From positions 1-61,238 of the forward strand of contig WJMH01000012.1 in NCBI GenBank assembly GCA_014728045.1: a stretch of DNA of 61,238 nucleotides, read 5' to 3'. Under the pieces are notes generated by a model, which was not told the origin of the DNA, made no database searches, and was given only the letters and a program-made list of their open reading frames with translations. The position numbers and the translations under genes are program-made. How positions within the stretch are numbered: the first letter of the stretch is position 1; each line of letters starts with the position of its first letter. The stretch is from Candidatus Omnitrophota bacterium (GTDB lineage: Bacteria > Omnitrophota > Gorgyraeia > Tantalellales > Tantalellaceae). Below, in pieces: positions 1 to 61,238 of this stretch.

Positions 1-16
1 GCATTACAGAAGAAGG

Positions 17-3000
17 ATGAGCACGAAGGTGAGAATGGACAGGCCGGGTACTCGTATCCTGGACGAGGAGAAAAGGGAGAGTATCAACGAAAGCCTTTCC
101 TCCGATGAACTTGCCAAAGAGATCGCCGATCAGCTGGGTGTGGAACAATACGGTATGAGGGCGGCCACCCCTGACAAGGTAGTGACAAGGCTTAAGGCAA
201 AGGGCGTCAGGATCAGCGACGACTGGAGGGAGTACACGGACCTCAAGCGCATGGTCCTATCATTCGCTTCCAGAGTATTTTCTGAGATGAGGGTGATCTC
301 CCATTACAAGGTAAATACATATATAAGGAACAACCTTCCCGAGGGGCTTTTGGCCGATACTCTCGAAAAAAGGCAGGAGAACCTCAGAAAGCTGTATCCG
401 GACAAGATCGACAGCAAGGATTACGGAGAAGATTACCAGATAAGCGCAAGGGTCATACCCGTAAAAGGGCTTTACGCGGCAACAGGGATAAAGGCGCAGA
501 TAGGCCTGGGCAGAAGTTACGGGGAACCCGTGATCTATATTGATGAGGATTACTGCGACGATCGGATCCTGGCTCATGAATTCTATGAAATGGGCATGTG
601 GGAAGCCAAACGCCGGGATCTGGCTCTTGAACCGCAGCAGATGAGAGACTGGATCCGGGAGAACATCGACAAGGCACGTTCTCTTAACAATGAATACCAT
701 GATCAGAACCCTTACCCGGTAACGGGGCACGAAGCTCCGTCGGTGAATTTCATTTATGAGGATGCCTCGGACATCCTGATATCGGGTGCCGAAAACAACG
801 CGAAGGTAATAATAGACGAACTGGTCGATCTCAGGGATAAACCCGGCACCATAACGGAAGCCGTTATCGAAGCTGAAATGGCCAGGATAGAAGCGCGCAT
901 GAGGGAACTGAACGTTTCCAAAAATACGGTCGATAAGAACACCTGGGACAAGCTGCAATTCAAAAAGCAGGCCACCGTATACCACCTCAGAAAACGCATC
1001 GGAGCCTCTGCCAGGACCGCGGACGCCGAAGAGAAACCCGAGAAAAAAGCCGAAGCCCCGGCAAGGAAATCAACGGCTCTCACTCCCCAGGCGAAAATCC
1101 AGCAGAAGATCGCCGAAGCTAAAAGCTGCATGGGGCTTTGGAACAGGTTGTGGGGCGCGGCCGATTATGACCGGGCGATAAAGCTCCTTACCGAGGTGCT
1201 GGAGATGGATAAACACAACCAGCAGGCGCGCCAGCTTTTGGCTACAGCCAAAAGCGCGAAAAAAGACGCCGAAGACAAAATAATCAAAAAGATAACCGAC
1301 AGCCTTAACACGGCCGGCACGGCGATCGCCGACGGCAATGTCAAAAAGGGCAGAAAACATCTTAACTCGGCTCTGGACCAGATCTACGCGCTGGGCGGCA
1401 AGAACGAGAGAGGTAAAAGCCTCAAAGAATGGGCGGATGACCTGAGAACGGAGCTCAACAACGAGATAGCCAAACAGAGAGGCAAGGCTCCCAAGAAGAA
1501 AGCCCCGAAAAAGCCAAAGAAGAAAGAGCAGGGGCCCCCTGAAGATATGCAGCTGGGCAAGAAAGCCATCCGCTCGGTTCCAAGGCCGGTCGTAAGCGAA
1601 GGCGTACCGGAAGCTGAAGAAAGTGAAGAAGCATCAGAAGAAGAAACGGGGCCTGAGATAGCAAGACCGGTGCCCCCGGCTCCCAGACCAGAGCCCGAGG
1701 TCCAGGCACCGATACCGCAGGTTACTCCTGTTATAGAACCCGGCAAAACAGCTTTTTCGGAAGAGGTCGAGAAGTTTCTGAACCTGATAGGCCTGAAGGA
1801 AGACTCCGAGGGCTGGGATATAGTGGGTATTGAAGCCCAGAAAGCGGTCGAATCAGGATGCGTCCTTACGGAAATAATGAATTTTTCGCAATGCAAAAAC
1901 ATAGTTTCAAAGGCCACCAAGGCATACAGTACGTTCACCGCTCTTATAGCCCTTTATGAGCCGATCATAAAGAGCGCCGAGAGCGCTCCGGGAACAGATC
2001 TGGCCGGGGTTATCAGCAGTAATCTCGGAATGATAAGCGCCCAGATAGACCAGCTTGAACCGCAGGTCAGGGAACAGGTCCAGAATAGGGCCGAACAGAG
2101 GGCCGAGCCCGCCGATGCCGGTACTTTTGTAGCCGAGATAAAGTATATCAGGACTGATGCCTATTCCCTTATCCTGGAGCCGATAATATCTAAGCTGAAA
2201 GCCCAGAAAAAGGCGGCATCCATACCGCAGGCACAAATATTGACCGATTATTCGTCGATAATGCAGAGGATCAAGGGGCTGGTCGCTCAGAAAGAACATA
2301 TGACCGGCGATGTCCTCGAGGCTGAAATAGCGGCGCTTGAGTCGGATATCGACAGGTTCAACCTCAACGAGGAGACCCTTGAGGGAAGCCGCGATCCGGA
2401 AACGCAGGAACCTTTGTGGGACCGTTTGCAGGCCGCGCTTAGTGAACTCAAGAGCGCGAAAGAAGAACCGGCCGGACAAGAGCCGGTAATAGAGCCTGTC
2501 TTCGAACCAGAAAGCGAGGAAGAGAAAGGCCTGCTTGAAGAGGAGCTGGCGGGCAAGGAGCTTCTGACCCGGGAAGGGTTTCTGGCGCGTTACGGGATTG
2601 AAAAGGACATGAAATTGTACGAATTCGTTTATAACGGTATTGATTCGGACTGGGAGGAACGGCAGAAAGAAAGCCCCGCTCAGCTGGCTGATAAACAACT
2701 TGAGTTCATAGTGCCGGTTGACTCTGCCGAAGAAGCCGGGTATCGCGAGGCTGTCAGCCAGGCGGTTAGCGAGATCGAGGACGGACGGACCGATCTGGCG
2801 ATGCAGTCACTTATACCGGTAATGGGTTTCGAACAGGAGGAGGCAACGCGTGTAAGGCTTATTTTGATATTACTCAGTTACATAGAAAGCATGGAGATCG
2901 AAGAGGCTGGCCAGGCAGAAGAAAAGCCCGCTGAAGAAGCCGCAGAGATCGAGGAAAAGGGCATACTGGAAAAGGCTTATGAAGAAGCGGATGAAGAACC

Positions 3001-6000
3001 GGACCAGGAAAAGGCGCCTGAGGAAAAAGCCGGACCTGAGATAGCCGCGCCTTCTAAAGCGGAAGAAGAAGCCGCTGAAAAAGGCGAGCCAGAGGGTGCA
3101 GAATTCTCACACAGGACGGAAATGTTCATGGACCTTCTGGGGATAGACAGCCACTTAGCCGTATACAATATCATAGCACGTGAAGTGGAGGATGTTATCG
3201 CTTCCGGCAAGAAACCCGCGGACATACTTGACCTGGGACAGGCACGCGAAACTGCCAGGGAAATCAATCTTGAAGCGCAGAAGTTCCAGAGTCAGGTCAG
3301 TTCCGTGAACGCCGAGCTTACCATACTGGAAAGAAGCGGGCTTTCTACCCTCAAGAGCAGGATAAAGGAAAGGCTCAAGTTCGCACTGGGGCAGGTGAAC
3401 CCGAAGACCAGGAAAACAGTTACCGAGAAAATGATGGCGAGGCTGGAAGATGAGTCAGCCAGACCTACCGATACCGGCAGTCTGATAGCGGAACTCTTCC
3501 AGATGAGAGATGACTCGATAGAGCGGCTCGCGCAGCCTGTACTTTCGGCTCTGCGTGAGGGGAAGACGGTCGCCGAGAGGAATGCCGCGAAGATCATGGG
3601 TCTTCTGCAGACGGCAGAAGAGGATATGACGGCCGGCCACTACACCCGCGCCCGCCAGAAGGCTGACAGGGTGCTTGAACTTGATGCCGGTAACGAGAAC
3701 GCCCGGAACATTCTCGCGCGCATTAATCGTATCGAATCGGGTGAACCCGAGGAAGCTGGGAAGGAACAGGCCGATCGAGACCAGGCGAGGTCCGAGACGC
3801 TTATACAGCATAATGAAATAATGGCCGCCGCGGTCCGCCTTATAGGCAGGCTGAGGCATATTGAAATGTATCCTCCCGTAAGCCAGGAGGATATCATACA
3901 GGCCGAGGACGAGATAACCGAATACAGCATGAGCGAAGAGAGCCTCAGGGGCGCTTTGGATTCATTGACCAAGAAGCCTCTCTGGGAGGAGCTTCAGCAG
4001 ATCCTTGATAAGGTAAAGAAGATATACGAAGCCCAGGAAACCCGCCAGAAGAGCAAGGTGGAAGCGACAGCTGAAAAGGGCATAATCGAGATACGCGTGT
4101 GGCTGAAGGACTGGCGCAGGCAGATGGAGCAGATCGATAATGAGAATATCCCCGATGTGGAAAAACTCGAGGATATCATTCGCGTAAAGATGAAGGAGCT
4201 CAATTACAGGAAGAAGGAGCTTGAAGCGCAAATATCCGAAACGGAAAAACAGACCGGCCAGCCTCGCAGAACAACCCCGCAGCAGCTTGAAGAGATGCTT
4301 TACAGGGATTTCGAGTTCTTTGTCAAAGGTGACGGTGAAGTGGCCGGCATCAGACAGATAATCGCCAAGAAAGGCGCCTTCAAGGTCCTTGAGCACATGG
4401 ACAACTGGCATTCAAGGGTTATGAAGTCCGAGGAGTTCGAAAACAAGAGCGTCAAGTACATTGAAGATTTCATAAAAGAACAGCGCGAAGAGATGCACCG
4501 GATAATGAGAAGGTACGGTATTACCGAAGAGATCGTTCCCGAAGACGTTGAAGAACTAACGCGCATGTTCAATTTCTGCGCTATGCAGGCAACGGTCGAG
4601 GCATCCAAGAGAAGGAAACCCCAGCTTACCGAGACCCAGCAGCTCATCGCCCTGGAAGCGCAAAGGGAACACGACACTCGGGAGTTGCACAAAAAATCGC
4701 ACGTTAATATCAAGGCCGCCAGACCCGATCAGAACGACAGGACAAAGGAACTTATCGAGCGCATTAACAAGGGCCAGAGCATGGAAGATATCGCCGATGA
4801 TGCGATCTCGGTGATCGAGCAGGTCATAGCCGAGAACATGGAAGAGGAACCCTCCAGGTTAAAGGAGGAGTTCGCTTCAATGACGCAGCGCATGTACGAG
4901 GAGGCCCGTGCCCTGGAAATAGTTGGTGCGGTTGAGATAGCTTTCAGCAAGATCATGATGTCCGACCAGACCGAAAGGGAGGCCAGGAAGACCATGGTCG
5001 ATGGCTTGAAGCAACTGAGCGTGGTTTTTGATTCTTCGCCGGGTCTCACCAGGAGCGAGGAGTCCAGGATCAATGCCAGCAACGTGCAGAATATGGCTGA
5101 ACGTGTCCTGGAATCCGCTTTCCGTTCCAGGTTCAGGAAATTCACGAATCTTTATGCCAGCCAGAGAAAGGCTGTAAAGGACGTGATCATCAAGGAAACG
5201 ACCTCCAGTGACGGCAGGATCAGGAGCCGGATAGGCCAGATGCCGACATCTTCCGGTAAGACCATAGCCCTTTATACGGCCGCGTATATCATGGCCATAA
5301 GAGCTTTGAGCGAAGAGGGCAGGAGAAACAGAGAGGGTATACTGGTAACTTCCACCGAAGAATCCAAGGCGAAGGAGGACGCCGAAGAAGCGGCCAGAGT
5401 GCTGTCCGAACTCGGCATACAGGTGGGTTTCGTGGGCACCAGAACTGACGGACAGGTACAGGGATATCTCTTTGACAGAGCCACCGGCGATCTGGAGAAG
5501 GTCGAGAACGACAGCAGGGTATATTCCGAGGCGATGGTCGTTTACGGCACTATTGACAAGTTCGTTCACCGTTCACAGAACGAGAAAATGACACAGGACC
5601 CGAATGAGAGACATTTTATCAGCCGGAAATGGCGACTTCGCATGGATGAGGCTGACGTACCTCTTCTATATGACCTTTCAAACCCGTTCATAGTTTCCAG
5701 CACGCAGGGCGATCCAAGGCTTCTGAGGAGGATCGACCAGGTGGTAACAGAGCATATCGTGCTGCGTAAGCTGAGGGAAGAACTGGGTGTCGGCGCGGAG
5801 AGCTTCAACCTTGCGGCCATGCGCGATAAACTGGCCGAGAGAGATCACCACAGGTCCTACGGTGAGCTTACATCCGAAGAGAAAGCCGAGGTGGACGGCA
5901 TTATACGCAGTAATACGGATCTTTACAAGACGAATACCGACAAGAAGGCGGTGATCCTGAACGAAGACGGTTCCTACAGGCTCACGGAAAAGCTCGGTGA

Positions 6001-9000
6001 ACTGGGCATACCCAAGGACAAGATCAAGGCGAATTTAGCCTCTTACTGCGAACTGGCACAGACGGCGATCGCCGCGCACCTTTTTGACGAGAAATACACC
6101 CATTACATGGAAATGCCCGTTCAGGGAAAACAGGAAATAGTAATGCTGGACGAGGGTACCGGCCGCGTCAAGTTCGGAAGGCTTCCGTACCATCTCCAGG
6201 CCGCAATAGAGGCCAAGGAAGAATTCCCCGTCAGGCCGGAAGAGGATACCGACCTCATTTACCAGATAGACGGTATTGTCCGCGAAAAGATCCTTAACCA
6301 TCCGGGGCTTTACGAAAAGAAGGAGAACGAAAGGTTTGTCATGCTGAACTCCCGCGGTCTCGAGGTACTTCAGCAGGCACTGGTCGATTCGGGCAGGAAG
6401 ATCGACGAAGTCAAACAGGACATGTCCAAGTTCGAGGAGCTGGCCGAGAGGGCCCTGGCGGCGTCTCTTTTCTACGTGAAGGACAAGGATTACAGCGTAA
6501 TGAAGGTGAACGGCAAGGACGAGATCATACTGCTGGACGAGGGTACGGGTAAACCCATGTACGGCAGGAGGCTTTCGCATGGCCTTCACGCCGCTATAGA
6601 GGCCAAGGAAGGCCTTGAAGTTCGGCCCGAGGGCGTTGTCGTAGCATGGGGCACCTTGACGGGATTCCTCAAGCAACCTTTCATACATTCTTTCGGCGGT
6701 GTTACCGCGACAAGCGAGAAGGACGCCATGTGGCAGCTTCACCGCCTCAGGACGGTCGACATCCTGCAGCAACTCAGGGAAGAGCTCTCGATAAGGCAGT
6801 TCAATAAACCCTATTTTAACCTCAGCGACGAGGAAAGGTCCCAGATAGACAAGGCCGTGATAGAAAGCCGCAGGGAGGAAAAAGACCCGCAGATATATGC
6901 TACCCGCACGAGAAAGGTAAAGGCGGTCCTCAGGGTAGTTATGAGAGAACACAAGAACGAGCAGAAGAGGCCCATCCTGATAAAGGTCGCCAATGACCTC
7001 GAAGCCAGGGAGATGGCCGCTCTTATAAGGAACGGCCTCAGTGAGAACACCGGTAAAGATCTCCTCGAGGAAATGGCCCGGAAACAGTTCAATAAACATT
7101 ACAAAGACCTCAGCGAGGAAGAGAAGAACAAGATCAATAACATAGAGCTTATGACCGCGGCCACCTACGCGGACATCGACCAGATAAAGAAAAGAGCCGG
7201 TAAAGAAGGCCAGATCACCATAGTCACCAACCTCGGCGGACGCGGTATAGACATAAAACTTACCGCTGAATCCTCCAGGATAGGCGGACTTTTCGGCATA
7301 TCCACGTATTTTGACGAGCTGTCAGCTTCGGACATACAGTTCAGGGGCCGTGTCGGAAGGAACGGACGCCCCGGTGTATGGATGGGGTTCTGGTCTCTTG
7401 AAGACAGGGCTTTCACCAAATATGCGGAAGCTCATCCGGAAGGGGTCAAGGTGCTCAGGGATCTGCTCGATGCTGTGGAAAAGGACGAATCCAGGCCCAG
7501 CAAGCATATAGGGGGTGAACCCATAGTCAAACAGATCGTTGAAGAGATAAGGGAGTCGATCAAGAAAAGACATATCTATGCTAATCGCCAGCACCAGGAA
7601 CTTTCCGAATACATAGGGAAACTGAAGGTTTCTTTCTTCGAGAAACGCGAAGAAGCGGTGGAAATGTTGCGTCAGGTGGTTGACAGGATGCAGGTGGAGA
7701 AGCAGAAACTTGAGGATATCGACCGCAATATAATCGAACACGGGGAAGAGTTCATGGACCTGATCGGGGAACCGGCGCCCTCAAGGGACGCATCAGCTTC
7801 CCAGATAATCGAAAAAGTAATGATAGCCTGCGACGAGGATGAGGAAGTGGGCAGGAATATCACGGATCTGGCCGCCAAGGGGATCACATCCGCCGATCAC
7901 CTGATAAAGATCATGGGTAGAAGGGAGTCCTTGCTCGAGACCATAAGAGAGCTCGAGGTCGAACGCAAGAAGCTCATGTTCCCGATAGTCAAGATGGACG
8001 TCTCCTGGAAGAGATTTCTCGGGAAAGCCGGAAACATACAGAAGGACCTGGACAGGTTCCTGAGGCATTACGGATGGCGCCAGGCTCTCCTGCAGATAGA
8101 CCCGGTCGTTAACCGCGAAGCCATGGTCAAAGAAGCCTATGAATCGGAGTTCGGTGCTCCCCACAAAAGTTTGAGCTTTTTCCGGATCGCCGTTAGGGCG
8201 CTTCTGGCTATGGGAGCCCTTTTTACCACCACAATGTTCGCTCCGAATGTCATCGTCAGCTTTTTCGATATACTGGGATTGCCGGCGACTCCCGGGTATA
8301 TCCTGCTAATAGCTATCGGCGCTCTTATAGCCGTGAACCCGCGGATAGGCCTTTCGGTACTTACGATGACCGCTTTCTGGGCCATATTCAAAAGCCTTTT
8401 CAGGGTAATGGACATACAGTATCTGACGGTCAAGCTTACTTCCGACGCGTTCTCGCTATTATCGAATGATGCTTATCTTATTTTCCTGACCGGCCTGGCC
8501 GGGGTCGTATTTCTGGCGGTCACGATGATGATGCAGAGGAAATTCCTTAAACAGTTCCAGGAAATGGACAAGAGCCTCAGGAATTTTGCCAGGGCCTTCC
8601 ATGAAATAGACGGAGTGAGTTTTACGGGTTCAATGATCAAGTTCGTGTTCCAGCAGGTGCTCAACCTTGTCAATTACATCGCTCCCATGCTGGCGGGGCT
8701 TTGTCTTATAGTGACCGCGGCGTTTCCGCCTTTCATAGAAGGCGCTTTGGTAGTGGCTCCGGTGACCGTGGGTGTGGGCGCGGCAATTGGCGCTCTGGGC
8801 ATGTTGACCACGGGCGTGACCATACTCGTGAACTGGAAAAGGATAAAGGAAAGAGGAGTGCACCGCCCCAGTCTGGCAGAAAGGTATTTTACGGTCATAA
8901 TAGACAGCGTTCTGACGCTTTCCGCAGGTGTTTTCGTTTTCACGATGGCGACGCAGGTCAATCCTTTAACCTATATAGCCGGGCTTGCCGCGGCCGCGCT

Positions 9001-12000
9001 GCTGATGGTGACCGCGAGGAAGGTCATATCCAAGGCTTTCGGCACGCATGCTCTGCACTGGAAGACAATACGCATGGGGATCTATACCGCAATTCCCGTT
9101 ACATTGCTGATGCTCGGCGTTACCAAGGCCGTCGGCATGACATCCGCCCCCCTGACAACTGTCATGACGCTTGCTTCGGTTCCGTTCCTTTTGAGTTTGA
9201 CCGGATACCTCGTAGCTCAATGGTATTCGGCGAAGAGGCTTTCTCAGATAGAGTCCAAGATAACGGGTATTTCAAGGACCAGAAGCCTTGTGGCCACGAT
9301 CTTCGAACAGAATGTTCTTAACGTAAGGCAGTGGGCTCCGGGGCTGGGAGCTGTGGCCACAGTTACGCTTTCGGTATGGGGTCTGTTCAGCAAAAGCAGT
9401 CTTATTTCAGGGGTACCGATAACCGTCGGGGTTGTGCTCGGCCTTTATCTTGTGCTGAGAATAGCAAAGGCGATTTATAAGTACCAGTACGCCAACAGCA
9501 ATATCTCCGAGAAATCCATCAAGAGCCTGAGGCTCGCAAGGGATGTAATATCCCGCAACGAGATGATCCGGCTCAGAAGCAGTATCATCGCTTTCAAGAA
9601 GGAGCGCTTCAACACGGATAACCCGTATCTGCTGGCGATCAACAAATTATGGGATGCCTCGGAAGACAATTCGGTCCTCAGCAGGATAATGAACGAGATC
9701 ACGATACACGGTCCTCCGAGCGGCGGGAAATGGGATATATCTGATCTTAAACGCAGTATAGAGAATATCATATATTTCCGCAATACCGTGAACCTTCACG
9801 GCGAAGTCATGCAGAGGAACGAACATGGTGAACTTGCGGTGAACGCCTACCTGGCGCTTTTCAGCGAATTCAATCTCGTCAGGACATATCTTGATAAAGC
9901 TTATGAATCGGCGCGTGATCCGGAGAACTGGATGAAGGCGCTGAGGTATTCGTTCCTTTTTGCCATAGGTTTTCCGATGCTTACCGGCGGCGCGAAGGCC
10001 GCCCATGTCAAACGCACAGAAGCGGTCTATAAACATGAGCAGCAGCTCGAGGAGCAGAGGACCATGCAGCAGATGCGCCGTAACAGGCTCACGGAGCTGC
10101 AGAACATGGAATCGGAAATAGAGCGCATGCTTAATTTCATGCGCCGCAAGGCCCTGCAGGGTGATGTTGAACAGTTCGAAAAGACCGAGGAAAGATTAAA
10201 AGCAACGCTGGAACTGTACCGGTCCGGCAACGCTGAGCTGCTTACCGAACAGGAGAGAGGGGATATTAAGTCCAAATCCACCAATTATGAACTCCAGGCG
10301 CAAAGGCACAGAGCGCTTCTTGAAAAGGTGCTGGCCCAGAGAGAGGCATTTAAAAACGCGAGGAAGCAGGCCAGGCTCAAGGAGCTTGCCGACAGGATAG
10401 ACCAGATACTTGATAAGATGAACGATGCGGCCGAAGGCGCGGACAAGGATGCTTTCGACAGGTGGGCCGCGGAACTGGAGCATATGCTTGAACGCCTTGC
10501 GGAAAACCCGGATATAGGGAAGGATCACCGCCTCATTCTTGAGAACAGGAGACTTGCCGGGATATCCAGGTCGATACTGCAGGCAAGGTTAGATGCCAGG
10601 GAAAAGGAAGTCAAAAGGCTTGAAGAGTTGCTCAAACAGATAAATGCCGCCATCATAGATGCCCACAAGAACGTTTTCGACGAAAAGGTGAGTGAAATGA
10701 AGAAAGCTCTTGCCGAAACGGAACTTCTTGATGAAAGGACCAAGGACAGGTATTCAAGAAGCATAGTTAACGCAGAAGCTGCCATGAAAAGAAGGCTCGA
10801 CGCTCTTGAGAAGGCCAGGGACGAAAAAGAAAAGGCCCAGGTAACAGAGATAGAGTCGATACTTGCAAAGATGGAAGGATCCGCCAAGGCCGCCGACGTG
10901 GCTCTCTTCAACAAACTGAAACAGACGTTGGAGAAAGCCCTAGATTCGGCTGATATGGTCGATGATGTGTCGAAGACCGGTTACAGGGTAAGAGCCCACG
11001 AGGCTGGGGTGCTTTTGAAGGAAGTAAGGGACGCCATGGCGGCCTATCATGACAGGGTCATCAAGTTCGCCAGGACCGCACCGCAGTATGCTTTGGCCGA
11101 GAACGCAGAGAACACCGAGCAGGCCTGGGAAAAGTTCAGGGCCGACGCGGAGAAGATCAGAAGCGAGGCCCCCGGGGTCTATGACTCCGAACTGGTGGAT
11201 GCTTATTTCAGGCTCGGGGAGATACTCCTCCGGAGCGCCCTGAGCGACAGGGTGGATACAGCCGATGTCATAAAGGTCAGAGAGCTTCTTTCCCGCGCCA
11301 AAAAGAGCACCGAGGAGATCGACAGGATAAAGGAACTCATAGATACAATAGCCGAGGAAAAGACCCTGGATAACAGGCTCTTCATACAGCTTGTATTCGG
11401 GTATTCGCTTGGGGACAGGTTGCCGCGGTTCGCGGTGGGGGACGGTTCGGGCAGTACTTCGAGTGACCTGCCGGTAAGTGTGGATTTCAGCGGCTTCCCG
11501 CAGGTGCCGCTATCCACTGCAGACCGCATCCGCCTGGTCAATTCCTTCGAGTCCCAGCAGGACGCTTTGGGCAGATGGTGGATAATGATAAGCGACAATG
11601 GTACACAGAGCGATACCAGTGACGATATCTGGATAGCCGCCGATACATATAATGACATGATCCAAGATCTCTATCCGCAGATTCAGCAGCTCGCCACCGA
11701 AACAGGACATACTATAGATCCCTCATGGCCGGCTACGGTATTTATCGCCAATGCCGGCAATAACAGCGCTCCCGAATGGCAGAGGAACATACGTGAGTTG
11801 GTTAACTGGCTGATAATAGCCGAACAGGCCGGGATATATGAACATTCCGCCTCCGACATGATGGATAACATCATGGAGAACATGGACGATGTTAACGATT
11901 ACCTACGTGAGTACGGGGACGGGGAACTTACCCTCAGTGACGAGGAAGAACTAGGATTGCTCCTCTGGGTCTCTCAGGGGACGGCTGACGGGCATTCGGT

Positions 12001-15000
12001 TGACGAATTATTGTTCCATCCCAGGGAACTGGCCCGGCTGATGATGAATTTCTCCATATATGACAGTGACCACGGAGCAAGGGCGAAAGCCGTTGCAGCC
12101 GCCAAGAGGAAAGCCGAAAGCATGTGGAAGGCCGCAAGAAGCAGGAACCTTCTCATTACGGTAGAACGTCTCGTGGAGCTTAAGACCTCTCTTGCGGACG
12201 TGGACAGGATGTCCCATGAGATAGCGGAACTGGACGCCCGTATCAAGAAGGCCGGCCGGGAAGAGAAGATCATCCTCCAGCAGAGGAGGCTCCTTCTCGC
12301 CAGGCGCCTTGCGGCGGCCAGGAAGAAGTCGAGAATTGAACAGGTCCGTATCAAATGGGCCCTCGGCATCGATATGAACGCGGACCTTGTAAAACAGATG
12401 AACCTGCGCGAAGTGAGTGAGGCAGAACTTGTAAAAGCCCTTGAGCAGGTTTCGGGCGATTATTACTCCACGCGCCTTGAAGCCGCCAGACAATGGGTGG
12501 TGGAAGCCGGCCATTACGCCCCGTCTTTAGTAAGGGTGAGGGCCTCCAGCGGACTTATGGTCAACCTTCTGAGCGTTTTCGAGGAAAAACCGATAGATGA
12601 TATAGTTTCTCTAAGTCTGCTGGACTTTCAGGTCGATTATGATCATCTCCGCAATAAAGAGGATCAGATCGCGCAGAGGGAGGTCGAAACGGCTATAGCC
12701 GCTTTCCGTGACGAGGTCAGGGATATGGACAGCGAGATAAACAAACTTGCCGCTCATATAGAAGGTCTTGAGGCCGTTATAGAGAAGGACAGGGAGGTGC
12801 TCATAGAAGCCCGCGCGGCATACGATCGCATGATAAAGCTTTCCACTGAACAGCCGGCACTGATCGATCGCACGAGCGCCGTCCACATAGTAAAGAACCT
12901 GCAGCAGGCGGAGGACGCGCTAAGGTGGCACCAGCTGCAGCTGAGGATAGCAAGGGCTAAGTTCAGGATGTTCGGAAGGTTCGCCGAAAAGAAGGTGGCC
13001 GATCAGAGAAGAAGGGAAGCGGAGATAACTGACCTTGGCCAGCTTTTCTCAATGGCCCTGAGGAACGGCAGGATGAACCGCATATGGGCCAGGATAGCCA
13101 AAACCCGCGCTATCAAGGAAAAAGAAGCATCTGACAGCTGGTATATCCCCAAACTCATATTCAGCATGAAGCTTTTCAAGGGTTTCACTGACCTTGAATG
13201 GAGACAGGAACATGCCTCGGATAACGATATATTCGAGGATGCGATAGAGGAAGCCGATATCGGGATGAGCATGCGTGCCTGCCTGAGGTGGTATCTGTTT
13301 GACCTTGGCGGTGAGAACCGTGAACTTGCCACGGAATACGCCCTTAAATCGGCGATGCTGGAATCAAAGACCAAGGGCTCCGAGCTCATGGTAGAAATAG
13401 CCAATGCGGTTTCCCGCATAAAGAGAGCTCAGGAAGCCGTGGATATAAAGACTGAGGATGTCGGGTACAAGAAGCTCAGGATAGAGGCGATGGCCGACTC
13501 CGACGACAGACGTCGCCAGGAGTTCTATCTCATACAGCTGGGCAGAGACCTGGAAGGGGCCAGGAACGAGTTGCGTATGGCTTACGAAAACCTCAGGAAG
13601 GTCGTGGGTGCTACGCGCACCAGGATAAAAATAGACCGAAAGATGCTCGATGAGATGGACAGGCAGCTTGAGGAGTTCATGTCAAGCCATCCGGATATGT
13701 TCATAAGAGGTATTGACGGCAGATGGCAGGTGACTCCTTACGGTAAAAGAAGCATGGGTCAGCTGAAAAGAGAACTGCAGAGATCGCTGGATGAACTGGA
13801 AAGGCTTCACAGAAGGGAGAGGCTTTCCGGGCTCGACCAGATCAAGCTAAGGGCCATGATCGCCAATCTGAGGGAAGCGATCTCGGTGATGGACAAGCAT
13901 TTCCAGACCGGCAAGAGCGTGGAAAAACAGATGCCGGTCATACTCAGGACGCTTCACGGGGCCAGATTGTCATATATAAAGGACCAGACACCCAGGTGCA
14001 GCGCGGATATGGAAAGGCTCGAACAGTTCACCGTGGAACTTAAGAGGATCATCTCCGAGACGAAAGATGCGGCTACCGGCAAAGACGCCGAAAAGCTGCT
14101 CGGTGAGGTGCAGAAGCACCTGGCCAAGGCATATAAACGCGAGATCAACAAGATCTTCAGCAGGGCGCGCAGGTATAACATCCGGACCGAAGAAGAAAAG
14201 ATGCATCTAATCATAAAATATTCCCAGACGATACTCGATATCGATAATACCGACAGCCAGGCTGAGGGGTATCTCAAAAAGGCCCAGGACAGGATCGCCG
14301 AGATCGAAAAGATCTCCAGCCGGGACAGGGTCAAAAATGCTTTAAGGACAATGGAGGAGAGGCTCAAGGACACCCCTGGTTGGTTGACCTCCTATAGGGA
14401 GTATCTCGCTTATGCCGCGGAAGGGCTGAGTTCTTCCATCGAAGCAAGGAAGCTGGCCGAAAAGGCGGGCATGGACCTTGGTAAGACCAATGTGGATACC
14501 GTGGAAGCGCATCTTATCGACGCCATATGGAACATGGTCGCCAGAGTAGGTATTCCCGAAGGATATTATGAGGGCTGGGAGCCGGATGCACATTACGGAA
14601 AGGGCCATATGCCCACTCTTGAAATGGATAAGCCCTACTGCGCCGAATCCCGTGAACCTTCGAAGATCATCGAGCAGGTCTTCTCCGGTTACGAGCTGGA
14701 CGAAGTTATAGAATACAGGAGATTCCTGAAGGACCTCCGGGTCAAACTTAAACGTCTGCAAGGCTCCAACAGTGCCAAGGCAGGCGAACTGGTCAGGCAT
14801 ATCGATGCCTATATCTCGCTCTCGGAAGCCAAGATAAACGCGATGAGAGCAGAAGGCGCGCGGACCAGGACCGAATCGGAGATAAACGATATGATCGAGA
14901 ACCAGATAAGCGGCATGGAAAGCGACCTCTCTAGGAGGTTCGGCCTGTGGATACCACCGTTCCACGAATACCATACAACCCGCGGATGGATCCTGGAGTA

Positions 15001-18000
15001 TCTCAAGGTCTACCACAGGGCACAGAAGATAGAGATGCTCGGCCCGAACAGTAAGCAGCAGGATAAGATCGATGGATACAAGAAAGAGGCGAGAAAGAAA
15101 ATAGGCCAGAGGCTGGACGATCTCACGGTGGAAGACGATATTGAAGACCTCCTCGAGGATATATCGCTTGTACGCGCTCTTATGCGTTACGATATACAGC
15201 CCGGCAAGGCCAGGTTGTTCGAGATGCAGAGCCAGATAGCCCTGATAAAACTTATGAACGCCGAACTGGAGGAGATCCTGGAGGATGCTTCGACCGGAGA
15301 ATATGAAGAAGCCATAAAGAACGCGGATAAGGTCCTTACCGCTTGCGTGAGACCTGTCCAGGGTGGCAATAACACTTACACGCAGCTGAGAGATAAGCTG
15401 GTGGCGAACCAGACGAAGGTGCTTATAGCCTGTATGCAGTATAAGGCCGCCGAGTATAAAAAGATAACAGATGAAATCTCCAAGGCGGACAATGATGACG
15501 CGGAGGATTATCTTGATGAACTTGAAGAGGCCGAAGAAACTCTCCGCGGGCTTTACCGGATCGCCGCTTCCTTTGACGAAGCCGAAGGGATCACGCCGAT
15601 CACCCCCGACGGGAAAAAGGTGATAACCGCGATGACGGCGGCTTTGGCCATGGTCAGAAAAGAGCTTGATGCTGTCAACGGCGTAAGGTCGCTGGCCTTC
15701 CTGAAAAGAAGCGTATATCAGCTTAACCGTACGGTGGATTTCGAAAACGACGTGGATAAACTTACCGGTTACACTCGGACAACTGACCCGACCTGCCCGC
15801 TGAGCTCTACGCACCTGAGGCAGCTCAGGACCACCGAGAACGACCGCGTGAGCACGAGAATGCTCGATCGCATACTGGAATCGACCAGCCAGGCCCTCAA
15901 ACATGATAAGGACAATTTCCAGGCCGTTGAACTGCGCCGCAGCGTGCAGGATAAGTACACCATGGTACTCATGGGGCGGCTGAATGATTTGCAGAGAGAT
16001 ATAAAAAGAAGAATCGACAGGGGAAGATCCGCCACACGCGGCCAGATATCGGACGTAGAGGAAGTTGTGAACAGGATCCTCGATGTTAATTCCGACAGGC
16101 TTATCGGCCTGCTCAAACCCGGCGAGGAGAGCATTAACATGCTCAGGAAGATATCCGACAGGACCGGTGCGACGGTCCTTAGCTTCGAGCATCTGCCCGA
16201 GAGCGTGCAGATGACTGATGACGGGCGCAGGATATTCCAGATGCTTATCGACAGCTGCGAGAAGGCCGGCGGTAAGCATACCCCCCACAGGAAGATGATA
16301 ATAGAACTTATACAGCGCAGGTACCACCAGGAAACAAGAGAAGCTGTTTTCTGGGGAGGACCCTTGATACATGTCGATATAGGGATCAGTTCCAGCGGTA
16401 TGGGGCAGTTCTTCGGGAAAACGGCCACCACGCCCTGGAGCAACCTGGTGAATGTCGGGTTCACTAAGAACGGTCTGTTCTGGGTTACGACCCCGATACG
16501 CAAGATACCGATACTGGGAGATATTCTTGAACACATGCTGGGTCTGAAAGGATACATAGAGCATAGAAAACGGAGCATGGAAATGCACGGTGCCAAGTCC
16601 AAAGAACACCTCCAGCGCGCCGAGATGGAAGCAGTGAACCACTGGGTAGCCCTCTGGGGAGCCGTGAAACAGTACCAGTCAACGGACTCCGCCAGGGAGA
16701 AGTTAGCGGCCGAACTGGATGTGCTCGTTGCCGAAAGGGACCAGAAGAAGGAATATTTCTCTTTCAGGAGGAATTACACCGAACTTATGGATCTGGAAGG
16801 ACGCATAGCCAACAAGAGGCTTGAGCTATCACGCTGTGACGCCGACATGCGAGCTTTAGAGACGCTTCTGTATTCGCTCGGGGTCAATGACCCGAAGGAA
16901 TTCATCGCCGAGGACAGTGAGTACGCTAAAAAAGGTTTCGTGGACTCCAAGCTTGATGAAGTGTTCGATCTGTTCGGGGCGGGTTCCAAGGAAGCAGCAA
17001 GCGAATGGGGAATGAGGATGAAGATAAGGATCGCCCAGGACAAGGTGGCGGCGCGACTTCCCTCGGCAACGGGAGAGACCTCAAGCGTGATGCTCGAAGT
17101 CTCTTACGGCGAAGGCTACGCGGGCGAGGTACGCGACCAGTGGAAAACAAGCGTGCGTTTCGCAAGGGAAGAGACAGTTTCGGGAATAGTAGACGCGATA
17201 GGCGGGTATACGAGAGATTCCCGCAGGCACGCGCTGAAAGCTAAAGAACACGAACAGCAACTTGAGAGGCAAACGATGCTGCGCGAACTGGCCGAGCTCA
17301 ATGCGAGGTACTGGAGAGTCGTGGCCGATTACGAGCAGCTCGCGGAGAAATACAGGGTTGCCGAAAAAGCCTGTGAAGACGGCCGGAAAAGAAGGAAAGC
17401 CGAAGAGATCAGGCCGATGCAGCTCAGGGACCTGCAGGACCAGCGCGATCAGGCGAGGGCGAGGATGGAAAAGGCTCTGGCCGATATCAGGATGCTGGAA
17501 ATGGAGTTCAAGACAAGTTTTGGCAAGGAGATACCGGATGCGAGTTTTCTCAGGAACTTCGGGTCTGTTCTCGCGCCGCTGGCCATAGACAGTATAGTGC
17601 AGAAAGCGAAAGCTGCCTCCAGCGATGTGGATTTCTCAAGGGATGAAAAGGTACGCGCACTTGAGGAATACATCATAAGCAGCCGCCAGCGACAGTCCAG
17701 CGTACTGCATTACCTCTCGAGCATAAAACTGGGTGTATGCTTCCAGGACAGCGATTTCACGGCAAAACCGGTTGACGCGGTAATGCCCACGCTTACTTTC
17801 GTGCTTTACGGTTCCAACTGGGAAGCAAGGCGCGATAAACAGCGCAACGAACATATATACAACATTTACCAGCTCCGCAGGAGGCAGTCCGAACTTCCCG
17901 TGGAATACCGGGTAAGGCTCATAGAACTACAGGCAGCCGCTGAAATGCTGAAACTGGAGTTTGAGAACCTTTCCGGAGCGAGCAAGACCATACAGGAAGA

Positions 18001-21000
18001 ATACGACCAGGTGCTCAACGATTACAGGAGGCGCCGCATTGATTTGGATACGATGAAGGCGCGCCTGGAGAAGATAGACAGGAACGAATATATAGAAAGC
18101 CTCGCCTCATTCCTTTCCGCGTACGAGAAGTTCTCGATGCTGACCAGACAGCTCGGCATGGAGATGCCGCCTCTGACCGAACTGGGGGCCGAGAAGGATG
18201 CCGGAAAAGGCGAAGAGGTCAAAGCCGGGGAAAAGACCGAAGAATCAGGAACCGTACCGTCTGAAATAGAACAAACATATACGGCCGTGAACATACCTTC
18301 CAGGGAGGAGTTCGGCAAGGGCCTTAAGAGGAGGACCGGCTGGAGATGGGGTGATTACTGGGACAGTTACAGCGCAAGGCACGACAACCAGCAGATAGAG
18401 GCCTTTCTCGAGAAATACGGCCTCGAGCCCGCCGAGACCAACAAGGCCGGGTTCTTCGCCTTTCGCGAGGGTCTTATCGAGCTGAGCTCCAGGAGAGGAC
18501 ACCTGTTCGGCAGGGGAGGGACGCTTTACCGGTATCTGGTTGACCAGAAGAAGATGTCCGAGGAAGACGCTCTCAGGAAGCTCGCCTCGCTCAGGGATAT
18601 ATACTGGTCCAGGTTCTGGCAGGTCCAGGACCAGATCGTCAAACCTTTCCTCGAGAAAAAACTCGGGTACGAGCCCGACACGGATAACGATTTCGCCATA
18701 CTGATGGCATGGACCGATTACGCGATGGGTGCCGGCAGGGATGAAGGCGCCATGATAGAATATCTGGAGACAGAGCTTAGCGATGACAACCTAGTTACCA
18801 AGATACTCAAGAACTTCTTCCGCGTTCAGATGATGCAGGCGCTGGAGAACGATTATGACAGGGTCCTTGACAGGGTGAGAGAGGCTTCCTTCCATATGAC
18901 GGCCGACCAGCTTCAGGGTGAGGTCGAGACGCGCGGCGTGGATATCGATTCTTTCAGGGGACTTATGGCCGGTTTCGAAAAAGAGGTCGGAGAGTTCCTT
19001 GGGGAGGAAATAGATTATAACAACGAAGCCGACAGGTGGATACTGCATCGCGTGGCCATACTCGCATTAAGAGCAGGCGGCAGGGACGATTTCCGCGGGG
19101 ACCTCGCACTTATGAACATGGTCAAGAAGGTATCCGGTGAATTTTTCAATTTCGACAAGATCACCGCCGAGTCAGCCATGAGGATGCCCGGTTCGGACAC
19201 GCTGAGAAGGATATCCGACAGGATACACGAACTTAAGGCAGCCGGGGAGGATACTACGGCCCTGGAAGTTGTCTTCAACGTGCACATGAAGGCCTTGATC
19301 AGGGGCAAGAAGATCAATACCTGCTATGATACTGTCAGATGGATCAGGCGTGAAACGGACAATACCGCCATGTGGCTCCGAGAAAGGGATCTCACTCTGG
19401 CCGATGCGATAAAGAAAAAGAAAACGGACCAGGATTTTTATGTTCCGATGCTCGTCGTCTACATAAATCAGGCCACCTCTGATCGCGACCCCATGATAAC
19501 GAGCGTAGAGGACCTCCTCAAGGAGGAGAACAGACCAGTTCTTGAAAGGGTCATGAGGCTTTATTACGGGGACCTCAATTTCATACTTACCAGATTCAGG
19601 ACGGACGCCGAGAACGAGAAAAAGGCGATACAGGCCTCGCTGGCCGGGGACCTTTCCGACGCGCAGAGGACTAAGCTCGAAAAAAGGCTCAAAGAGCTCG
19701 AGGATTACCTTTCGACCTATGATACCAATAATCCCTTCCTCGTCGAAGCCTCGAAGAAATGGGTCAGGTTCTACCGAGAGAACTTCAAGGATTCGGCCGG
19801 GTTCAATAACTTCCTGGACAAACAGTATAAACCGCTGATGGCCCAGGAAAGCGTGAAGAAATTCCTGAGCGACGTCGCCGGGGTCAAAGAGGTCGACCGC
19901 TTGATGAGCGAGGATATGATGATATACGGCGGGTACCTGGCGATCATTCTCGAGAAACACAAGATAGATGCCAATGACGAAAAGGCCGTCATAAACTTTT
20001 GCGACCTCGCGCTCCATTTCTTTCAAAAGAACAGTTCCCTGAGGGAGTTCAAGATCGGCGAAGGTAAAGAGCAGATCAAGTATTTCATAGGCTTAGGCGA
20101 ACTTATGGGTACACTGGATTCGGTCGCCCGCAGGTCCAACAGGTCGCTTACCGACATACTCAAGGACGATGACCTTAAGGTGAAAATAACGGAACTGCTC
20201 AGCAAATACAGGTTCGAATACGTTGACTTCCCCAGACAGATAGCGCTGACCGAGGGGCTGATCAAGGGCAGTGTCCCGGAAGGCAAGGTCGTAATGGTCA
20301 CAGCGCCTATCGTGGACGGTAACTTCAAAAAGATAGGCGAATCCATCTCCGTAAAGGACAGGGACAACAAGAACCTGGTCACTTTCGCCAGGGTAAAGGA
20401 ACATGATAACCTGCCCGATGATTATGCGAAAAGCGTGCAGAGAAGGGAAGTGCTGGTATACCGCAGGGACGCGGTATATCCGCAAGAGATGTTCCGCCTG
20501 GTCAAGGATACCGATATTTTCACTCTGGAAAGCCTGGTGGGCGCGGTAAAGATAGGCACCATAAGCACAGAGGCCGTCAGGGATGAGGACGGGACCGTGG
20601 TGGATACCCTTCTGGTGAAGAAGTATCTTGCCGGTTATACGGACGGACTGGGCAACAGCGTTGTCAAGATCAACAAGAAGGGATACGGTAGGACGATCTA
20701 TGAAGAGAAGATAAAAGGGGAAAAGGTCCAGAAGATACACTACCAGTACCACGATAACGGTAGCCTCAAGAGCGTGGAGTATGAGAACGTGCTTAACGCC
20801 CCTGACCCGTACAGGGATCCCCAGGGGTATTTTCTCGCTGAACAGCACGGCCTGATCAAGCGCATCGAGTATGCCCCCTCGGATGACATATTCGTGCCGG
20901 GCCTTCTTGAGAAGATAATTTATGATGACGGGACAGTGGCTTATTACACTGACGGACATATTAAAAGGATCACTTTCAGTGAGCCCCACCGGCCTGATAA

Positions 21001-24000
21001 AAAGACGTATCCGCTGGATTATGATTTCGCGGCCCAGCACGGTCTTGTCGCGGAAATGGTCTTTGACGGAACCTCCGAAAACAGGTCCGTCCTGACCCGG
21101 TATGCCGACGGTACCGAAAGAAGGTATATTACCGCGGAGAACCTTGATGAGGCCAGGGAAGAGCGTCGGCAGAGCGTACGGGAAGATGATATGGACAACA
21201 TCAGACCCGGCAACCTCGGCGAGATAAACGTAGGCAAGAATGCGCATATCTTCAAAGGCCCCGGAGATGTAAGAGAGAAGGCTGCTGAGATGCGCAAAGC
21301 GGATTTCAAAAAGTATCTGGTCAGAACCATCGGGGACGAAGGCAGATCATACTGGACGGCGATAAACGCGTTGATGGACAAGATAGAATCCGATCTGGAC
21401 GAGGATTCCTATACTGAAGAAAAGAGGCAAAAGACCGAAGATGCGATCGCCTCACTTGAGGATATTAACCAGGTGCTGGACGATCCGCTTCTTGAGGATT
21501 ACCTTGACGTTCTGAGGGATTTCCACTTTGCCAAGCTGCACGGCGGAGTAAAACGCGTTGTCTATGAAGCAACACAGGAAAAAGTATCTCGTCCGCTGGT
21601 CATTGAATACACCGATGGGACCAGGGCCGCTTTCGTTTACAAGGTCGACGCTGAAGAACTTACGGGTATAGAGAGAAATATATTCTCAAAAGAGAAGAAC
21701 TGTTACCTTAAGATCCTTACCGAAAAAGGCAAGGCCCCGGTAAGGTATATCTACATCAGCAAGAGCAGGATCGCCCTCAAAGACGATTGTCTCAAGTATG
21801 TCGGGTATGAGACGCCCCTCATTGACAGTCGTTTCAGCAGGCTTCACGGCGGCGTGTCCGCGATTATCTATACCGGTGAAAGCAAAAAAGGCGGAAGGAT
21901 ACTCCTCAAACATTATGCCGACGGCAGCTACGAGGAATACAATTACGAGCACAAGATGTTCGGCGCTTATACCAAGACCCTCTATGAAAGGTCAGCGAGC
22001 ACTATCCGAAAGAAGGTCTTCACTTATGACGCCAAGGACAGGCTTATAGAATTCACCGACCACAATGGGATCACGGACAGGTATTATTACGAGCCAGGTT
22101 TTATCTTCGCCAATCGCGGCCAGAGCGGGAACACTCTGGCGATAGAGGTCGATATAGCGGGCGTGCCCGTAAAGAACGGAGCCGTTCTGGTCTTTAAGAA
22201 CGCTAAGATTACAAGCAGAAAGGAACTTGCCGAAGCAGGTGAGGCTGATTTCGCCTTTTTCTTCAACAAGGAGATAGAAAAGCTCGCCGCCACCGGGCAG
22301 CTGAACAGGATACTCAGTGACCCTGATATGGCTTATGACGCAAGCATCTGGAATAAGACCCGTGACGGTTCGGCTCTTCTGGAAAGGACCGTATGGGAAG
22401 AGGACGTTATAGGGACTTTCGCCACTCTCATGTCCGAGTCAAGGTTCAACGATACCTTTGAGCGCATGGTAGGCATATGGGAAGCTTCCATGCTGAGGGA
22501 CGGGGCGAGGACGCTCCAGTACAAGGCTGGTCATCAGAAGATCGATACGCATAAGCTTTACGCCGACAGGATATACGCCGAACTGAAGGAATTGAAGTCG
22601 CAGATCGAACAGGTCCGCAGCGGAGAGAAGGAAATGGACCATTTCCAGATGGAAACCTGGCAGAGGCTGATAGCGATGAAGTTCAGGGCCTGGGAAAGAC
22701 TGGCATACAGGGAACTGGTGGTCGAGGAAAGAAGCCCTGAAAAATGGATGAACAGGCGAACGGGCGCCAGCTGGTTCAGGAACGTCGTTCTCTCTTTCAG
22801 CAGGCGCAACGACCTGGATATTCTTTTCAAGGAAGTCACCGGCGTATCCGCGGAGAACATCACACCCGTTGAAAAAGTCTCCGTGAGAGGAAAGCTGCCG
22901 GTGGCTGAAGAGATCAATACGAACCGGGAGATCACCCTTGCTCTTACCAGCGAGGAAAAGACCGTTGTCGTGGATACCGGAGCGATGGGAATGAAGGACC
23001 TTTCCGATTCGACTTTATCTTTCCTCGTTAATACCAAGGAATCGTTGTGGCCTGCCATAACCATATACGCTGTTGACGGGGAAGGCCGGGAGAAGGTCCT
23101 GAGAGTCCCCGCCGAATCGGTCAAATACGAAGAGTACAGGAAATACCAGAGGGTTGAGTTCACTCCCTCCTCGAGGGATCTGAGTAATTATACCGAAGAA
23201 GAGGATTTCGACACTTCGGACGTTGTTTCGGTAAGGATCGTTTTCAGGAATACCAGCACAACTCCCGCTAATCTGGGGGTCAGGGACATCATGCTCGAGC
23301 GTAGCACTTCTCTGGCCGATACGGTCAAGGTGACCGAAACCGTGACCGTTGCTGAAGATCAGTGGATGTCCGCTTATGACATGGACGGCAGTATGTACAT
23401 CGATCTCAGCCGGGAAGGCGTGCCGAGTGATCTGGAAGGCAGGTTAATCAGGGTACGCGCAAAACTGCCCGCCACTGTCGCAGGGCCGGGCAGCAGAGTT
23501 ACCGTTTCTCTGATCGACGAGCAGACCAGGGCAAAGAGCGAAAAAGCGACAGTCGATGATGAAGGTTATGTTACCGTAGAGATAGAAGCCCTTTCCAAAG
23601 CCGATTTCGATTCCACTAAAATACTTATGCTCAGGGTGGAATCACCTATAGCCGAACAGGGCATGGAATTCACCGTCTGGCACAAGATAGCCGCAGCGTC
23701 GTTCGCGCTGGCCATAGCGTTGGCTTATTATTTGAAAAGGAACCACGCCAAGCTGGTCGAATGGCTGCGTAACCGTAAGATAAAGGGCCTCGGTAAGACC
23801 GTCGTAAGTCATGCGGACCTCAATAAATACATCAGCGAGAACATGCCGGAAGAGATCCGGAACGCAAAGAACATCTACGAGAGAAGGGAACAGCTCAAAA
23901 AGCTTTGCCCGGAACCATTTACAAGTGAGGATTATCCAGACATGGAGGCCGGTCTTGTGGAGATCCCCGGCCTTTATAACCAGACGGGCGTAAAGGCGCA

Positions 24001-27000
24001 TCTGGGTCTGGGGCGTGTGTTCGGCATGCCGGTCATATACATAGACCCGATCTACAGGGCGGAAGGGGACCTTCTTCTGCATGAAATGTACGAGCTGCGT
24101 GAATGGCTGATCAAATCCGTGGAGCTTGGTCTAACGCTCGACCAGATGAGGATATGGATCAGGGAGAACATAGACCAGGCGCGTGAGTTGGCCAGCAAGT
24201 TCCATAATGAAAACCCGCACAAAGTAAGCGGTCACATGCTTTCGGGTACCGATGTAATCTACGATACCACAAGTGATGTCATTATAGCCGCCAGCACCGA
24301 TCAGGAAGGCGCCCCCGAAGAGGAAGGGTCCGTAAGGGAACAGGTGATCAGGGCCACGAGCAAGCAGGAGGTCCTGCTCGCTCTGGGTGTTTCGCAGGAA
24401 GACCTTGCCGGAGAGGATATATCCGCGATCCTGCAGGATGAGAAAATGACGCTGGCTCCCTTTAAGGACAAGGTGCTGTATATCGCCGAGGACCTTGGCA
24501 TAGATATCCTTAACGGTGAAGGGATCGTCCTTTTGGGCGTGCCTCAGCGTGAACTCAGGGAAAAAGCCGATATCATGAGAACCAACGACGGTTTTCCTGA
24601 AAACTTCAGGGTGCCCGTGACGGTGAGGAATCTGCTCAGAAGCGCGGAAGAGCTTAAGGAAGAGGTCGAGAACAAATGTGCCGATCACCATAAGCAGCTT
24701 GAAGCTTCCGGTGAAGCGGAAGTTATAGACGATGAAGTCGGGGAACTTGATGATTCCGATCGGGGAGAAGACCGCGACACCGGCCGGCCCGAAGGGATAC
24801 TTGCTTCCAGGTTCGCCGAAGAAATGGAAAAACCCGATGAGCATACGGAACAGCCGGGAAGAAGCATGAGCGAAGGAGAAGCCTCCGAAGAGTTGCCCGA
24901 GATAAGACAATCCGTTAACGAGATGATCGGAGCGATGAAGGTGCTCGCAAGAGGCCTGAACTGGAGAGAATCACAGCTCAATAAAGCTTTAAACGAAACC
25001 GCCGGAGAACTGAGCGACAGCCAGATAGAGATTCTAAGGTTCACTTGTGATAACGCAGAATATGAGATAAGCGGTACTTTCCACCAGCGCAACAACGTGG
25101 ACATAGCCGCGGGTCTGGAGAACGCTTATAAGACGATGCTCTCAGTGGAAGCGGCTCTGGGAAAGAAGGACATAAAGGTAATGGACGTTATGGGGCGTTT
25201 GGACATTGCCCGCCGTGAGAATAACAGGATACGGGAACATATTGAAAAGATCCTGCAGCTTGTGCGCGATATACGTAAACTTCGCGGTCTTGACGAAGAA
25301 GAAAGAAAGAAAGCCGCCGAAGAAGAGGCGCGCAAGGCCGAAGAAGAAAGAAAGAAAGCCGCCGAAGAAGAGGCGCGCAAGGCCGAAGAGGAAAGAAAGA
25401 AAGCCGCCGAAGAAGAGGCGCGCAAGGCCGAAGAGGAAAGAAAGAAAGCCGCCGAAGAAGAGGCGCAAAGAGACCTTATAAGGTCCCTTGAGGATGAGGT
25501 CGCCCAGAAGGCATCTGAACTGGAGCAGCTTCTCGCCAGCATGAAACGGCTTGAGCAAATAGATTACACGGCCATAATCGATGATTATAACAGGTCCGTG
25601 AGAAAAGATGATGACGCGCTTTCGCCGCACTTACCCAAGGACGGAAATGTCGAAATGGTCAAACAGAAACGGCATCACGTGCTTGCCGAGATAATGGAGA
25701 CAAGAGAGCTGATAACGAAGATAGAAGAAGCTATCGCCAGGATAGCCGAAGTAAAAGGTGATATAGCAGAGGATTCGGTGCGCCCGGTCCTCGAGATGGT
25801 GAATAATGTGATGGACCTTGCCGAAGGGGAGAACTTCTGGGGCCGTGTGAACAGCAGAGCTTACTATTATTCCGATCCCGAACAGGAAGGGAAAGATTAC
25901 AGCGAACAGTACGATAAAGATTACGCGCAGATCATTGCCGCCCATAAAGCGATGATCGAGGAAAAAGAGCAGCAGCTCAGGAAAAAAGCCGAAGAAGAAC
26001 GGGCAAGAAAAGAGCGGGAAGAGTTCCTTAATGAGATTAATGCTGAGGTTTCGGACATTGATGAGGTTATCGCCAGGATCAGGGAGATAATAGCCGGAGC
26101 GGAAAAAGGCAAGGAAGAAGTGGACGCTTTGGTCGCGAGTATACCCCAGGAGGGTATTGAACAGGCACAGATAGATGAGATGACCGCGCAGTTCGACGGG
26201 ATAGAGGCAACAGCGAATGAGCTGGGCCAGAAGAATTCCGACATCAGTGCCGAACTCGATGGCATAAAAGAAGCGCTTTCAGAATACGAAGATACCCCGT
26301 GGGCGGAAGAGGAGATGTTCCGCCTCGGGATCGAGAAACTCGGGGATGCAGGGGACCTTAACGGAGAAGCCTATAAAAGAATACGCGATCTGTTAGAAGC
26401 GCTCAACCAGGCTAGGAACAGCCTTTTGCAGGCGCAGCAGGCGGCCGAGTCTGAAAAGATGGAACCTGAAATAATCGCACCGGTAGAAGAGCCGGAAGAA
26501 GGCGAACAGGCTGAAGATGTCGAACCTGAGATAGTCATTCCTGGAGGTCCCGCCGGACCCAGTGAACCCGGTGAAGACGAACCGGACGGGGAAGAACCCG
26601 AGGACGAGGACCAGAGGTTCAAAAGGCAGCTCGAGGATGCGGAGGATATAATCAGGACACTTCGCAGGCTGGCAAAAACAATAAACGACTGGATGGGTGA
26701 TCTGGAGGTCGATTTCCAGGATAAACAGGGCGAAGAGGAGATAAAAGAGGACGAAGAGATATTCCTGCCCAGGTTGAGGGCCATGGAGCCATGGACCTTC
26801 TTTGACAAGGGCAAGGTAGGCCAGTACAACCTCAGCAATCTTTACAGGTCCGTGGTTATGGCAGGTATTGCGGCTGTAATATGCCACATATTCAGTAACA
26901 ATAGTCTGGTCGTGAGCTTTCCCTATATTGCTCTATTGGTTATCAAATGGCTTGGGCTGGAAGAGAAAGGCAAGAAATGGCAGTCGGGTCTTTTTGCGGG

Positions 27001-30000
27001 GGCTTTCTTCGTTACCGCGCAGATGCTGCTTCCGGGGCTATTAGGGATGAGCACCGTTGGAGTAAGTTTCTGGCTTTTCGCCGGCACGCTTTTCGCTTAT
27101 TCGGTAAAGCCGCTTGTTATGTATCTTTTAAGGCTCTCCAGCGTGGACCTTATCAATAACCGGAGCGCTTATTCGATGGGTAACAGGCAGCCGTTCAATT
27201 ATCTTTGGAACCAGATGAGAGAGCTTTCAGCGATAAAGAGCAAAATGGAGAAGATAAGCCGGGAGATCGATGGCAAGCCGAACGTCCGTGACTGGATATG
27301 GATGGACATGCGTCCTATACGTTCTAGGGGCATCAAGGTCGACGGAAAGGACGGGGAGGATTACGAAGGCGGTGTTGTCGGAAAGACCCTGACATTCCAC
27401 GAGCAGATACAGCAAAGCATAGCTGAGCTCGGAGGTCTTATTCTGGAAGGGAAAGAACGTCTCAGTATAAGTGGTGATGAGGATGTGCAGGCATGGAGCA
27501 GCCAGCAGTGGGAGGAAAATCGCGCCCTTTACAGGTCAAAGAGTCCCAGGATAGGCGTCGTCGGTCGTGTATTCATGCTTTCAGCTGCGCTTTTCGCCAG
27601 CATCACGGCAGCCGCGGCATATTACGGGCTGGTTGACCTCACGTCGATCAGGGGTATGGCTGTGGTAGCGTTTGCGGTGGTGGGTACCTTGATATTCGCC
27701 GGCCAGGTATCCAGGCTGCTCATGAAGAAGGATCTATTGATAGATATACCTTCGGACATGAAGAACACCACGCGCAGGGGCAACAGGCAGATATTCAATC
27801 TTGTGGAGGAACGCACGGGCAGACCTTATTCCGGTAATCCCCTGAGAGTGTGGGATATCTGGAGGCACCTTACACAGAGCGCGGCCGCCAAAAGCATAGA
27901 AATACTTACTGAGGATTATCATGGCGTCGAGGATGTCAACAAAGAGTTCGATACGGGTATGCACAGCCTGGCGGACAGCGCGGTGGCGCGCAGCAATAAA
28001 GACAGCATGGCACTTTCCGAGGCGGAGGGGCTTGTAGAGAAGATCAAACTTCTTACGAAGACATTGCTCTTTCTGGGAATAGTGCTGGGTATTTCCTACG
28101 TGGCGGGGGTTGCCGTTTTCGGTACATCGGCTTGGATCTATCAGCTGGCCTCATCTTCACATCTTGCCGGCTGGACCGAGATATTCAGGCACGGGTTCGC
28201 TTTCATGAAGATAGTGACCGACCTTGCCGCAGGTTCGGCATGGAAGAGCATGCTTGTCAAGACCGGACCATATTTGCTCACGGGACTGATGGCCCTTGCA
28301 ATGAATTACGCAATCAAGAAGCTCATCAGCGAAAAATCCAAGACTTCGGAGGCGTTTTTCGTCAACCTCGCGGGGCTTGCCTTCGCGCTGGGCGTGGTCG
28401 CAGGTCTCGTTCAGCTGGCGGCTCTGGTACAGCCCATACTGCTTGTGACCGCGGTCGGACAGCTTCTGGTTGGTAGCGTGGTCCTCGGCAGCCTCTGGAT
28501 ATTCGGTCTTAAGTTCTTCGGTTATAACATCGGACAGTTCGCCAAGCTTTATCCGGATGAAGAGGTCGTGACATGGAAGGATATCGCCAAGAAAGCCTTC
28601 TGGGGCGCGCTATCGGCCGGTTTCCTTGTCGGTGTACCCAGACTGACGGGTAGCTCCATAGGAGAGGTCATATTCACGGCGACGGGCAGTGTTGCCGCTG
28701 GTATAAGTCTGGGAACGGCCATAAACGTCCTGCTTGCCGGGAGCATGGTGTATTTCACGCTGAGCCTCCTTAGTATGCTCATAGCCAAGGACAGGTTCAA
28801 GGCCATAGCTGTCGACGACAAGCTTTACGTCGGGGACGACGAACCTGCACTTGACGCATCCACCGACAACTTTATCAAGACCTTTCTGGGCGGGCACCGT
28901 TATACCGAACAGGAACTTAGGATAATCGTAGAAGCCAACGCCGAGGGTAAGAAGGCCCTTAACCAGCAGGAGAAGATGATCTACGAAGGCCTGATGGGTC
29001 ACGGCGGGGCTCCTTCCGGGGTGAATTATTTCAGCGACCGGATGAACAGGAAATTCGAGGCCCTTAACGCTTCCCAGCTTTTAAAGCTCATGTCCAGGGA
29101 CGCTTTCAAGAAGCTCGAGCGCGAGGACAGGATACCGGAAGCGATGACAAAGAGCGAACTGGCTGAATTCCTTAACAGGGACGGAAATTACAGGGAACAG
29201 CTGGTTGTAAGGGCCCGTCTTATGTACGAGAACCTTGACATTGATCAGATCTTCCAGAGGCTCAGTGGTGCCGGGTTCAACGGCGTGAAAGAAGAGCTCA
29301 GGAAGATAAAACGGGAAGAGCTGGACGATGTGCGCGAACGTCTCAAGGAAAACGACGACGAAGCCCTCCGGATAAGGGCCGCCGAACTCGAAAAATGGAT
29401 AAAGATGAGCGAGCATATTAAACTATGGGATGTTCAGAACGTCATAAAGGGCAAGAACGAGCAGATCGACGAGTGGCTCGAAGGTATAGACGCAGCAAGC
29501 CTCAGGCAGGTCATCGACAAGGACCATCTTGAAAAAAGGATGGTTCTTATGTACGATTTCATGCCCAAGACCCAGGCGTGGCTCGTTATTGTCATGGCCA
29601 ACTGGGAGGATGAGATAAAGCCCCTGGTTGATTCACTGCTGACGCTCAGGTATCCGCTCAAGAAGATGAAGTTCATCTTCGCCGGTGAGACCTGGGACGA
29701 CAAGACCGAGGAGTCCATAAGGAACGCCAGGCTTAACGCGATGCGCAAGATGCGCGGTCTTACGGCCGAGGCCATCAAGGGCAGCCTTCCCGAGGAATTC
29801 GAGTTCAAGGGCGCGCCCGTAAGAGAGGAGAACGCGGTACGACTGAGAGGATACAAATGGATGCCGAGGAGACTTCGCGTATTACTTACCAGGGTCTTCG
29901 GGCCTTACGTCGAGCCGTCACAGCCTTACACGAAGCCGGGCGCGAACACCTTCGTCCTGAAGGATTCTGACGGGGCTTACGGCATAATATACGATACCGA

Positions 30001-33000
30001 GGACAAACCGGAGTCAACCCAGATAGTAAAGTTCGTATTGGGTCTTACCGACGGTATTTCCGAGACGAGGCGCCTTAAGGATAACTTCAAAACCAAGTTC
30101 ATGAGGGCGGAACCGGTACGCAGCCAGAAACCCGAAACAGATACTTCGATCGGCGCGAAGACCAAATACTACAGAAATTGCATAGCCGACGCGGTCGATC
30201 TTTACAACAAGAAGCTTTCCGCCGAAGACAGGATCGTTTCGAACCGGTATAACCTCAAAAGAGGAAAGGTCCTCAAGAGGCACATGAACTGGTTCGCGAC
30301 GGAGACCCTGCCGACGCTTTTAAATATCATAAAAGACAATAAACTGCACCTTCTTTCCACCGGTCTTCTCTGGAAGGAGATACTCAACAATACCGATCAG
30401 GACGAGAGGAAAAAGCTCCTTAACCTGTATATTAGCTTCGCTAACATACCCGGTTACGGGCGGATAGCCACCGAGTATATTAACAGCCCCAGGGAGAAGG
30501 AGAACGAGTCGGCTTTCATAGAAGAGCTCATATTCGGTGAATTCGAGCGGATCAATGCTCCCAAGAACGGCCAGGGACGTCTCGCGCAGTCGCGTTCCGC
30601 AGGTCTGGCCATGAACTGGGTCAACGGTGCGTATTTCGAGGGTGAGTACGGAGCATGGTATAACATGGGATGGGACGGTTTCCACGCGCTGCCGGACACC
30701 TTCAAGCCGCTCGGTGGTACAACAGGCTGGTTCTGCACAGAACCGGTGGAAGAGATCTACTGGCAGGAGATAGATGATAAGGTCCTCGCGGATATAGGCA
30801 TAGGCGAGAAGGAAAAAGAGATAATGGCCGAGCAGTACGCCACCAAGAAGAAGCTTCACACGATAGGCGCCTGGGACGAGATGCAGGTTGCGGAGGACTA
30901 CATGCTTGGATTTGTCGGGTGGCTTTACGGCCTTAATATAGCCAGTTTCTATACCCTGACGCCGGAGGACGCTACCTCCACCAGCGGTCTTACGATCAAC
31001 ACAAGGGCCCTTCAGGTTTCAAGGTGGAACAAGGGTTACATCATAGGACTTGTGACAGTGGCATGTAAATACAGCGTGCTCAGAGAGCTCTGGAAGAAGA
31101 AAGGCCCTCTTGGGATGATCTCTTTTCTCGTTGCTACGCTTTCCAGCGCCATACATCCGATGCTTTTCAGGCTGGCAAGGGTATTCATGATGGTGTGGTG
31201 CCTGTATTTCATACCGGTCAAAGCTATAGTTTCGGCGCTGCTGCAGATACCGGTGGTCTCGGGGCTTTTCATAGCGTTCGAGAACGCCACGAAACTATTC
31301 AGCGGTCTGTCAGCCATGCAGAACCTGGTAGCCGAGATATTCCCGCAGCTTATGAACTTCATGGCCCTTGGCTGGGGATGGATCCTGGGGCCGATGATAG
31401 TCATTGTGCCCATACTGCTTTTCAAGTATTTCACCGTCAAGGCGATGTTCAAGGGAATAAACAAGAAACTCGGCCTGAGCAGGCAGAAAGAGGAGATAAC
31501 GGAAGAATATATAGAAAAGAGCAGGGAGCAGAGCGTTGAAGATGTCCTGAAGATGATAAATTCCGACGCGCGCGAAGCGTACATCGAGGAAACGGTACGT
31601 GAGAGTGTGAGGGGAGAGGGCGAAAGGAAGTTCATAGCCAAGAAAGCCGGCGCTTTTGTGGGTGATGCGATGCACGAGGCCCAGATGGCCATCGCCCAGC
31701 TTGAGAGCGGGGAGAAGATAATGATGGAATTCTGGGAAAGGCTTGAAGGAATGCTGGCGGAAATGCCTTTCTACATGGAAGGGTCGGACATGGAAAAACA
31801 GATAATGGACAGGCTTTCACCGCGCGATGAGGAAAGCTTCAGGCTTTTATGGCCCCTTCTGGAAAGACATGAAGATGGCACTTATACGCTGCCCGTGGGA
31901 GTGGATATAAGCGATCTGTACCTCAGGGAACTGGCGAGAGTGAGAGTAAAGGCCGGCACGGGTGAAGAGCTTACTCCGGAGGAGGCAGAGAAACTCCGCC
32001 TGCTGGATCTGTTTTATAACAGGGATGTGGACATTCTTTACGGCCAGAAAGGTTATTTCGACCTTCTGGGCATGATATCCCCCCGCATGAGACATAATCT
32101 TGAAGAAGCGGCCCGGGGCGGCAGGTTCACTCCGGATCACGCCATGCAGATAATAACCGCAGATCCGGTCGAGGACCTCAGGGTAAGGATAGCTCTCAGG
32201 ATGAACAAGAAAGAGTATTTTACCTTGAACCTTTTCGAGTTCTACCTTAACGATCCTTCCAAGGGCGGTGCCGCAGCGGACAACGCGAGGGAAGTATATT
32301 TCAACCAGCAACGTGACAAGATGGTCGCTGACGCGCGAGAATTCATAGCAAAGAGCTATGACTGGCAGCAGGCGTATGAAGTGAAGGATTCTTCCATAGA
32401 AGAGTTCAAGCTGATGCGCAGGGCGATCGAAAAAGGCGACCTGACCACCGAGGGGCTTATGCTGAAACCCGTCCAGACATGGGTTACCAAGCTGATAGGC
32501 CTCTTATTCCCGGAGATGAAAACGGTGACGCTGAACCTCATAGCTCCGAAGCTCTGGCTGTTCTACGCAGGGGCTTTGGCTTCAGGTATGCTGGCGATGG
32601 TATTCCTGCCGTCGATGCCGATATTCGCGCTCATACCGGCTATTATGGCCGTTACCTTCGCAGGAGGCATAGTAACGACCCTGGCGGTTATGGCGCTCGT
32701 GCATAAATATATCGGGTCGGCCACAGGGGATGAACGCGCCATGAGGGCGCTAAGCGTGAGGCTGGCCATGCCGAACCTTTTCATAGACTGCTACCAGACC
32801 CTTTACCTTTACGGTAACAAGGTCGCCTGGCAGGAGATAATCAGCGGAAGCCGCGTAGGTTACTGGTGGCTCACCGGAAGGGCCGTAGGTGTTATCGAGG
32901 CGACTCTCAAAAAGCACGCGGAAGGAAAATTCCATGAAAAAGCCGGTAGCATAAGACAGTCTGAATCGCAGAAAGACGCGAAGCTCAAGTCTTCAAGGCT

Positions 33001-34420
33001 TAAATTCCAGACCAAATGGAACTGGGGATTCATGATATTGATATTCGTGCTTGTACCGCTCGGATTGAGGTCGGACCTGAGGGACGTTATCTTCGCCAAC
33101 ATAGATCGCGCGATAACCAACAATTCCTATCTTCTTTCCAGTTTTCCCTTAACGCATTATCTGCTCGTTGCGGGTCTCTGCGTGACGGCGGCATTACTGG
33201 TCACAGGGTTAGTGCGCAAAGCTTTACACAAGTCGGAACAATGGAGACAGGCAGAATTCGCGGTCACGCTGGGTATGCCGTCCGATGTATATGACGAATT
33301 GATGGACTTGGACGTTAACATGAAGAAATTCGGACAGAGGACCGGTGTAACCAATTTCGTGCGCATACAGGCCGGTAAAAAGGAAGATATGATAGAAGAG
33401 CTGAAGAACAGGACAAGGGGGGAAAAATCGGTCCTTGCGCTGCTTGACAGCAGTAAGCTTCCGGTTGACCCGCATACGGACGACATAGACTTCCAGGAAC
33501 TGGAAAACATGGTGAGGTCTTTTGCCAGGGAAGCTCAGACGGACATAATAGAGCTTATGCATCCTGAGCTTACTTCCATAAACCAGGAGACGGTCAAAAA
33601 AATAGCCAGTGTCGACCGCCTCAAATACGTTGTCGGCGTCATGGCACGCCTCATACCCGAAGGTGAGTGTTTAGACCTGAACGAAAAGAGCCTGTACGAT
33701 ATAAGGGTAGACAATATATACAATATGCACAACAGAGAGTATACCGAACGCGCCCGCAGGTACCTTGAGGGACTGAGGAGGCAGCCGTTCAAGAAAGACG
33801 ACCGCAGGTATCTAGTGACAGCTGTGGACAAAGCCATGGACCTGAAACTTCTGGCCAGCTCCATAAGGGAAAGAAGAGAGGCCATGGAGGTCACCGACCA
33901 GGCATCTGACCCGGTCAAGGACATAGTGATCGTGAAGAACACGCACATTTCCTATGATCTGGACAAGATGCTGGAGAAGACCGGACTGGGCGAGTATATC
34001 ACGAAGGAGGACATCATAGTGATAAGCGAGGAAGAGACGCTGACAGCCGAAAACCTCCTGACGAGGATAGAAGAGCAGACCGGTTGGCAGATACAGCCCA
34101 AACAGGTGGCCCTGGGTACCAAAAAAGGCGTCATAGAAGTGGATATGCATAAACCGGAAGTACGCGAACTGTTCAGTGAAAAGAGCGAGGACAGCATGCT
34201 GCTGGTCCAGCTTGAGGACGGACTGGCGAGCCAGCTGTACAAGATGATGGTGGAGATCGCGGCCAACGGTGACGAGAAAGTACAATGGGCTACGGATACC
34301 TTGACGAAGATGAACGGTCTTAAGGTATACACGTACCTACCCAAGATGGAGAAGATAGATCTCGAAGCCGAGATAGAGAACTACGAAAGGTACATCAGCG
34401 AGATCTTAGAGAAAGCGTAA
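17..34420 (+). CDS. Giant multidomain membrane protein A (>=11,467 aa; probably 5'-truncated): zincin-like modules, TPR-like helices, SecA-like ATPase, multi-TM block, six TolC-like half-repeats, beta-repeats, CBM-like domains, processive GT2, conserved C-terminal domain
   Basis: Uninterrupted 34.4-kb ORF ending TAA at 34418-34420. The frame is also open upstream of ATG 17 (cat tac aga aga agg from position 2). There is no RBS or signal peptide at 17 and the N-terminal domain seen in genes B and C is absent, so the true start probably lies outside the window. Confidence 0.96.
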   Translation: MSTKVRMDRPGTRILDEEKRESINESLSSDELAKEIADQLGVEQYGMRAATPDKVVTRLKAKGVRISDDWREYTDLKRMVLSFASRVFSEMRVISHYKVNTYIRNNLPEGLLADTLEKRQENLRKLYPDKIDSKDYGEDYQISARVIPVKGLYAATGIKAQIGLGRSYGEPVIYIDEDYCDDRILAHEFYEMGMWEAKRRDLALEPQQMRDWIRENIDKARSLNNEYHDQNPYPVTGHEAPSVNFIYEDASDILISGAENNAKVIIDELVDLRDKPGTITEAVIEAEMARIEARMRELNVSKNTVDKNTWDKLQFKKQATVYHLRKRIGASARTADAEEKPEKKAEAPARKSTALTPQAKIQQKIAEAKSCMGLWNRLWGAADYDRAIKLLTEVLEMDKHNQQARQLLATAKSAKKDAEDKIIKKITDSLNTAGTAIADGNVKKGRKHLNSALDQIYALGGKNERGKSLKEWADDLRTELNNEIAKQRGKAPKKKAPKKPKKKEQGPPEDMQLGKKAIRSVPRPVVSEGVPEAEESEEASEEETGPEIARPVPPAPRPEPEVQAPIPQVTPVIEPGKTAFSEEVEKFLNLIGLKEDSEGWDIVGIEAQKAVESGCVLTEIMNFSQCKNIVSKATKAYSTFTALIALYEPIIKSAESAPGTDLAGVISSNLGMISAQIDQLEPQVREQVQNRAEQRAEPADAGTFVAEIKYIRTDAYSLILEPIISKLKAQKKAASIPQAQILTDYSSIMQRIKGLVAQKEHMTGDVLEAEIAALESDIDRFNLNEETLEGSRDPETQEPLWDRLQAALSELKSAKEEPAGQEPVIEPVFEPESEEEKGLLEEELAGKELLTREGFLARYGIEKDMKLYEFVYNGIDSDWEERQKESPAQLADKQLEFIVPVDSAEEAGYREAVSQAVSEIEDGRTDLAMQSLIPVMGFEQEEATRVRLILILLSYIESMEIEEAGQAEEKPAEEAAEIEEKGILEKAYEEADEEPDQEKAPEEKAGPEIAAPSKAEEEAAEKGEPEGAEFSHRTEMFMDLLGIDSHLAVYNIIAREVEDVIASGKKPADILDLGQARETAREINLEAQKFQSQVSSVNAELTILERSGLSTLKSRIKERLKFALGQVNPKTRKTVTEKMMARLEDESARPTDTGSLIAELFQMRDDSIERLAQPVLSALREGKTVAERNAAKIMGLLQTAEEDMTAGHYTRARQKADRVLELDAGNENARNILARINRIESGEPEEAGKEQADRDQARSETLIQHNEIMAAAVRLIGRLRHIEMYPPVSQEDIIQAEDEITEYSMSEESLRGALDSLTKKPLWEELQQILDKVKKIYEAQETRQKSKVEATAEKGIIEIRVWLKDWRRQMEQIDNENIPDVEKLEDIIRVKMKELNYRKKELEAQISETEKQTGQPRRTTPQQLEEMLYRDFEFFVKGDGEVAGIRQIIAKKGAFKVLEHMDNWHSRVMKSEEFENKSVKYIEDFIKEQREEMHRIMRRYGITEEIVPEDVEELTRMFNFCAMQATVEASKRRKPQLTETQQLIALEAQREHDTRELHKKSHVNIKAARPDQNDRTKELIERINKGQSMEDIADDAISVIEQVIAENMEEEPSRLKEEFASMTQRMYEEARALEIVGAVEIAFSKIMMSDQTEREARKTMVDGLKQLSVVFDSSPGLTRSEESRINASNVQNMAERVLESAFRSRFRKFTNLYASQRKAVKDVIIKETTSSDGRIRSRIGQMPTSSGKTIALYTAAYIMAIRALSEEGRRNREGILVTSTEESKAKEDAEEAARVLSELGIQVGFVGTRTDGQVQGYLFDRATGDLEKVENDSRVYSEAMVVYGTIDKFVHRSQNEKMTQDPNERHFISRKWRLRMDEADVPLLYDLSNPFIVSSTQGDPRLLRRIDQVVTEHIVLRKLREELGVGAESFNLAAMRDKLAERDHHRSYGELTSEEKAEVDGIIRSNTDLYKTNTDKKAVILNEDGSYRLTEKLGELGIPKDKIKANLASYCELAQTAIAAHLFDEKYTHYMEMPVQGKQEIVMLDEGTGRVKFGRLPYHLQAAIEAKEEFPVRPEEDTDLIYQIDGIVREKILNHPGLYEKKENERFVMLNSRGLEVLQQALVDSGRKIDEVKQDMSKFEELAERALAASLFYVKDKDYSVMKVNGKDEIILLDEGTGKPMYGRRLSHGLHAAIEAKEGLEVRPEGVVVAWGTLTGFLKQPFIHSFGGVTATSEKDAMWQLHRLRTVDILQQLREELSIRQFNKPYFNLSDEERSQIDKAVIESRREEKDPQIYATRTRKVKAVLRVVMREHKNEQKRPILIKVANDLEAREMAALIRNGLSENTGKDLLEEMARKQFNKHYKDLSEEEKNKINNIELMTAATYADIDQIKKRAGKEGQITIVTNLGGRGIDIKLTAESSRIGGLFGISTYFDELSASDIQFRGRVGRNGRPGVWMGFWSLEDRAFTKYAEAHPEGVKVLRDLLDAVEKDESRPSKHIGGEPIVKQIVEEIRESIKKRHIYANRQHQELSEYIGKLKVSFFEKREEAVEMLRQVVDRMQVEKQKLEDIDRNIIEHGEEFMDLIGEPAPSRDASASQIIEKVMIACDEDEEVGRNITDLAAKGITSADHLIKIMGRRESLLETIRELEVERKKLMFPIVKMDVSWKRFLGKAGNIQKDLDRFLRHYGWRQALLQIDPVVNREAMVKEAYESEFGAPHKSLSFFRIAVRALLAMGALFTTTMFAPNVIVSFFDILGLPATPGYILLIAIGALIAVNPRIGLSVLTMTAFWAIFKSLFRVMDIQYLTVKLTSDAFSLLSNDAYLIFLTGLAGVVFLAVTMMMQRKFLKQFQEMDKSLRNFARAFHEIDGVSFTGSMIKFVFQQVLNLVNYIAPMLAGLCLIVTAAFPPFIEGALVVAPVTVGVGAAIGALGMLTTGVTILVNWKRIKERGVHRPSLAERYFTVIIDSVLTLSAGVFVFTMATQVNPLTYIAGLAAAALLMVTARKVISKAFGTHALHWKTIRMGIYTAIPVTLLMLGVTKAVGMTSAPLTTVMTLASVPFLLSLTGYLVAQWYSAKRLSQIESKITGISRTRSLVATIFEQNVLNVRQWAPGLGAVATVTLSVWGLFSKSSLISGVPITVGVVLGLYLVLRIAKAIYKYQYANSNISEKSIKSLRLARDVISRNEMIRLRSSIIAFKKERFNTDNPYLLAINKLWDASEDNSVLSRIMNEITIHGPPSGGKWDISDLKRSIENIIYFRNTVNLHGEVMQRNEHGELAVNAYLALFSEFNLVRTYLDKAYESARDPENWMKALRYSFLFAIGFPMLTGGAKAAHVKRTEAVYKHEQQLEEQRTMQQMRRNRLTELQNMESEIERMLNFMRRKALQGDVEQFEKTEERLKATLELYRSGNAELLTEQERGDIKSKSTNYELQAQRHRALLEKVLAQREAFKNARKQARLKELADRIDQILDKMNDAAEGADKDAFDRWAAELEHMLERLAENPDIGKDHRLILENRRLAGISRSILQARLDAREKEVKRLEELLKQINAAIIDAHKNVFDEKVSEMKKALAETELLDERTKDRYSRSIVNAEAAMKRRLDALEKARDEKEKAQVTEIESILAKMEGSAKAADVALFNKLKQTLEKALDSADMVDDVSKTGYRVRAHEAGVLLKEVRDAMAAYHDRVIKFARTAPQYALAENAENTEQAWEKFRADAEKIRSEAPGVYDSELVDAYFRLGEILLRSALSDRVDTADVIKVRELLSRAKKSTEEIDRIKELIDTIAEEKTLDNRLFIQLVFGYSLGDRLPRFAVGDGSGSTSSDLPVSVDFSGFPQVPLSTADRIRLVNSFESQQDALGRWWIMISDNGTQSDTSDDIWIAADTYNDMIQDLYPQIQQLATETGHTIDPSWPATVFIANAGNNSAPEWQRNIRELVNWLIIAEQAGIYEHSASDMMDNIMENMDDVNDYLREYGDGELTLSDEEELGLLLWVSQGTADGHSVDELLFHPRELARLMMNFSIYDSDHGARAKAVAAAKRKAESMWKAARSRNLLITVERLVELKTSLADVDRMSHEIAELDARIKKAGREEKIILQQRRLLLARRLAAARKKSRIEQVRIKWALGIDMNADLVKQMNLREVSEAELVKALEQVSGDYYSTRLEAARQWVVEAGHYAPSLVRVRASSGLMVNLLSVFEEKPIDDIVSLSLLDFQVDYDHLRNKEDQIAQREVETAIAAFRDEVRDMDSEINKLAAHIEGLEAVIEKDREVLIEARAAYDRMIKLSTEQPALIDRTSAVHIVKNLQQAEDALRWHQLQLRIARAKFRMFGRFAEKKVADQRRREAEITDLGQLFSMALRNGRMNRIWARIAKTRAIKEKEASDSWYIPKLIFSMKLFKGFTDLEWRQEHASDNDIFEDAIEEADIGMSMRACLRWYLFDLGGENRELATEYALKSAMLESKTKGSELMVEIANAVSRIKRAQEAVDIKTEDVGYKKLRIEAMADSDDRRRQEFYLIQLGRDLEGARNELRMAYENLRKVVGATRTRIKIDRKMLDEMDRQLEEFMSSHPDMFIRGIDGRWQVTPYGKRSMGQLKRELQRSLDELERLHRRERLSGLDQIKLRAMIANLREAISVMDKHFQTGKSVEKQMPVILRTLHGARLSYIKDQTPRCSADMERLEQFTVELKRIISETKDAATGKDAEKLLGEVQKHLAKAYKREINKIFSRARRYNIRTEEEKMHLIIKYSQTILDIDNTDSQAEGYLKKAQDRIAEIEKISSRDRVKNALRTMEERLKDTPGWLTSYREYLAYAAEGLSSSIEARKLAEKAGMDLGKTNVDTVEAHLIDAIWNMVARVGIPEGYYEGWEPDAHYGKGHMPTLEMDKPYCAESREPSKIIEQVFSGYELDEVIEYRRFLKDLRVKLKRLQGSNSAKAGELVRHIDAYISLSEAKINAMRAEGARTRTESEINDMIENQISGMESDLSRRFGLWIPPFHEYHTTRGWILEYLKVYHRAQKIEMLGPNSKQQDKIDGYKKEARKKIGQRLDDLTVEDDIEDLLEDISLVRALMRYDIQPGKARLFEMQSQIALIKLMNAELEEILEDASTGEYEEAIKNADKVLTACVRPVQGGNNTYTQLRDKLVANQTKVLIACMQYKAAEYKKITDEISKADNDDAEDYLDELEEAEETLRGLYRIAASFDEAEGITPITPDGKKVITAMTAALAMVRKELDAVNGVRSLAFLKRSVYQLNRTVDFENDVDKLTGYTRTTDPTCPLSSTHLRQLRTTENDRVSTRMLDRILESTSQALKHDKDNFQAVELRRSVQDKYTMVLMGRLNDLQRDIKRRIDRGRSATRGQISDVEEVVNRILDVNSDRLIGLLKPGEESINMLRKISDRTGATVLSFEHLPESVQMTDDGRRIFQMLIDSCEKAGGKHTPHRKMIIELIQRRYHQETREAVFWGGPLIHVDIGISSSGMGQFFGKTATTPWSNLVNVGFTKNGLFWVTTPIRKIPILGDILEHMLGLKGYIEHRKRSMEMHGAKSKEHLQRAEMEAVNHWVALWGAVKQYQSTDSAREKLAAELDVLVAERDQKKEYFSFRRNYTELMDLEGRIANKRLELSRCDADMRALETLLYSLGVNDPKEFIAEDSEYAKKGFVDSKLDEVFDLFGAGSKEAASEWGMRMKIRIAQDKVAARLPSATGETSSVMLEVSYGEGYAGEVRDQWKTSVRFAREETVSGIVDAIGGYTRDSRRHALKAKEHEQQLERQTMLRELAELNARYWRVVADYEQLAEKYRVAEKACEDGRKRRKAEEIRPMQLRDLQDQRDQARARMEKALADIRMLEMEFKTSFGKEIPDASFLRNFGSVLAPLAIDSIVQKAKAASSDVDFSRDEKVRALEEYIISSRQRQSSVLHYLSSIKLGVCFQDSDFTAKPVDAVMPTLTFVLYGSNWEARRDKQRNEHIYNIYQLRRRQSELPVEYRVRLIELQAAAEMLKLEFENLSGASKTIQEEYDQVLNDYRRRRIDLDTMKARLEKIDRNEYIESLASFLSAYEKFSMLTRQLGMEMPPLTELGAEKDAGKGEEVKAGEKTEESGTVPSEIEQTYTAVNIPSREEFGKGLKRRTGWRWGDYWDSYSARHDNQQIEAFLEKYGLEPAETNKAGFFAFREGLIELSSRRGHLFGRGGTLYRYLVDQKKMSEEDALRKLASLRDIYWSRFWQVQDQIVKPFLEKKLGYEPDTDNDFAILMAWTDYAMGAGRDEGAMIEYLETELSDDNLVTKILKNFFRVQMMQALENDYDRVLDRVREASFHMTADQLQGEVETRGVDIDSFRGLMAGFEKEVGEFLGEEIDYNNEADRWILHRVAILALRAGGRDDFRGDLALMNMVKKVSGEFFNFDKITAESAMRMPGSDTLRRISDRIHELKAAGEDTTALEVVFNVHMKALIRGKKINTCYDTVRWIRRETDNTAMWLRERDLTLADAIKKKKTDQDFYVPMLVVYINQATSDRDPMITSVEDLLKEENRPVLERVMRLYYGDLNFILTRFRTDAENEKKAIQASLAGDLSDAQRTKLEKRLKELEDYLSTYDTNNPFLVEASKKWVRFYRENFKDSAGFNNFLDKQYKPLMAQESVKKFLSDVAGVKEVDRLMSEDMMIYGGYLAIILEKHKIDANDEKAVINFCDLALHFFQKNSSLREFKIGEGKEQIKYFIGLGELMGTLDSVARRSNRSLTDILKDDDLKVKITELLSKYRFEYVDFPRQIALTEGLIKGSVPEGKVVMVTAPIVDGNFKKIGESISVKDRDNKNLVTFARVKEHDNLPDDYAKSVQRREVLVYRRDAVYPQEMFRLVKDTDIFTLESLVGAVKIGTISTEAVRDEDGTVVDTLLVKKYLAGYTDGLGNSVVKINKKGYGRTIYEEKIKGEKVQKIHYQYHDNGSLKSVEYENVLNAPDPYRDPQGYFLAEQHGLIKRIEYAPSDDIFVPGLLEKIIYDDGTVAYYTDGHIKRITFSEPHRPDKKTYPLDYDFAAQHGLVAEMVFDGTSENRSVLTRYADGTERRYITAENLDEAREERRQSVREDDMDNIRPGNLGEINVGKNAHIFKGPGDVREKAAEMRKADFKKYLVRTIGDEGRSYWTAINALMDKIESDLDEDSYTEEKRQKTEDAIASLEDINQVLDDPLLEDYLDVLRDFHFAKLHGGVKRVVYEATQEKVSRPLVIEYTDGTRAAFVYKVDAEELTGIERNIFSKEKNCYLKILTEKGKAPVRYIYISKSRIALKDDCLKYVGYETPLIDSRFSRLHGGVSAIIYTGESKKGGRILLKHYADGSYEEYNYEHKMFGAYTKTLYERSASTIRKKVFTYDAKDRLIEFTDHNGITDRYYYEPGFIFANRGQSGNTLAIEVDIAGVPVKNGAVLVFKNAKITSRKELAEAGEADFAFFFNKEIEKLAATGQLNRILSDPDMAYDASIWNKTRDGSALLERTVWEEDVIGTFATLMSESRFNDTFERMVGIWEASMLRDGARTLQYKAGHQKIDTHKLYADRIYAELKELKSQIEQVRSGEKEMDHFQMETWQRLIAMKFRAWERLAYRELVVEERSPEKWMNRRTGASWFRNVVLSFSRRNDLDILFKEVTGVSAENITPVEKVSVRGKLPVAEEINTNREITLALTSEEKTVVVDTGAMGMKDLSDSTLSFLVNTKESLWPAITIYAVDGEGREKVLRVPAESVKYEEYRKYQRVEFTPSSRDLSNYTEEEDFDTSDVVSVRIVFRNTSTTPANLGVRDIMLERSTSLADTVKVTETVTVAEDQWMSAYDMDGSMYIDLSREGVPSDLEGRLIRVRAKLPATVAGPGSRVTVSLIDEQTRAKSEKATVDDEGYVTVEIEALSKADFDSTKILMLRVESPIAEQGMEFTVWHKIAAASFALAIALAYYLKRNHAKLVEWLRNRKIKGLGKTVVSHADLNKYISENMPEEIRNAKNIYERREQLKKLCPEPFTSEDYPDMEAGLVEIPGLYNQTGVKAHLGLGRVFGMPVIYIDPIYRAEGDLLLHEMYELREWLIKSVELGLTLDQMRIWIRENIDQARELASKFHNENPHKVSGHMLSGTDVIYDTTSDVIIAASTDQEGAPEEEGSVREQVIRATSKQEVLLALGVSQEDLAGEDISAILQDEKMTLAPFKDKVLYIAEDLGIDILNGEGIVLLGVPQRELREKADIMRTNDGFPENFRVPVTVRNLLRSAEELKEEVENKCADHHKQLEASGEAEVIDDEVGELDDSDRGEDRDTGRPEGILASRFAEEMEKPDEHTEQPGRSMSEGEASEELPEIRQSVNEMIGAMKVLARGLNWRESQLNKALNETAGELSDSQIEILRFTCDNAEYEISGTFHQRNNVDIAAGLENAYKTMLSVEAALGKKDIKVMDVMGRLDIARRENNRIREHIEKILQLVRDIRKLRGLDEEERKKAAEEEARKAEEERKKAAEEEARKAEEERKKAAEEEARKAEEERKKAAEEEAQRDLIRSLEDEVAQKASELEQLLASMKRLEQIDYTAIIDDYNRSVRKDDDALSPHLPKDGNVEMVKQKRHHVLAEIMETRELITKIEEAIARIAEVKGDIAEDSVRPVLEMVNNVMDLAEGENFWGRVNSRAYYYSDPEQEGKDYSEQYDKDYAQIIAAHKAMIEEKEQQLRKKAEEERARKEREEFLNEINAEVSDIDEVIARIREIIAGAEKGKEEVDALVASIPQEGIEQAQIDEMTAQFDGIEATANELGQKNSDISAELDGIKEALSEYEDTPWAEEEMFRLGIEKLGDAGDLNGEAYKRIRDLLEALNQARNSLLQAQQAAESEKMEPEIIAPVEEPEEGEQAEDVEPEIVIPGGPAGPSEPGEDEPDGEEPEDEDQRFKRQLEDAEDIIRTLRRLAKTINDWMGDLEVDFQDKQGEEEIKEDEEIFLPRLRAMEPWTFFDKGKVGQYNLSNLYRSVVMAGIAAVICHIFSNNSLVVSFPYIALLVIKWLGLEEKGKKWQSGLFAGAFFVTAQMLLPGLLGMSTVGVSFWLFAGTLFAYSVKPLVMYLLRLSSVDLINNRSAYSMGNRQPFNYLWNQMRELSAIKSKMEKISREIDGKPNVRDWIWMDMRPIRSRGIKVDGKDGEDYEGGVVGKTLTFHEQIQQSIAELGGLILEGKERLSISGDEDVQAWSSQQWEENRALYRSKSPRIGVVGRVFMLSAALFASITAAAAYYGLVDLTSIRGMAVVAFAVVGTLIFAGQVSRLLMKKDLLIDIPSDMKNTTRRGNRQIFNLVEERTGRPYSGNPLRVWDIWRHLTQSAAAKSIEILTEDYHGVEDVNKEFDTGMHSLADSAVARSNKDSMALSEAEGLVEKIKLLTKTLLFLGIVLGISYVAGVAVFGTSAWIYQLASSSHLAGWTEIFRHGFAFMKIVTDLAAGSAWKSMLVKTGPYLLTGLMALAMNYAIKKLISEKSKTSEAFFVNLAGLAFALGVVAGLVQLAALVQPILLVTAVGQLLVGSVVLGSLWIFGLKFFGYNIGQFAKLYPDEEVVTWKDIAKKAFWGALSAGFLVGVPRLTGSSIGEVIFTATGSVAAGISLGTAINVLLAGSMVYFTLSLLSMLIAKDRFKAIAVDDKLYVGDDEPALDASTDNFIKTFLGGHRYTEQELRIIVEANAEGKKALNQQEKMIYEGLMGHGGAPSGVNYFSDRMNRKFEALNASQLLKLMSRDAFKKLEREDRIPEAMTKSELAEFLNRDGNYREQLVVRARLMYENLDIDQIFQRLSGAGFNGVKEELRKIKREELDDVRERLKENDDEALRIRAAELEKWIKMSEHIKLWDVQNVIKGKNEQIDEWLEGIDAASLRQVIDKDHLEKRMVLMYDFMPKTQAWLVIVMANWEDEIKPLVDSLLTLRYPLKKMKFIFAGETWDDKTEESIRNARLNAMRKMRGLTAEAIKGSLPEEFEFKGAPVREENAVRLRGYKWMPRRLRVLLTRVFGPYVEPSQPYTKPGANTFVLKDSDGAYGIIYDTEDKPESTQIVKFVLGLTDGISETRRLKDNFKTKFMRAEPVRSQKPETDTSIGAKTKYYRNCIADAVDLYNKKLSAEDRIVSNRYNLKRGKVLKRHMNWFATETLPTLLNIIKDNKLHLLSTGLLWKEILNNTDQDERKKLLNLYISFANIPGYGRIATEYINSPREKENESAFIEELIFGEFERINAPKNGQGRLAQSRSAGLAMNWVNGAYFEGEYGAWYNMGWDGFHALPDTFKPLGGTTGWFCTEPVEEIYWQEIDDKVLADIGIGEKEKEIMAEQYATKKKLHTIGAWDEMQVAEDYMLGFVGWLYGLNIASFYTLTPEDATSTSGLTINTRALQVSRWNKGYIIGLVTVACKYSVLRELWKKKGPLGMISFLVATLSSAIHPMLFRLARVFMMVWCLYFIPVKAIVSALLQIPVVSGLFIAFENATKLFSGLSAMQNLVAEIFPQLMNFMALGWGWILGPMIVIVPILLFKYFTVKAMFKGINKKLGLSRQKEEITEEYIEKSREQSVEDVLKMINSDAREAYIEETVRESVRGEGERKFIAKKAGAFVGDAMHEAQMAIAQLESGEKIMMEFWERLEGMLAEMPFYMEGSDMEKQIMDRLSPRDEESFRLLWPLLERHEDGTYTLPVGVDISDLYLRELARVRVKAGTGEELTPEEAEKLRLLDLFYNRDVDILYGQKGYFDLLGMISPRMRHNLEEAARGGRFTPDHAMQIITADPVEDLRVRIALRMNKKEYFTLNLFEFYLNDPSKGGAAADNAREVYFNQQRDKMVADAREFIAKSYDWQQAYEVKDSSIEEFKLMRRAIEKGDLTTEGLMLKPVQTWVTKLIGLLFPEMKTVTLNLIAPKLWLFYAGALASGMLAMVFLPSMPIFALIPAIMAVTFAGGIVTTLAVMALVHKYIGSATGDERAMRALSVRLAMPNLFIDCYQTLYLYGNKVAWQEIISGSRVGYWWLTGRAVGVIEATLKKHAEGKFHEKAGSIRQSESQKDAKLKSSRLKFQTKWNWGFMILIFVLVPLGLRSDLRDVIFANIDRAITNNSYLLSSFPLTHYLLVAGLCVTAALLVTGLVRKALHKSEQWRQAEFAVTLGMPSDVYDELMDLDVNMKKFGQRTGVTNFVRIQAGKKEDMIEELKNRTRGEKSVLALLDSSKLPVDPHTDDIDFQELENMVRSFAREAQTDIIELMHPELTSINQETVKKIASVDRLKYVVGVMARLIPEGECLDLNEKSLYDIRVDNIYNMHNREYTERARRYLEGLRRQPFKKDDRRYLVTAVDKAMDLKLLASSIRERREAMEVTDQASDPVKDIVIVKNTHISYDLDKMLEKTGLGEYITKEDIIVISEEETLTAENLLTRIEEQTGWQIQPKQVALGTKKGVIEVDMHKPEVRELFSEKSEDSMLLVQLEDGLASQLYKMMVEIAANGDEKVQWATDTLTKMNGLKVYTYLPKMEKIDLEAEIENYERYISEILEKA
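293..790 (+). other. Zincin-like module, copy 1 in protein A (HExxE variant: HEFYE)
   Basis: AQIGLGRSYGEPVIYIDEDYCDDRILAHEFYE; aligns by eye over ~165 aa with the copy at 23801-24296. Confidence 0.55.
5130..8150 (+). other. SecA-like DEAD-box ATPase region within protein A
   Basis: SecA motifs in the correct order: MPTSSGKT (5240-5263, Walker A), VVYGT, MDEAD (5642-5656), IVMLDEGTGR / GLHAAIEAKEG (cross-linking domain), GGVTAT, TNLGGRGIDIKL, GGL, QFRGRVGRNGRPG (from 7337), SLED. Confidence 0.9.
8171..9480 (+). other. Multi-pass transmembrane block 1 of protein A (about 11-12 hydrophobic helices)
   Basis: Consecutive ~20-aa hydrophobic stretches from LSFFRIAVRALLAMG to VVLGLYLVLRIAK. The helix count is by eye. 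Confidence 0.85.
9922..10000 (+). promoter_or_regulatory. Candidate internal RBS, in-frame ATG and Sec signal peptide inside gene A
   Basis: GGAG at 9922-9925, ATG at 9932, then MKALRYSFLFAIGFPMLTGGAKA|AH (basic n-region, hydrophobic h-region, AxA site). Confidence 0.4.
11267..18157 (+). other. Six TolC/outer-membrane-efflux (OEP)-like half-repeats in a 3+3 arrangement within protein A
   Basis: Each unit reads helix, beta-strand, loop, beta-strand, two long coiled helices, ending in (L/V/F)G. The clearest is 13022-13609 (LFSMALRN...WYIPKL...LRWYLFDLGG...LRKVVG). The others are ~11267-12367, 12401-12976, ~16230-16882, 16949-17524 and 17579-18157. Confidence 0.65.
20700..22100 (+). repeat. Degenerate beta-rich protein repeats, 4 x [F(A/S)xxHG(L/G)(I/V)...YxDG(T/S)], plus one YD-like unit
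   Basis: FLAEQHGLIKRIEY..YDDGT (20831), FAAQHGLVAEMVF..YADGT (21026), FAKLHGGVKRVVY..YTDGT (21527), FSRLHGGVSAIIY..YADGS (21833); FTYDAKDRLIEFTDHNG near 22020. Confidence 0.65.
22928..23644 (+). other. Two tandem beta-sandwich domains resembling CBM11/CIA30 (galactose-binding-like fold), followed by a single TM helix at 23687-23734
   Basis: DLSDSTLSFLV...VD...FDTSDVVSVRIVF...VRDIML and DLEGRLIRVRAK...VSLID...FDSTKILMLRVES both follow the DL(S)..+.F....D....FD.+.+..+ pattern. Confidence 0.5.
23801..24296 (+). other. Zincin-like module, copy 2 in protein A (HEMYE)
   Basis: AHLGLGRVFGMPVIYIDPIYRAEGDLLLHEMYE...QMRIWIRENIDQAR; clearly paralogous to 293-790. Confidence 0.55.
25295..25466 (+). repeat. 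In-frame 45-bp tandem repeat, ~3.8 copies, encoding EEERKKAAEEEARKA (charged single-alpha-helix / TolA-like linker)
   Basis: Unit gaagaagaaagaaagaaagccgccgaagaagaggcgcgcaaggcc starts at 25295, 25340, 25385 and 25430 (partial). Copies 3 and 4 differ from copies 1 and 2 by one synonymous change (gaa>gag). Confidence 0.97.
26852..28786 (+). other. Multi-pass transmembrane block 2 of protein A, preceding the GT2 domain
   Basis: Three groups of hydrophobic helices at ~26852-27140, ~27560-27720 and ~28070-28786. Confidence 0.8.
29558..32885 (+). other. Processive family-2 glycosyltransferase (cellulose-synthase-like) domain with C-terminal TM helices, within protein A
   Basis: LRYPLKK..ETWDD, TKPGAN, IYDTED (DxD-type, 29990), EYGAW, PLGGT, GAWD..VAED (30893-30898), QVSRW (QxxRW, 31013-31027), then TM helices and a terminal W-x-x-T element (32864). 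Confidence 0.9.
33260..34417 (+). other. Conserved C-terminal domain of protein A (paralogous to the C-terminus of protein B)
   Basis: SFARE...HPE, SLYDIRVDN and YTYLP..ID.E.E..Y..Y.....A-stop align with 53128-54222. Confidence 0.8.
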
Positions 34421-34424
34421 TGAC

Positions 34425-34479
34425 GAGGCTGCATGCCGCGGGCTCCAGGCAGAGAGCCGGAAGCCCGCGGATGGGCCTT
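34425..34479 (+). other. Long GC-rich stem-loop immediately after the gene A stop codon
   Basis: ccgcgggct (34436-34444) is the exact reverse complement of agcccgcgg (34462-34470). Pairing continues inward (cc/gg, ggc/gcc around an agaga loop) and outward (cat/atg, aggc/gcct). Confidence 0.65.
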
Positions 34480-34504
34480 GAACATAAAGGACCTTAACCC
34501 AACC

Positions 34505-34560
34505 AGGAACGCCCTTACTTTCAGGCCTGCCAAGCTGCCTGGGGTAGGGGCGTTCTTCAC
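34505..34560 (+). terminator. Probable intrinsic terminator of gene A
   Basis: gaacgcccttactttcaggc (from 34507) pairs with gcctggggtaggggcgttc (to 34555), using G-U pairs and one bulge. A U-rich tail (ttcttcact) and AT-rich sequence follow. Confidence 0.6.
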
Positions 34561-34659
34561 TAGATTTGATAAATGACTATAATAGAATGACTTATAAAAA
34601 TATGGACAAAACGGTATAAAATCATTAATGTTAAATTGGAAAAAGTAGGCTATGTGACG

Positions 34660-34689
34660 TTGACCTGTTGCTTATATATATGATATATT
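34660..34689 (+). promoter_or_regulatory. Putative sigma70-type promoter of gene B
   Basis: TTGACC (34660-34665), 18-nt spacer, TATATT (34684-34689) preceded by TG (extended -10), in an AT-rich spacer. Confidence 0.5.
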
Positions 34690-34742
34690 ATTAGTAGCCA
34701 TTTAAAGTAAGACCATAAAAAAGCCAGAAAATTCAGATATAC

Positions 34743-34748
34743 GGGGGG
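34743..34748 (+). promoter_or_regulatory. Ribosome-binding site of gene B
   Basis: GGGGGG ending 7 nt upstream of the GTG start at 34756. Confidence 0.55.
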
Positions 34749-34755
34749 AAATGCG

Positions 34756-36300
34756 GTGCTTAAACGCACGAAGTTCTTAAAAATAGTATCAATACTAATA
34801 TTATTGATATTCGTACATGAACAGCTGGGGTGGACCTATGACGGTACGGCTGTATGGACCCAGCTGAACGAAGTTCCCTCCCGGTCCGGGAACAAGCTTA
34901 CCCGGCAGATCAAGATCCCCAATGATGTAGGTGAAGTCTGCCAGGCATCTACCGGCCAGGCCGGAGAGGTCATAATAAACATACAGGACGCCCACGCCTC
35001 ACTTTCATCACAGCATTCCATAGTAGATATACTTGATACCCTTGTTGCCAATTACGATGTCAGGTTCATCGCCCTTGAGGGCTCGCAGGGTTACATTGAC
35101 ACAACGCTCTTAAAAACATTTCCCGATGAAAAGATCCGTAAAAACACCGCTGAGTTCCTTATGCGCGAAGGGCGCATGAGCGCGGGTGAGTTCTTCGACG
35201 CGACGCGCGACAGGAAGGATCTGGTGCTTTACGGTGTCGAGGACAACGCCCTTTACCGGAGGAACGTGGAGGGCTTCAGGAAGATCATGGATGAAAGGGC
35301 GCATTATGCCCGGCAGGTTATCGCGCTCCGGGATCAGCTTGATGAGTTAGCCAAAAAGATATTTTCCCCGGAGCTTTACCTCCTGGCCAGATGTTCACGC
35401 CTCCATCGGCAGGGCAGGCTGAGTTTTTCCGATTACTGGAAGGAAATAAAGGGTCTTTCCGGGGATGAGGCGTCCGTTGAGGGTCTGGTGAACGTGGAAA
35501 AGCTCCTGGAGTCGATCCGCACGGAAGAAAATATTGATTTTGCGGGAGCCAACCTACAGAGAAGACAGCTGATAGATGTTCTCAGCGGCACCATGGACCA
35601 GGGGGATATCGAGAAGCTTGTCTTAAGGTCTCTTCTTTTCAAAAAGAACAAGATTTCACAGTCGGATTTCCACGGGTACCTCATCGATCTTGCGGAGGCT
35701 TACGGGGTGGACCTCTCCTGTTACGGTGATCTTGCCAGGTTTACTGAGTATGTCAGGCTGTACGAGAGCATAGACATAATCTCACTTTTCAGAGAGGTCT
35801 CCTTGTTTGAAGAGAGGCTCAGAGAATCGCTTTTCCGTAACGGGGACGAACGTGAACTAGCCCGGTGGATAAAGCTGACCCGGCTGACGGGAGATCTGTA
35901 CAACGTAGAACTTTCCAACGACGATTATGCGGACATCGCCTCACGTATCGGCGAATGTGATGGAATCTCATGCGCGCGCTTTATCCGAAGAGCCTGCACA
36001 GAATATGGAGTACCTGTGGGGCCAGGTTATGATGCCGGTAACATTTTCGGGGGCGTCGAAAAGGCCCTTGAGTTCTACAGGGTGGCCGAGGAGCGCAACA
36101 GCGCCATTCTTACGAACACCATACGAAGTATGCGGCGTGAGAACAAGCAGGTCGCCGCGCTGATAACAGGAGGTTTCCATACCGGGGGCCTTACGCGGCT
36201 CATGCGCGAGAATCGGCTCTCGTACCTTGTGGTAACGCCCAAGTTCGAAAAGGGGAAAGAAAGGCCTTATATAGCCATACTTACCAACAAGAAGAAGCCA
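34756..36300 (+). other. Signal peptide plus conserved N-terminal domain of protein B (Tiki/TraB/EreA/ChaN-like motif order)
   Basis: IQDAH (H 34993), ALEG (E 35077), ERN (R 36094), ITGGFH (H 36178); colinear with 54421-55960 in gene C. Confidence 0.7.
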
Positions 36301-39300
36301 TACCAAAGACTTCTCGAGTCGGGCAAGTATCAACTTGCCATCAGCGCGTATTTCCAGGACATGGATGAGGATAAGTTCGTAAGCGCTGCTGTCTACGCGC
36401 TTTCCAACGTGGTCAAAGAGGGCGGCAACTGGCGTTACGAGGCCGACAGGTGGTACAGGCTCTACAGAGATGAACACGCAAGGCTTAAAGAGGAATCGCA
36501 AGAGAAGATAAAGGGAAGTCTCGCTCCGGAGGAATTCGCCAGGATCCTCGGGGTGGGAGAATACGAAGGTCAGGGGCAGCTCAGGATCGAAAACTGGCAG
36601 GATACGGTCATGGTCGCAAGGATCAAGGACGACCAGAGCGCTTATTTCCGATTGGACCTTGGCGAGGGCGGCGTACTGGAATCCCCCCGGGTACTGTCGC
36701 CTCGTCAGGGCCGAAAGATCCTCGCTGCCCTTGACCGGATAAAGGACTCCGAGGGAGGCAGAGGTCTGGAGGAACGGGTCGGTGAACTCGAGGGCCAGCT
36801 GCAGCGTATCACGGAGCTGGTTGAAGGGGATCTCAAGAGCTCCCGGGATGAGGAACTCATCAGCAGGCTCGGAACCGACCGGGAACTTCTTTTTGCCGTG
36901 GTTTCCCGGCTCGACGGGCCGGGGGAAGTGACCAGGGATCAGGTGGCCAGCAAACTGAAGGCCGATTCGGGTTTTGCCCTGCCCGGTGGATGGGATAAGA
37001 ACGCGCGGCTTGCCAATGCCGTGGAAGAATTCACTCTCCTGGTAAAAGATACCAGAAAGGATATTAACAGGATAAAGAGCGACCTGAGCAATAACCAGAA
37101 GCTGGTGAAGAGCATTGCCGGTATTTTCTTGGGGAACAGGGAGGACCTTACCGCCGGTAATGTCGCGGATTTTCTTCAACGGGACATGAAAGAGCCTCTT
37201 TATGGAAGGTGGGATGAGGTGCCTTCCTTCAGGAAGGCCGTGCAGGAATTCACCGAATGGGTGGGTAAAGTAACTCCTCAGATCATGGACCAGAAGCGAA
37301 AGAGCTATCATTGGGATATAGCCGACCAGGGAAGGTTCGATAACACAATGGCGGTATTCAGCATGCTCTTCAGGCGGATAGGCATTTCCGAGGGCAGGGA
37401 AGAAGCGCCGGTGATCTCACGGATAAGGGGCACGCCCGAGAGACCGGTCAAGGTGCTTGAGGTGGGTTCCGGCAAGCTTTTGCCGGTCACCGGTTATTTC
37501 AGGGGAACACTGGGCAGTTACATGTCACGTCACGGAGGCTCTTTCAAAAGCACTTTTACCCGGGCCTACGAAGAGGGGTTCCCGAACCTGAAGGCGGAAG
37601 CGATCGATCCCAGACTTGAAGACAGGCCCGAGAAAGGTTTCCACAGGGGCAACGCCCTCAAGATGGACATGTTCAAAGATGAGGATTTCGATGATATTTT
37701 CGCTTTTATGGTTTTCAACCCTGAATGCTACTACGAATACAGCTCATTCAACGAGGAGTTCTGGGAAGAGAATTTCCCCGGCGAACTGATGACCGAAGAA
37801 AAATATTACGGGAAAATAGCGGCTGAATTATTGAGGATACTCAAGCCCGGCGGGCGTTTATACATGAGCACCGGCACCAGACACAATGATATTTTCAACC
37901 GTATACTCCTGGAATCTGGTTTCCGGTGTGAATACCTTGATAATGAAGTAGGATATCAGGTGTTCGCCAAACCGGCCGGTGATCCGCTTTCCGAGGAGGA
38001 GCGCAGAGTGTTAACCAAAAGGTCTCTTTCGCGCGTCTACCAGTACCTTACCCATTGTATATCGATAATAAAGGCCCAGCTTGAACTTGTGCCCGAAGAA
38101 GGCGAGCTTAGCGATTCACAGATCGAAGCTCTTAACAAGATCGGGGATACCGCAGAGAACATGCTCGAAGAGCTCAGGGGAGATGACCTTTACGTTCCTT
38201 ATGTAAAAGCGGTCAAAAATCTTCTGAGCAATGATAGCCCCGGTTCGCTGTATTACATATTGGGTTGTCTGCAGCCTTTTCTCACTTATTCCAGGGTATT
38301 ACCGCCCAAAAGAAATATTAATAAGAAGTATTATCAGCATATGAAGAAAAGCCTGGAAGAGATGGTAACAATAGCCTCGCGCATCGACGAGGCCGGGATC
38401 GAAGATATACGGTTCTTTGATTCTGAGAAGTCCGGGGAAGAATACGTAAGCCTCAGGGACTGGCAGAGAAGAAGGCCCATTAGCAGCAGCGAATGGCTGA
38501 CGTACCTGTTCGATACGGGGCGGGAAGATCTCGTTGACCGCATCATGCGCAGCACGGGATCCCGCGAGGTCTTTGAAAAGTACATACCGTCGGTGAATGT
38601 GTTCATGGAGATGGCCGATTCCGGAAGGGTCGCGCCCGGTCCCGGCGAGGAAGAGTTGTTCAAAGACACCAGGGGTTTTCTCCTTGAGACAGATCCGTCC
38701 AGGTTGGAGGAGCTGGGCGGCTTCGCCAGCAGCAAGATAGCTTCATCCTTCTTGGAAGAAGAGAAGAGGCCGTTTTCTTCAGGTGGCGGAGGTTTCCCCT
38801 CTATCCTTTCCATCCTGCTGGCAGGCGGGGTATGGACACTTACCCAGGGTGTGGTTTCGGCGGCAGAGCCGGCAGCGGGCCGGGTGACGTTCAGTGCCGC
38901 TGGCGCGCTGGGCGTGTTCCTCAGCACGGGAACTGTAGTTGCGCTTCTTGCTTTTAGCGCGGGCGCGATCGTAATCGCGCTGATCTCTTCGAAGGTTTTG
39001 AAAAAGTATTTCTCGAGAACATATCTCGGCAGAACGCGCCTTCGTTCGTTCCTGATAGGCGCGGCAGCATTCATGTTGTTCTTTTTCACTTTTAATATGG
39101 CAGAGTCAAGAGGCCCTAAGTCACTGAAGGACCTTTTGAGGACACCTGTCAGTAACGCCAAACAGATCATCAACAGTCTCAGGTCCGAGGAGCCCGAGAA
39201 AGAAGTGGCTCTGGGCGTGCGCCATTCACTCTCGAGCATTAAGGGCATACCGGCCGAAACCATCCTGACCGGAACAGGCACCAGGATGCGCCTTGTTCCC

Positions 39301-42300
39301 TATAGCCGCGTCCAGGACCTTATATCTTCGCCCCCGGAGGGATACAGGATCTACGGTGTCTTTAATACCGCACCACAGAGGAACGGCAGGCACACGACCC
39401 TGGTGGGATCTCAGGGGCGGGTGCTGCGGGCGCGCAACAGCATCTCGACCCGCGCGGGAGGAGCGTTCTATCTGAAATATCCCGACGGCACCGCCAGAAT
39501 AGTAAGCAACACAGATGAGAACTATGAAAAATATATAGAGGGCGAGGATTTTGAGGTGGCGATACAGGCGGGTCCCCTTGTAAAGGAAAACGGATCTATA
39601 AAGGATTCTCTTCCCACCGAATCCACTTCTAGGATCTACGTGGGGGTCGATTCTCTGACGAACCGCACGAAGTTTATGCATGTGGGCTCGGGTGTAACAG
39701 GTTACAGCGACGTCGAGGAGGTACTGGAAAAGCATTTCAAGGGATTTGCGGAGGTGATGCTTTTTGACTGCGGACAGTTCGATATTACGGAGGTCTCAAG
39801 GGACGGTGTTGCCGGCAAGGAACTGGAAGGTGAAGAGGTTTATTGTCTTGCTGTTATGGGTAAGGATCTTCCCGGCCGGAAACCTTTCGCGGAACCTGAC
39901 TGGAAGAAGAGCCCGCTGTATCTTGCCGTTCTAAGCGGGATCGCCGGTATTATAACGCCATTTCTTTTCAGTGACGGGGTGACGTCATCGCTGATGCTCA
40001 TACTGGCCTCGGTCACGGGTCTTTACGCGGCATCTTTCGGCATCTGGAAACACCTCCTTCTGGGAGGGGTAAGACGAGGCTCTTTCCGGAGCGCCGAATA
40101 CCGTTCAAGTTCAAGGGAAGTTGCGCGCCAGAGGGTGCAGATCCTTTTCGCGGAAATCTCCAGGTCCCTTACCGGCGGACGGGTTAGCAGAAAAAGCCGC
40201 GATCTGGTCGGCGGCAGTATTGATTTCGCCAGGGGGCCGGCGCAGGTAGTGCTTGTTGACGAGGATTCATCTCAAGAGGAAAAGGATATTCTCGGCACGG
40301 ATCATGCGGCTTTTGACAAGCAGAAGAACCTGTTATATATTACCGGCAATATGGCCAGGGCACCGGACTGGTTACTCTCTGTTATCCTTGCACATGAAAC
40401 CGCCCATCGTTTTACCCGAAGCGAGTGCCGGGCGAACCTTTTCACCTTGTTCAATATACCCGGGGCGATCAATACCCTGAAGGGGATCTTCTTCACCCCC
40501 GTTGATTACCGCATGGCTTCTTTCGCGAAAGATGCCGATATCCGCCAGAGGAACACAAGGAAAGCGCGTCTTGCGCAATTGCTCGCCGGGAGAATGAAAA
40601 ACGAGGGATATGATATCTCCGCAGAGGATATAAGCACTCTCGGCAGGGTATTCCTGGCCCGGAACGCTTTCAGCGGGGATACAGCAAAGCTATTCGCCTT
40701 CCTGGAAAAAGAGGGGATAGAGCTTTCCCGGACAGGAAGGCTGCTCAGTGAATATTATAATTCATATCGGGATTTTTACGATGCCTACCGGAGCGCTTCT
40801 TCCGGGGGCAGGCTGGATGCGAGTCTTGTTGACGCTAACAGGCTGCTTCCTATAATACGGCTTGTTGATACCTTCGAAGAGGACCAGGACAGGATAGGTT
40901 CTGTAATAACCCGTCTTGATATGGAGAGCTTCAAGCATACTTTTCAGCTTTTGGAAGAGGTTTTTGAACGGGAGGGCATTTCCGACAGGAGAGCGCTCAG
41001 TGTCCTGAAGACACTTATGGGCGAAAGGGATAAAGGCCTGATCAACATGATGGCCGAAGCGCGCGGGACAGGGGCTCTCACGGTGAGTGACCGTGTCCTC
41101 ATGGAGACATCGACGCCTAAAGAAAGGATATACCAATTCAATAACGGTCTATTGAAGGATACAGGCGAACGCGAGTATGCGCTAATGGTTTTCAGGATGG
41201 GCCTTCCCGAGAGGATAAAACGCCGCGTGAAGCATTACCTGGAAGCGAACGGGTTCGATGTGGCCAGCATCGAAAGCAGAAAAGCCGGGATGGACCGTGT
41301 GCTCAGTTACTGGGGCGAAGGCGGCATGCTCGAAGAGGCGCTGAGCGAGCTGGCCGAGGACGGGGTGGGCATTTTCCGGGCAAAAGTGGCCCTGGCCCGT
41401 GGCGACGGCAGGGATTTCGAGAACTGGTTCGCAAGAGTGCAGAGCGAGCATCCGGAGCTTGTTTCCGTTAAGAGGCTGGGGTTTTGGCTGGAGGTGCTCA
41501 GGCGGGGGTATGAGACCGTGATAGTCCGTTCCTCTGTTCCGAGAGAGAGGCTCTCCAGGAAATTCGCTGCTCCGGAAGAAGCCGTCGGTATGAAATTCCA
41601 GGACTTTTTCAGCGAATATGTAGTAGGGGATGAGAACGCCTTCAGGGCCGAGCCGGAGAGCTTAAGGGGGAAGTTCATCGAACCGGCATTACATCCGAGA
41701 GGAGAGCTCCGCCGTATCTTTAAGTCCGCCCAGAAGGTCCTGCCGCTTGAACAGGTGGGCCTTGCCAACTGTATAGACTGCCCGACATACAAAAAATTGA
41801 ATGATAAACGGCAGATCTATCTCCCGGCGGAAAGAGGCAGCTCCCCCGGAGAGATCCCGGCAGTCGTCCGCAGATTCAAGAAGAGCTTAGCGCCGGTCAT
41901 GCCGTTAGATAAATACGCCATCCTGGCGGCGCCCTGGGTGGAGGAGACGTTTTTCTTCTTCGCGCCGATGTTCCTGGGCGGCCTGCTTTTCGGGGTCGCC
42001 AGTTACTGGACAATCGCGCTTGTCGCCGCTGTAAGAGGGGTTTTCTTCTTTCTGCATGAGAGGCCCCGCGAGCTGATGAGCATGCCCCAGGAAGAGATCT
42101 TAAAGCTGTTCAACCCCTCTTACCAAGAGCTCAGAAAGCATGTTTACGCGGACCTTAAATACGTCACCGCTCTTGCCGGGGCATTTGGTATAGAAGAGGG
42201 ATCCGAGGAGATGTACATGTTGCGTGTTATAGCACTTACGCATGACCTGGGAGGAGTGCTGGGCGTAAAACGCGACGAGCAGATCGAGAAAAAGCTCATG

Positions 42301-45300
42301 CTGCTGGCTCTGAACAAGAACGTGGCTTACCGTAACCGCGATCCACTGGACGTGGAAGCCGAGCTTGTGAGCAAGGGAGCAGTGCTTACCGATGAGGAAA
42401 AAGCTTTCATAAGTACCATGGACCATTCCAACAATTCCCTCAGGATCCTGGACAGCTGCGACATAAAAGTCCCGCCTGTTGTGAGAAAGATAATATCAGG
42501 CCATATGGAATCGCCCACCCAGAAGGAACTTGCCGGGTGGACCGAACAGGAGAGACGACTTTTCGCGTGTTTCGCTATAGCGGATGTCTTCGAGACCGGC
42601 AACAATTACTACAAGCAGACGGGAAGGGACCCTGAATACTGGAGAAGTTTCGAATCCCCCGATGAGACAATGAAGTTCATAAGAGAGGTCAAGTTCAGGA
42701 ACAGGCACCTGCTGGTACCTTATCTGGAGAAGGCCGAAGAGTTCATCTCCGCGGGCGGGTTCCAGGAGGCCATCGAGTTCAGCCGTAAACCCATAAGTGA
42801 AGCAGAAATGAGCATGGAGATCATACCGCGGGCGCCGCCTCCGCGCAGGACAGTTCCCCTTGCGGTAGCCGTTTCGGGCGCACTTTTCCCGGGATTGCCC
42901 CTTGTTCTTCCGCAACTTTCTTTAGCTCCGGGATTATTCATCGTGGGAAGCACGACTTTAATAATTATGCTCCATGCGGCGGCCAATGCCCTCGCGCTCT
43001 TCTCGGGGAAATTACCGGCAACTATAGATACCGAGAGGTTCGGAAGGGATAAAAGGCATGTCATACTCCAGACGAACGGTAATGTCTCGGATACAGGGGA
43101 TGCGCTTTATAACGAAGTCTTTTCGGGGGCTGCGCAGATCATAAAAGAGAGGGAGTTCTTCACGTCCGAGCAGCTCAGTATCCTGGGAGGCAACGTCAAG
43201 TTCCGCCTGGTGGAGGGCACCAAGTACCTTATCGATGCGGTGGACCTGACAGGAAAGAGCGACTGGGTCATATCTGTCAACAGGTTCATTTTTGATAATT
43301 ACCATAGCGACAAGGAAGCCTGCCTGACGAAACTTGCGTACCTGCTGGCTTCGCAGTATGACCATATACTTTTTACCGAGTTCTGCCGCGAGAGGAACTT
43401 CGAGCCGGGGGTCGGCGAGAGCGCGGCCATAAATCTTCTGCGGGATACCGCGAGGGTTAACGATAACAGGGACGACGCCGAGAAGCTCGCCAGGTTCCTT
43501 GAGATGGCCAAGTTCCCCTTACGGGACGGGGAAGCGTCTGCCGATGAGACGCCATCGGGCGAATTGCCTTATTTCGCGGATTTTGAATACGAATACGGAA
43601 AGCTGCTCAGCAAGATCCGGGAAGGTTCCTTCTATGGCCTGGATTTCGTGGGCGACCCCGAATGGCTGGACCTGATAATCAATTTCTTCAACAGTAACCT
43701 CGAGTATTTCCACAACAAGCGCCTGAAAAGCGGTAGTGTGCAGACTTACCTGGCCTTTTTCTACAAGATGGAACACCTTGATAAATCCGAGGTCCTGAAA
43801 CATCTCAGGTGGTATGAGAACTATTCCGATTACGGGTGGCTGAAGGCCAAACTCGGCGATGATTTCCGCACTTCCACCATGATAGAGACCGAAGAAGAGC
43901 GAAAGGTCAATATATATTATAATCTGAGCAACGAAGAGTACAGGACTTCGGACCTTGCAAAGCGGCTTTTCCCCGAAGAGGACCCGGATTTCCTGAAAAA
44001 GACCGTCGAGGGTCTTTTCCCCGGCATACGTTTTCACGTCCGGGACCTTGAAGAGGTATATGTAAGGTTCCTCGGAGAGGGCGTCAAAAAGGACGCTTTC
44101 TACTGCATGCTCGTGACCGAAGAGGGGCCGTATGAGTTCGTCCTTCTTCTCAGGCACAAGGAAGTGGATGATGAAGGATATGAGATCATACAGCCCAACC
44201 TGCTGGAGCCGGGAGAAATGGAACAGCTCAAATGGGCGAATATCCAATTCCCCGACCGGGCGCCGCGTATAGGTTCGGTCATCACCAAGCCCGGGACCGA
44301 CACTGTCATACAGATGGGAGTTTCCTATCTCGGCAAAGACCTGGGTCGCATCGCTTCCAGTTCCAATAACAAGCTCACCGACGAGGCGAAGCTTCATTTT
44401 CTGAGGAGCGGGATAGCCTGTTATATAAAAGGCGCCTTCAGAATGGGGGGATTCAGGGTGGTCGACGACCCGAAACCGCAGAACCTGAGTTCTCTGGACA
44501 TGAAAGTCAGCATTGTTGACTATGGTAAACGTTCACGCGGGGACCGCATCGTGTTCCTTACAAAACTTGTGAAATTTCTGGCCTCGGACAGGGGTTTCTG
44601 GGGGATAGGCGGTATAGGTTTCGAAGGCGAGACCAGATATAACACGATATTTGACGCCTTTCTGGAGGCTTTTGAAAGCTACAGAGGACCGAGGAACATA
44701 AACCGTGAGTACAGGAAAGCCCTGGGGATCGAACTTTTAAGGACAATATATGAGGATCCCTACAACTTATTGACCGAAAAAGCGACGGGCGAGCCTCTTC
44801 CGGTCAAGAAAGCCCTGAAAGAGTACCTTGAGAATGTTTTCAAGCATTACCGCCCCTCGTACGTTCTCGCTTCGGACAGGCTGGTAGAAGAGTTCGACTG
44901 GGATCATGTCGCCCGAAGATGCGCCCGGATCGACGCTGGTGAAGAGGTGGTGCATTTCGCAAGTCCCTCTTCCGGACGTAACCCTTACTGGTATATCGCC
45001 CGCATGGCCGGAGTGAGCGAAAAGGCCATGGCCGTGGAAGACCTCACTGCCGGGGAAATGGAGGACATGGTCGACCTGATCATGCTGGATTACCTCACAG
45101 TTCCCAGTAACGAGTATCTTGTGATGCTCAAGAAGCTTTCCCGCAGGCTCCGGGTGGAACCGGTAATTCCCGGAACAAAGGAAGAATACAGGGCGTGGTT
45201 ACGCACCCTTAAGGAACAGGCCCGCGCTTTATCCGAGGGCCGGGATATAGAGCAAAGGACGCCGCAGGTCGATGGAAGGCTGGACGGCGACTTTCTGCTT

Positions 45301-48300
45301 TCTCTCTGCAGGCCCCAGGTCGAGGCTATCCTGGAGGACCTGGCATCCCTGCCCGAAGGATACATGCCGCTTCTTGATAATCCCCATGTTGCCTTCAGGA
45401 AAGAAGAGGTCCTTCTTTCAGTGGCAGACAGGTGGGTCAAGGAGAGTTCCGGCGTCGAGGACGCGGCCATGGTGGAGTTGATGGAAAAAGCCAGAGAAAA
45501 ACTCATAGCGCTGGGCGGATCAGCCGAGGTGGGCGAAAAAACCCCCGATGACTTCGGAAAGAGTTTCTACGGAAGGATCGAAGGTCTTTCCCCGCGTATC
45601 AGGGCCGAGGTCATAGTTGACGAGGCCGCAAGGAACGGCATCACCCGCCTTACCATACAGGATAAGGATACCGCCGAGGAAGCGGTATCTTACGCGCGTA
45701 AAAAGGGTTATCTCATAGACCTGACCTACTATCGCGGTATCCCGGCGGTGGGATGGAAAAAGGCAAAAAAACCCTCGATGCGCCCGGAAACAGCTCCGGT
45801 ACGTGAACGCAAAAAGGGTGCGGGTGTTCCGGCCATGCCCGCCGGGGATATGCCCATGGAAAAGAGCGGTTTTTACAGGGCATGGGAAGAGGCGGTATTC
45901 ACGGGCCATGCTCCGGGAAGGTACTTTCCGACGATTACAAAAGATCCGGCGGAACAGCTCGGCAGTTTCCGGGAGGGCGCCGAATTCCTCTACAATTACA
46001 AGAAGATCATCCCCGGCCTCAATTACATCGCCTCGATGGAACCGGATGAACGTGAGATGGCCAGACGCCTCTCCAGGGAGATCTTTACCAAGCTCCGGAT
46101 AGAGAAGTGGCCTCTTAAGGACACTGAAAGGCTCAACAGTCTGCGAGGTATGGTCAGGAACCTTATGACGGCCGTTTACAATGACAGCCGCACCGGCGAG
46201 AAAATGCGGAGGATAATGCGGGGTGTCACCAATATGATAGGGCTTCTGACCCTCTTCAGGGAACACGCCTTATGTATCGAAAGACTGATCCGTTCGGGGA
46301 AAGTGCCCGGCGGGGTGGACAGTCTCCGGCCGTATATACCCGAGAAATTCCTGGATGTGCCTGGCGGTGTGTCCGAGCGGGAGTATTTTGATTTCATGGC
46401 GGGGCTTGTGCCCTACCAGAGGGTCTTTGAAAAAGGCATACATGCGGAGTTGAGCGGCACGGTGCTCGAACGGGTGGACAGAGGCACCACCAGCATGAAA
46501 GCCTATACGAGCGACCAGCTTCATTTCGTTGTGAAATTCCCGGACCCCGAACAGCAGAGGGATGTGCGCAAAGATATTAAATCGGGCCTTGTCATGGCAA
46601 GAATGCACTTGGGGGGTCTTGCCGCCAATACTTTACCTATAAGGGACATCAGTATCAGAACCAGCCAGGGGACAGAGCAGCTGTCCGAGGCTTTGATACA
46701 GACAAAGGTTACCCCTCTAGGCGAGGCTATCTCTCAAATGGATGAGGCTGGTGACAGTCAGGGCGTCGAGAGCCTCTTGGCAAAATGGTGGAACCTTCAG
46801 AAACAGATGTGGCAAAGAGGCGTTCTGGACAGGCGCATGGACCTGCTTAACGGGTACGGTTACGATGAAGTTACCGGAAGGGTGCTGCTGATAGGTTTTC
46901 ATGAGCTAAGCCGGGAAGTGGGGGATTTCTGGCCGGAGGGCCTTGCGGATAACATCATAGAACTTAACGATAAAAGGAATATCGAAAAGCTTAGCGAGAC
47001 AGCTCCTCTAGTGAACGCCGCCGAGTCATACGCCTCCATAGGCTCGGAAATAAAGGAGGGCCTGCGCGTTGTAAAAAATGATCAGGGCGAAGTGTACGTG
47101 TCTTTGTGGCCGTCCGAAGAAGAGATGTCCTCGGAGGAGCTTTACATACCTCTTAATGACCCGTTCAGGATCGACGACAAGGAATTCGGTAAGATAATAG
47201 GGATAATCGAGAGGCTCATGCAGAGCGGATCTTTCTTTGAGGGGGAGTTGGCCGATGAGGTCATATCCGGGATGCTCGCGCACATCAAAGCCGAGGTCTT
47301 CGGGGTGTTCGCCGAAAGAGAACAGGCTTTGCCGGGAGAAGCTATTTCACCCGCCGGTCCCTGGGGTGGGCAAGCGCCGTTAGAACCATCGACCCTGAGG
47401 TCGTTAAAACGCATGGTCCTTCCGGGAATGGGCTTCTGGCAATACGCGCTCGGCGTCGCGCCGTGGCTTGAAGAAGTCGTTTTCTTCGCGGCCCCGGCGG
47501 TGATCTCGCATGTTTTCTTCGGTCTGGACGCGGTGGGGGCTTTCCTGTTCGTCGCTTCTTCCAGGGCGGCCTTTTTCATGCTTCATGAAGGAGCCAGGCC
47601 TCACGCGCCTCCTGCCGAATACTTCCTACCACTCGCGGTATCAGCTGCGGGTGCGGCGTTATCCGTTCTGCCGGGAGTGGTGCCAGAGCTGGGCAGCATG
47701 CCTGCTGTTTTTATCCCCGTCTCAACCGCCCTTTTGGCGCTCCTGCATCTGACGGCCAACGTTGTCTCTTTTATCACCGGGTATAAGCCAGCTTCCATCG
47801 ATGGCGGGAAAGAAGGACCTGCCGATCCCTGGCAGGGCCTGGACCGGTATGCCAGGAAGGTCTATACCAATATCGTGCAAAAATCTTTCCTCTTCAAGCA
47901 GGCCGAGGAAGGCGAACTTCAGGCCGAACGTTACCTGAACACCTATGAGGAAGAAGATAGTGAGGCTCTGCGCCAAGCCTTGAACGAACTGGTGGATGAA
48001 CATTACCTGGTCCGCATTGAAAAAGAAGAGGATGAACTTTATTACGGGTTAGGGGAAAAAGGCCGTTCCATGTTCATGGCCGCCACCGAGGACCTGTTGA
48101 AAGCGTGGATCAAAGGCATGAAGCAGAACGATCTCAAATGGAGAAGGGACCATATCCGTGACATTAGTTTCGGGTCCATGCTGCGGACGGCACCCGCCTA
48201 CAAGCAGCCGGATCCGGAAAGGATGGCGCTATTCAAGAAGCATTATGACAAGATATTCGACGTCATAACGGAGCTTATCAAGGACGAGATCAGGCTCTTC

Positions 48301-51300
48301 GAACAGGGAGAGGGTAACGACAGCGCTCTGGGCGGCCCCTTGAGCATCATCACTGGCCTGATGCAGAAATGCAGCGCCCTTAACGAACGGGTCCTGGTGG
48401 AAAATATGGTCGAGCATCTGATGATGCTCCCGTATTCGCCCAACGAAAAGGTCCGGGCGGCTTTCCAGCAGTTCTACATGAAGCTTCTCACCGTCGATCC
48501 TGAAAGGGCGAGGACTTTTCTTTTTTATTTGATGACGCATTATTCCGAATATGGCGACGCGATCAAGGAAACCGACAATCCGGTTTTCGGTATTATGGAG
48601 TTCCTGCATGAGGCAGGTGACGAGAACTTTTATTATTTCCTCAGGAGGATAACCGCCTACACTTTCCGCGACCATTCCGGCCAGGTCAACGTCGGACCCA
48701 ACCATCCTCTCAGGTGCCGTACGCGGTGCGGGAGTTACGGTCCAGACCTTGAGGGGGTGATCAGGGACTCCATACATAACCATCTGGGCGTTTACGTTCT
48801 GGGGCTTCTGGAAAGATACCTGGAGTTCTGCGGTACGGGCGACTGGCGGATACTCGCTGATGAGGAATACCAGGTGGACGCTTTCAAGAATGACGAGTTC
48901 CCCCCGCAGGACGCGGTATTCCCCATGCAGACAGTGGAACTATACAAGGGGCCGGAGGCGGATGATACCTATGCCTTGAGAAGAAGCGAGATCGTAAGGG
49001 AGATCTTTCGCCTTCTGGAAGGCGAGTTCGCGGATGAATTAAAAGTCGCAGGAAAGACCAAGTGGGAGAAGCTCAGGAACATGACCGACGAACAGCTGCA
49101 GACGCTTTACGACGCTGTCAACGAAAAGCTCGATACCAGTCTCAAAGTCGACTATGCCGGGTACAGCTTCTCCGGGTACATATACGCTTACCGCGAACTC
49201 TGTAAAAGATACAAGAGAGTGGCGAGCGTCGAGAAACTTACGGATGAACTGGTCAAACTGGCCAGGAACTACAGGGTAAGCAACAGGGTCATTACCGGTA
49301 ACAGGTGGGCCAAGGAGGATGACCCGGCATACCTGGCGATAAAGAGCGATGACCCGGCCGAAGCACTTTCGGCAATACTGAGGGCCAAGAGGAACATACG
49401 GAATGAAGTCTTCAGCGGTGAGCTTGATTATGATCGCCTGGAGATCATGGAACAGTTCCAGCGGGACTGGGGCAGGGATGATACGGGTAACGCCTACGGG
49501 GGAGCATGGGTCAAGGACGACCTTGTCGGTCTTTACATGACCGATAACATGCTCACCATGATAGAGAACCTGCACATAGAGAGAGCCTCAAGGCAGTTCA
49601 TGGAGATAAATTCACGGAATATCGTAAGCGCGCTTGAGTATCTGAGAGTCCTCGCCGAACTGAGTTATACAGAGGGACTCGTTTCGCGTTCTTTCAGGGA
49701 CCATGTCGATACGCTTCTTCAGAGGAAGGGCCTGGACTTCTCCGTGGCCAGGGATATAATCCATTTCATGCAGCAGGAATTCGTAGAGATAAAGAACTAT
49801 ATCAACCAGAACTCGGAGAACTACATCCACGCCATGCTGGACGCCGAGGGAATATACGGCGAGCGCAGGACAAAAGAATTTGACAGAAGGCTCAACGAAC
49901 TTATCAATTATGACAAGGTCTACAATTCGGCCAGAGGTCTGATAAGAAAGATCGGCAAATACGCCGAAAAACGAAGAGGGGTTTTCATAGAAGGCGAAGA
50001 GGAGAAACCGGTGGAGGAAGAGCCACTGCTCATCGGAGGGACCGTGCCAGGGGAAGCCCTGGATAAGACCGTTTCGTCGGGCCGGTACGCGCTTTCCTCT
50101 AAAGGACTTGAGCTGGCGAGGACCTCCTCGGAAGGATTGCCCATACCCGAGGGCGTAATAATACCCGCCACAGCATCGGATGAAGTAACGGATGAACTTG
50201 CCGTAGAAGGCATCAGGATGCTCGAACGCCATCTTAATACCCTTGAGGGTTTCGAGAACATGAAGTTCGGTTCTTCACAGGACCCGCTTATTGTCTCGGT
50301 GAGGTCGGGAGCCTATGTCGTGATGCCCGGACAGATGCCGACGATAGCCAATGTCGGTCTTTCAAGGGATACCATTGACGGTTTTACTGATCAGCTTGTT
50401 GAACGCGGCGTAGATCTGCGGGACGCACGCTGGACCGCCTGGGACTGTTATTCGAGGTTCCTGCAGAGTTACGGGGTTTCAGTGCTGGGAATAAGCGAAC
50501 AGCATTTTATTTCCCGGGAGGAAGATCTGCTGAGCGAGACCGGTGCAGCTGATAAAAAGGACCTTTCACTTGAGAAAATGAAGGCCCTGGCCGGACGGTT
50601 CGAAGGCGTGATCATTGACGTTGCCGGCAGGGATAAGCTGCCCCTGACCGCGGAAGAACAGTTCAAGTACTGCGTGGCCGCGGTTAAACGGTCCTGGGCC
50701 GAATCGGACGATTACCGTGATAATATTGGCCTTAAGGGAAGATGGCCGGGAACCGCGGTGCTTATACAGCGCATGGTCTTCGGAAATATAAACAGGGATT
50801 CGGGTGTCGGGGTAGTAAATTCACGGATGGTGAACGTGCGTAAACTGGGGCTTGAAGGCGATTTCCTCTGGTTCGGCCAGGGGGACGACATAGCCCAGCA
50901 CCGGGCCGAGGGCCTGGTCCAGATACAGGATATCGGCGAGCAGACGCCTTGGAAAAAAGACCTTGAAAGATACGCCGAGATGATCGAGACATCCCTGGGT
51001 ACCATGGCGGAAATAGAGTTCACTGTGGAACTTGGCAAGGTGTACATATTGCAGGTCAGGGACGCCTATATCGATGTTCGCGCGCAGGATTACCTGTTGA
51101 TGCCTTCTGAGGGTGACCTCCTGGCCAGAAGGGGCAGGGTCATACCCGCCTCGGGAGGAGCCTATAGAGGCAAGGTATACGTGCTCCACGGGCGCAAGCC
51201 CGATCTCGAAGAGATAGACCGGCTGTACGCCGAATCCAGGGCGGCAGGCGGTGACGGCGTATTGATAGTCGCCGATGACCTCAGTCCCGAGCAGCTGGGC

Positions 51301-54225
51301 AGGCTCATCCTCAGGGATGATAAGGGCCGTCTCAAGATAGGAGGGATCATAACAAAGCGCGGCGGTAAACTGTCTCATGCCGGCGATATAGCCAGGGCGC
51401 ACCGCATGGCCGCTGTCGCCAACGTGAAAGATATAAGGTTCCAGTCCCCGGAAATTAAAAGAAAAGGCTTTTTCATCAACGACAGGCGTATACTGGAAGG
51501 GGAAATGCTGTCCATATCAGGTACTACCGGGATAATTTACCAGGGCCTTCTGCCGCTTTCGGTGGGTGAATTCATCGACGGAGGTATCCAGCCCACTATT
51601 TCCTACAGTTATTTCGTTGAACATCTCAAACGGCGCGGTCAGGTGCTCACGGTGATCAATCAGGTGCTGGACGCGATACAGGAGAAGAAGGACGTGAATC
51701 TTTTGGCCTATCTGAGGACCCTTGTGGACGTGCACAGTGAGATGCTGCAGAAAAAGGCACCTTACGTGTTCGCCGTTATCAACGGCGTTCTTGAAAGCGG
51801 TTCCATACAGATCGACCAGCTCAGGAGCAAGGTCAAGGACGCTCTCGGGCAGAAAGGCGGTGAGACCGCTGCCGGGGCCGTGACCAAACAGATGGAACGG
51901 ACCATCACTCGTGCTCTTGCCAGCAAGGAGTTCATTGACGAGTTCGGTATTTCTTCGGAAGACATATCCGATATCATCTTTATGGGAGAAAGCGCGGAAA
52001 GCCTGCGGGGAAGGATGGTGGTCGATCTTACCCTGCAGGTCAAAGGAGAAGGTGATCGGTCGGATCTGATCCCCCTGCGGGTCGCCCTCTACAAGGTGGG
52101 TTATGACCTTGACCCTGATCTATTGGCCACCAACGAAACCTTGGCGACCAGGCTTATAGATTATCTGGAAGAAGGTATTATGACCGGCAAGCAGGAGATA
52201 CTTTACGAGGCGGGAATACCTCCTAACACGATAAGGGAGGCCTATGAAAACGCCGAAAGGGACAGAGAGAAGGCCGTCATCGCCCTGGCATCCCGCCTTG
52301 CGGAACTGGATGTCGCTTACGACCAGATGCAGCGCGCGGTCGCACGGATAGGGACCCTTAACACCGCAGAGATGTACCGTCTGCACAAAGCCATGGACAG
52401 GAGCTTCACCAGGAGCAAGATGGTGTTCATGGTGCTACCCGAAAAAGAGGATTACGAGGCGATCAAGATACGTTCAGGAAAGGTCTACCCGACGCTGAAC
52501 GATGTCCTGATGAGCAAGCATTTCGGGGGAAGACGTCTCACGTCCGAACAGCTCAAAGGTCTAAAGGCCCAGGTCGCCAGATTATTGTTCAGGGCCTATG
52601 ACAGCAGACTTGATGTGTATGACACCCTCAGCAGTGCTTTCGGCCTTAAGAAGCGGCATGCCCACATGATGTATTCTGAGATGGCCGATGAGATCGCGAA
52701 GATAAAGCCCGGTGACCTGACCGAAGAAAAGCGCGAACTTTTACGGGGCCTTTTCGGTATAGAGGACCGTTCCGGGATCGGAGAAAAGCTCAGGTACGAG
52801 TATACCAGACTTGGTTTCATGAAAAGGTTCCCCATGACTATAAGGCCCCAGGACCTTATAGTCAGGCCCTGGAAGAGCGATAAGATGAAGGTCGAGGTCG
52901 TTAGCTGGGGGTCTTTCGTGCGGCGGGCCGACGAGAACGAGGTGTTAAGATATCTGCATGAACAGATGAAACTGCCCTACCAGACGATATTCAGGGCCAT
53001 GGCCGGTCTCTACGGTCATAGAAAAGCCCTTGACTTCATAAGGCTCGCCTATTTGCGGGAGCCCGCCGGAACGTACCTTTCGAAAGTGCTTTTGACGAAG
53101 ATCTCTGAGATAACCGCTGTATCCAGCATAACGGTAGGTATACCTAAAGGTACGTTCAACAAACTTGAAGCCCGTGATATAGCCAGGCTCGACAAGGCGG
53201 CGCACATAAGGATTGCGGTGCTGGAAAGCGCCGATAGAGAGGGCATGCTGGATGAGGTCGAACAGGCCAGACGTAGGAATAATTCCGCTTCTTCTGTTCT
53301 GGTGGATACGGATGGGAAGATGACGTCCGGGCGCACGGCTTCAGTGATACTATCCTTTGCAAGGGAAGTTAAGAACAAGATCTTTCTGCTGGGGCATCCT
53401 GAAGTCACTGATCTGACGCCAGAGAACATATCCAAGATAGACGACCTTCCGAGGCTTTTGAGGGAAATAGGTTCAAAATATCTTGACGTGCTGGAACCCC
53501 TGGAACTGTCGTCAGTAAGCATTTACAACATGAGGGTAAAGAATTCCTACAGCTCTGTCAATACCCGGGACAGGGTGAAGTACTCCCCGAGGTCGCTGGA
53601 CGAACAGAAGAGCTCCAGGCTCGTGCATTACGCCGACGGCCAGGATATCCTGGATGGGGGGAGGACGATAGTGCCTCCCGGGCTTGAAATCGCCAGGAGG
53701 CGGAGAAGGATGAACGTTACCGTGGATAATGACCGGCTTCAGGACAGTTTCATGATAATGGCACCTGAGAGTATTCGCACCCTGGAAGAGAAGAATCTTT
53801 TCAGGGACAGGATCATCGAGATGTGGATGCTGGAGGGGGTCATTTCAAAGCAGGACGTGATAATACTTGACCGCAAAGAGGAAGGGTACAGTAATAGTGA
53901 CCTCTTCGAAAGAGTAAGGCAGGTCGAGCCGGAGGCGGATGTGTCCAATGTGGGCATCAGGGTGATAAGCGGTAAACTGGGTTATGAGAACAGGCAGCTT
54001 CTGCAGCTCGATCTTGCACCGGAGGCCACTAATAACTTCAACCAGTACGAGGTCTTCGTGAACCTTCTTTTAACGGGAGAGCCGGGCAAGCTCACCGGCC
54101 TGGCCGGGGTAAAGGCTCTTGAAGGGAAACTGTATATTTATCTGCCTGAAGCCAGACCCGTCGATTTCGAGAAGGAATTGCGCGTTTATTACGAGAAATA
54201 CCGGCAGGTGCTTATAAGAGCTTAA
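34756..54225 (+). CDS. Giant multidomain protein B (6,489 aa): signal peptide, Tiki/ChaN-like N-domain, SAM methyltransferase, NAGPA-like domain, zincin, HD domains, 2 CPBP-like proteases, 2 kinase-like domains, PPDK-like ATP-grasp plus His domain, conserved C-terminal domain
   Basis: Uninterrupted ORF with GTG start, RBS and signal-like N-terminus (MLKRTKFLKIVSILILLIFVHEQLGWT); ends TAA at 54223-54225. Confidence 0.97.
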   Translation: MLKRTKFLKIVSILILLIFVHEQLGWTYDGTAVWTQLNEVPSRSGNKLTRQIKIPNDVGEVCQASTGQAGEVIINIQDAHASLSSQHSIVDILDTLVANYDVRFIALEGSQGYIDTTLLKTFPDEKIRKNTAEFLMREGRMSAGEFFDATRDRKDLVLYGVEDNALYRRNVEGFRKIMDERAHYARQVIALRDQLDELAKKIFSPELYLLARCSRLHRQGRLSFSDYWKEIKGLSGDEASVEGLVNVEKLLESIRTEENIDFAGANLQRRQLIDVLSGTMDQGDIEKLVLRSLLFKKNKISQSDFHGYLIDLAEAYGVDLSCYGDLARFTEYVRLYESIDIISLFREVSLFEERLRESLFRNGDERELARWIKLTRLTGDLYNVELSNDDYADIASRIGECDGISCARFIRRACTEYGVPVGPGYDAGNIFGGVEKALEFYRVAEERNSAILTNTIRSMRRENKQVAALITGGFHTGGLTRLMRENRLSYLVVTPKFEKGKERPYIAILTNKKKPYQRLLESGKYQLAISAYFQDMDEDKFVSAAVYALSNVVKEGGNWRYEADRWYRLYRDEHARLKEESQEKIKGSLAPEEFARILGVGEYEGQGQLRIENWQDTVMVARIKDDQSAYFRLDLGEGGVLESPRVLSPRQGRKILAALDRIKDSEGGRGLEERVGELEGQLQRITELVEGDLKSSRDEELISRLGTDRELLFAVVSRLDGPGEVTRDQVASKLKADSGFALPGGWDKNARLANAVEEFTLLVKDTRKDINRIKSDLSNNQKLVKSIAGIFLGNREDLTAGNVADFLQRDMKEPLYGRWDEVPSFRKAVQEFTEWVGKVTPQIMDQKRKSYHWDIADQGRFDNTMAVFSMLFRRIGISEGREEAPVISRIRGTPERPVKVLEVGSGKLLPVTGYFRGTLGSYMSRHGGSFKSTFTRAYEEGFPNLKAEAIDPRLEDRPEKGFHRGNALKMDMFKDEDFDDIFAFMVFNPECYYEYSSFNEEFWEENFPGELMTEEKYYGKIAAELLRILKPGGRLYMSTGTRHNDIFNRILLESGFRCEYLDNEVGYQVFAKPAGDPLSEEERRVLTKRSLSRVYQYLTHCISIIKAQLELVPEEGELSDSQIEALNKIGDTAENMLEELRGDDLYVPYVKAVKNLLSNDSPGSLYYILGCLQPFLTYSRVLPPKRNINKKYYQHMKKSLEEMVTIASRIDEAGIEDIRFFDSEKSGEEYVSLRDWQRRRPISSSEWLTYLFDTGREDLVDRIMRSTGSREVFEKYIPSVNVFMEMADSGRVAPGPGEEELFKDTRGFLLETDPSRLEELGGFASSKIASSFLEEEKRPFSSGGGGFPSILSILLAGGVWTLTQGVVSAAEPAAGRVTFSAAGALGVFLSTGTVVALLAFSAGAIVIALISSKVLKKYFSRTYLGRTRLRSFLIGAAAFMLFFFTFNMAESRGPKSLKDLLRTPVSNAKQIINSLRSEEPEKEVALGVRHSLSSIKGIPAETILTGTGTRMRLVPYSRVQDLISSPPEGYRIYGVFNTAPQRNGRHTTLVGSQGRVLRARNSISTRAGGAFYLKYPDGTARIVSNTDENYEKYIEGEDFEVAIQAGPLVKENGSIKDSLPTESTSRIYVGVDSLTNRTKFMHVGSGVTGYSDVEEVLEKHFKGFAEVMLFDCGQFDITEVSRDGVAGKELEGEEVYCLAVMGKDLPGRKPFAEPDWKKSPLYLAVLSGIAGIITPFLFSDGVTSSLMLILASVTGLYAASFGIWKHLLLGGVRRGSFRSAEYRSSSREVARQRVQILFAEISRSLTGGRVSRKSRDLVGGSIDFARGPAQVVLVDEDSSQEEKDILGTDHAAFDKQKNLLYITGNMARAPDWLLSVILAHETAHRFTRSECRANLFTLFNIPGAINTLKGIFFTPVDYRMASFAKDADIRQRNTRKARLAQLLAGRMKNEGYDISAEDISTLGRVFLARNAFSGDTAKLFAFLEKEGIELSRTGRLLSEYYNSYRDFYDAYRSASSGGRLDASLVDANRLLPIIRLVDTFEEDQDRIGSVITRLDMESFKHTFQLLEEVFEREGISDRRALSVLKTLMGERDKGLINMMAEARGTGALTVSDRVLMETSTPKERIYQFNNGLLKDTGEREYALMVFRMGLPERIKRRVKHYLEANGFDVASIESRKAGMDRVLSYWGEGGMLEEALSELAEDGVGIFRAKVALARGDGRDFENWFARVQSEHPELVSVKRLGFWLEVLRRGYETVIVRSSVPRERLSRKFAAPEEAVGMKFQDFFSEYVVGDENAFRAEPESLRGKFIEPALHPRGELRRIFKSAQKVLPLEQVGLANCIDCPTYKKLNDKRQIYLPAERGSSPGEIPAVVRRFKKSLAPVMPLDKYAILAAPWVEETFFFFAPMFLGGLLFGVASYWTIALVAAVRGVFFFLHERPRELMSMPQEEILKLFNPSYQELRKHVYADLKYVTALAGAFGIEEGSEEMYMLRVIALTHDLGGVLGVKRDEQIEKKLMLLALNKNVAYRNRDPLDVEAELVSKGAVLTDEEKAFISTMDHSNNSLRILDSCDIKVPPVVRKIISGHMESPTQKELAGWTEQERRLFACFAIADVFETGNNYYKQTGRDPEYWRSFESPDETMKFIREVKFRNRHLLVPYLEKAEEFISAGGFQEAIEFSRKPISEAEMSMEIIPRAPPPRRTVPLAVAVSGALFPGLPLVLPQLSLAPGLFIVGSTTLIIMLHAAANALALFSGKLPATIDTERFGRDKRHVILQTNGNVSDTGDALYNEVFSGAAQIIKEREFFTSEQLSILGGNVKFRLVEGTKYLIDAVDLTGKSDWVISVNRFIFDNYHSDKEACLTKLAYLLASQYDHILFTEFCRERNFEPGVGESAAINLLRDTARVNDNRDDAEKLARFLEMAKFPLRDGEASADETPSGELPYFADFEYEYGKLLSKIREGSFYGLDFVGDPEWLDLIINFFNSNLEYFHNKRLKSGSVQTYLAFFYKMEHLDKSEVLKHLRWYENYSDYGWLKAKLGDDFRTSTMIETEEERKVNIYYNLSNEEYRTSDLAKRLFPEEDPDFLKKTVEGLFPGIRFHVRDLEEVYVRFLGEGVKKDAFYCMLVTEEGPYEFVLLLRHKEVDDEGYEIIQPNLLEPGEMEQLKWANIQFPDRAPRIGSVITKPGTDTVIQMGVSYLGKDLGRIASSSNNKLTDEAKLHFLRSGIACYIKGAFRMGGFRVVDDPKPQNLSSLDMKVSIVDYGKRSRGDRIVFLTKLVKFLASDRGFWGIGGIGFEGETRYNTIFDAFLEAFESYRGPRNINREYRKALGIELLRTIYEDPYNLLTEKATGEPLPVKKALKEYLENVFKHYRPSYVLASDRLVEEFDWDHVARRCARIDAGEEVVHFASPSSGRNPYWYIARMAGVSEKAMAVEDLTAGEMEDMVDLIMLDYLTVPSNEYLVMLKKLSRRLRVEPVIPGTKEEYRAWLRTLKEQARALSEGRDIEQRTPQVDGRLDGDFLLSLCRPQVEAILEDLASLPEGYMPLLDNPHVAFRKEEVLLSVADRWVKESSGVEDAAMVELMEKAREKLIALGGSAEVGEKTPDDFGKSFYGRIEGLSPRIRAEVIVDEAARNGITRLTIQDKDTAEEAVSYARKKGYLIDLTYYRGIPAVGWKKAKKPSMRPETAPVRERKKGAGVPAMPAGDMPMEKSGFYRAWEEAVFTGHAPGRYFPTITKDPAEQLGSFREGAEFLYNYKKIIPGLNYIASMEPDEREMARRLSREIFTKLRIEKWPLKDTERLNSLRGMVRNLMTAVYNDSRTGEKMRRIMRGVTNMIGLLTLFREHALCIERLIRSGKVPGGVDSLRPYIPEKFLDVPGGVSEREYFDFMAGLVPYQRVFEKGIHAELSGTVLERVDRGTTSMKAYTSDQLHFVVKFPDPEQQRDVRKDIKSGLVMARMHLGGLAANTLPIRDISIRTSQGTEQLSEALIQTKVTPLGEAISQMDEAGDSQGVESLLAKWWNLQKQMWQRGVLDRRMDLLNGYGYDEVTGRVLLIGFHELSREVGDFWPEGLADNIIELNDKRNIEKLSETAPLVNAAESYASIGSEIKEGLRVVKNDQGEVYVSLWPSEEEMSSEELYIPLNDPFRIDDKEFGKIIGIIERLMQSGSFFEGELADEVISGMLAHIKAEVFGVFAEREQALPGEAISPAGPWGGQAPLEPSTLRSLKRMVLPGMGFWQYALGVAPWLEEVVFFAAPAVISHVFFGLDAVGAFLFVASSRAAFFMLHEGARPHAPPAEYFLPLAVSAAGAALSVLPGVVPELGSMPAVFIPVSTALLALLHLTANVVSFITGYKPASIDGGKEGPADPWQGLDRYARKVYTNIVQKSFLFKQAEEGELQAERYLNTYEEEDSEALRQALNELVDEHYLVRIEKEEDELYYGLGEKGRSMFMAATEDLLKAWIKGMKQNDLKWRRDHIRDISFGSMLRTAPAYKQPDPERMALFKKHYDKIFDVITELIKDEIRLFEQGEGNDSALGGPLSIITGLMQKCSALNERVLVENMVEHLMMLPYSPNEKVRAAFQQFYMKLLTVDPERARTFLFYLMTHYSEYGDAIKETDNPVFGIMEFLHEAGDENFYYFLRRITAYTFRDHSGQVNVGPNHPLRCRTRCGSYGPDLEGVIRDSIHNHLGVYVLGLLERYLEFCGTGDWRILADEEYQVDAFKNDEFPPQDAVFPMQTVELYKGPEADDTYALRRSEIVREIFRLLEGEFADELKVAGKTKWEKLRNMTDEQLQTLYDAVNEKLDTSLKVDYAGYSFSGYIYAYRELCKRYKRVASVEKLTDELVKLARNYRVSNRVITGNRWAKEDDPAYLAIKSDDPAEALSAILRAKRNIRNEVFSGELDYDRLEIMEQFQRDWGRDDTGNAYGGAWVKDDLVGLYMTDNMLTMIENLHIERASRQFMEINSRNIVSALEYLRVLAELSYTEGLVSRSFRDHVDTLLQRKGLDFSVARDIIHFMQQEFVEIKNYINQNSENYIHAMLDAEGIYGERRTKEFDRRLNELINYDKVYNSARGLIRKIGKYAEKRRGVFIEGEEEKPVEEEPLLIGGTVPGEALDKTVSSGRYALSSKGLELARTSSEGLPIPEGVIIPATASDEVTDELAVEGIRMLERHLNTLEGFENMKFGSSQDPLIVSVRSGAYVVMPGQMPTIANVGLSRDTIDGFTDQLVERGVDLRDARWTAWDCYSRFLQSYGVSVLGISEQHFISREEDLLSETGAADKKDLSLEKMKALAGRFEGVIIDVAGRDKLPLTAEEQFKYCVAAVKRSWAESDDYRDNIGLKGRWPGTAVLIQRMVFGNINRDSGVGVVNSRMVNVRKLGLEGDFLWFGQGDDIAQHRAEGLVQIQDIGEQTPWKKDLERYAEMIETSLGTMAEIEFTVELGKVYILQVRDAYIDVRAQDYLLMPSEGDLLARRGRVIPASGGAYRGKVYVLHGRKPDLEEIDRLYAESRAAGGDGVLIVADDLSPEQLGRLILRDDKGRLKIGGIITKRGGKLSHAGDIARAHRMAAVANVKDIRFQSPEIKRKGFFINDRRILEGEMLSISGTTGIIYQGLLPLSVGEFIDGGIQPTISYSYFVEHLKRRGQVLTVINQVLDAIQEKKDVNLLAYLRTLVDVHSEMLQKKAPYVFAVINGVLESGSIQIDQLRSKVKDALGQKGGETAAGAVTKQMERTITRALASKEFIDEFGISSEDISDIIFMGESAESLRGRMVVDLTLQVKGEGDRSDLIPLRVALYKVGYDLDPDLLATNETLATRLIDYLEEGIMTGKQEILYEAGIPPNTIREAYENAERDREKAVIALASRLAELDVAYDQMQRAVARIGTLNTAEMYRLHKAMDRSFTRSKMVFMVLPEKEDYEAIKIRSGKVYPTLNDVLMSKHFGGRRLTSEQLKGLKAQVARLLFRAYDSRLDVYDTLSSAFGLKKRHAHMMYSEMADEIAKIKPGDLTEEKRELLRGLFGIEDRSGIGEKLRYEYTRLGFMKRFPMTIRPQDLIVRPWKSDKMKVEVVSWGSFVRRADENEVLRYLHEQMKLPYQTIFRAMAGLYGHRKALDFIRLAYLREPAGTYLSKVLLTKISEITAVSSITVGIPKGTFNKLEARDIARLDKAAHIRIAVLESADREGMLDEVEQARRRNNSASSVLVDTDGKMTSGRTASVILSFAREVKNKIFLLGHPEVTDLTPENISKIDDLPRLLREIGSKYLDVLEPLELSSVSIYNMRVKNSYSSVNTRDRVKYSPRSLDEQKSSRLVHYADGQDILDGGRTIVPPGLEIARRRRRMNVTVDNDRLQDSFMIMAPESIRTLEEKNLFRDRIIEMWMLEGVISKQDVIILDRKEEGYSNSDLFERVRQVEPEADVSNVGIRVISGKLGYENRQLLQLDLAPEATNNFNQYEVFVNLLLTGEPGKLTGLAGVKALEGKLYIYLPEARPVDFEKELRVYYEKYRQVLIRA
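37441..37900 (+). other. Class I SAM-dependent methyltransferase-like domain in protein B
   Basis: VLEVGSG (motif I, 37453), AEAID (motif II), GNALKM..F.DEDFDDIF, ELLRILKPGGRLY. Confidence 0.8.
39300..39860 (+). other. Degenerate phosphodiester glycosidase (NAGPA/DUF2233)-like domain in protein B
   Basis: AIQAGPLVKENG, SRIYVGVD, G...SDV..VL and VMLFDCG resemble the family motifs GGP.L+.+G, PRTAIG and A+NLDGG, but diverge from them. Confidence 0.45.
40290..40450 (+). other. Zincin-like HExxH motif (HETAH) in protein B
   Basis: LLYIT...LSVILAHETAHRFTRSECRAN; His at 40393 and 40405, with a downstream Glu. Confidence 0.6.
41860..43030 (+). other. CPBP (CAAX protease/Abi)-like intramembrane protease domain split by an inserted HD domain
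   Basis: APWVEE (41941), FFFLH (H 42055), then the insert, then LHAAAN (H 42973, N 42985); colinear with the intact copy at 47401-47810. Confidence 0.7.
42070..42828 (+). other. HD-superfamily metal-dependent phosphohydrolase domain in protein B
   Basis: H (42139), THDLG (H 42241, D 42244), DHS (H 42424), GHM (H 42502), IADVFE (D 42583): the full H..HD..H..H..D ligand set. Confidence 0.85.
44041..44760 (+). other. Protein-kinase-like domain in protein B
   Basis: FLGEGVKKDAF (Gly-rich loop), DDPKPQN (catalytic loop, 44464-44484), IVDYG (DFG-like, 44512-44526); no clear VAIK lysine. Confidence 0.65.
46441..46920 (+). other. Second, probably inactive kinase-like domain in protein B
   Basis: RVDRGTTS, FVVKF (K 46534), GVLDRRMDLLNGYG and VLLIGF; the DFG Asp is replaced by Gly. 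Confidence 0.35.
47401..47810 (+). other. Intact CPBP (CAAX protease/Abi)-like intramembrane protease domain in protein B
   Basis: APWLEE (E 47470, 47473), FFMLH (H 47584) and LHLTAN (H 47746, N 47758), set in four hydrophobic helices. Confidence 0.7.
50080..51546 (+). other. Pyruvate phosphate dikinase-like ATP-grasp domain plus phospho-His swivel domain, with no C-terminal PEP/pyruvate barrel
   Basis: KG..L...GLPIPEG, PLIVSVRSGA..MPGQM.T..NVGL, WDCYSRFLQSY, GTAVLIQRMVFGN, GQGDDI, IEFTVE.G..YILQVR, GGKLSHAGDIAR (His 51376), GEMLSISGTTG.IYQG. Confidence 0.92.
53128..54222 (+). other. Conserved C-terminal domain of protein B (paralogous to the C-terminus of protein A)
   Basis: ITVGIP, SFARE...HPE, SIYNMRVKN, ISKQDVIIL, YIYLPEARPVDFEKELRVYYEKYRQVLIRA-stop. 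Confidence 0.8.
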
Positions 54226-54286
54226 GGTGTACTACGGAAAAACATGGAAATACAGTTAAAATATAAAATAGTTAGAAACATATATA

Positions 54287-54315
54287 TTGACTTTTATTGG
54301 CATTTACGCTATACT
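54287..54315 (+). promoter_or_regulatory. Putative sigma70-type promoter of gene C
   Basis: TTGACT (54287-54292), 17-nt spacer, TATACT (54310-54315): close to consensus. Confidence 0.65.
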
Positions 54316-54407
54316 TAGATATAGGCTGTAAAAATAGAAAAAGTCAGATACTTACACTAAGCGTGGAAGTGCGCTCAATATATATATAATATTATATGAA
54401 AACATTT

Positions 54408-54415
54408 AAAGGAGA
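54408..54415 (+). promoter_or_regulatory. Ribosome-binding site of gene C
   Basis: AAAGGAGA; the GGAG ends 6 nt upstream of ATG 54421. Confidence 0.8.
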
Positions 54416-54420
54416 AGACC

Positions 54421-55960
54421 ATGTATTCAAAAAGCCCTAAAAGATCCCTTTTCTTGAAGGCGGTAAGCGTTTTTCTTGTGCTTACCTTTTCCATGTACAA
54501 CATAAGCTATGCCGTTACCCAGGACAATCTGGAACCGGCCGGTATCAAGCAGGATATGCCTTTATCCGTGGAGGATATTGGTATAGCCATTGATTGCGGT
54601 ACGGTCAAGAACCGTTTCAACGGCAATGACGGGAAGGTCATAGTGCACATCCAGGACGCGCACTGTAATTACGAGGCGCAGTCCAATATAAACAAGATGC
54701 TTGACCAGCTGACAAGGGAATGCGAGATAGACATGATATCTGTCGAAGGGGCTGAAGGGATCGTCGACACTACATGGTTCAGGGCATTCCCGGACTCAGA
54801 GATACGCAAAGAGGTCGCTACTTATTTCATGAAAAAGGGCGAGATAACGGGCGCCGAATTCTTTTCCATAACAAGTGAATACCAGGGCACCATATTCGGT
54901 GCCGAGACCAGGGATTATTACGTGAAGAACCTGAGGGCCTTCACGGAAGTATATCCGTACAAGGAAACTATTGAGAAATATTTCACGGACGCCCGTACCG
55001 TGTCCAACCGTCTCAAATCCATAGTCTACACGCCGAAGCTCAAGGAACTGGACCTCAAGATAAGGTCTTTTGACGAAAAACAGACCGAGCTCAGCGATTA
55101 TGCCGCCTACCTTAATAAGACAGCCGAACAACAGAGAATAGATCTCAAGGACCTTGAGGATTTCAAAAAACTCGTCCAGACCCTCGAATACGAGGAAAAG
55201 ATAGATTTCGATATCGTTGACCAGGAAAGAAGCAAATATATCGATGTTCTCAGCAAAAAGATGGACAAGGAGAAGATGACCGAATTGGTGACCCAGAGCA
55301 TCAGGTTCAAGAAGGGTCATATCAAGGCGGTGGATTTCTATTCCTATCTCAGGGAACTGGCCAAGGAACACGATATAGATATGGTGCACGAGTACCAGAA
55401 CCTTTTTTATTACTATATATACACCAAACTTTATGAGGGTATCGATAACGAGAGGCTTTTCAAGGAGATCGACACTATTGAAGCCCGGCTCAAGGAGTCC
55501 TTTTTCGAGAACGGAACCCAGAGGAAGCTCGACAAGTACTCGAACATGCTGGATATGTTCATCGATCTCATAAACATAGAGCTTACCAATGACGATTATG
55601 ATCTATTCAAGGGATATTCCGAAGAGTTCACGCTTGAAGAGGTACTGGATTTCATGACAGGACTTGTGGAGAGGTACAACCTCAATTACACGGTCGACGG
55701 TATGCCCCTTGAGATAAAGAACAATATACCCAAGATGGTTGATTTCTACGAGATCGCCATAAAGAGGGATAACGCCCTTATCGAGAACACTCTCAAGCAG
55801 ATGCAGCAAGAGGGCAAGAACAGGTGCGTTCTCATAGCTGGCGGTTTCCACACCAGAGGTATTAAGCACATTCTTGAGAAAAAAGGTGTTTCTTACGTAG
55901 TGGTGACCCCCAAGATCACCAAAAATGTCGAAACGCCTTATATAAAGGTACTTACGAACC
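54421..55960 (+). other. Signal peptide plus conserved N-terminal domain of protein C (paralog of the protein B N-domain)
   Basis: HIQDAH (H 54661), SVEG (E 54745), KRD (R 55765), IAGGFH (H 55849), SYVVVTPK, PYIKVLTN. Confidence 0.75.
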
Positions 55961-58900
55961 AGAGGACGTCGCTTGAGGATATAATCACCGAAAGCGCGGC
56001 AGTTCCCGGTATAGGCATAACCGCGACACGGGAAGAGATAGTAAGGCCCAAGGGGGATATGCTGAGTCCGCTTCTCAGGGTAGCCTACACCATACCGATG
56101 TATCTTGAAGACCCGGAGGCGCTCAAAAAGCTTTCGGACGCGACAGGTCATATCCCGGAGAGCGAGTCGCTTTTCACCACGGCCGAAGGTTCGTATAAAG
56201 AGATGGTGACCCTGCTTGTGAGGGGCTGGCTCGTCAAGGTCAGGGAAAAGGCCGATCCGGAAGTATGGAAGACAGCGGTCGGAGACTGGCATCTTCTTCT
56301 CGGCGCTTTCCTCAAAAAATACGAGGAAGAGGCCGCAAAGCAGGGAACTCAGGTGATAGCGGGGCTTAAGATACCGGCCCCGGTACTTACCGAAGAGATG
56401 CTCGATGCCATAAGCGGCGAGTTCAGGGCCATATTCAGGGACGAGGTCGTTAAGAGCGTTACACCCGGGACCGAAACCGTTGATACATATGATATATATC
56501 CTTCTCTTACTTCAGCCCAGGCTGACGGGTACAATGAGGTGATCAGACCTTACATGGAGGCCACTCCGGACCCGGTAAAGATCTTTACTTTCAAGATAGA
56601 CGGCCGGAACAGGGAGATAAAGGTGTTCGCCCTTGAGAACCTCAAGGACGCCGTGGAGGAATACAACCTGGACCCCGTACACGGAGAAGAACTTCCCTTG
56701 ACCGTGGAAGTACATCCCGGACGTGGTCTTGGTCACGACGACCCCAGGCTTTACATATCAGCCGGCGCCTTGAAAGCCCTCAATGACAATCAGTTAAAAC
56801 GCTTGGCAAAGCATGAGCTTTATCATATACTTTTATTGGAAAAAGGTGAAGCTTATGACGAAGAGAAGGTCATCGAAATGATGGGAGGGGACAACCTTAT
56901 GGATATAAGGGTCACTCTGGCCAGGGTGGAGGAACAGAGGCAGGCCGTTAAAGCCGAAGAAGCCAAAAGAGTGCACGACAGCCTTATAAAAAGCTCTCTG
57001 GACATGGCTGAAGCCACTTCCAAAGGCATAGGCCCGGACGTGGTCATCATCGTAAGCTCTTCGGATGAACAGGCTGATTTCTGGCAGGAGAGGCTCACCG
57101 GTGACGATAATAAGACCGGTTCCGGCGAAGCTGTCAAGGAAGGCGCGGTCGTTCTTTCCGTGTCCGAATCGAATTGGAAGGGCGGCGCCGGCAATGGCAT
57201 GGGCACGCTTAACGGTTTTGTACAGGCCGCGCGTAAAGCGAACAGTCTCGGGCTTATAGACGTTGATTCATATGCTTCGGTTACGGAGTTCATTGACGCT
57301 ATGCTCACTTACTGCAAGGGCAAGGCCGCTTTCATGTTCCATACCGCGGGTAAAGGTACCCGTACCGCTCCGTTACCCGGTGCGGAGGTCAACTCAAAGC
57401 CGAATATCAAGCTTCCGAAGATGGTTGATGTGAAAGGCCAGCAGAGGCCGCTTACCATACTTGAGGCCGTTCTCATGGAAACCAATATTTACGCTCCTTC
57501 AAGGACAGACAGACTGGGTGTTTTCTGGGGTGACCAGGTGGTCATCAACGAGAACGATATATCCTTCGGCGGGAAGCACCACGTTGAGATATTCGGGCAG
57601 CTTGTTCCGCTGGATCCGGATATCAAGTCCTACGGAGTGCTCATTCCGGGAGAAGAAGGCGACTGTAAGCAGAGAGAGAAACTGTCTATGGATGAGGTCA
57701 AAAAACTGCTCCCGGAGGGCAGCAGCGACGTATACAAGAGCATAGGTTCATTCACTATTTCGCTCCCCTTTCTGGAAGCGATGATCATGATGCCAGAACA
57801 CAAAAAGCTGCTTGAGTCCGAATCGGGCAGCCTGAACACAGATCCCGACTGGTGGCAGCCGCTAACCTCCACGAGAGATGAGTATATAGAGATGATCGGC
57901 AAAAAAGGCGTCTCCCGCGCTAAAGCGGGCCAGACCTGGGACAGGATGCAGGACCTCTGGGTAAAATTCGTCGCTTCCGACAATTGGGACCCGGATAGCG
58001 GCCTGTACAGGCAGCTTGGATTCAACGACGTCGGGAAGAACTCGCTCTGGTGGGATTACGGGCAGAACAAATTCTACCTGAGGAACATGCAGATCCTCAC
58101 CGAGTACAGCCCCGAAGGGGAAGCTGCAAGGAATTTCTTTGACGCGGAGATAACCGACAGCAAGACTGACCAGCTGGAAATCGAAAAATCCGTCATCAAG
58201 AATTCCGATGTGAAAAGAGGAAGGCTCGTCAACTGTGTCGTCATAGACAGCCAGCTTGAAGAGGTCTACGCCGAGAACGCTGTTATTATAGGAAGCGTGG
58301 TATTAAAGCTTAACGCTGAGGACGCGTTGTGCTACAATGTCGTTAGCGAGTCCGTGAATCTCGCTCCGGGGCAGGTCCTGGCCAATATCTTCCATCCCAA
58401 ACTCGGACGTATACCGATGCGCACGGATATCGGAAGGGACGGCAGCGCCGACTGGAAAGGCGGAGTCCATGTATACGACAACGCTTACACTTACAGTAAG
58501 ATAGCCGAGCTGATGAAGGGCCTCAAGATGGAAGAGGTTATGGAGACCAAGAAAAAAGCTATTTCTGCGGTAAGGATAGGTTTAGATTGGGCGGGTAGAA
58601 GACAGGATCTCACCGCTCAGAATCTCAGCGACAAGAGAAATATAGGCATTTCAGAGGCACGCCACATCGTCGCGCACAGGATGCTGACTTTCGGTGACGT
58701 GCCGTATTTCACGGTGGCCAGTTACGCCAAGCTTTTTAATGTTTCCCCGCGCCAGGCGGGAGAAGAACTGGAGGACCTTGCTTCTGCGGAGAGGGAAGGC
58801 GCCCCGACAAGCGGCGTGGAAAGCCTTGAGGCCTATGTTACCCTTACAAAAGGGAAATTGAGCGACCTGGTGGACCAGGTCAACGAACAGGGGCTTATCA

Positions 58901-61238
58901 CGGCCCCCGAGAAAAAGATGCTCGATGACGCGATCGCGGTCGCCAAGGACATCGAGAGCCTGAGCTTTATATACGCGGCGATGCTCAACGAGAAAGGCTA
59001 CCTCAACAAGATAGATACGGGGGTAGAAGATGCTGTTGTGATATACCGGAAAGTTCCCACACAGAATAGAAAGGATGTAATGGAACAGAAGAAACCGTTA
59101 AAGTTCGGTACCAGCGGACTTCGCGATACCGTTGACAACATGACCGATCTTGAATGTTACATAAACACCAGGGGATTCATAAAATTCCTCAAGGAAAGAG
59201 GCGAGATAAGGTTCGAGGAAGGCGGCCCGGCACCGACGATAGTCGTAGGGGGCGACCGCCGTCCTTCCACGCCCAGGATAATGCTGGCTGTCATCAAGGC
59301 AATAGAGGATGAAGGCTGCGCGGCCGAATACATAGGTCTTGCGCCGAGTCCGACCGTTGCTTATTACGCCATGCAGAAGGGCCTGCCCAGCGTCATGGTC
59401 ACGGGTAGTCATATACCCGCGGACAGGAACGGCATCAAGTTCACCAAGAAGTCCGGAGAGGTGCTCAAGACCGACGAGACCGATATACTCAAGAACGTCG
59501 CCATAGCCAGAGAAGAGGAGTCCGAGAAGGGTTTCAAGGCCTCTGATTTCGGGCGGGAAGGCTTGTTCAAGGCTAAACGGGACCTTCCGGACGCGACCGA
59601 CAAGGGTATACACGAATATGTAAAACGTTATCTGGGAGTTTTCCCCTCGGACGCCCTTAAAGGCAAAAAAATAGTCCTTTACCAGCATTCCGCCGTGGGA
59701 AGGGATATAGTGCAGGAGATATTCGAGGGCCTTGGCGCCGAGGTTATCGTGGAGCAGAGGAGCGAGGAATTCGTTCCCGTGGACACCGAGAAAGTCCCCG
59801 AATCCTCGAGAAAGCTCTTCAAGGAATGGGCCGCAAAGCACGAGCCCGATTTTATAATTTTCACCGACGGTGATTCCGACAGACCCGGTTTCGTTGACGA
59901 GAAGGGTAATTTCCTTTCCGGAGACTCTCTCGGGGCGTTGGTATCGATGTACCTTGAGCCGGATTCGGTGGCTATTCCCACCAGCGCTAATGATGCCGTG
60001 GTGGATGCCCTTAAGAACAAGGGTATCGACGTCACCCAGACCAGGATCGGTTCGCCCTATGTCATAGCGGCAATGAACCATATGCTTGAGAAGAACCCGG
60101 ACGCTAAAGTGGCCAGTTGGGAATCCAACGGAGGATATTTATTGGGCAGCGAGGTCAAGATAGGCGGTAAGAGCCTTAAACCGTTACCTACAAGGGATGC
60201 GGTGCTCCCGCTTTTATTGCCGATGCTTCTTTCCATAAAGGAAGGAAAGACCGCTTCTGAGATGATTGCGACCAACCTTCCGGCGAGAGTCGTGGTTTCG
60301 GATGCCGTGAACAACAAGATGGAAGGCACCGAAGCGTATACCCCTGATATGGGCAAGGCGATCGTCAAGAAGTTCTCGCCCGAGGATTCCAATATAGCCG
60401 AATACGACTTCAACAGAAATGTTGTAACGTACAAGGACGATCTTGGGTTCCTGTCCGCGGACAGCAAAAGGGAGAGTGCTCCTGCCGAGCTTATCGAACA
60501 GATGCAGAGGATCAGGGATACTCTCGGTGAGTATTTCACCAATTCCGCCGTGGACAAGTTGACCTTTATCGACGGCATCAAGATGCATTTTGAGAACAAT
60601 GACGGTATACACATAAGGCCCTCCGGTAACGAGCCTATTCTCAGATTCTACGTGCAGGCTCCGACCCAGAAAAGGGCCCAGGAAATAGTGGATAACCGCC
60701 TGGAATACATAAGGCCCATCGTTCAGGCGATGGCAACCCCGGGCACCGAAGCGGTAAGGACCGATTCGGAATCCGGAAAGGCCATAGCCGAGCTGGACGA
60801 GAGGATCAAGGCAGGTAAGCCTGTCAGGTTCGTTCCTTCTTTCAGGACGGGAGCGGATGGTTACACCTGGGGTCAGCCTGTGGAAGAGAACGTGATACTT
60901 GAAATAATGGGTGCCAGGACACCTGAAGAGAAGGTAGCTCTCGCCCATGAGTACGGCATACCTCCGGAGGAGGTCATAGGCGAAAGATGGGTGGCTGCCG
61001 GCCAGGTCGATACGGATATGGGCGTGAAACTCCCATCAGACGTCCTGTCGCTGTGGCCGGACCAGATGCCGGGAAGTAATATCACGGCGAAGCTGCTGAC
61101 CTCTGGAAGGCCGCTCTCACTGCAGTATCACAGGTTCCCCGAGATGATCATACCTCTGGCGGACGGATACGCTTATCTGGGGCTTAATAGGGACGTGACG
61201 CCGGAAGAGTTCATGGATAACCTCCGTAAGGGTGATGT
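54421..61238 (+). CDS. Giant multidomain protein C (3'-partial, >=2,272 aa): signal peptide, Tiki/ChaN-like N-domain, zincin, FPGT/FKP-like nucleotidyltransferase, phosphomannomutase, type I phosphomannose isomerase
   Basis: Not in the ORF track because there is no stop in the window. My manual frame-1 translation from ATG 54421 (MYSKSPKRSLFLKAVSVFLVLTFSMYNISYA|V) to the window end has no stop codon. Strong RBS and promoter upstream. Confidence 0.95.
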   Translation, partial: MYSKSPKRSLFLKAVSVFLVLTFSMYNISYAVTQDNLEPAGIKQDMPLSVEDIGIAIDCGTVKNRFNGNDGKVIVHIQDAHCNYEAQSNINKMLDQLTRECEIDMISVEGAEGIVDTTWFRAFPDSEIRKEVATYFMKKGEITGAEFFSITSEYQGTIFGAETRDYYVKNLRAFTEVYPYKETIEKYFTDARTVSNRLKSIVYTPKLKELDLKIRSFDEKQTELSDYAAYLNKTAEQQRIDLKDLEDFKKLVQTLEYEEKIDFDIVDQERSKYIDVLSKKMDKEKMTELVTQSIRFKKGHIKAVDFYSYLRELAKEHDIDMVHEYQNLFYYYIYTKLYEGIDNERLFKEIDTIEARLKESFFENGTQRKLDKYSNMLDMFIDLINIELTNDDYDLFKGYSEEFTLEEVLDFMTGLVERYNLNYTVDGMPLEIKNNIPKMVDFYEIAIKRDNALIENTLKQMQQEGKNRCVLIAGGFHTRGIKHILEKKGVSYVVVTPKITKNVETPYIKVLTNQRTSLEDIITESAAVPGIGITATREEIVRPKGDMLSPLLRVAYTIPMYLEDPEALKKLSDATGHIPESESLFTTAEGSYKEMVTLLVRGWLVKVREKADPEVWKTAVGDWHLLLGAFLKKYEEEAAKQGTQVIAGLKIPAPVLTEEMLDAISGEFRAIFRDEVVKSVTPGTETVDTYDIYPSLTSAQADGYNEVIRPYMEATPDPVKIFTFKIDGRNREIKVFALENLKDAVEEYNLDPVHGEELPLTVEVHPGRGLGHDDPRLYISAGALKALNDNQLKRLAKHELYHILLLEKGEAYDEEKVIEMMGGDNLMDIRVTLARVEEQRQAVKAEEAKRVHDSLIKSSLDMAEATSKGIGPDVVIIVSSSDEQADFWQERLTGDDNKTGSGEAVKEGAVVLSVSESNWKGGAGNGMGTLNGFVQAARKANSLGLIDVDSYASVTEFIDAMLTYCKGKAAFMFHTAGKGTRTAPLPGAEVNSKPNIKLPKMVDVKGQQRPLTILEAVLMETNIYAPSRTDRLGVFWGDQVVINENDISFGGKHHVEIFGQLVPLDPDIKSYGVLIPGEEGDCKQREKLSMDEVKKLLPEGSSDVYKSIGSFTISLPFLEAMIMMPEHKKLLESESGSLNTDPDWWQPLTSTRDEYIEMIGKKGVSRAKAGQTWDRMQDLWVKFVASDNWDPDSGLYRQLGFNDVGKNSLWWDYGQNKFYLRNMQILTEYSPEGEAARNFFDAEITDSKTDQLEIEKSVIKNSDVKRGRLVNCVVIDSQLEEVYAENAVIIGSVVLKLNAEDALCYNVVSESVNLAPGQVLANIFHPKLGRIPMRTDIGRDGSADWKGGVHVYDNAYTYSKIAELMKGLKMEEVMETKKKAISAVRIGLDWAGRRQDLTAQNLSDKRNIGISEARHIVAHRMLTFGDVPYFTVASYAKLFNVSPRQAGEELEDLASAEREGAPTSGVESLEAYVTLTKGKLSDLVDQVNEQGLITAPEKKMLDDAIAVAKDIESLSFIYAAMLNEKGYLNKIDTGVEDAVVIYRKVPTQNRKDVMEQKKPLKFGTSGLRDTVDNMTDLECYINTRGFIKFLKERGEIRFEEGGPAPTIVVGGDRRPSTPRIMLAVIKAIEDEGCAAEYIGLAPSPTVAYYAMQKGLPSVMVTGSHIPADRNGIKFTKKSGEVLKTDETDILKNVAIAREEESEKGFKASDFGREGLFKAKRDLPDATDKGIHEYVKRYLGVFPSDALKGKKIVLYQHSAVGRDIVQEIFEGLGAEVIVEQRSEEFVPVDTEKVPESSRKLFKEWAAKHEPDFIIFTDGDSDRPGFVDEKGNFLSGDSLGALVSMYLEPDSVAIPTSANDAVVDALKNKGIDVTQTRIGSPYVIAAMNHMLEKNPDAKVASWESNGGYLLGSEVKIGGKSLKPLPTRDAVLPLLLPMLLSIKEGKTASEMIATNLPARVVVSDAVNNKMEGTEAYTPDMGKAIVKKFSPEDSNIAEYDFNRNVVTYKDDLGFLSADSKRESAPAELIEQMQRIRDTLGEYFTNSAVDKLTFIDGIKMHFENNDGIHIRPSGNEPILRFYVQAPTQKRAQEIVDNRLEYIRPIVQAMATPGTEAVRTDSESGKAIAELDERIKAGKPVRFVPSFRTGADGYTWGQPVEENVILEIMGARTPEEKVALAHEYGIPPEEVIGERWVAAGQVDTDMGVKLPSDVLSLWPDQMPGSNITAKLLTSGRPLSLQYHRFPEMIIPLADGYAYLGLNRDVTPEEFMDNLRKGD
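56700..56880 (+). other. Zincin-like HExxH motif (HELYH) in protein C
   Basis: VHPGRGLGHDDPRLYIS...AKHELYHILL...DEEKV; His at 56812 and 56824. Confidence 0.6.
57031..58500 (+). other. Sugar-1-phosphate nucleotidyltransferase domain (fucose-1-P guanylyltransferase / FKP N-domain-like) with a C-terminal beta-helix-like region
   Basis: DVVIIVSSSDEQA, GAGNGMGTL, FHTAGKGTRTAPL..SKP (57340), FWGDQ, WWDYG, then SVIKNSDVKRGRLVNCVVIDS..AVIIGSVV. Confidence 0.7.
59092..60720 (+). other. Complete phosphomannomutase / alpha-D-phosphohexomutase (ManB-type) domain in protein C
   Basis: KFGTSGLR, GGDRRPS, VTGSHIPADRNGIKF (phospho-Ser 59407), YQHSAVGRD, FVPVDTE, TDGDSDR (metal loop, 59866), TRIGSPYVIAAM, WESNGG, TRDA, IRPSGNEPILRFY. 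Confidence 0.95.
60820..61238 (+). other. Type I phosphomannose isomerase (cupin)-like domain, N-terminal part (cut by the window edge)
   Basis: YTWG, IGERW, AKLL...LSLQYH (Q 61123, H 61129), PEM (E 61141), YAYLGL...T.EEF. Three of the four Zn ligands are visible. Confidence 0.75.

Follow-up and report, generated by a model that had tools for sequence, protein, structure and literature searches.

A giant Omnitrophota protein combining a nucleotidyltransferase-like domain, a phosphohexomutase and a divergent phosphomannose isomerase-like cupin, and its probable role in forming nucleotide-activated mannose

The supply of GDP-mannose is central to glycoconjugate synthesis and its three enzymes are textbook knowledge; to our knowledge, the fusions described among these pathway enzymes are two-part. 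A stretch of 61,238 nucleotides from a Candidatus Omnitrophota bacterium (hereafter the window) raises the question of whether all three steps may reside on one polypeptide. The original prediction had described, at the end of this stretch and inside a giant protein C, a nucleotidyltransferase (NT), a phosphomannomutase (PMM) and a phosphomannose isomerase (PMI) fused in reverse pathway order. This order is indeed found, with transferase, mutase and an isomerase-like domain following one another in a single frame (Table 1).

The frame of protein C opens at an ATG at 54421, downstream of an aaggag ribosome-binding site and separated from protein B by a 195-nt AT-rich gap, and runs to the window end with 2,272 codons and 0 stops. 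Its full-length form, P0122, has 2,869 aa, is 100% identical across all 2,272 window residues and terminates in ...RRKVMWSV. The window stops at aa 2272, approximately 40% into the PMI-like domain. Pfam leaves about 80% of the 2,869 aa unassigned. The N-terminal region yielded weak ChaN/Tiki and metallopeptidase hints and nothing more, and a HELYH (HExxH) motif lies within it at 56812-56826.

Table 1. Features of protein C within the window
Feature	Position (nt)	Strand	Evidence
Protein C, N-terminal 2,272 of 2,869 residues (cut by window end)	54421..61238	+	open frame; P0122 identity
Sole hydrophobic segment (aa 10-32), K/K/R before it; signal-peptide-like or N-terminal membrane anchor	54448..54516	+	Kyte-Doolittle scan
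N-terminal region, function not assigned	54421..56991	+	also present in most long relatives
Sugar-1-phosphate nucleotidyltransferase-like domain with C-terminal left-handed beta-helix (aa 858-1384)	56992..58572	+	family-HMM boundaries, homologues, model, Foldseek
Linker of ~170 aa between transferase and mutase	58573..59091	+	no Pfam match; loose alignment with P0022
Alpha-D-phosphohexomutase (PMM/PGM), four domains, four catalytic loops, Ser1663	59092..60720	+	Pfam, NCBIfam, PDB 4hjh, motifs
TGSHIP phosphoserine loop, aa 1661	59401-59418	+	motif search
DGDSDR metal loop (DxDxDR), aa 1816	59866-59883	+	motif search
WESNGG sugar loop (E-x-N-G-G), aa 1900	60118-60135	+	motif search
RPSGNEP phosphate loop (RxSGxxP), aa 2066	60616-60636	+	motif search
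First ~147 residues of divergent type I PMI-like cupin (aa 2126-2500 in full protein)	60796..61238	+	hhalign, homologues, ligands
Q2235-x-H2237-x3-E2241, putative Zn ligands	61123-61143	+	conservation in 37 representatives

The mutase was recognized by the four Pfam PGM_PMM domains (I-IV) on aa 1561-2092 (nt 59101-60696), with E-values from 4e-19 to 1e-7, and all four passed their gathering thresholds (PF02878, PF02879, PF02880 and PF00408 at 69.1, 58.2, 33.0 and 32.3 bits versus 22.5, 29.3, 20.7 and 23.1, respectively). Together with the four loops, these domains bear out the expectation of a complete phosphomannomutase with all catalytic loops at 59092-60720. The closest PDB relative, 4hjh, carries the label ‘Phosphomannomutase’ (E = 1.4e-83), and the mutase shares with this PMM subgroup the four domains and the phosphoserine, metal, sugar and phosphate loops, although here it sits inside a giant protein. 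PGM/PMM enzymes are often bispecific. As the domain fell below the cut-off of every NCBIfam equivalog, with archaeal GlmM as the best model and still far below, its specificity (PMM, PGM or GlmM) is not assignable.

Because PGM/PMM specificity is not readable from sequence, a glucose module comes into consideration, in which the mutase would be a phosphoglucomutase, the transferase would form ADP-, UDP- or GDP-glucose for a glycogen-like or other glucan, and the cupin would be a cupin-type glucose-6-phosphate isomerase or have another role. In line with this alternative, a 2026 preprint assigns the PGM/PMM domains of Omnitrophota long proteins to a ‘sugar metabolism’ module that also includes starch synthase and GT1 (10.64898/2026.06.07.730766), whereas the phosphomannomutase label of the closest solved structure argues for mannose.

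The identity of the third domain bears directly on this choice. No Pfam match above gathering was obtained for the window piece, for the complete domain of L001 (a relative 81% identical to protein C) or for full-length P0122, and neither the window piece nor the complete domain of the relative matched the PDB. A homologue search with the 179-aa C-terminal window piece returned nothing, and BLASTP of this piece against the PMI domain of the NT-PMI fusion P0049 gave nothing significant; the complete domain of L001 retrieved one protein, P0121, a stand-alone PMI-like homologue that passes PF21621 (31.8 versus a cut-off of 27). An AlphaFold model of P0121 from an 8-row alignment was unusable (pLDDT 45.9). 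Profile comparison was more informative: in hhalign, a 37-sequence profile of the domain was homologous to Pfam-certified PMI domains with 99.6% probability (E = 6e-25, 258 columns), which counts against the glucose module, and a 3-sequence version reached 97.4-98%. The homology covers both the catalytic cupin and the C-terminal beta-sandwich, and an exhaustive HMM search with the domain reached PMI-like proteins of 290-380 aa (E = 4e-13 to 2e-6).

Among the 37 representatives, Q2235 is kept in 36 and H2237, E2241 and the fourth ligand, H2295, in all 37; His2295 lies beyond the window and was seen in P0122 and L001. In addition, K2224, E2304 and D2322 are kept in 36-37 of the 37. The domain thus resembles the Bacillus-type type I PMIs (PF20511 PMI_typeI_cat plus PF21621 MPI_cupin_dom) in its Q-x-H, E and H ligands and its C-terminal beta-sandwich, but it lacks the insertion of approximately 16 residues that separates the His from the Glu ligand there (H-x3-E here), and an additional helical insert of about 100 residues precedes the beta-sandwich. 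Because the His-to-Glu loop is deleted, the Glu aligns ambiguously with that of canonical PMIs. Of the type I PMI with Q, H and E ligands that had been proposed from 60820 onward, the three ligands and the PMI kinship hold, while its textbook type I character does not: judging from sequence, the domain, which is cut by the window, is a divergent type I PMI-like cupin of a subfamily with a shortened loop.

The transferase domain belongs to a large family, with more than 340 homologues (best E = 7e-204). As an isolated segment it matched no Pfam model even at E <= 10, PF07959 and PF00483 included; no NCBIfam model matched, and neither the sequence (phmmer) nor an 82-sequence profile found anything in the PDB. 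The family-HMM boundaries enclose the interval 57031-58500 that had been assigned to a transferase before. Its AlphaFold model (pLDDT 95.4) found as top Foldseek match the GDP-fucose pyrophosphorylase part of FKP (9iis/9iit, E = 2e-11, TMq 0.47), followed by a small margin by ADP-glucose pyrophosphorylases (E = 3e-10, TMq 0.3-0.37). The absence of a PF00483 match led us to reject a ManC-type enzyme, and the FKP/FPGT-like rather than ManC-like character that had been foreseen agrees with these results, given that PF07959 was not matched either and FKP was the best structural match.

Like FKP/FPGT enzymes, such as Bacteroides fragilis FKP (PF07959), the transferase has a left-handed beta-helix after its Rossmann-like nucleotidyltransferase domain; however, the identity is 10-11%, the TMq is only 0.47, and the fused or neighboring partner here is PMM/PMI and not fucokinase. 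The family-invariant residues E916, H974, R981, K993, D1038 and K1087, all present in the window copy, include an H-x2-G-x-G-x-R loop, a Lys, an Asp-Gln and a later Lys; the GKGTR motif lies at 57349-57363. In FKP, His73, Arg80, Lys89, Asp136 and Lys187 are active-site residues (PMC11982464), and the order and spacing of the invariant set resemble theirs, as judged from spacing alone. As there is no sequence link to a characterized enzyme and Foldseek separates FKP from ADP-glucose pyrophosphorylases only modestly, the nucleotide and the sugar are not readable from the domain itself. The nearly equal E-values of the ADP-glucose pyrophosphorylases, and the label ‘ADP-glucose pyrophosphorylase’ that one source gives to a family member, would suit the glucose module. 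The FKP match, for its part, would suit a transferase that activates another sugar-1-phosphate (L-fucose-1-P or another hexose-1-P), its link with PMM and PMI then reflecting shared GDP-sugar regulation.

Comparison of relatives revealed that the three domains are coupled well beyond this genome. The NT-PMM-PMI order of protein C recurs in no fewer than 7 further cluster representatives, each less than 50% identical, and the whole architecture (N-terminal region, NT, PMM, PMI-like and C-terminal domain) is shared by P0122, those 7 representatives and L001; L002 holds a split copy. This recurrence supports the functional coupling that had been envisaged, and co-fusion in relatives, the lack of which had been named among the grounds for abandoning the idea, was found. 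The transferase family occurs in Omnitrophota, Dehalococcoidia, Planctomycetota, Lentisphaerota, Chlamydiia, Patescibacteria and stramenopile eukaryotes, and in several phyla it is fused to or directly beside PMI and/or PMM genes. For example, NT-PMI fusions of about 820-840 aa (P0049 type) carry Pfam PF20511/PF21621. In Omnitrophota, the gene after a stand-alone NT gene encodes a PMM-PMI protein of 948 aa, and in Dehalococcoidia one encoding a PMI-PMM protein of 945 aa occupies this place. Directly adjacent, co-oriented PMM and/or PMI genes were observed in 20 of 80 metagenome loci of the family, in five arrangements.

Not all loci follow this pattern. Among the 48 metagenome loci with sufficient flank, 33 have no adjacent PMM or PMI, and a Lentisphaerae locus has no mannose genes in its context, as would be expected if the transferase served another sugar. 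Against this, none of the loci examined has a fucokinase or another anomeric kinase fused to the transferase or next to it, the phosphohexomutase is the sole enzyme producing a sugar-1-P that repeatedly takes such a position, and the GFPP model (PF07959) is among those not matched. The gene context favors a hexose-1-P supplied by the fused mutase over fucose-1-P as the substrate, and we regard activation of another sugar as very unlikely. Similarly, the transferase partners in other phyla, fused or adjacent, are Pfam-certified PMI domains, which are at odds with a glucose module.

The surroundings of protein C relatives speak for mannose as well. Downstream of the L001 orthologue lie two ABC permeases, an F5/8C-GH113 protein, two Mann_GBD/CBM27 proteins, a GH113 and a ROK kinase, that is, a beta-mannan uptake and hydrolysis locus plus a ROK kinase. 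The same mannan gene set surrounds P0001 and the stand-alone PMI-like P0121. The gene upstream of P0121 was considered as a PMM remnant and rejected, as it encodes the end of a giant protein of the A/B type. With mannan-specific genes (GH113, CBM27 and Mann_GBD) around these relatives, we consider the glucose module unlikely.

We propose that protein C is, more likely than not, an anchored multi-enzyme linking Fru-6-P, Man-6-P, Man-1-P and NDP-mannose on a non-canonical transferase family. Its central 1,640 residues would perform three consecutive steps from fructose-6-P to nucleotide-activated mannose: the PMI-like Zn-cupin would interconvert Fru-6-P and Man-6-P, the phosphoserine mutase (aa 1558-2100) would interconvert Man-6-P and Man-1-P, and the nucleotidyltransferase would form NDP-mannose and PPi from Man-1-P and NTP, with intermediates possibly channeled between the domains. 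The nucleotide is probably GTP and the product GDP-mannose. On the basis of the model and the gene context, we propose the transferase family as a non-canonical mannose-1-phosphate nucleotidylyltransferase, kin to FKP/FPGT and to ADP-glucose pyrophosphorylases by structure alone. The module would be reversible overall. In the lineage of protein C, the Man-6-P would probably come from mannose salvaged out of imported beta-manno-oligosaccharides, and would divide between glycolysis (via PMI) and NDP-mannose (via PMM and the transferase). Because beta-mannan genes lie downstream in a close relative, such salvage, or catabolism, may be as likely a direction of flux as a de novo route that starts from Fru-6-P.

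The cellular side on which these reactions would take place is less clear. The N-terminus of protein C resembles a signal peptide or type II anchor, with a K/K/R n-region, a hydrophobic core that ends SYA-like, and no other hydrophobic stretch in the 2,272 aa. By the positive-inside rule, such an N-terminus would place the enzymes beyond the cytoplasm, in a compartment where neither GTP nor sugar phosphates would be expected. The same location problem has been raised for PGM/PMM domains of Omnitrophota giant proteins in a study that predicts these and glycolytic domains to be extracellular and links the giant proteins to predation (West-Roberts et al., 2023, 10.1101/2023.11.21.568195).

In a surface or exported protein, the domains would act outside the cytoplasm or in prey on released sugar phosphates, or would bind sugars or provide a scaffold within a predatory apparatus; in a more radical version, the whole module would be exported behind the signal-like N-terminus and act outside the cell or on the prey cell. 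Consistent with this are the neighboring proteins A and B, which are giant multi-TM proteins with SecA-like domains, and a C-terminal domain with the ...RRKVMWSV tail, its role not assigned, that is kept in nearly all relatives. However, all three domains show strict conservation of their catalytic and metal-binding residues across representatives less than 50% identical, which argues for catalysis; the reactions require NTP and phosphorylated sugars; and the same loci contain homologues of the three enzymes that stand alone and are of cytoplasmic type. In addition, such proteins are read as inner-membrane anchored and cytoplasmic in bulk in the 2026 preprint (10.64898/2026.06.07.730766). We give little credence to an extracellular role, and an anchored multi-enzyme with a cytoplasmic site of action would fit these observations better.

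Among known systems, the bifunctional type II PMI/GDP-mannose pyrophosphorylases ManC/AlgA/XanB (PF00483 plus PF01050) likewise combine a Man-1-P nucleotidyltransferase and a cupin PMI on one polypeptide, and their pathway logic matches the P0049-type NT-PMI fusions and protein C. Protein C differs in that neither PF00483 nor PF01050 matched, also when the segment was searched by itself at E <= 10, in its FKP-like transferase with beta-helix and type I-like isomerase, and in the mutase placed between them, so that three steps lie in a 2,869-aa anchored protein. The Omnitrophota PGM/PMM giant proteins of 10.1101/2023.11.21.568195 and 10.64898/2026.06.07.730766 are from the same phylum and are likewise very long anchored multi-enzymes. 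Both report PGM/PMM domains from Pfam, ROK kinases and genes for carbohydrate import in the vicinity; the passages searched do not mention a pyrophosphorylase or nucleotidyltransferase, and mannose appears in those of just one of the two papers, in an unrelated context. Compared with these proteins, both domains flanking the protein C mutase are invisible to Pfam.

The pyrophosphorylase step would thus appear to be carried out by a family that current annotation resources miss altogether and that is widespread in uncultured bacteria and stramenopile eukaryotes. Tentatively, and with somewhat less than even confidence, we suggest that this family (500-550 aa, without a Pfam or NCBIfam model) represents unrecognized Man-1-P (probably guanylyl) transferases and that protein C is the first polypeptide to span Fru-6-P to NDP-mannose. 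If the transferase activity is confirmed, the family would close ‘missing manC’ gaps in reconstructed metabolism and offer a new scaffold for chemoenzymatic nucleotide-sugar synthesis. Protein C indicates that Omnitrophota giant proteins can hold complete, ordered metabolic lines, and it sharpens the question of which membrane side their enzyme arrays face.

As for the destination of the activated sugar, a GT2 in protein A had been suggested as the acceptor; at E <= 1e-4, Pfam gave SecA-like domains and TPR only in protein A and no GT2 match, so the suggestion is unsupported. Protein B is related to protein C itself: the first ~520 aa of protein C form a module in common with protein B, with 31.7% identity between C aa 7-522 and B aa 3-520 (BLASTP, E = 5e-76).

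It is probable, in our judgement, that the module of protein C makes NDP-mannose. This giant ORF begins after an AT-rich spacer of 195 nt, has an aaggag ribosome-binding site ahead of its start codon, and is still open at the end of the window. An exhaustive HMM search retrieved a 2,869-aa protein, P0122, which is identical to the window translation over 2,272 of 2,272 residues; the full protein C is therefore known, and its final 597 residues lie beyond the window. The nearest genome relative is an Omnitrophota MAG contig (L001), which encodes the same three domains, transferase, phosphomannomutase (PMM) and phosphomannose isomerase (PMI)-like, with 81% identity over the query.

Features of the window, of full-length protein C and of related loci
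Feature	Position	Size	Remarks
Protein A	17-34420	11,467 aa	Giant ORF, co-directional with B and C
Protein B	34756-54225	6,489 aa	Giant ORF, co-directional with A and C
Protein C (third frame)	54400 to last base of window		Open; start ATG 54421
SecA preprotein-binding and SecA P-loop domains, protein A	6248-7270		
PPDK_N (ATP-grasp-like) and PEP-utilizers mobile domains, protein B	50257-51531		Pfam
Common end of A and B	A 33200-34420; B 53130-54225	last ~400 residues	22.7% identity, E 2e-13
Common N-terminal module of B and C	B 34756-36320; C 54421-55986	~520 aa	31.7% identity, E 5e-76
Low-GC stretch	54001-56000		B-C spacer and start of C; GC 0.445 vs ~0.52 elsewhere
HELYH (HExxH) motif, protein C	56812-56826		Just upstream of transferase domain
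Hydrophobic segment, protein C	aa 10-32		Behind K/K/R
PGM_PMM I-IV, protein C	aa 1561-2092		Pfam
PMI-like domain, window piece	aa 2126-2272		
C-terminal domain of C-type proteins	P0122 aa 2501-2869; L001:5100-6220	~350 aa	Beyond window end
Transferase paralogue	L002:16560-18206	548 aa	Upstream of PMM-PMI gene
Related long proteins, other Omnitrophota	L003:1-5208; L005:72-4475		

The PMM is the sole domain of protein C seen by standard tools. Each of its four Pfam domains exceeds its gathering score, its closest solved structure is 4hjh ("Phosphomannomutase", E 1.4e-83), and the phosphoserine, metal, sugar and phosphate loops are all intact. Every score against the NCBIfam equivalogs is far under the cut-off, so the sequence does not establish the sugar specificity of the mutase.

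No Pfam or PDB match was obtained for the PMI-like domain, either with the window piece or with the complete domains of L001 and P0122. Three lines of evidence tie it to the type I PMIs. Compared by hhalign with PMI domains that Pfam certifies and that occur fused to this transferase family (P0049 type), it scored 97-98% with three sequences, and a profile of 37 representatives reached 99.6% (E 6e-25, 258 columns). Its closest small homologue, the 407-aa stand-alone protein P0121 (39% identical to the L001 domain and 49% to the window piece), passes Pfam PF21621 MPI_cupin_dom; the predicted structure of P0121 has a pLDDT of 46. In addition, an exhaustive search of a 1.84-billion-protein library reached proteins 290-380 aa long (E 4e-13 to 2e-6), and six of the ten scanned match PMI models only, two of them over the cut-off. 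Q2235, H2237, E2241 and H2295, together with K2224, E2304 and D2322, are kept in 36-37 of the 37 representatives. In comparison with canonical PMIs, this subfamily is without the loop of ~16 residues that separates the His ligand from the Glu ligand, and it has an additional helical insert of ~100 residues.

The transferase segment had no Pfam match even at E <= 10 and no sequence match in the PDB, whether as a single sequence or as an 82-sequence profile. Its family is large (at least 341 matches), nearly all members being named "hypothetical", and includes stand-alone proteins of 500-550 aa both from bacteria, namely Omnitrophota (55-60% identity), Dehalococcoidia, Planctomycetota, Lentisphaerota, Chlamydiia and Patescibacteria, and from eukaryotes, namely oomycetes, brown algae and other stramenopiles. 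The family alignment revealed an invariant H-T-A-G-x-G-x-R loop followed by a Lys, an Asp-Gln and a further Lys downstream; the window copy has every one of these. An AlphaFold model (pLDDT 95.4, pTM 0.94) comprises a Rossmann-like domain and a left-handed beta-helix, and its top Foldseek match is the GDP-fucose pyrophosphorylase half of Bacteroides fragilis FKP (9iis/9iit; E 2e-11, TMq 0.47, ~11% identity), with ADP-glucose pyrophosphorylases close behind. The original prediction of an FPGT/FKP-like rather than ManC-type transferase thus holds at the level of fold, the domain not being a PF07959 member by sequence. In their spacing, the invariant residues appear to resemble residues of the FKP active site (His73, Arg80, Lys89, Asp136 and Lys187; PMC11982464). 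A paralogue in L002 has a strongly diverged nucleotide-binding loop (GRGERMSP vs GKGTRTAP) and may represent a second, distinct branch of the family. Uncharacterised members also occur in oomycetes, Ectocarpus, Mallomonas and other stramenopile transcriptomes (P0052, P0055, P0085 and P0096). The guanylyltransferase step of brown algae is currently assigned to a bifunctional MPI/MPG (PMC11468063), and the family may offer a second candidate.

Coupling of the three activities recurs in other lineages. Direct transferase-PMI fusions form proteins of ~820-840 aa; other Omnitrophota encode a stand-alone transferase followed by a 948-aa PMM-PMI protein (PMI match 99.6%), and in a Dehalococcoidia MAG, amid housekeeping genes, a transferase precedes a 945-aa PMI-PMM protein. 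Of 80 metagenome loci collected with the family profile, 20 have PMM and/or PMI directly adjoining the transferase gene and co-oriented with it, as do 15 of the 48 whose flanks extend for 3 kb or more; by our estimate, about one such locus would arise by chance. The arrangements are NT-PMI-PMM, NT-PMM-PMI, NT-PMM, PMM-NT and NT-PMI (NT, transferase). The association is not universal, being absent, for example, in Lentisphaerota. Fusion and adjacency recurring in differing orders are classic evidence that the three enzymes catalyze consecutive steps. That the transferase acts on another sugar-1-phosphate seems to us quite improbable, even with a GDP-fucose enzyme heading its fold matches.

The triple fusion itself, noted in the original prediction for protein C, is shared by relatives, contrary to the refuting case named with that prediction, in which no relative would have the three domains co-fused. 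Local domain mapping over 68 representatives recovered the order N-terminal module, transferase, mutase, PMI-like domain and C-terminal domain in P0122 and in seven others of 2,900-3,450 aa (P0126, P0132, P0135, P0142, P0146, P0150 and P0155; the C-terminal domain of P0126 was undetected by this mapping), and other long proteins retain subsets of these domains. The L002 copy is split by frameshifts on a contig of 2.3x coverage. In L003 and L005, a related long protein with a beta-helix-containing region, PMM and C-terminal domain, but without the PMI-like domain, is followed by a stand-alone transferase and a PMM-PMI fusion as the next genes, so that fused and split versions lie together in one locus.

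Downstream of the L001 orthologue are two ABC permeases, an F5/8C-GH113 protein, two Mann_GBD/CBM27 proteins, a second GH113 and a ROK kinase, and the same mannan gene set surrounds P0121 and the stand-alone transferase P0001. The specificity of the GH113, CBM27 and Mann_GBD families for mannan supports mannose as the sugar. A glucose-specific module, to which the ADP-glucose pyrophosphorylases in the Foldseek ranking would be congenial and these neighbors are not, is unlikely. The context also suggests that salvaged mannose, via the ROK kinase, may be a source of Man-6-P no less important than Fru-6-P. The GT2 once proposed in protein A as recipient of the activated sugar was not found by Pfam at E <= 1e-4, which detected SecA-like domains and TPR only.

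The single hydrophobic segment of protein C looks like a signal peptide or a type II anchor; with either, the enzymes would lie outside the cytoplasm. The same paradox has been raised for PGM/PMM and glycolytic domains of Omnitrophota giant proteins by West-Roberts et al. (10.1101/2023.11.21.568195), and a 2026 preprint (10.64898/2026.06.07.730766) favors an inner-membrane anchor with the bulk cytoplasmic. Catalytic residues are strictly conserved, which speaks for genuine catalysis, and we give an extracytoplasmic or non-biosynthetic role, suggested by that segment, a low probability.

PGM/PMM domains in Omnitrophota long proteins are already listed in these two sources; in the passages searched, neither the transferase and PMI-like domains that flank them nor a three-step reading is mentioned. 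No trifunctional PMI/PMM/GMP enzyme turned up in a literature search. In function, the two-part type II PMI/GMP enzyme comes nearest, but neither of its domain families is used in protein C. We rate protein C as a known pathway in a three-in-one fusion, assembled with a transferase of an uncharacterised family and a PMI of a divergent subfamily.

Several further features were observed. The N-terminal module of B and C, with IQDAH and GGFHTRG motifs and a weak ChaN/Tiki-like Pfam match (PF04187, E 0.098), sits directly behind a signal- or anchor-like segment and also heads most long relatives. The HELYH region, with weak metallopeptidase hints (PF18894, E 0.021), could be a processing protease. 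The C-terminal domain, conserved in all C-type long proteins, ends in an RRKVMWSV-like tail (variants RRQVLWSV and QRRTMYSV) and may be a sorting or assembly signal. Protein A has several transmembrane-segment clusters in addition to its SecA domains, a combination reported as a hallmark of Omnitrophota giant proteins by West-Roberts et al. (10.1101/2023.11.21.568195). Protein B, multi-TM and otherwise unannotated, contains a phosphotransfer enzyme module. Both A and B close with a Y.YLP...D.E.E..Y..Y tail, which also ends a truncated ORF upstream of a stand-alone PMI-like gene in another locus (L006).
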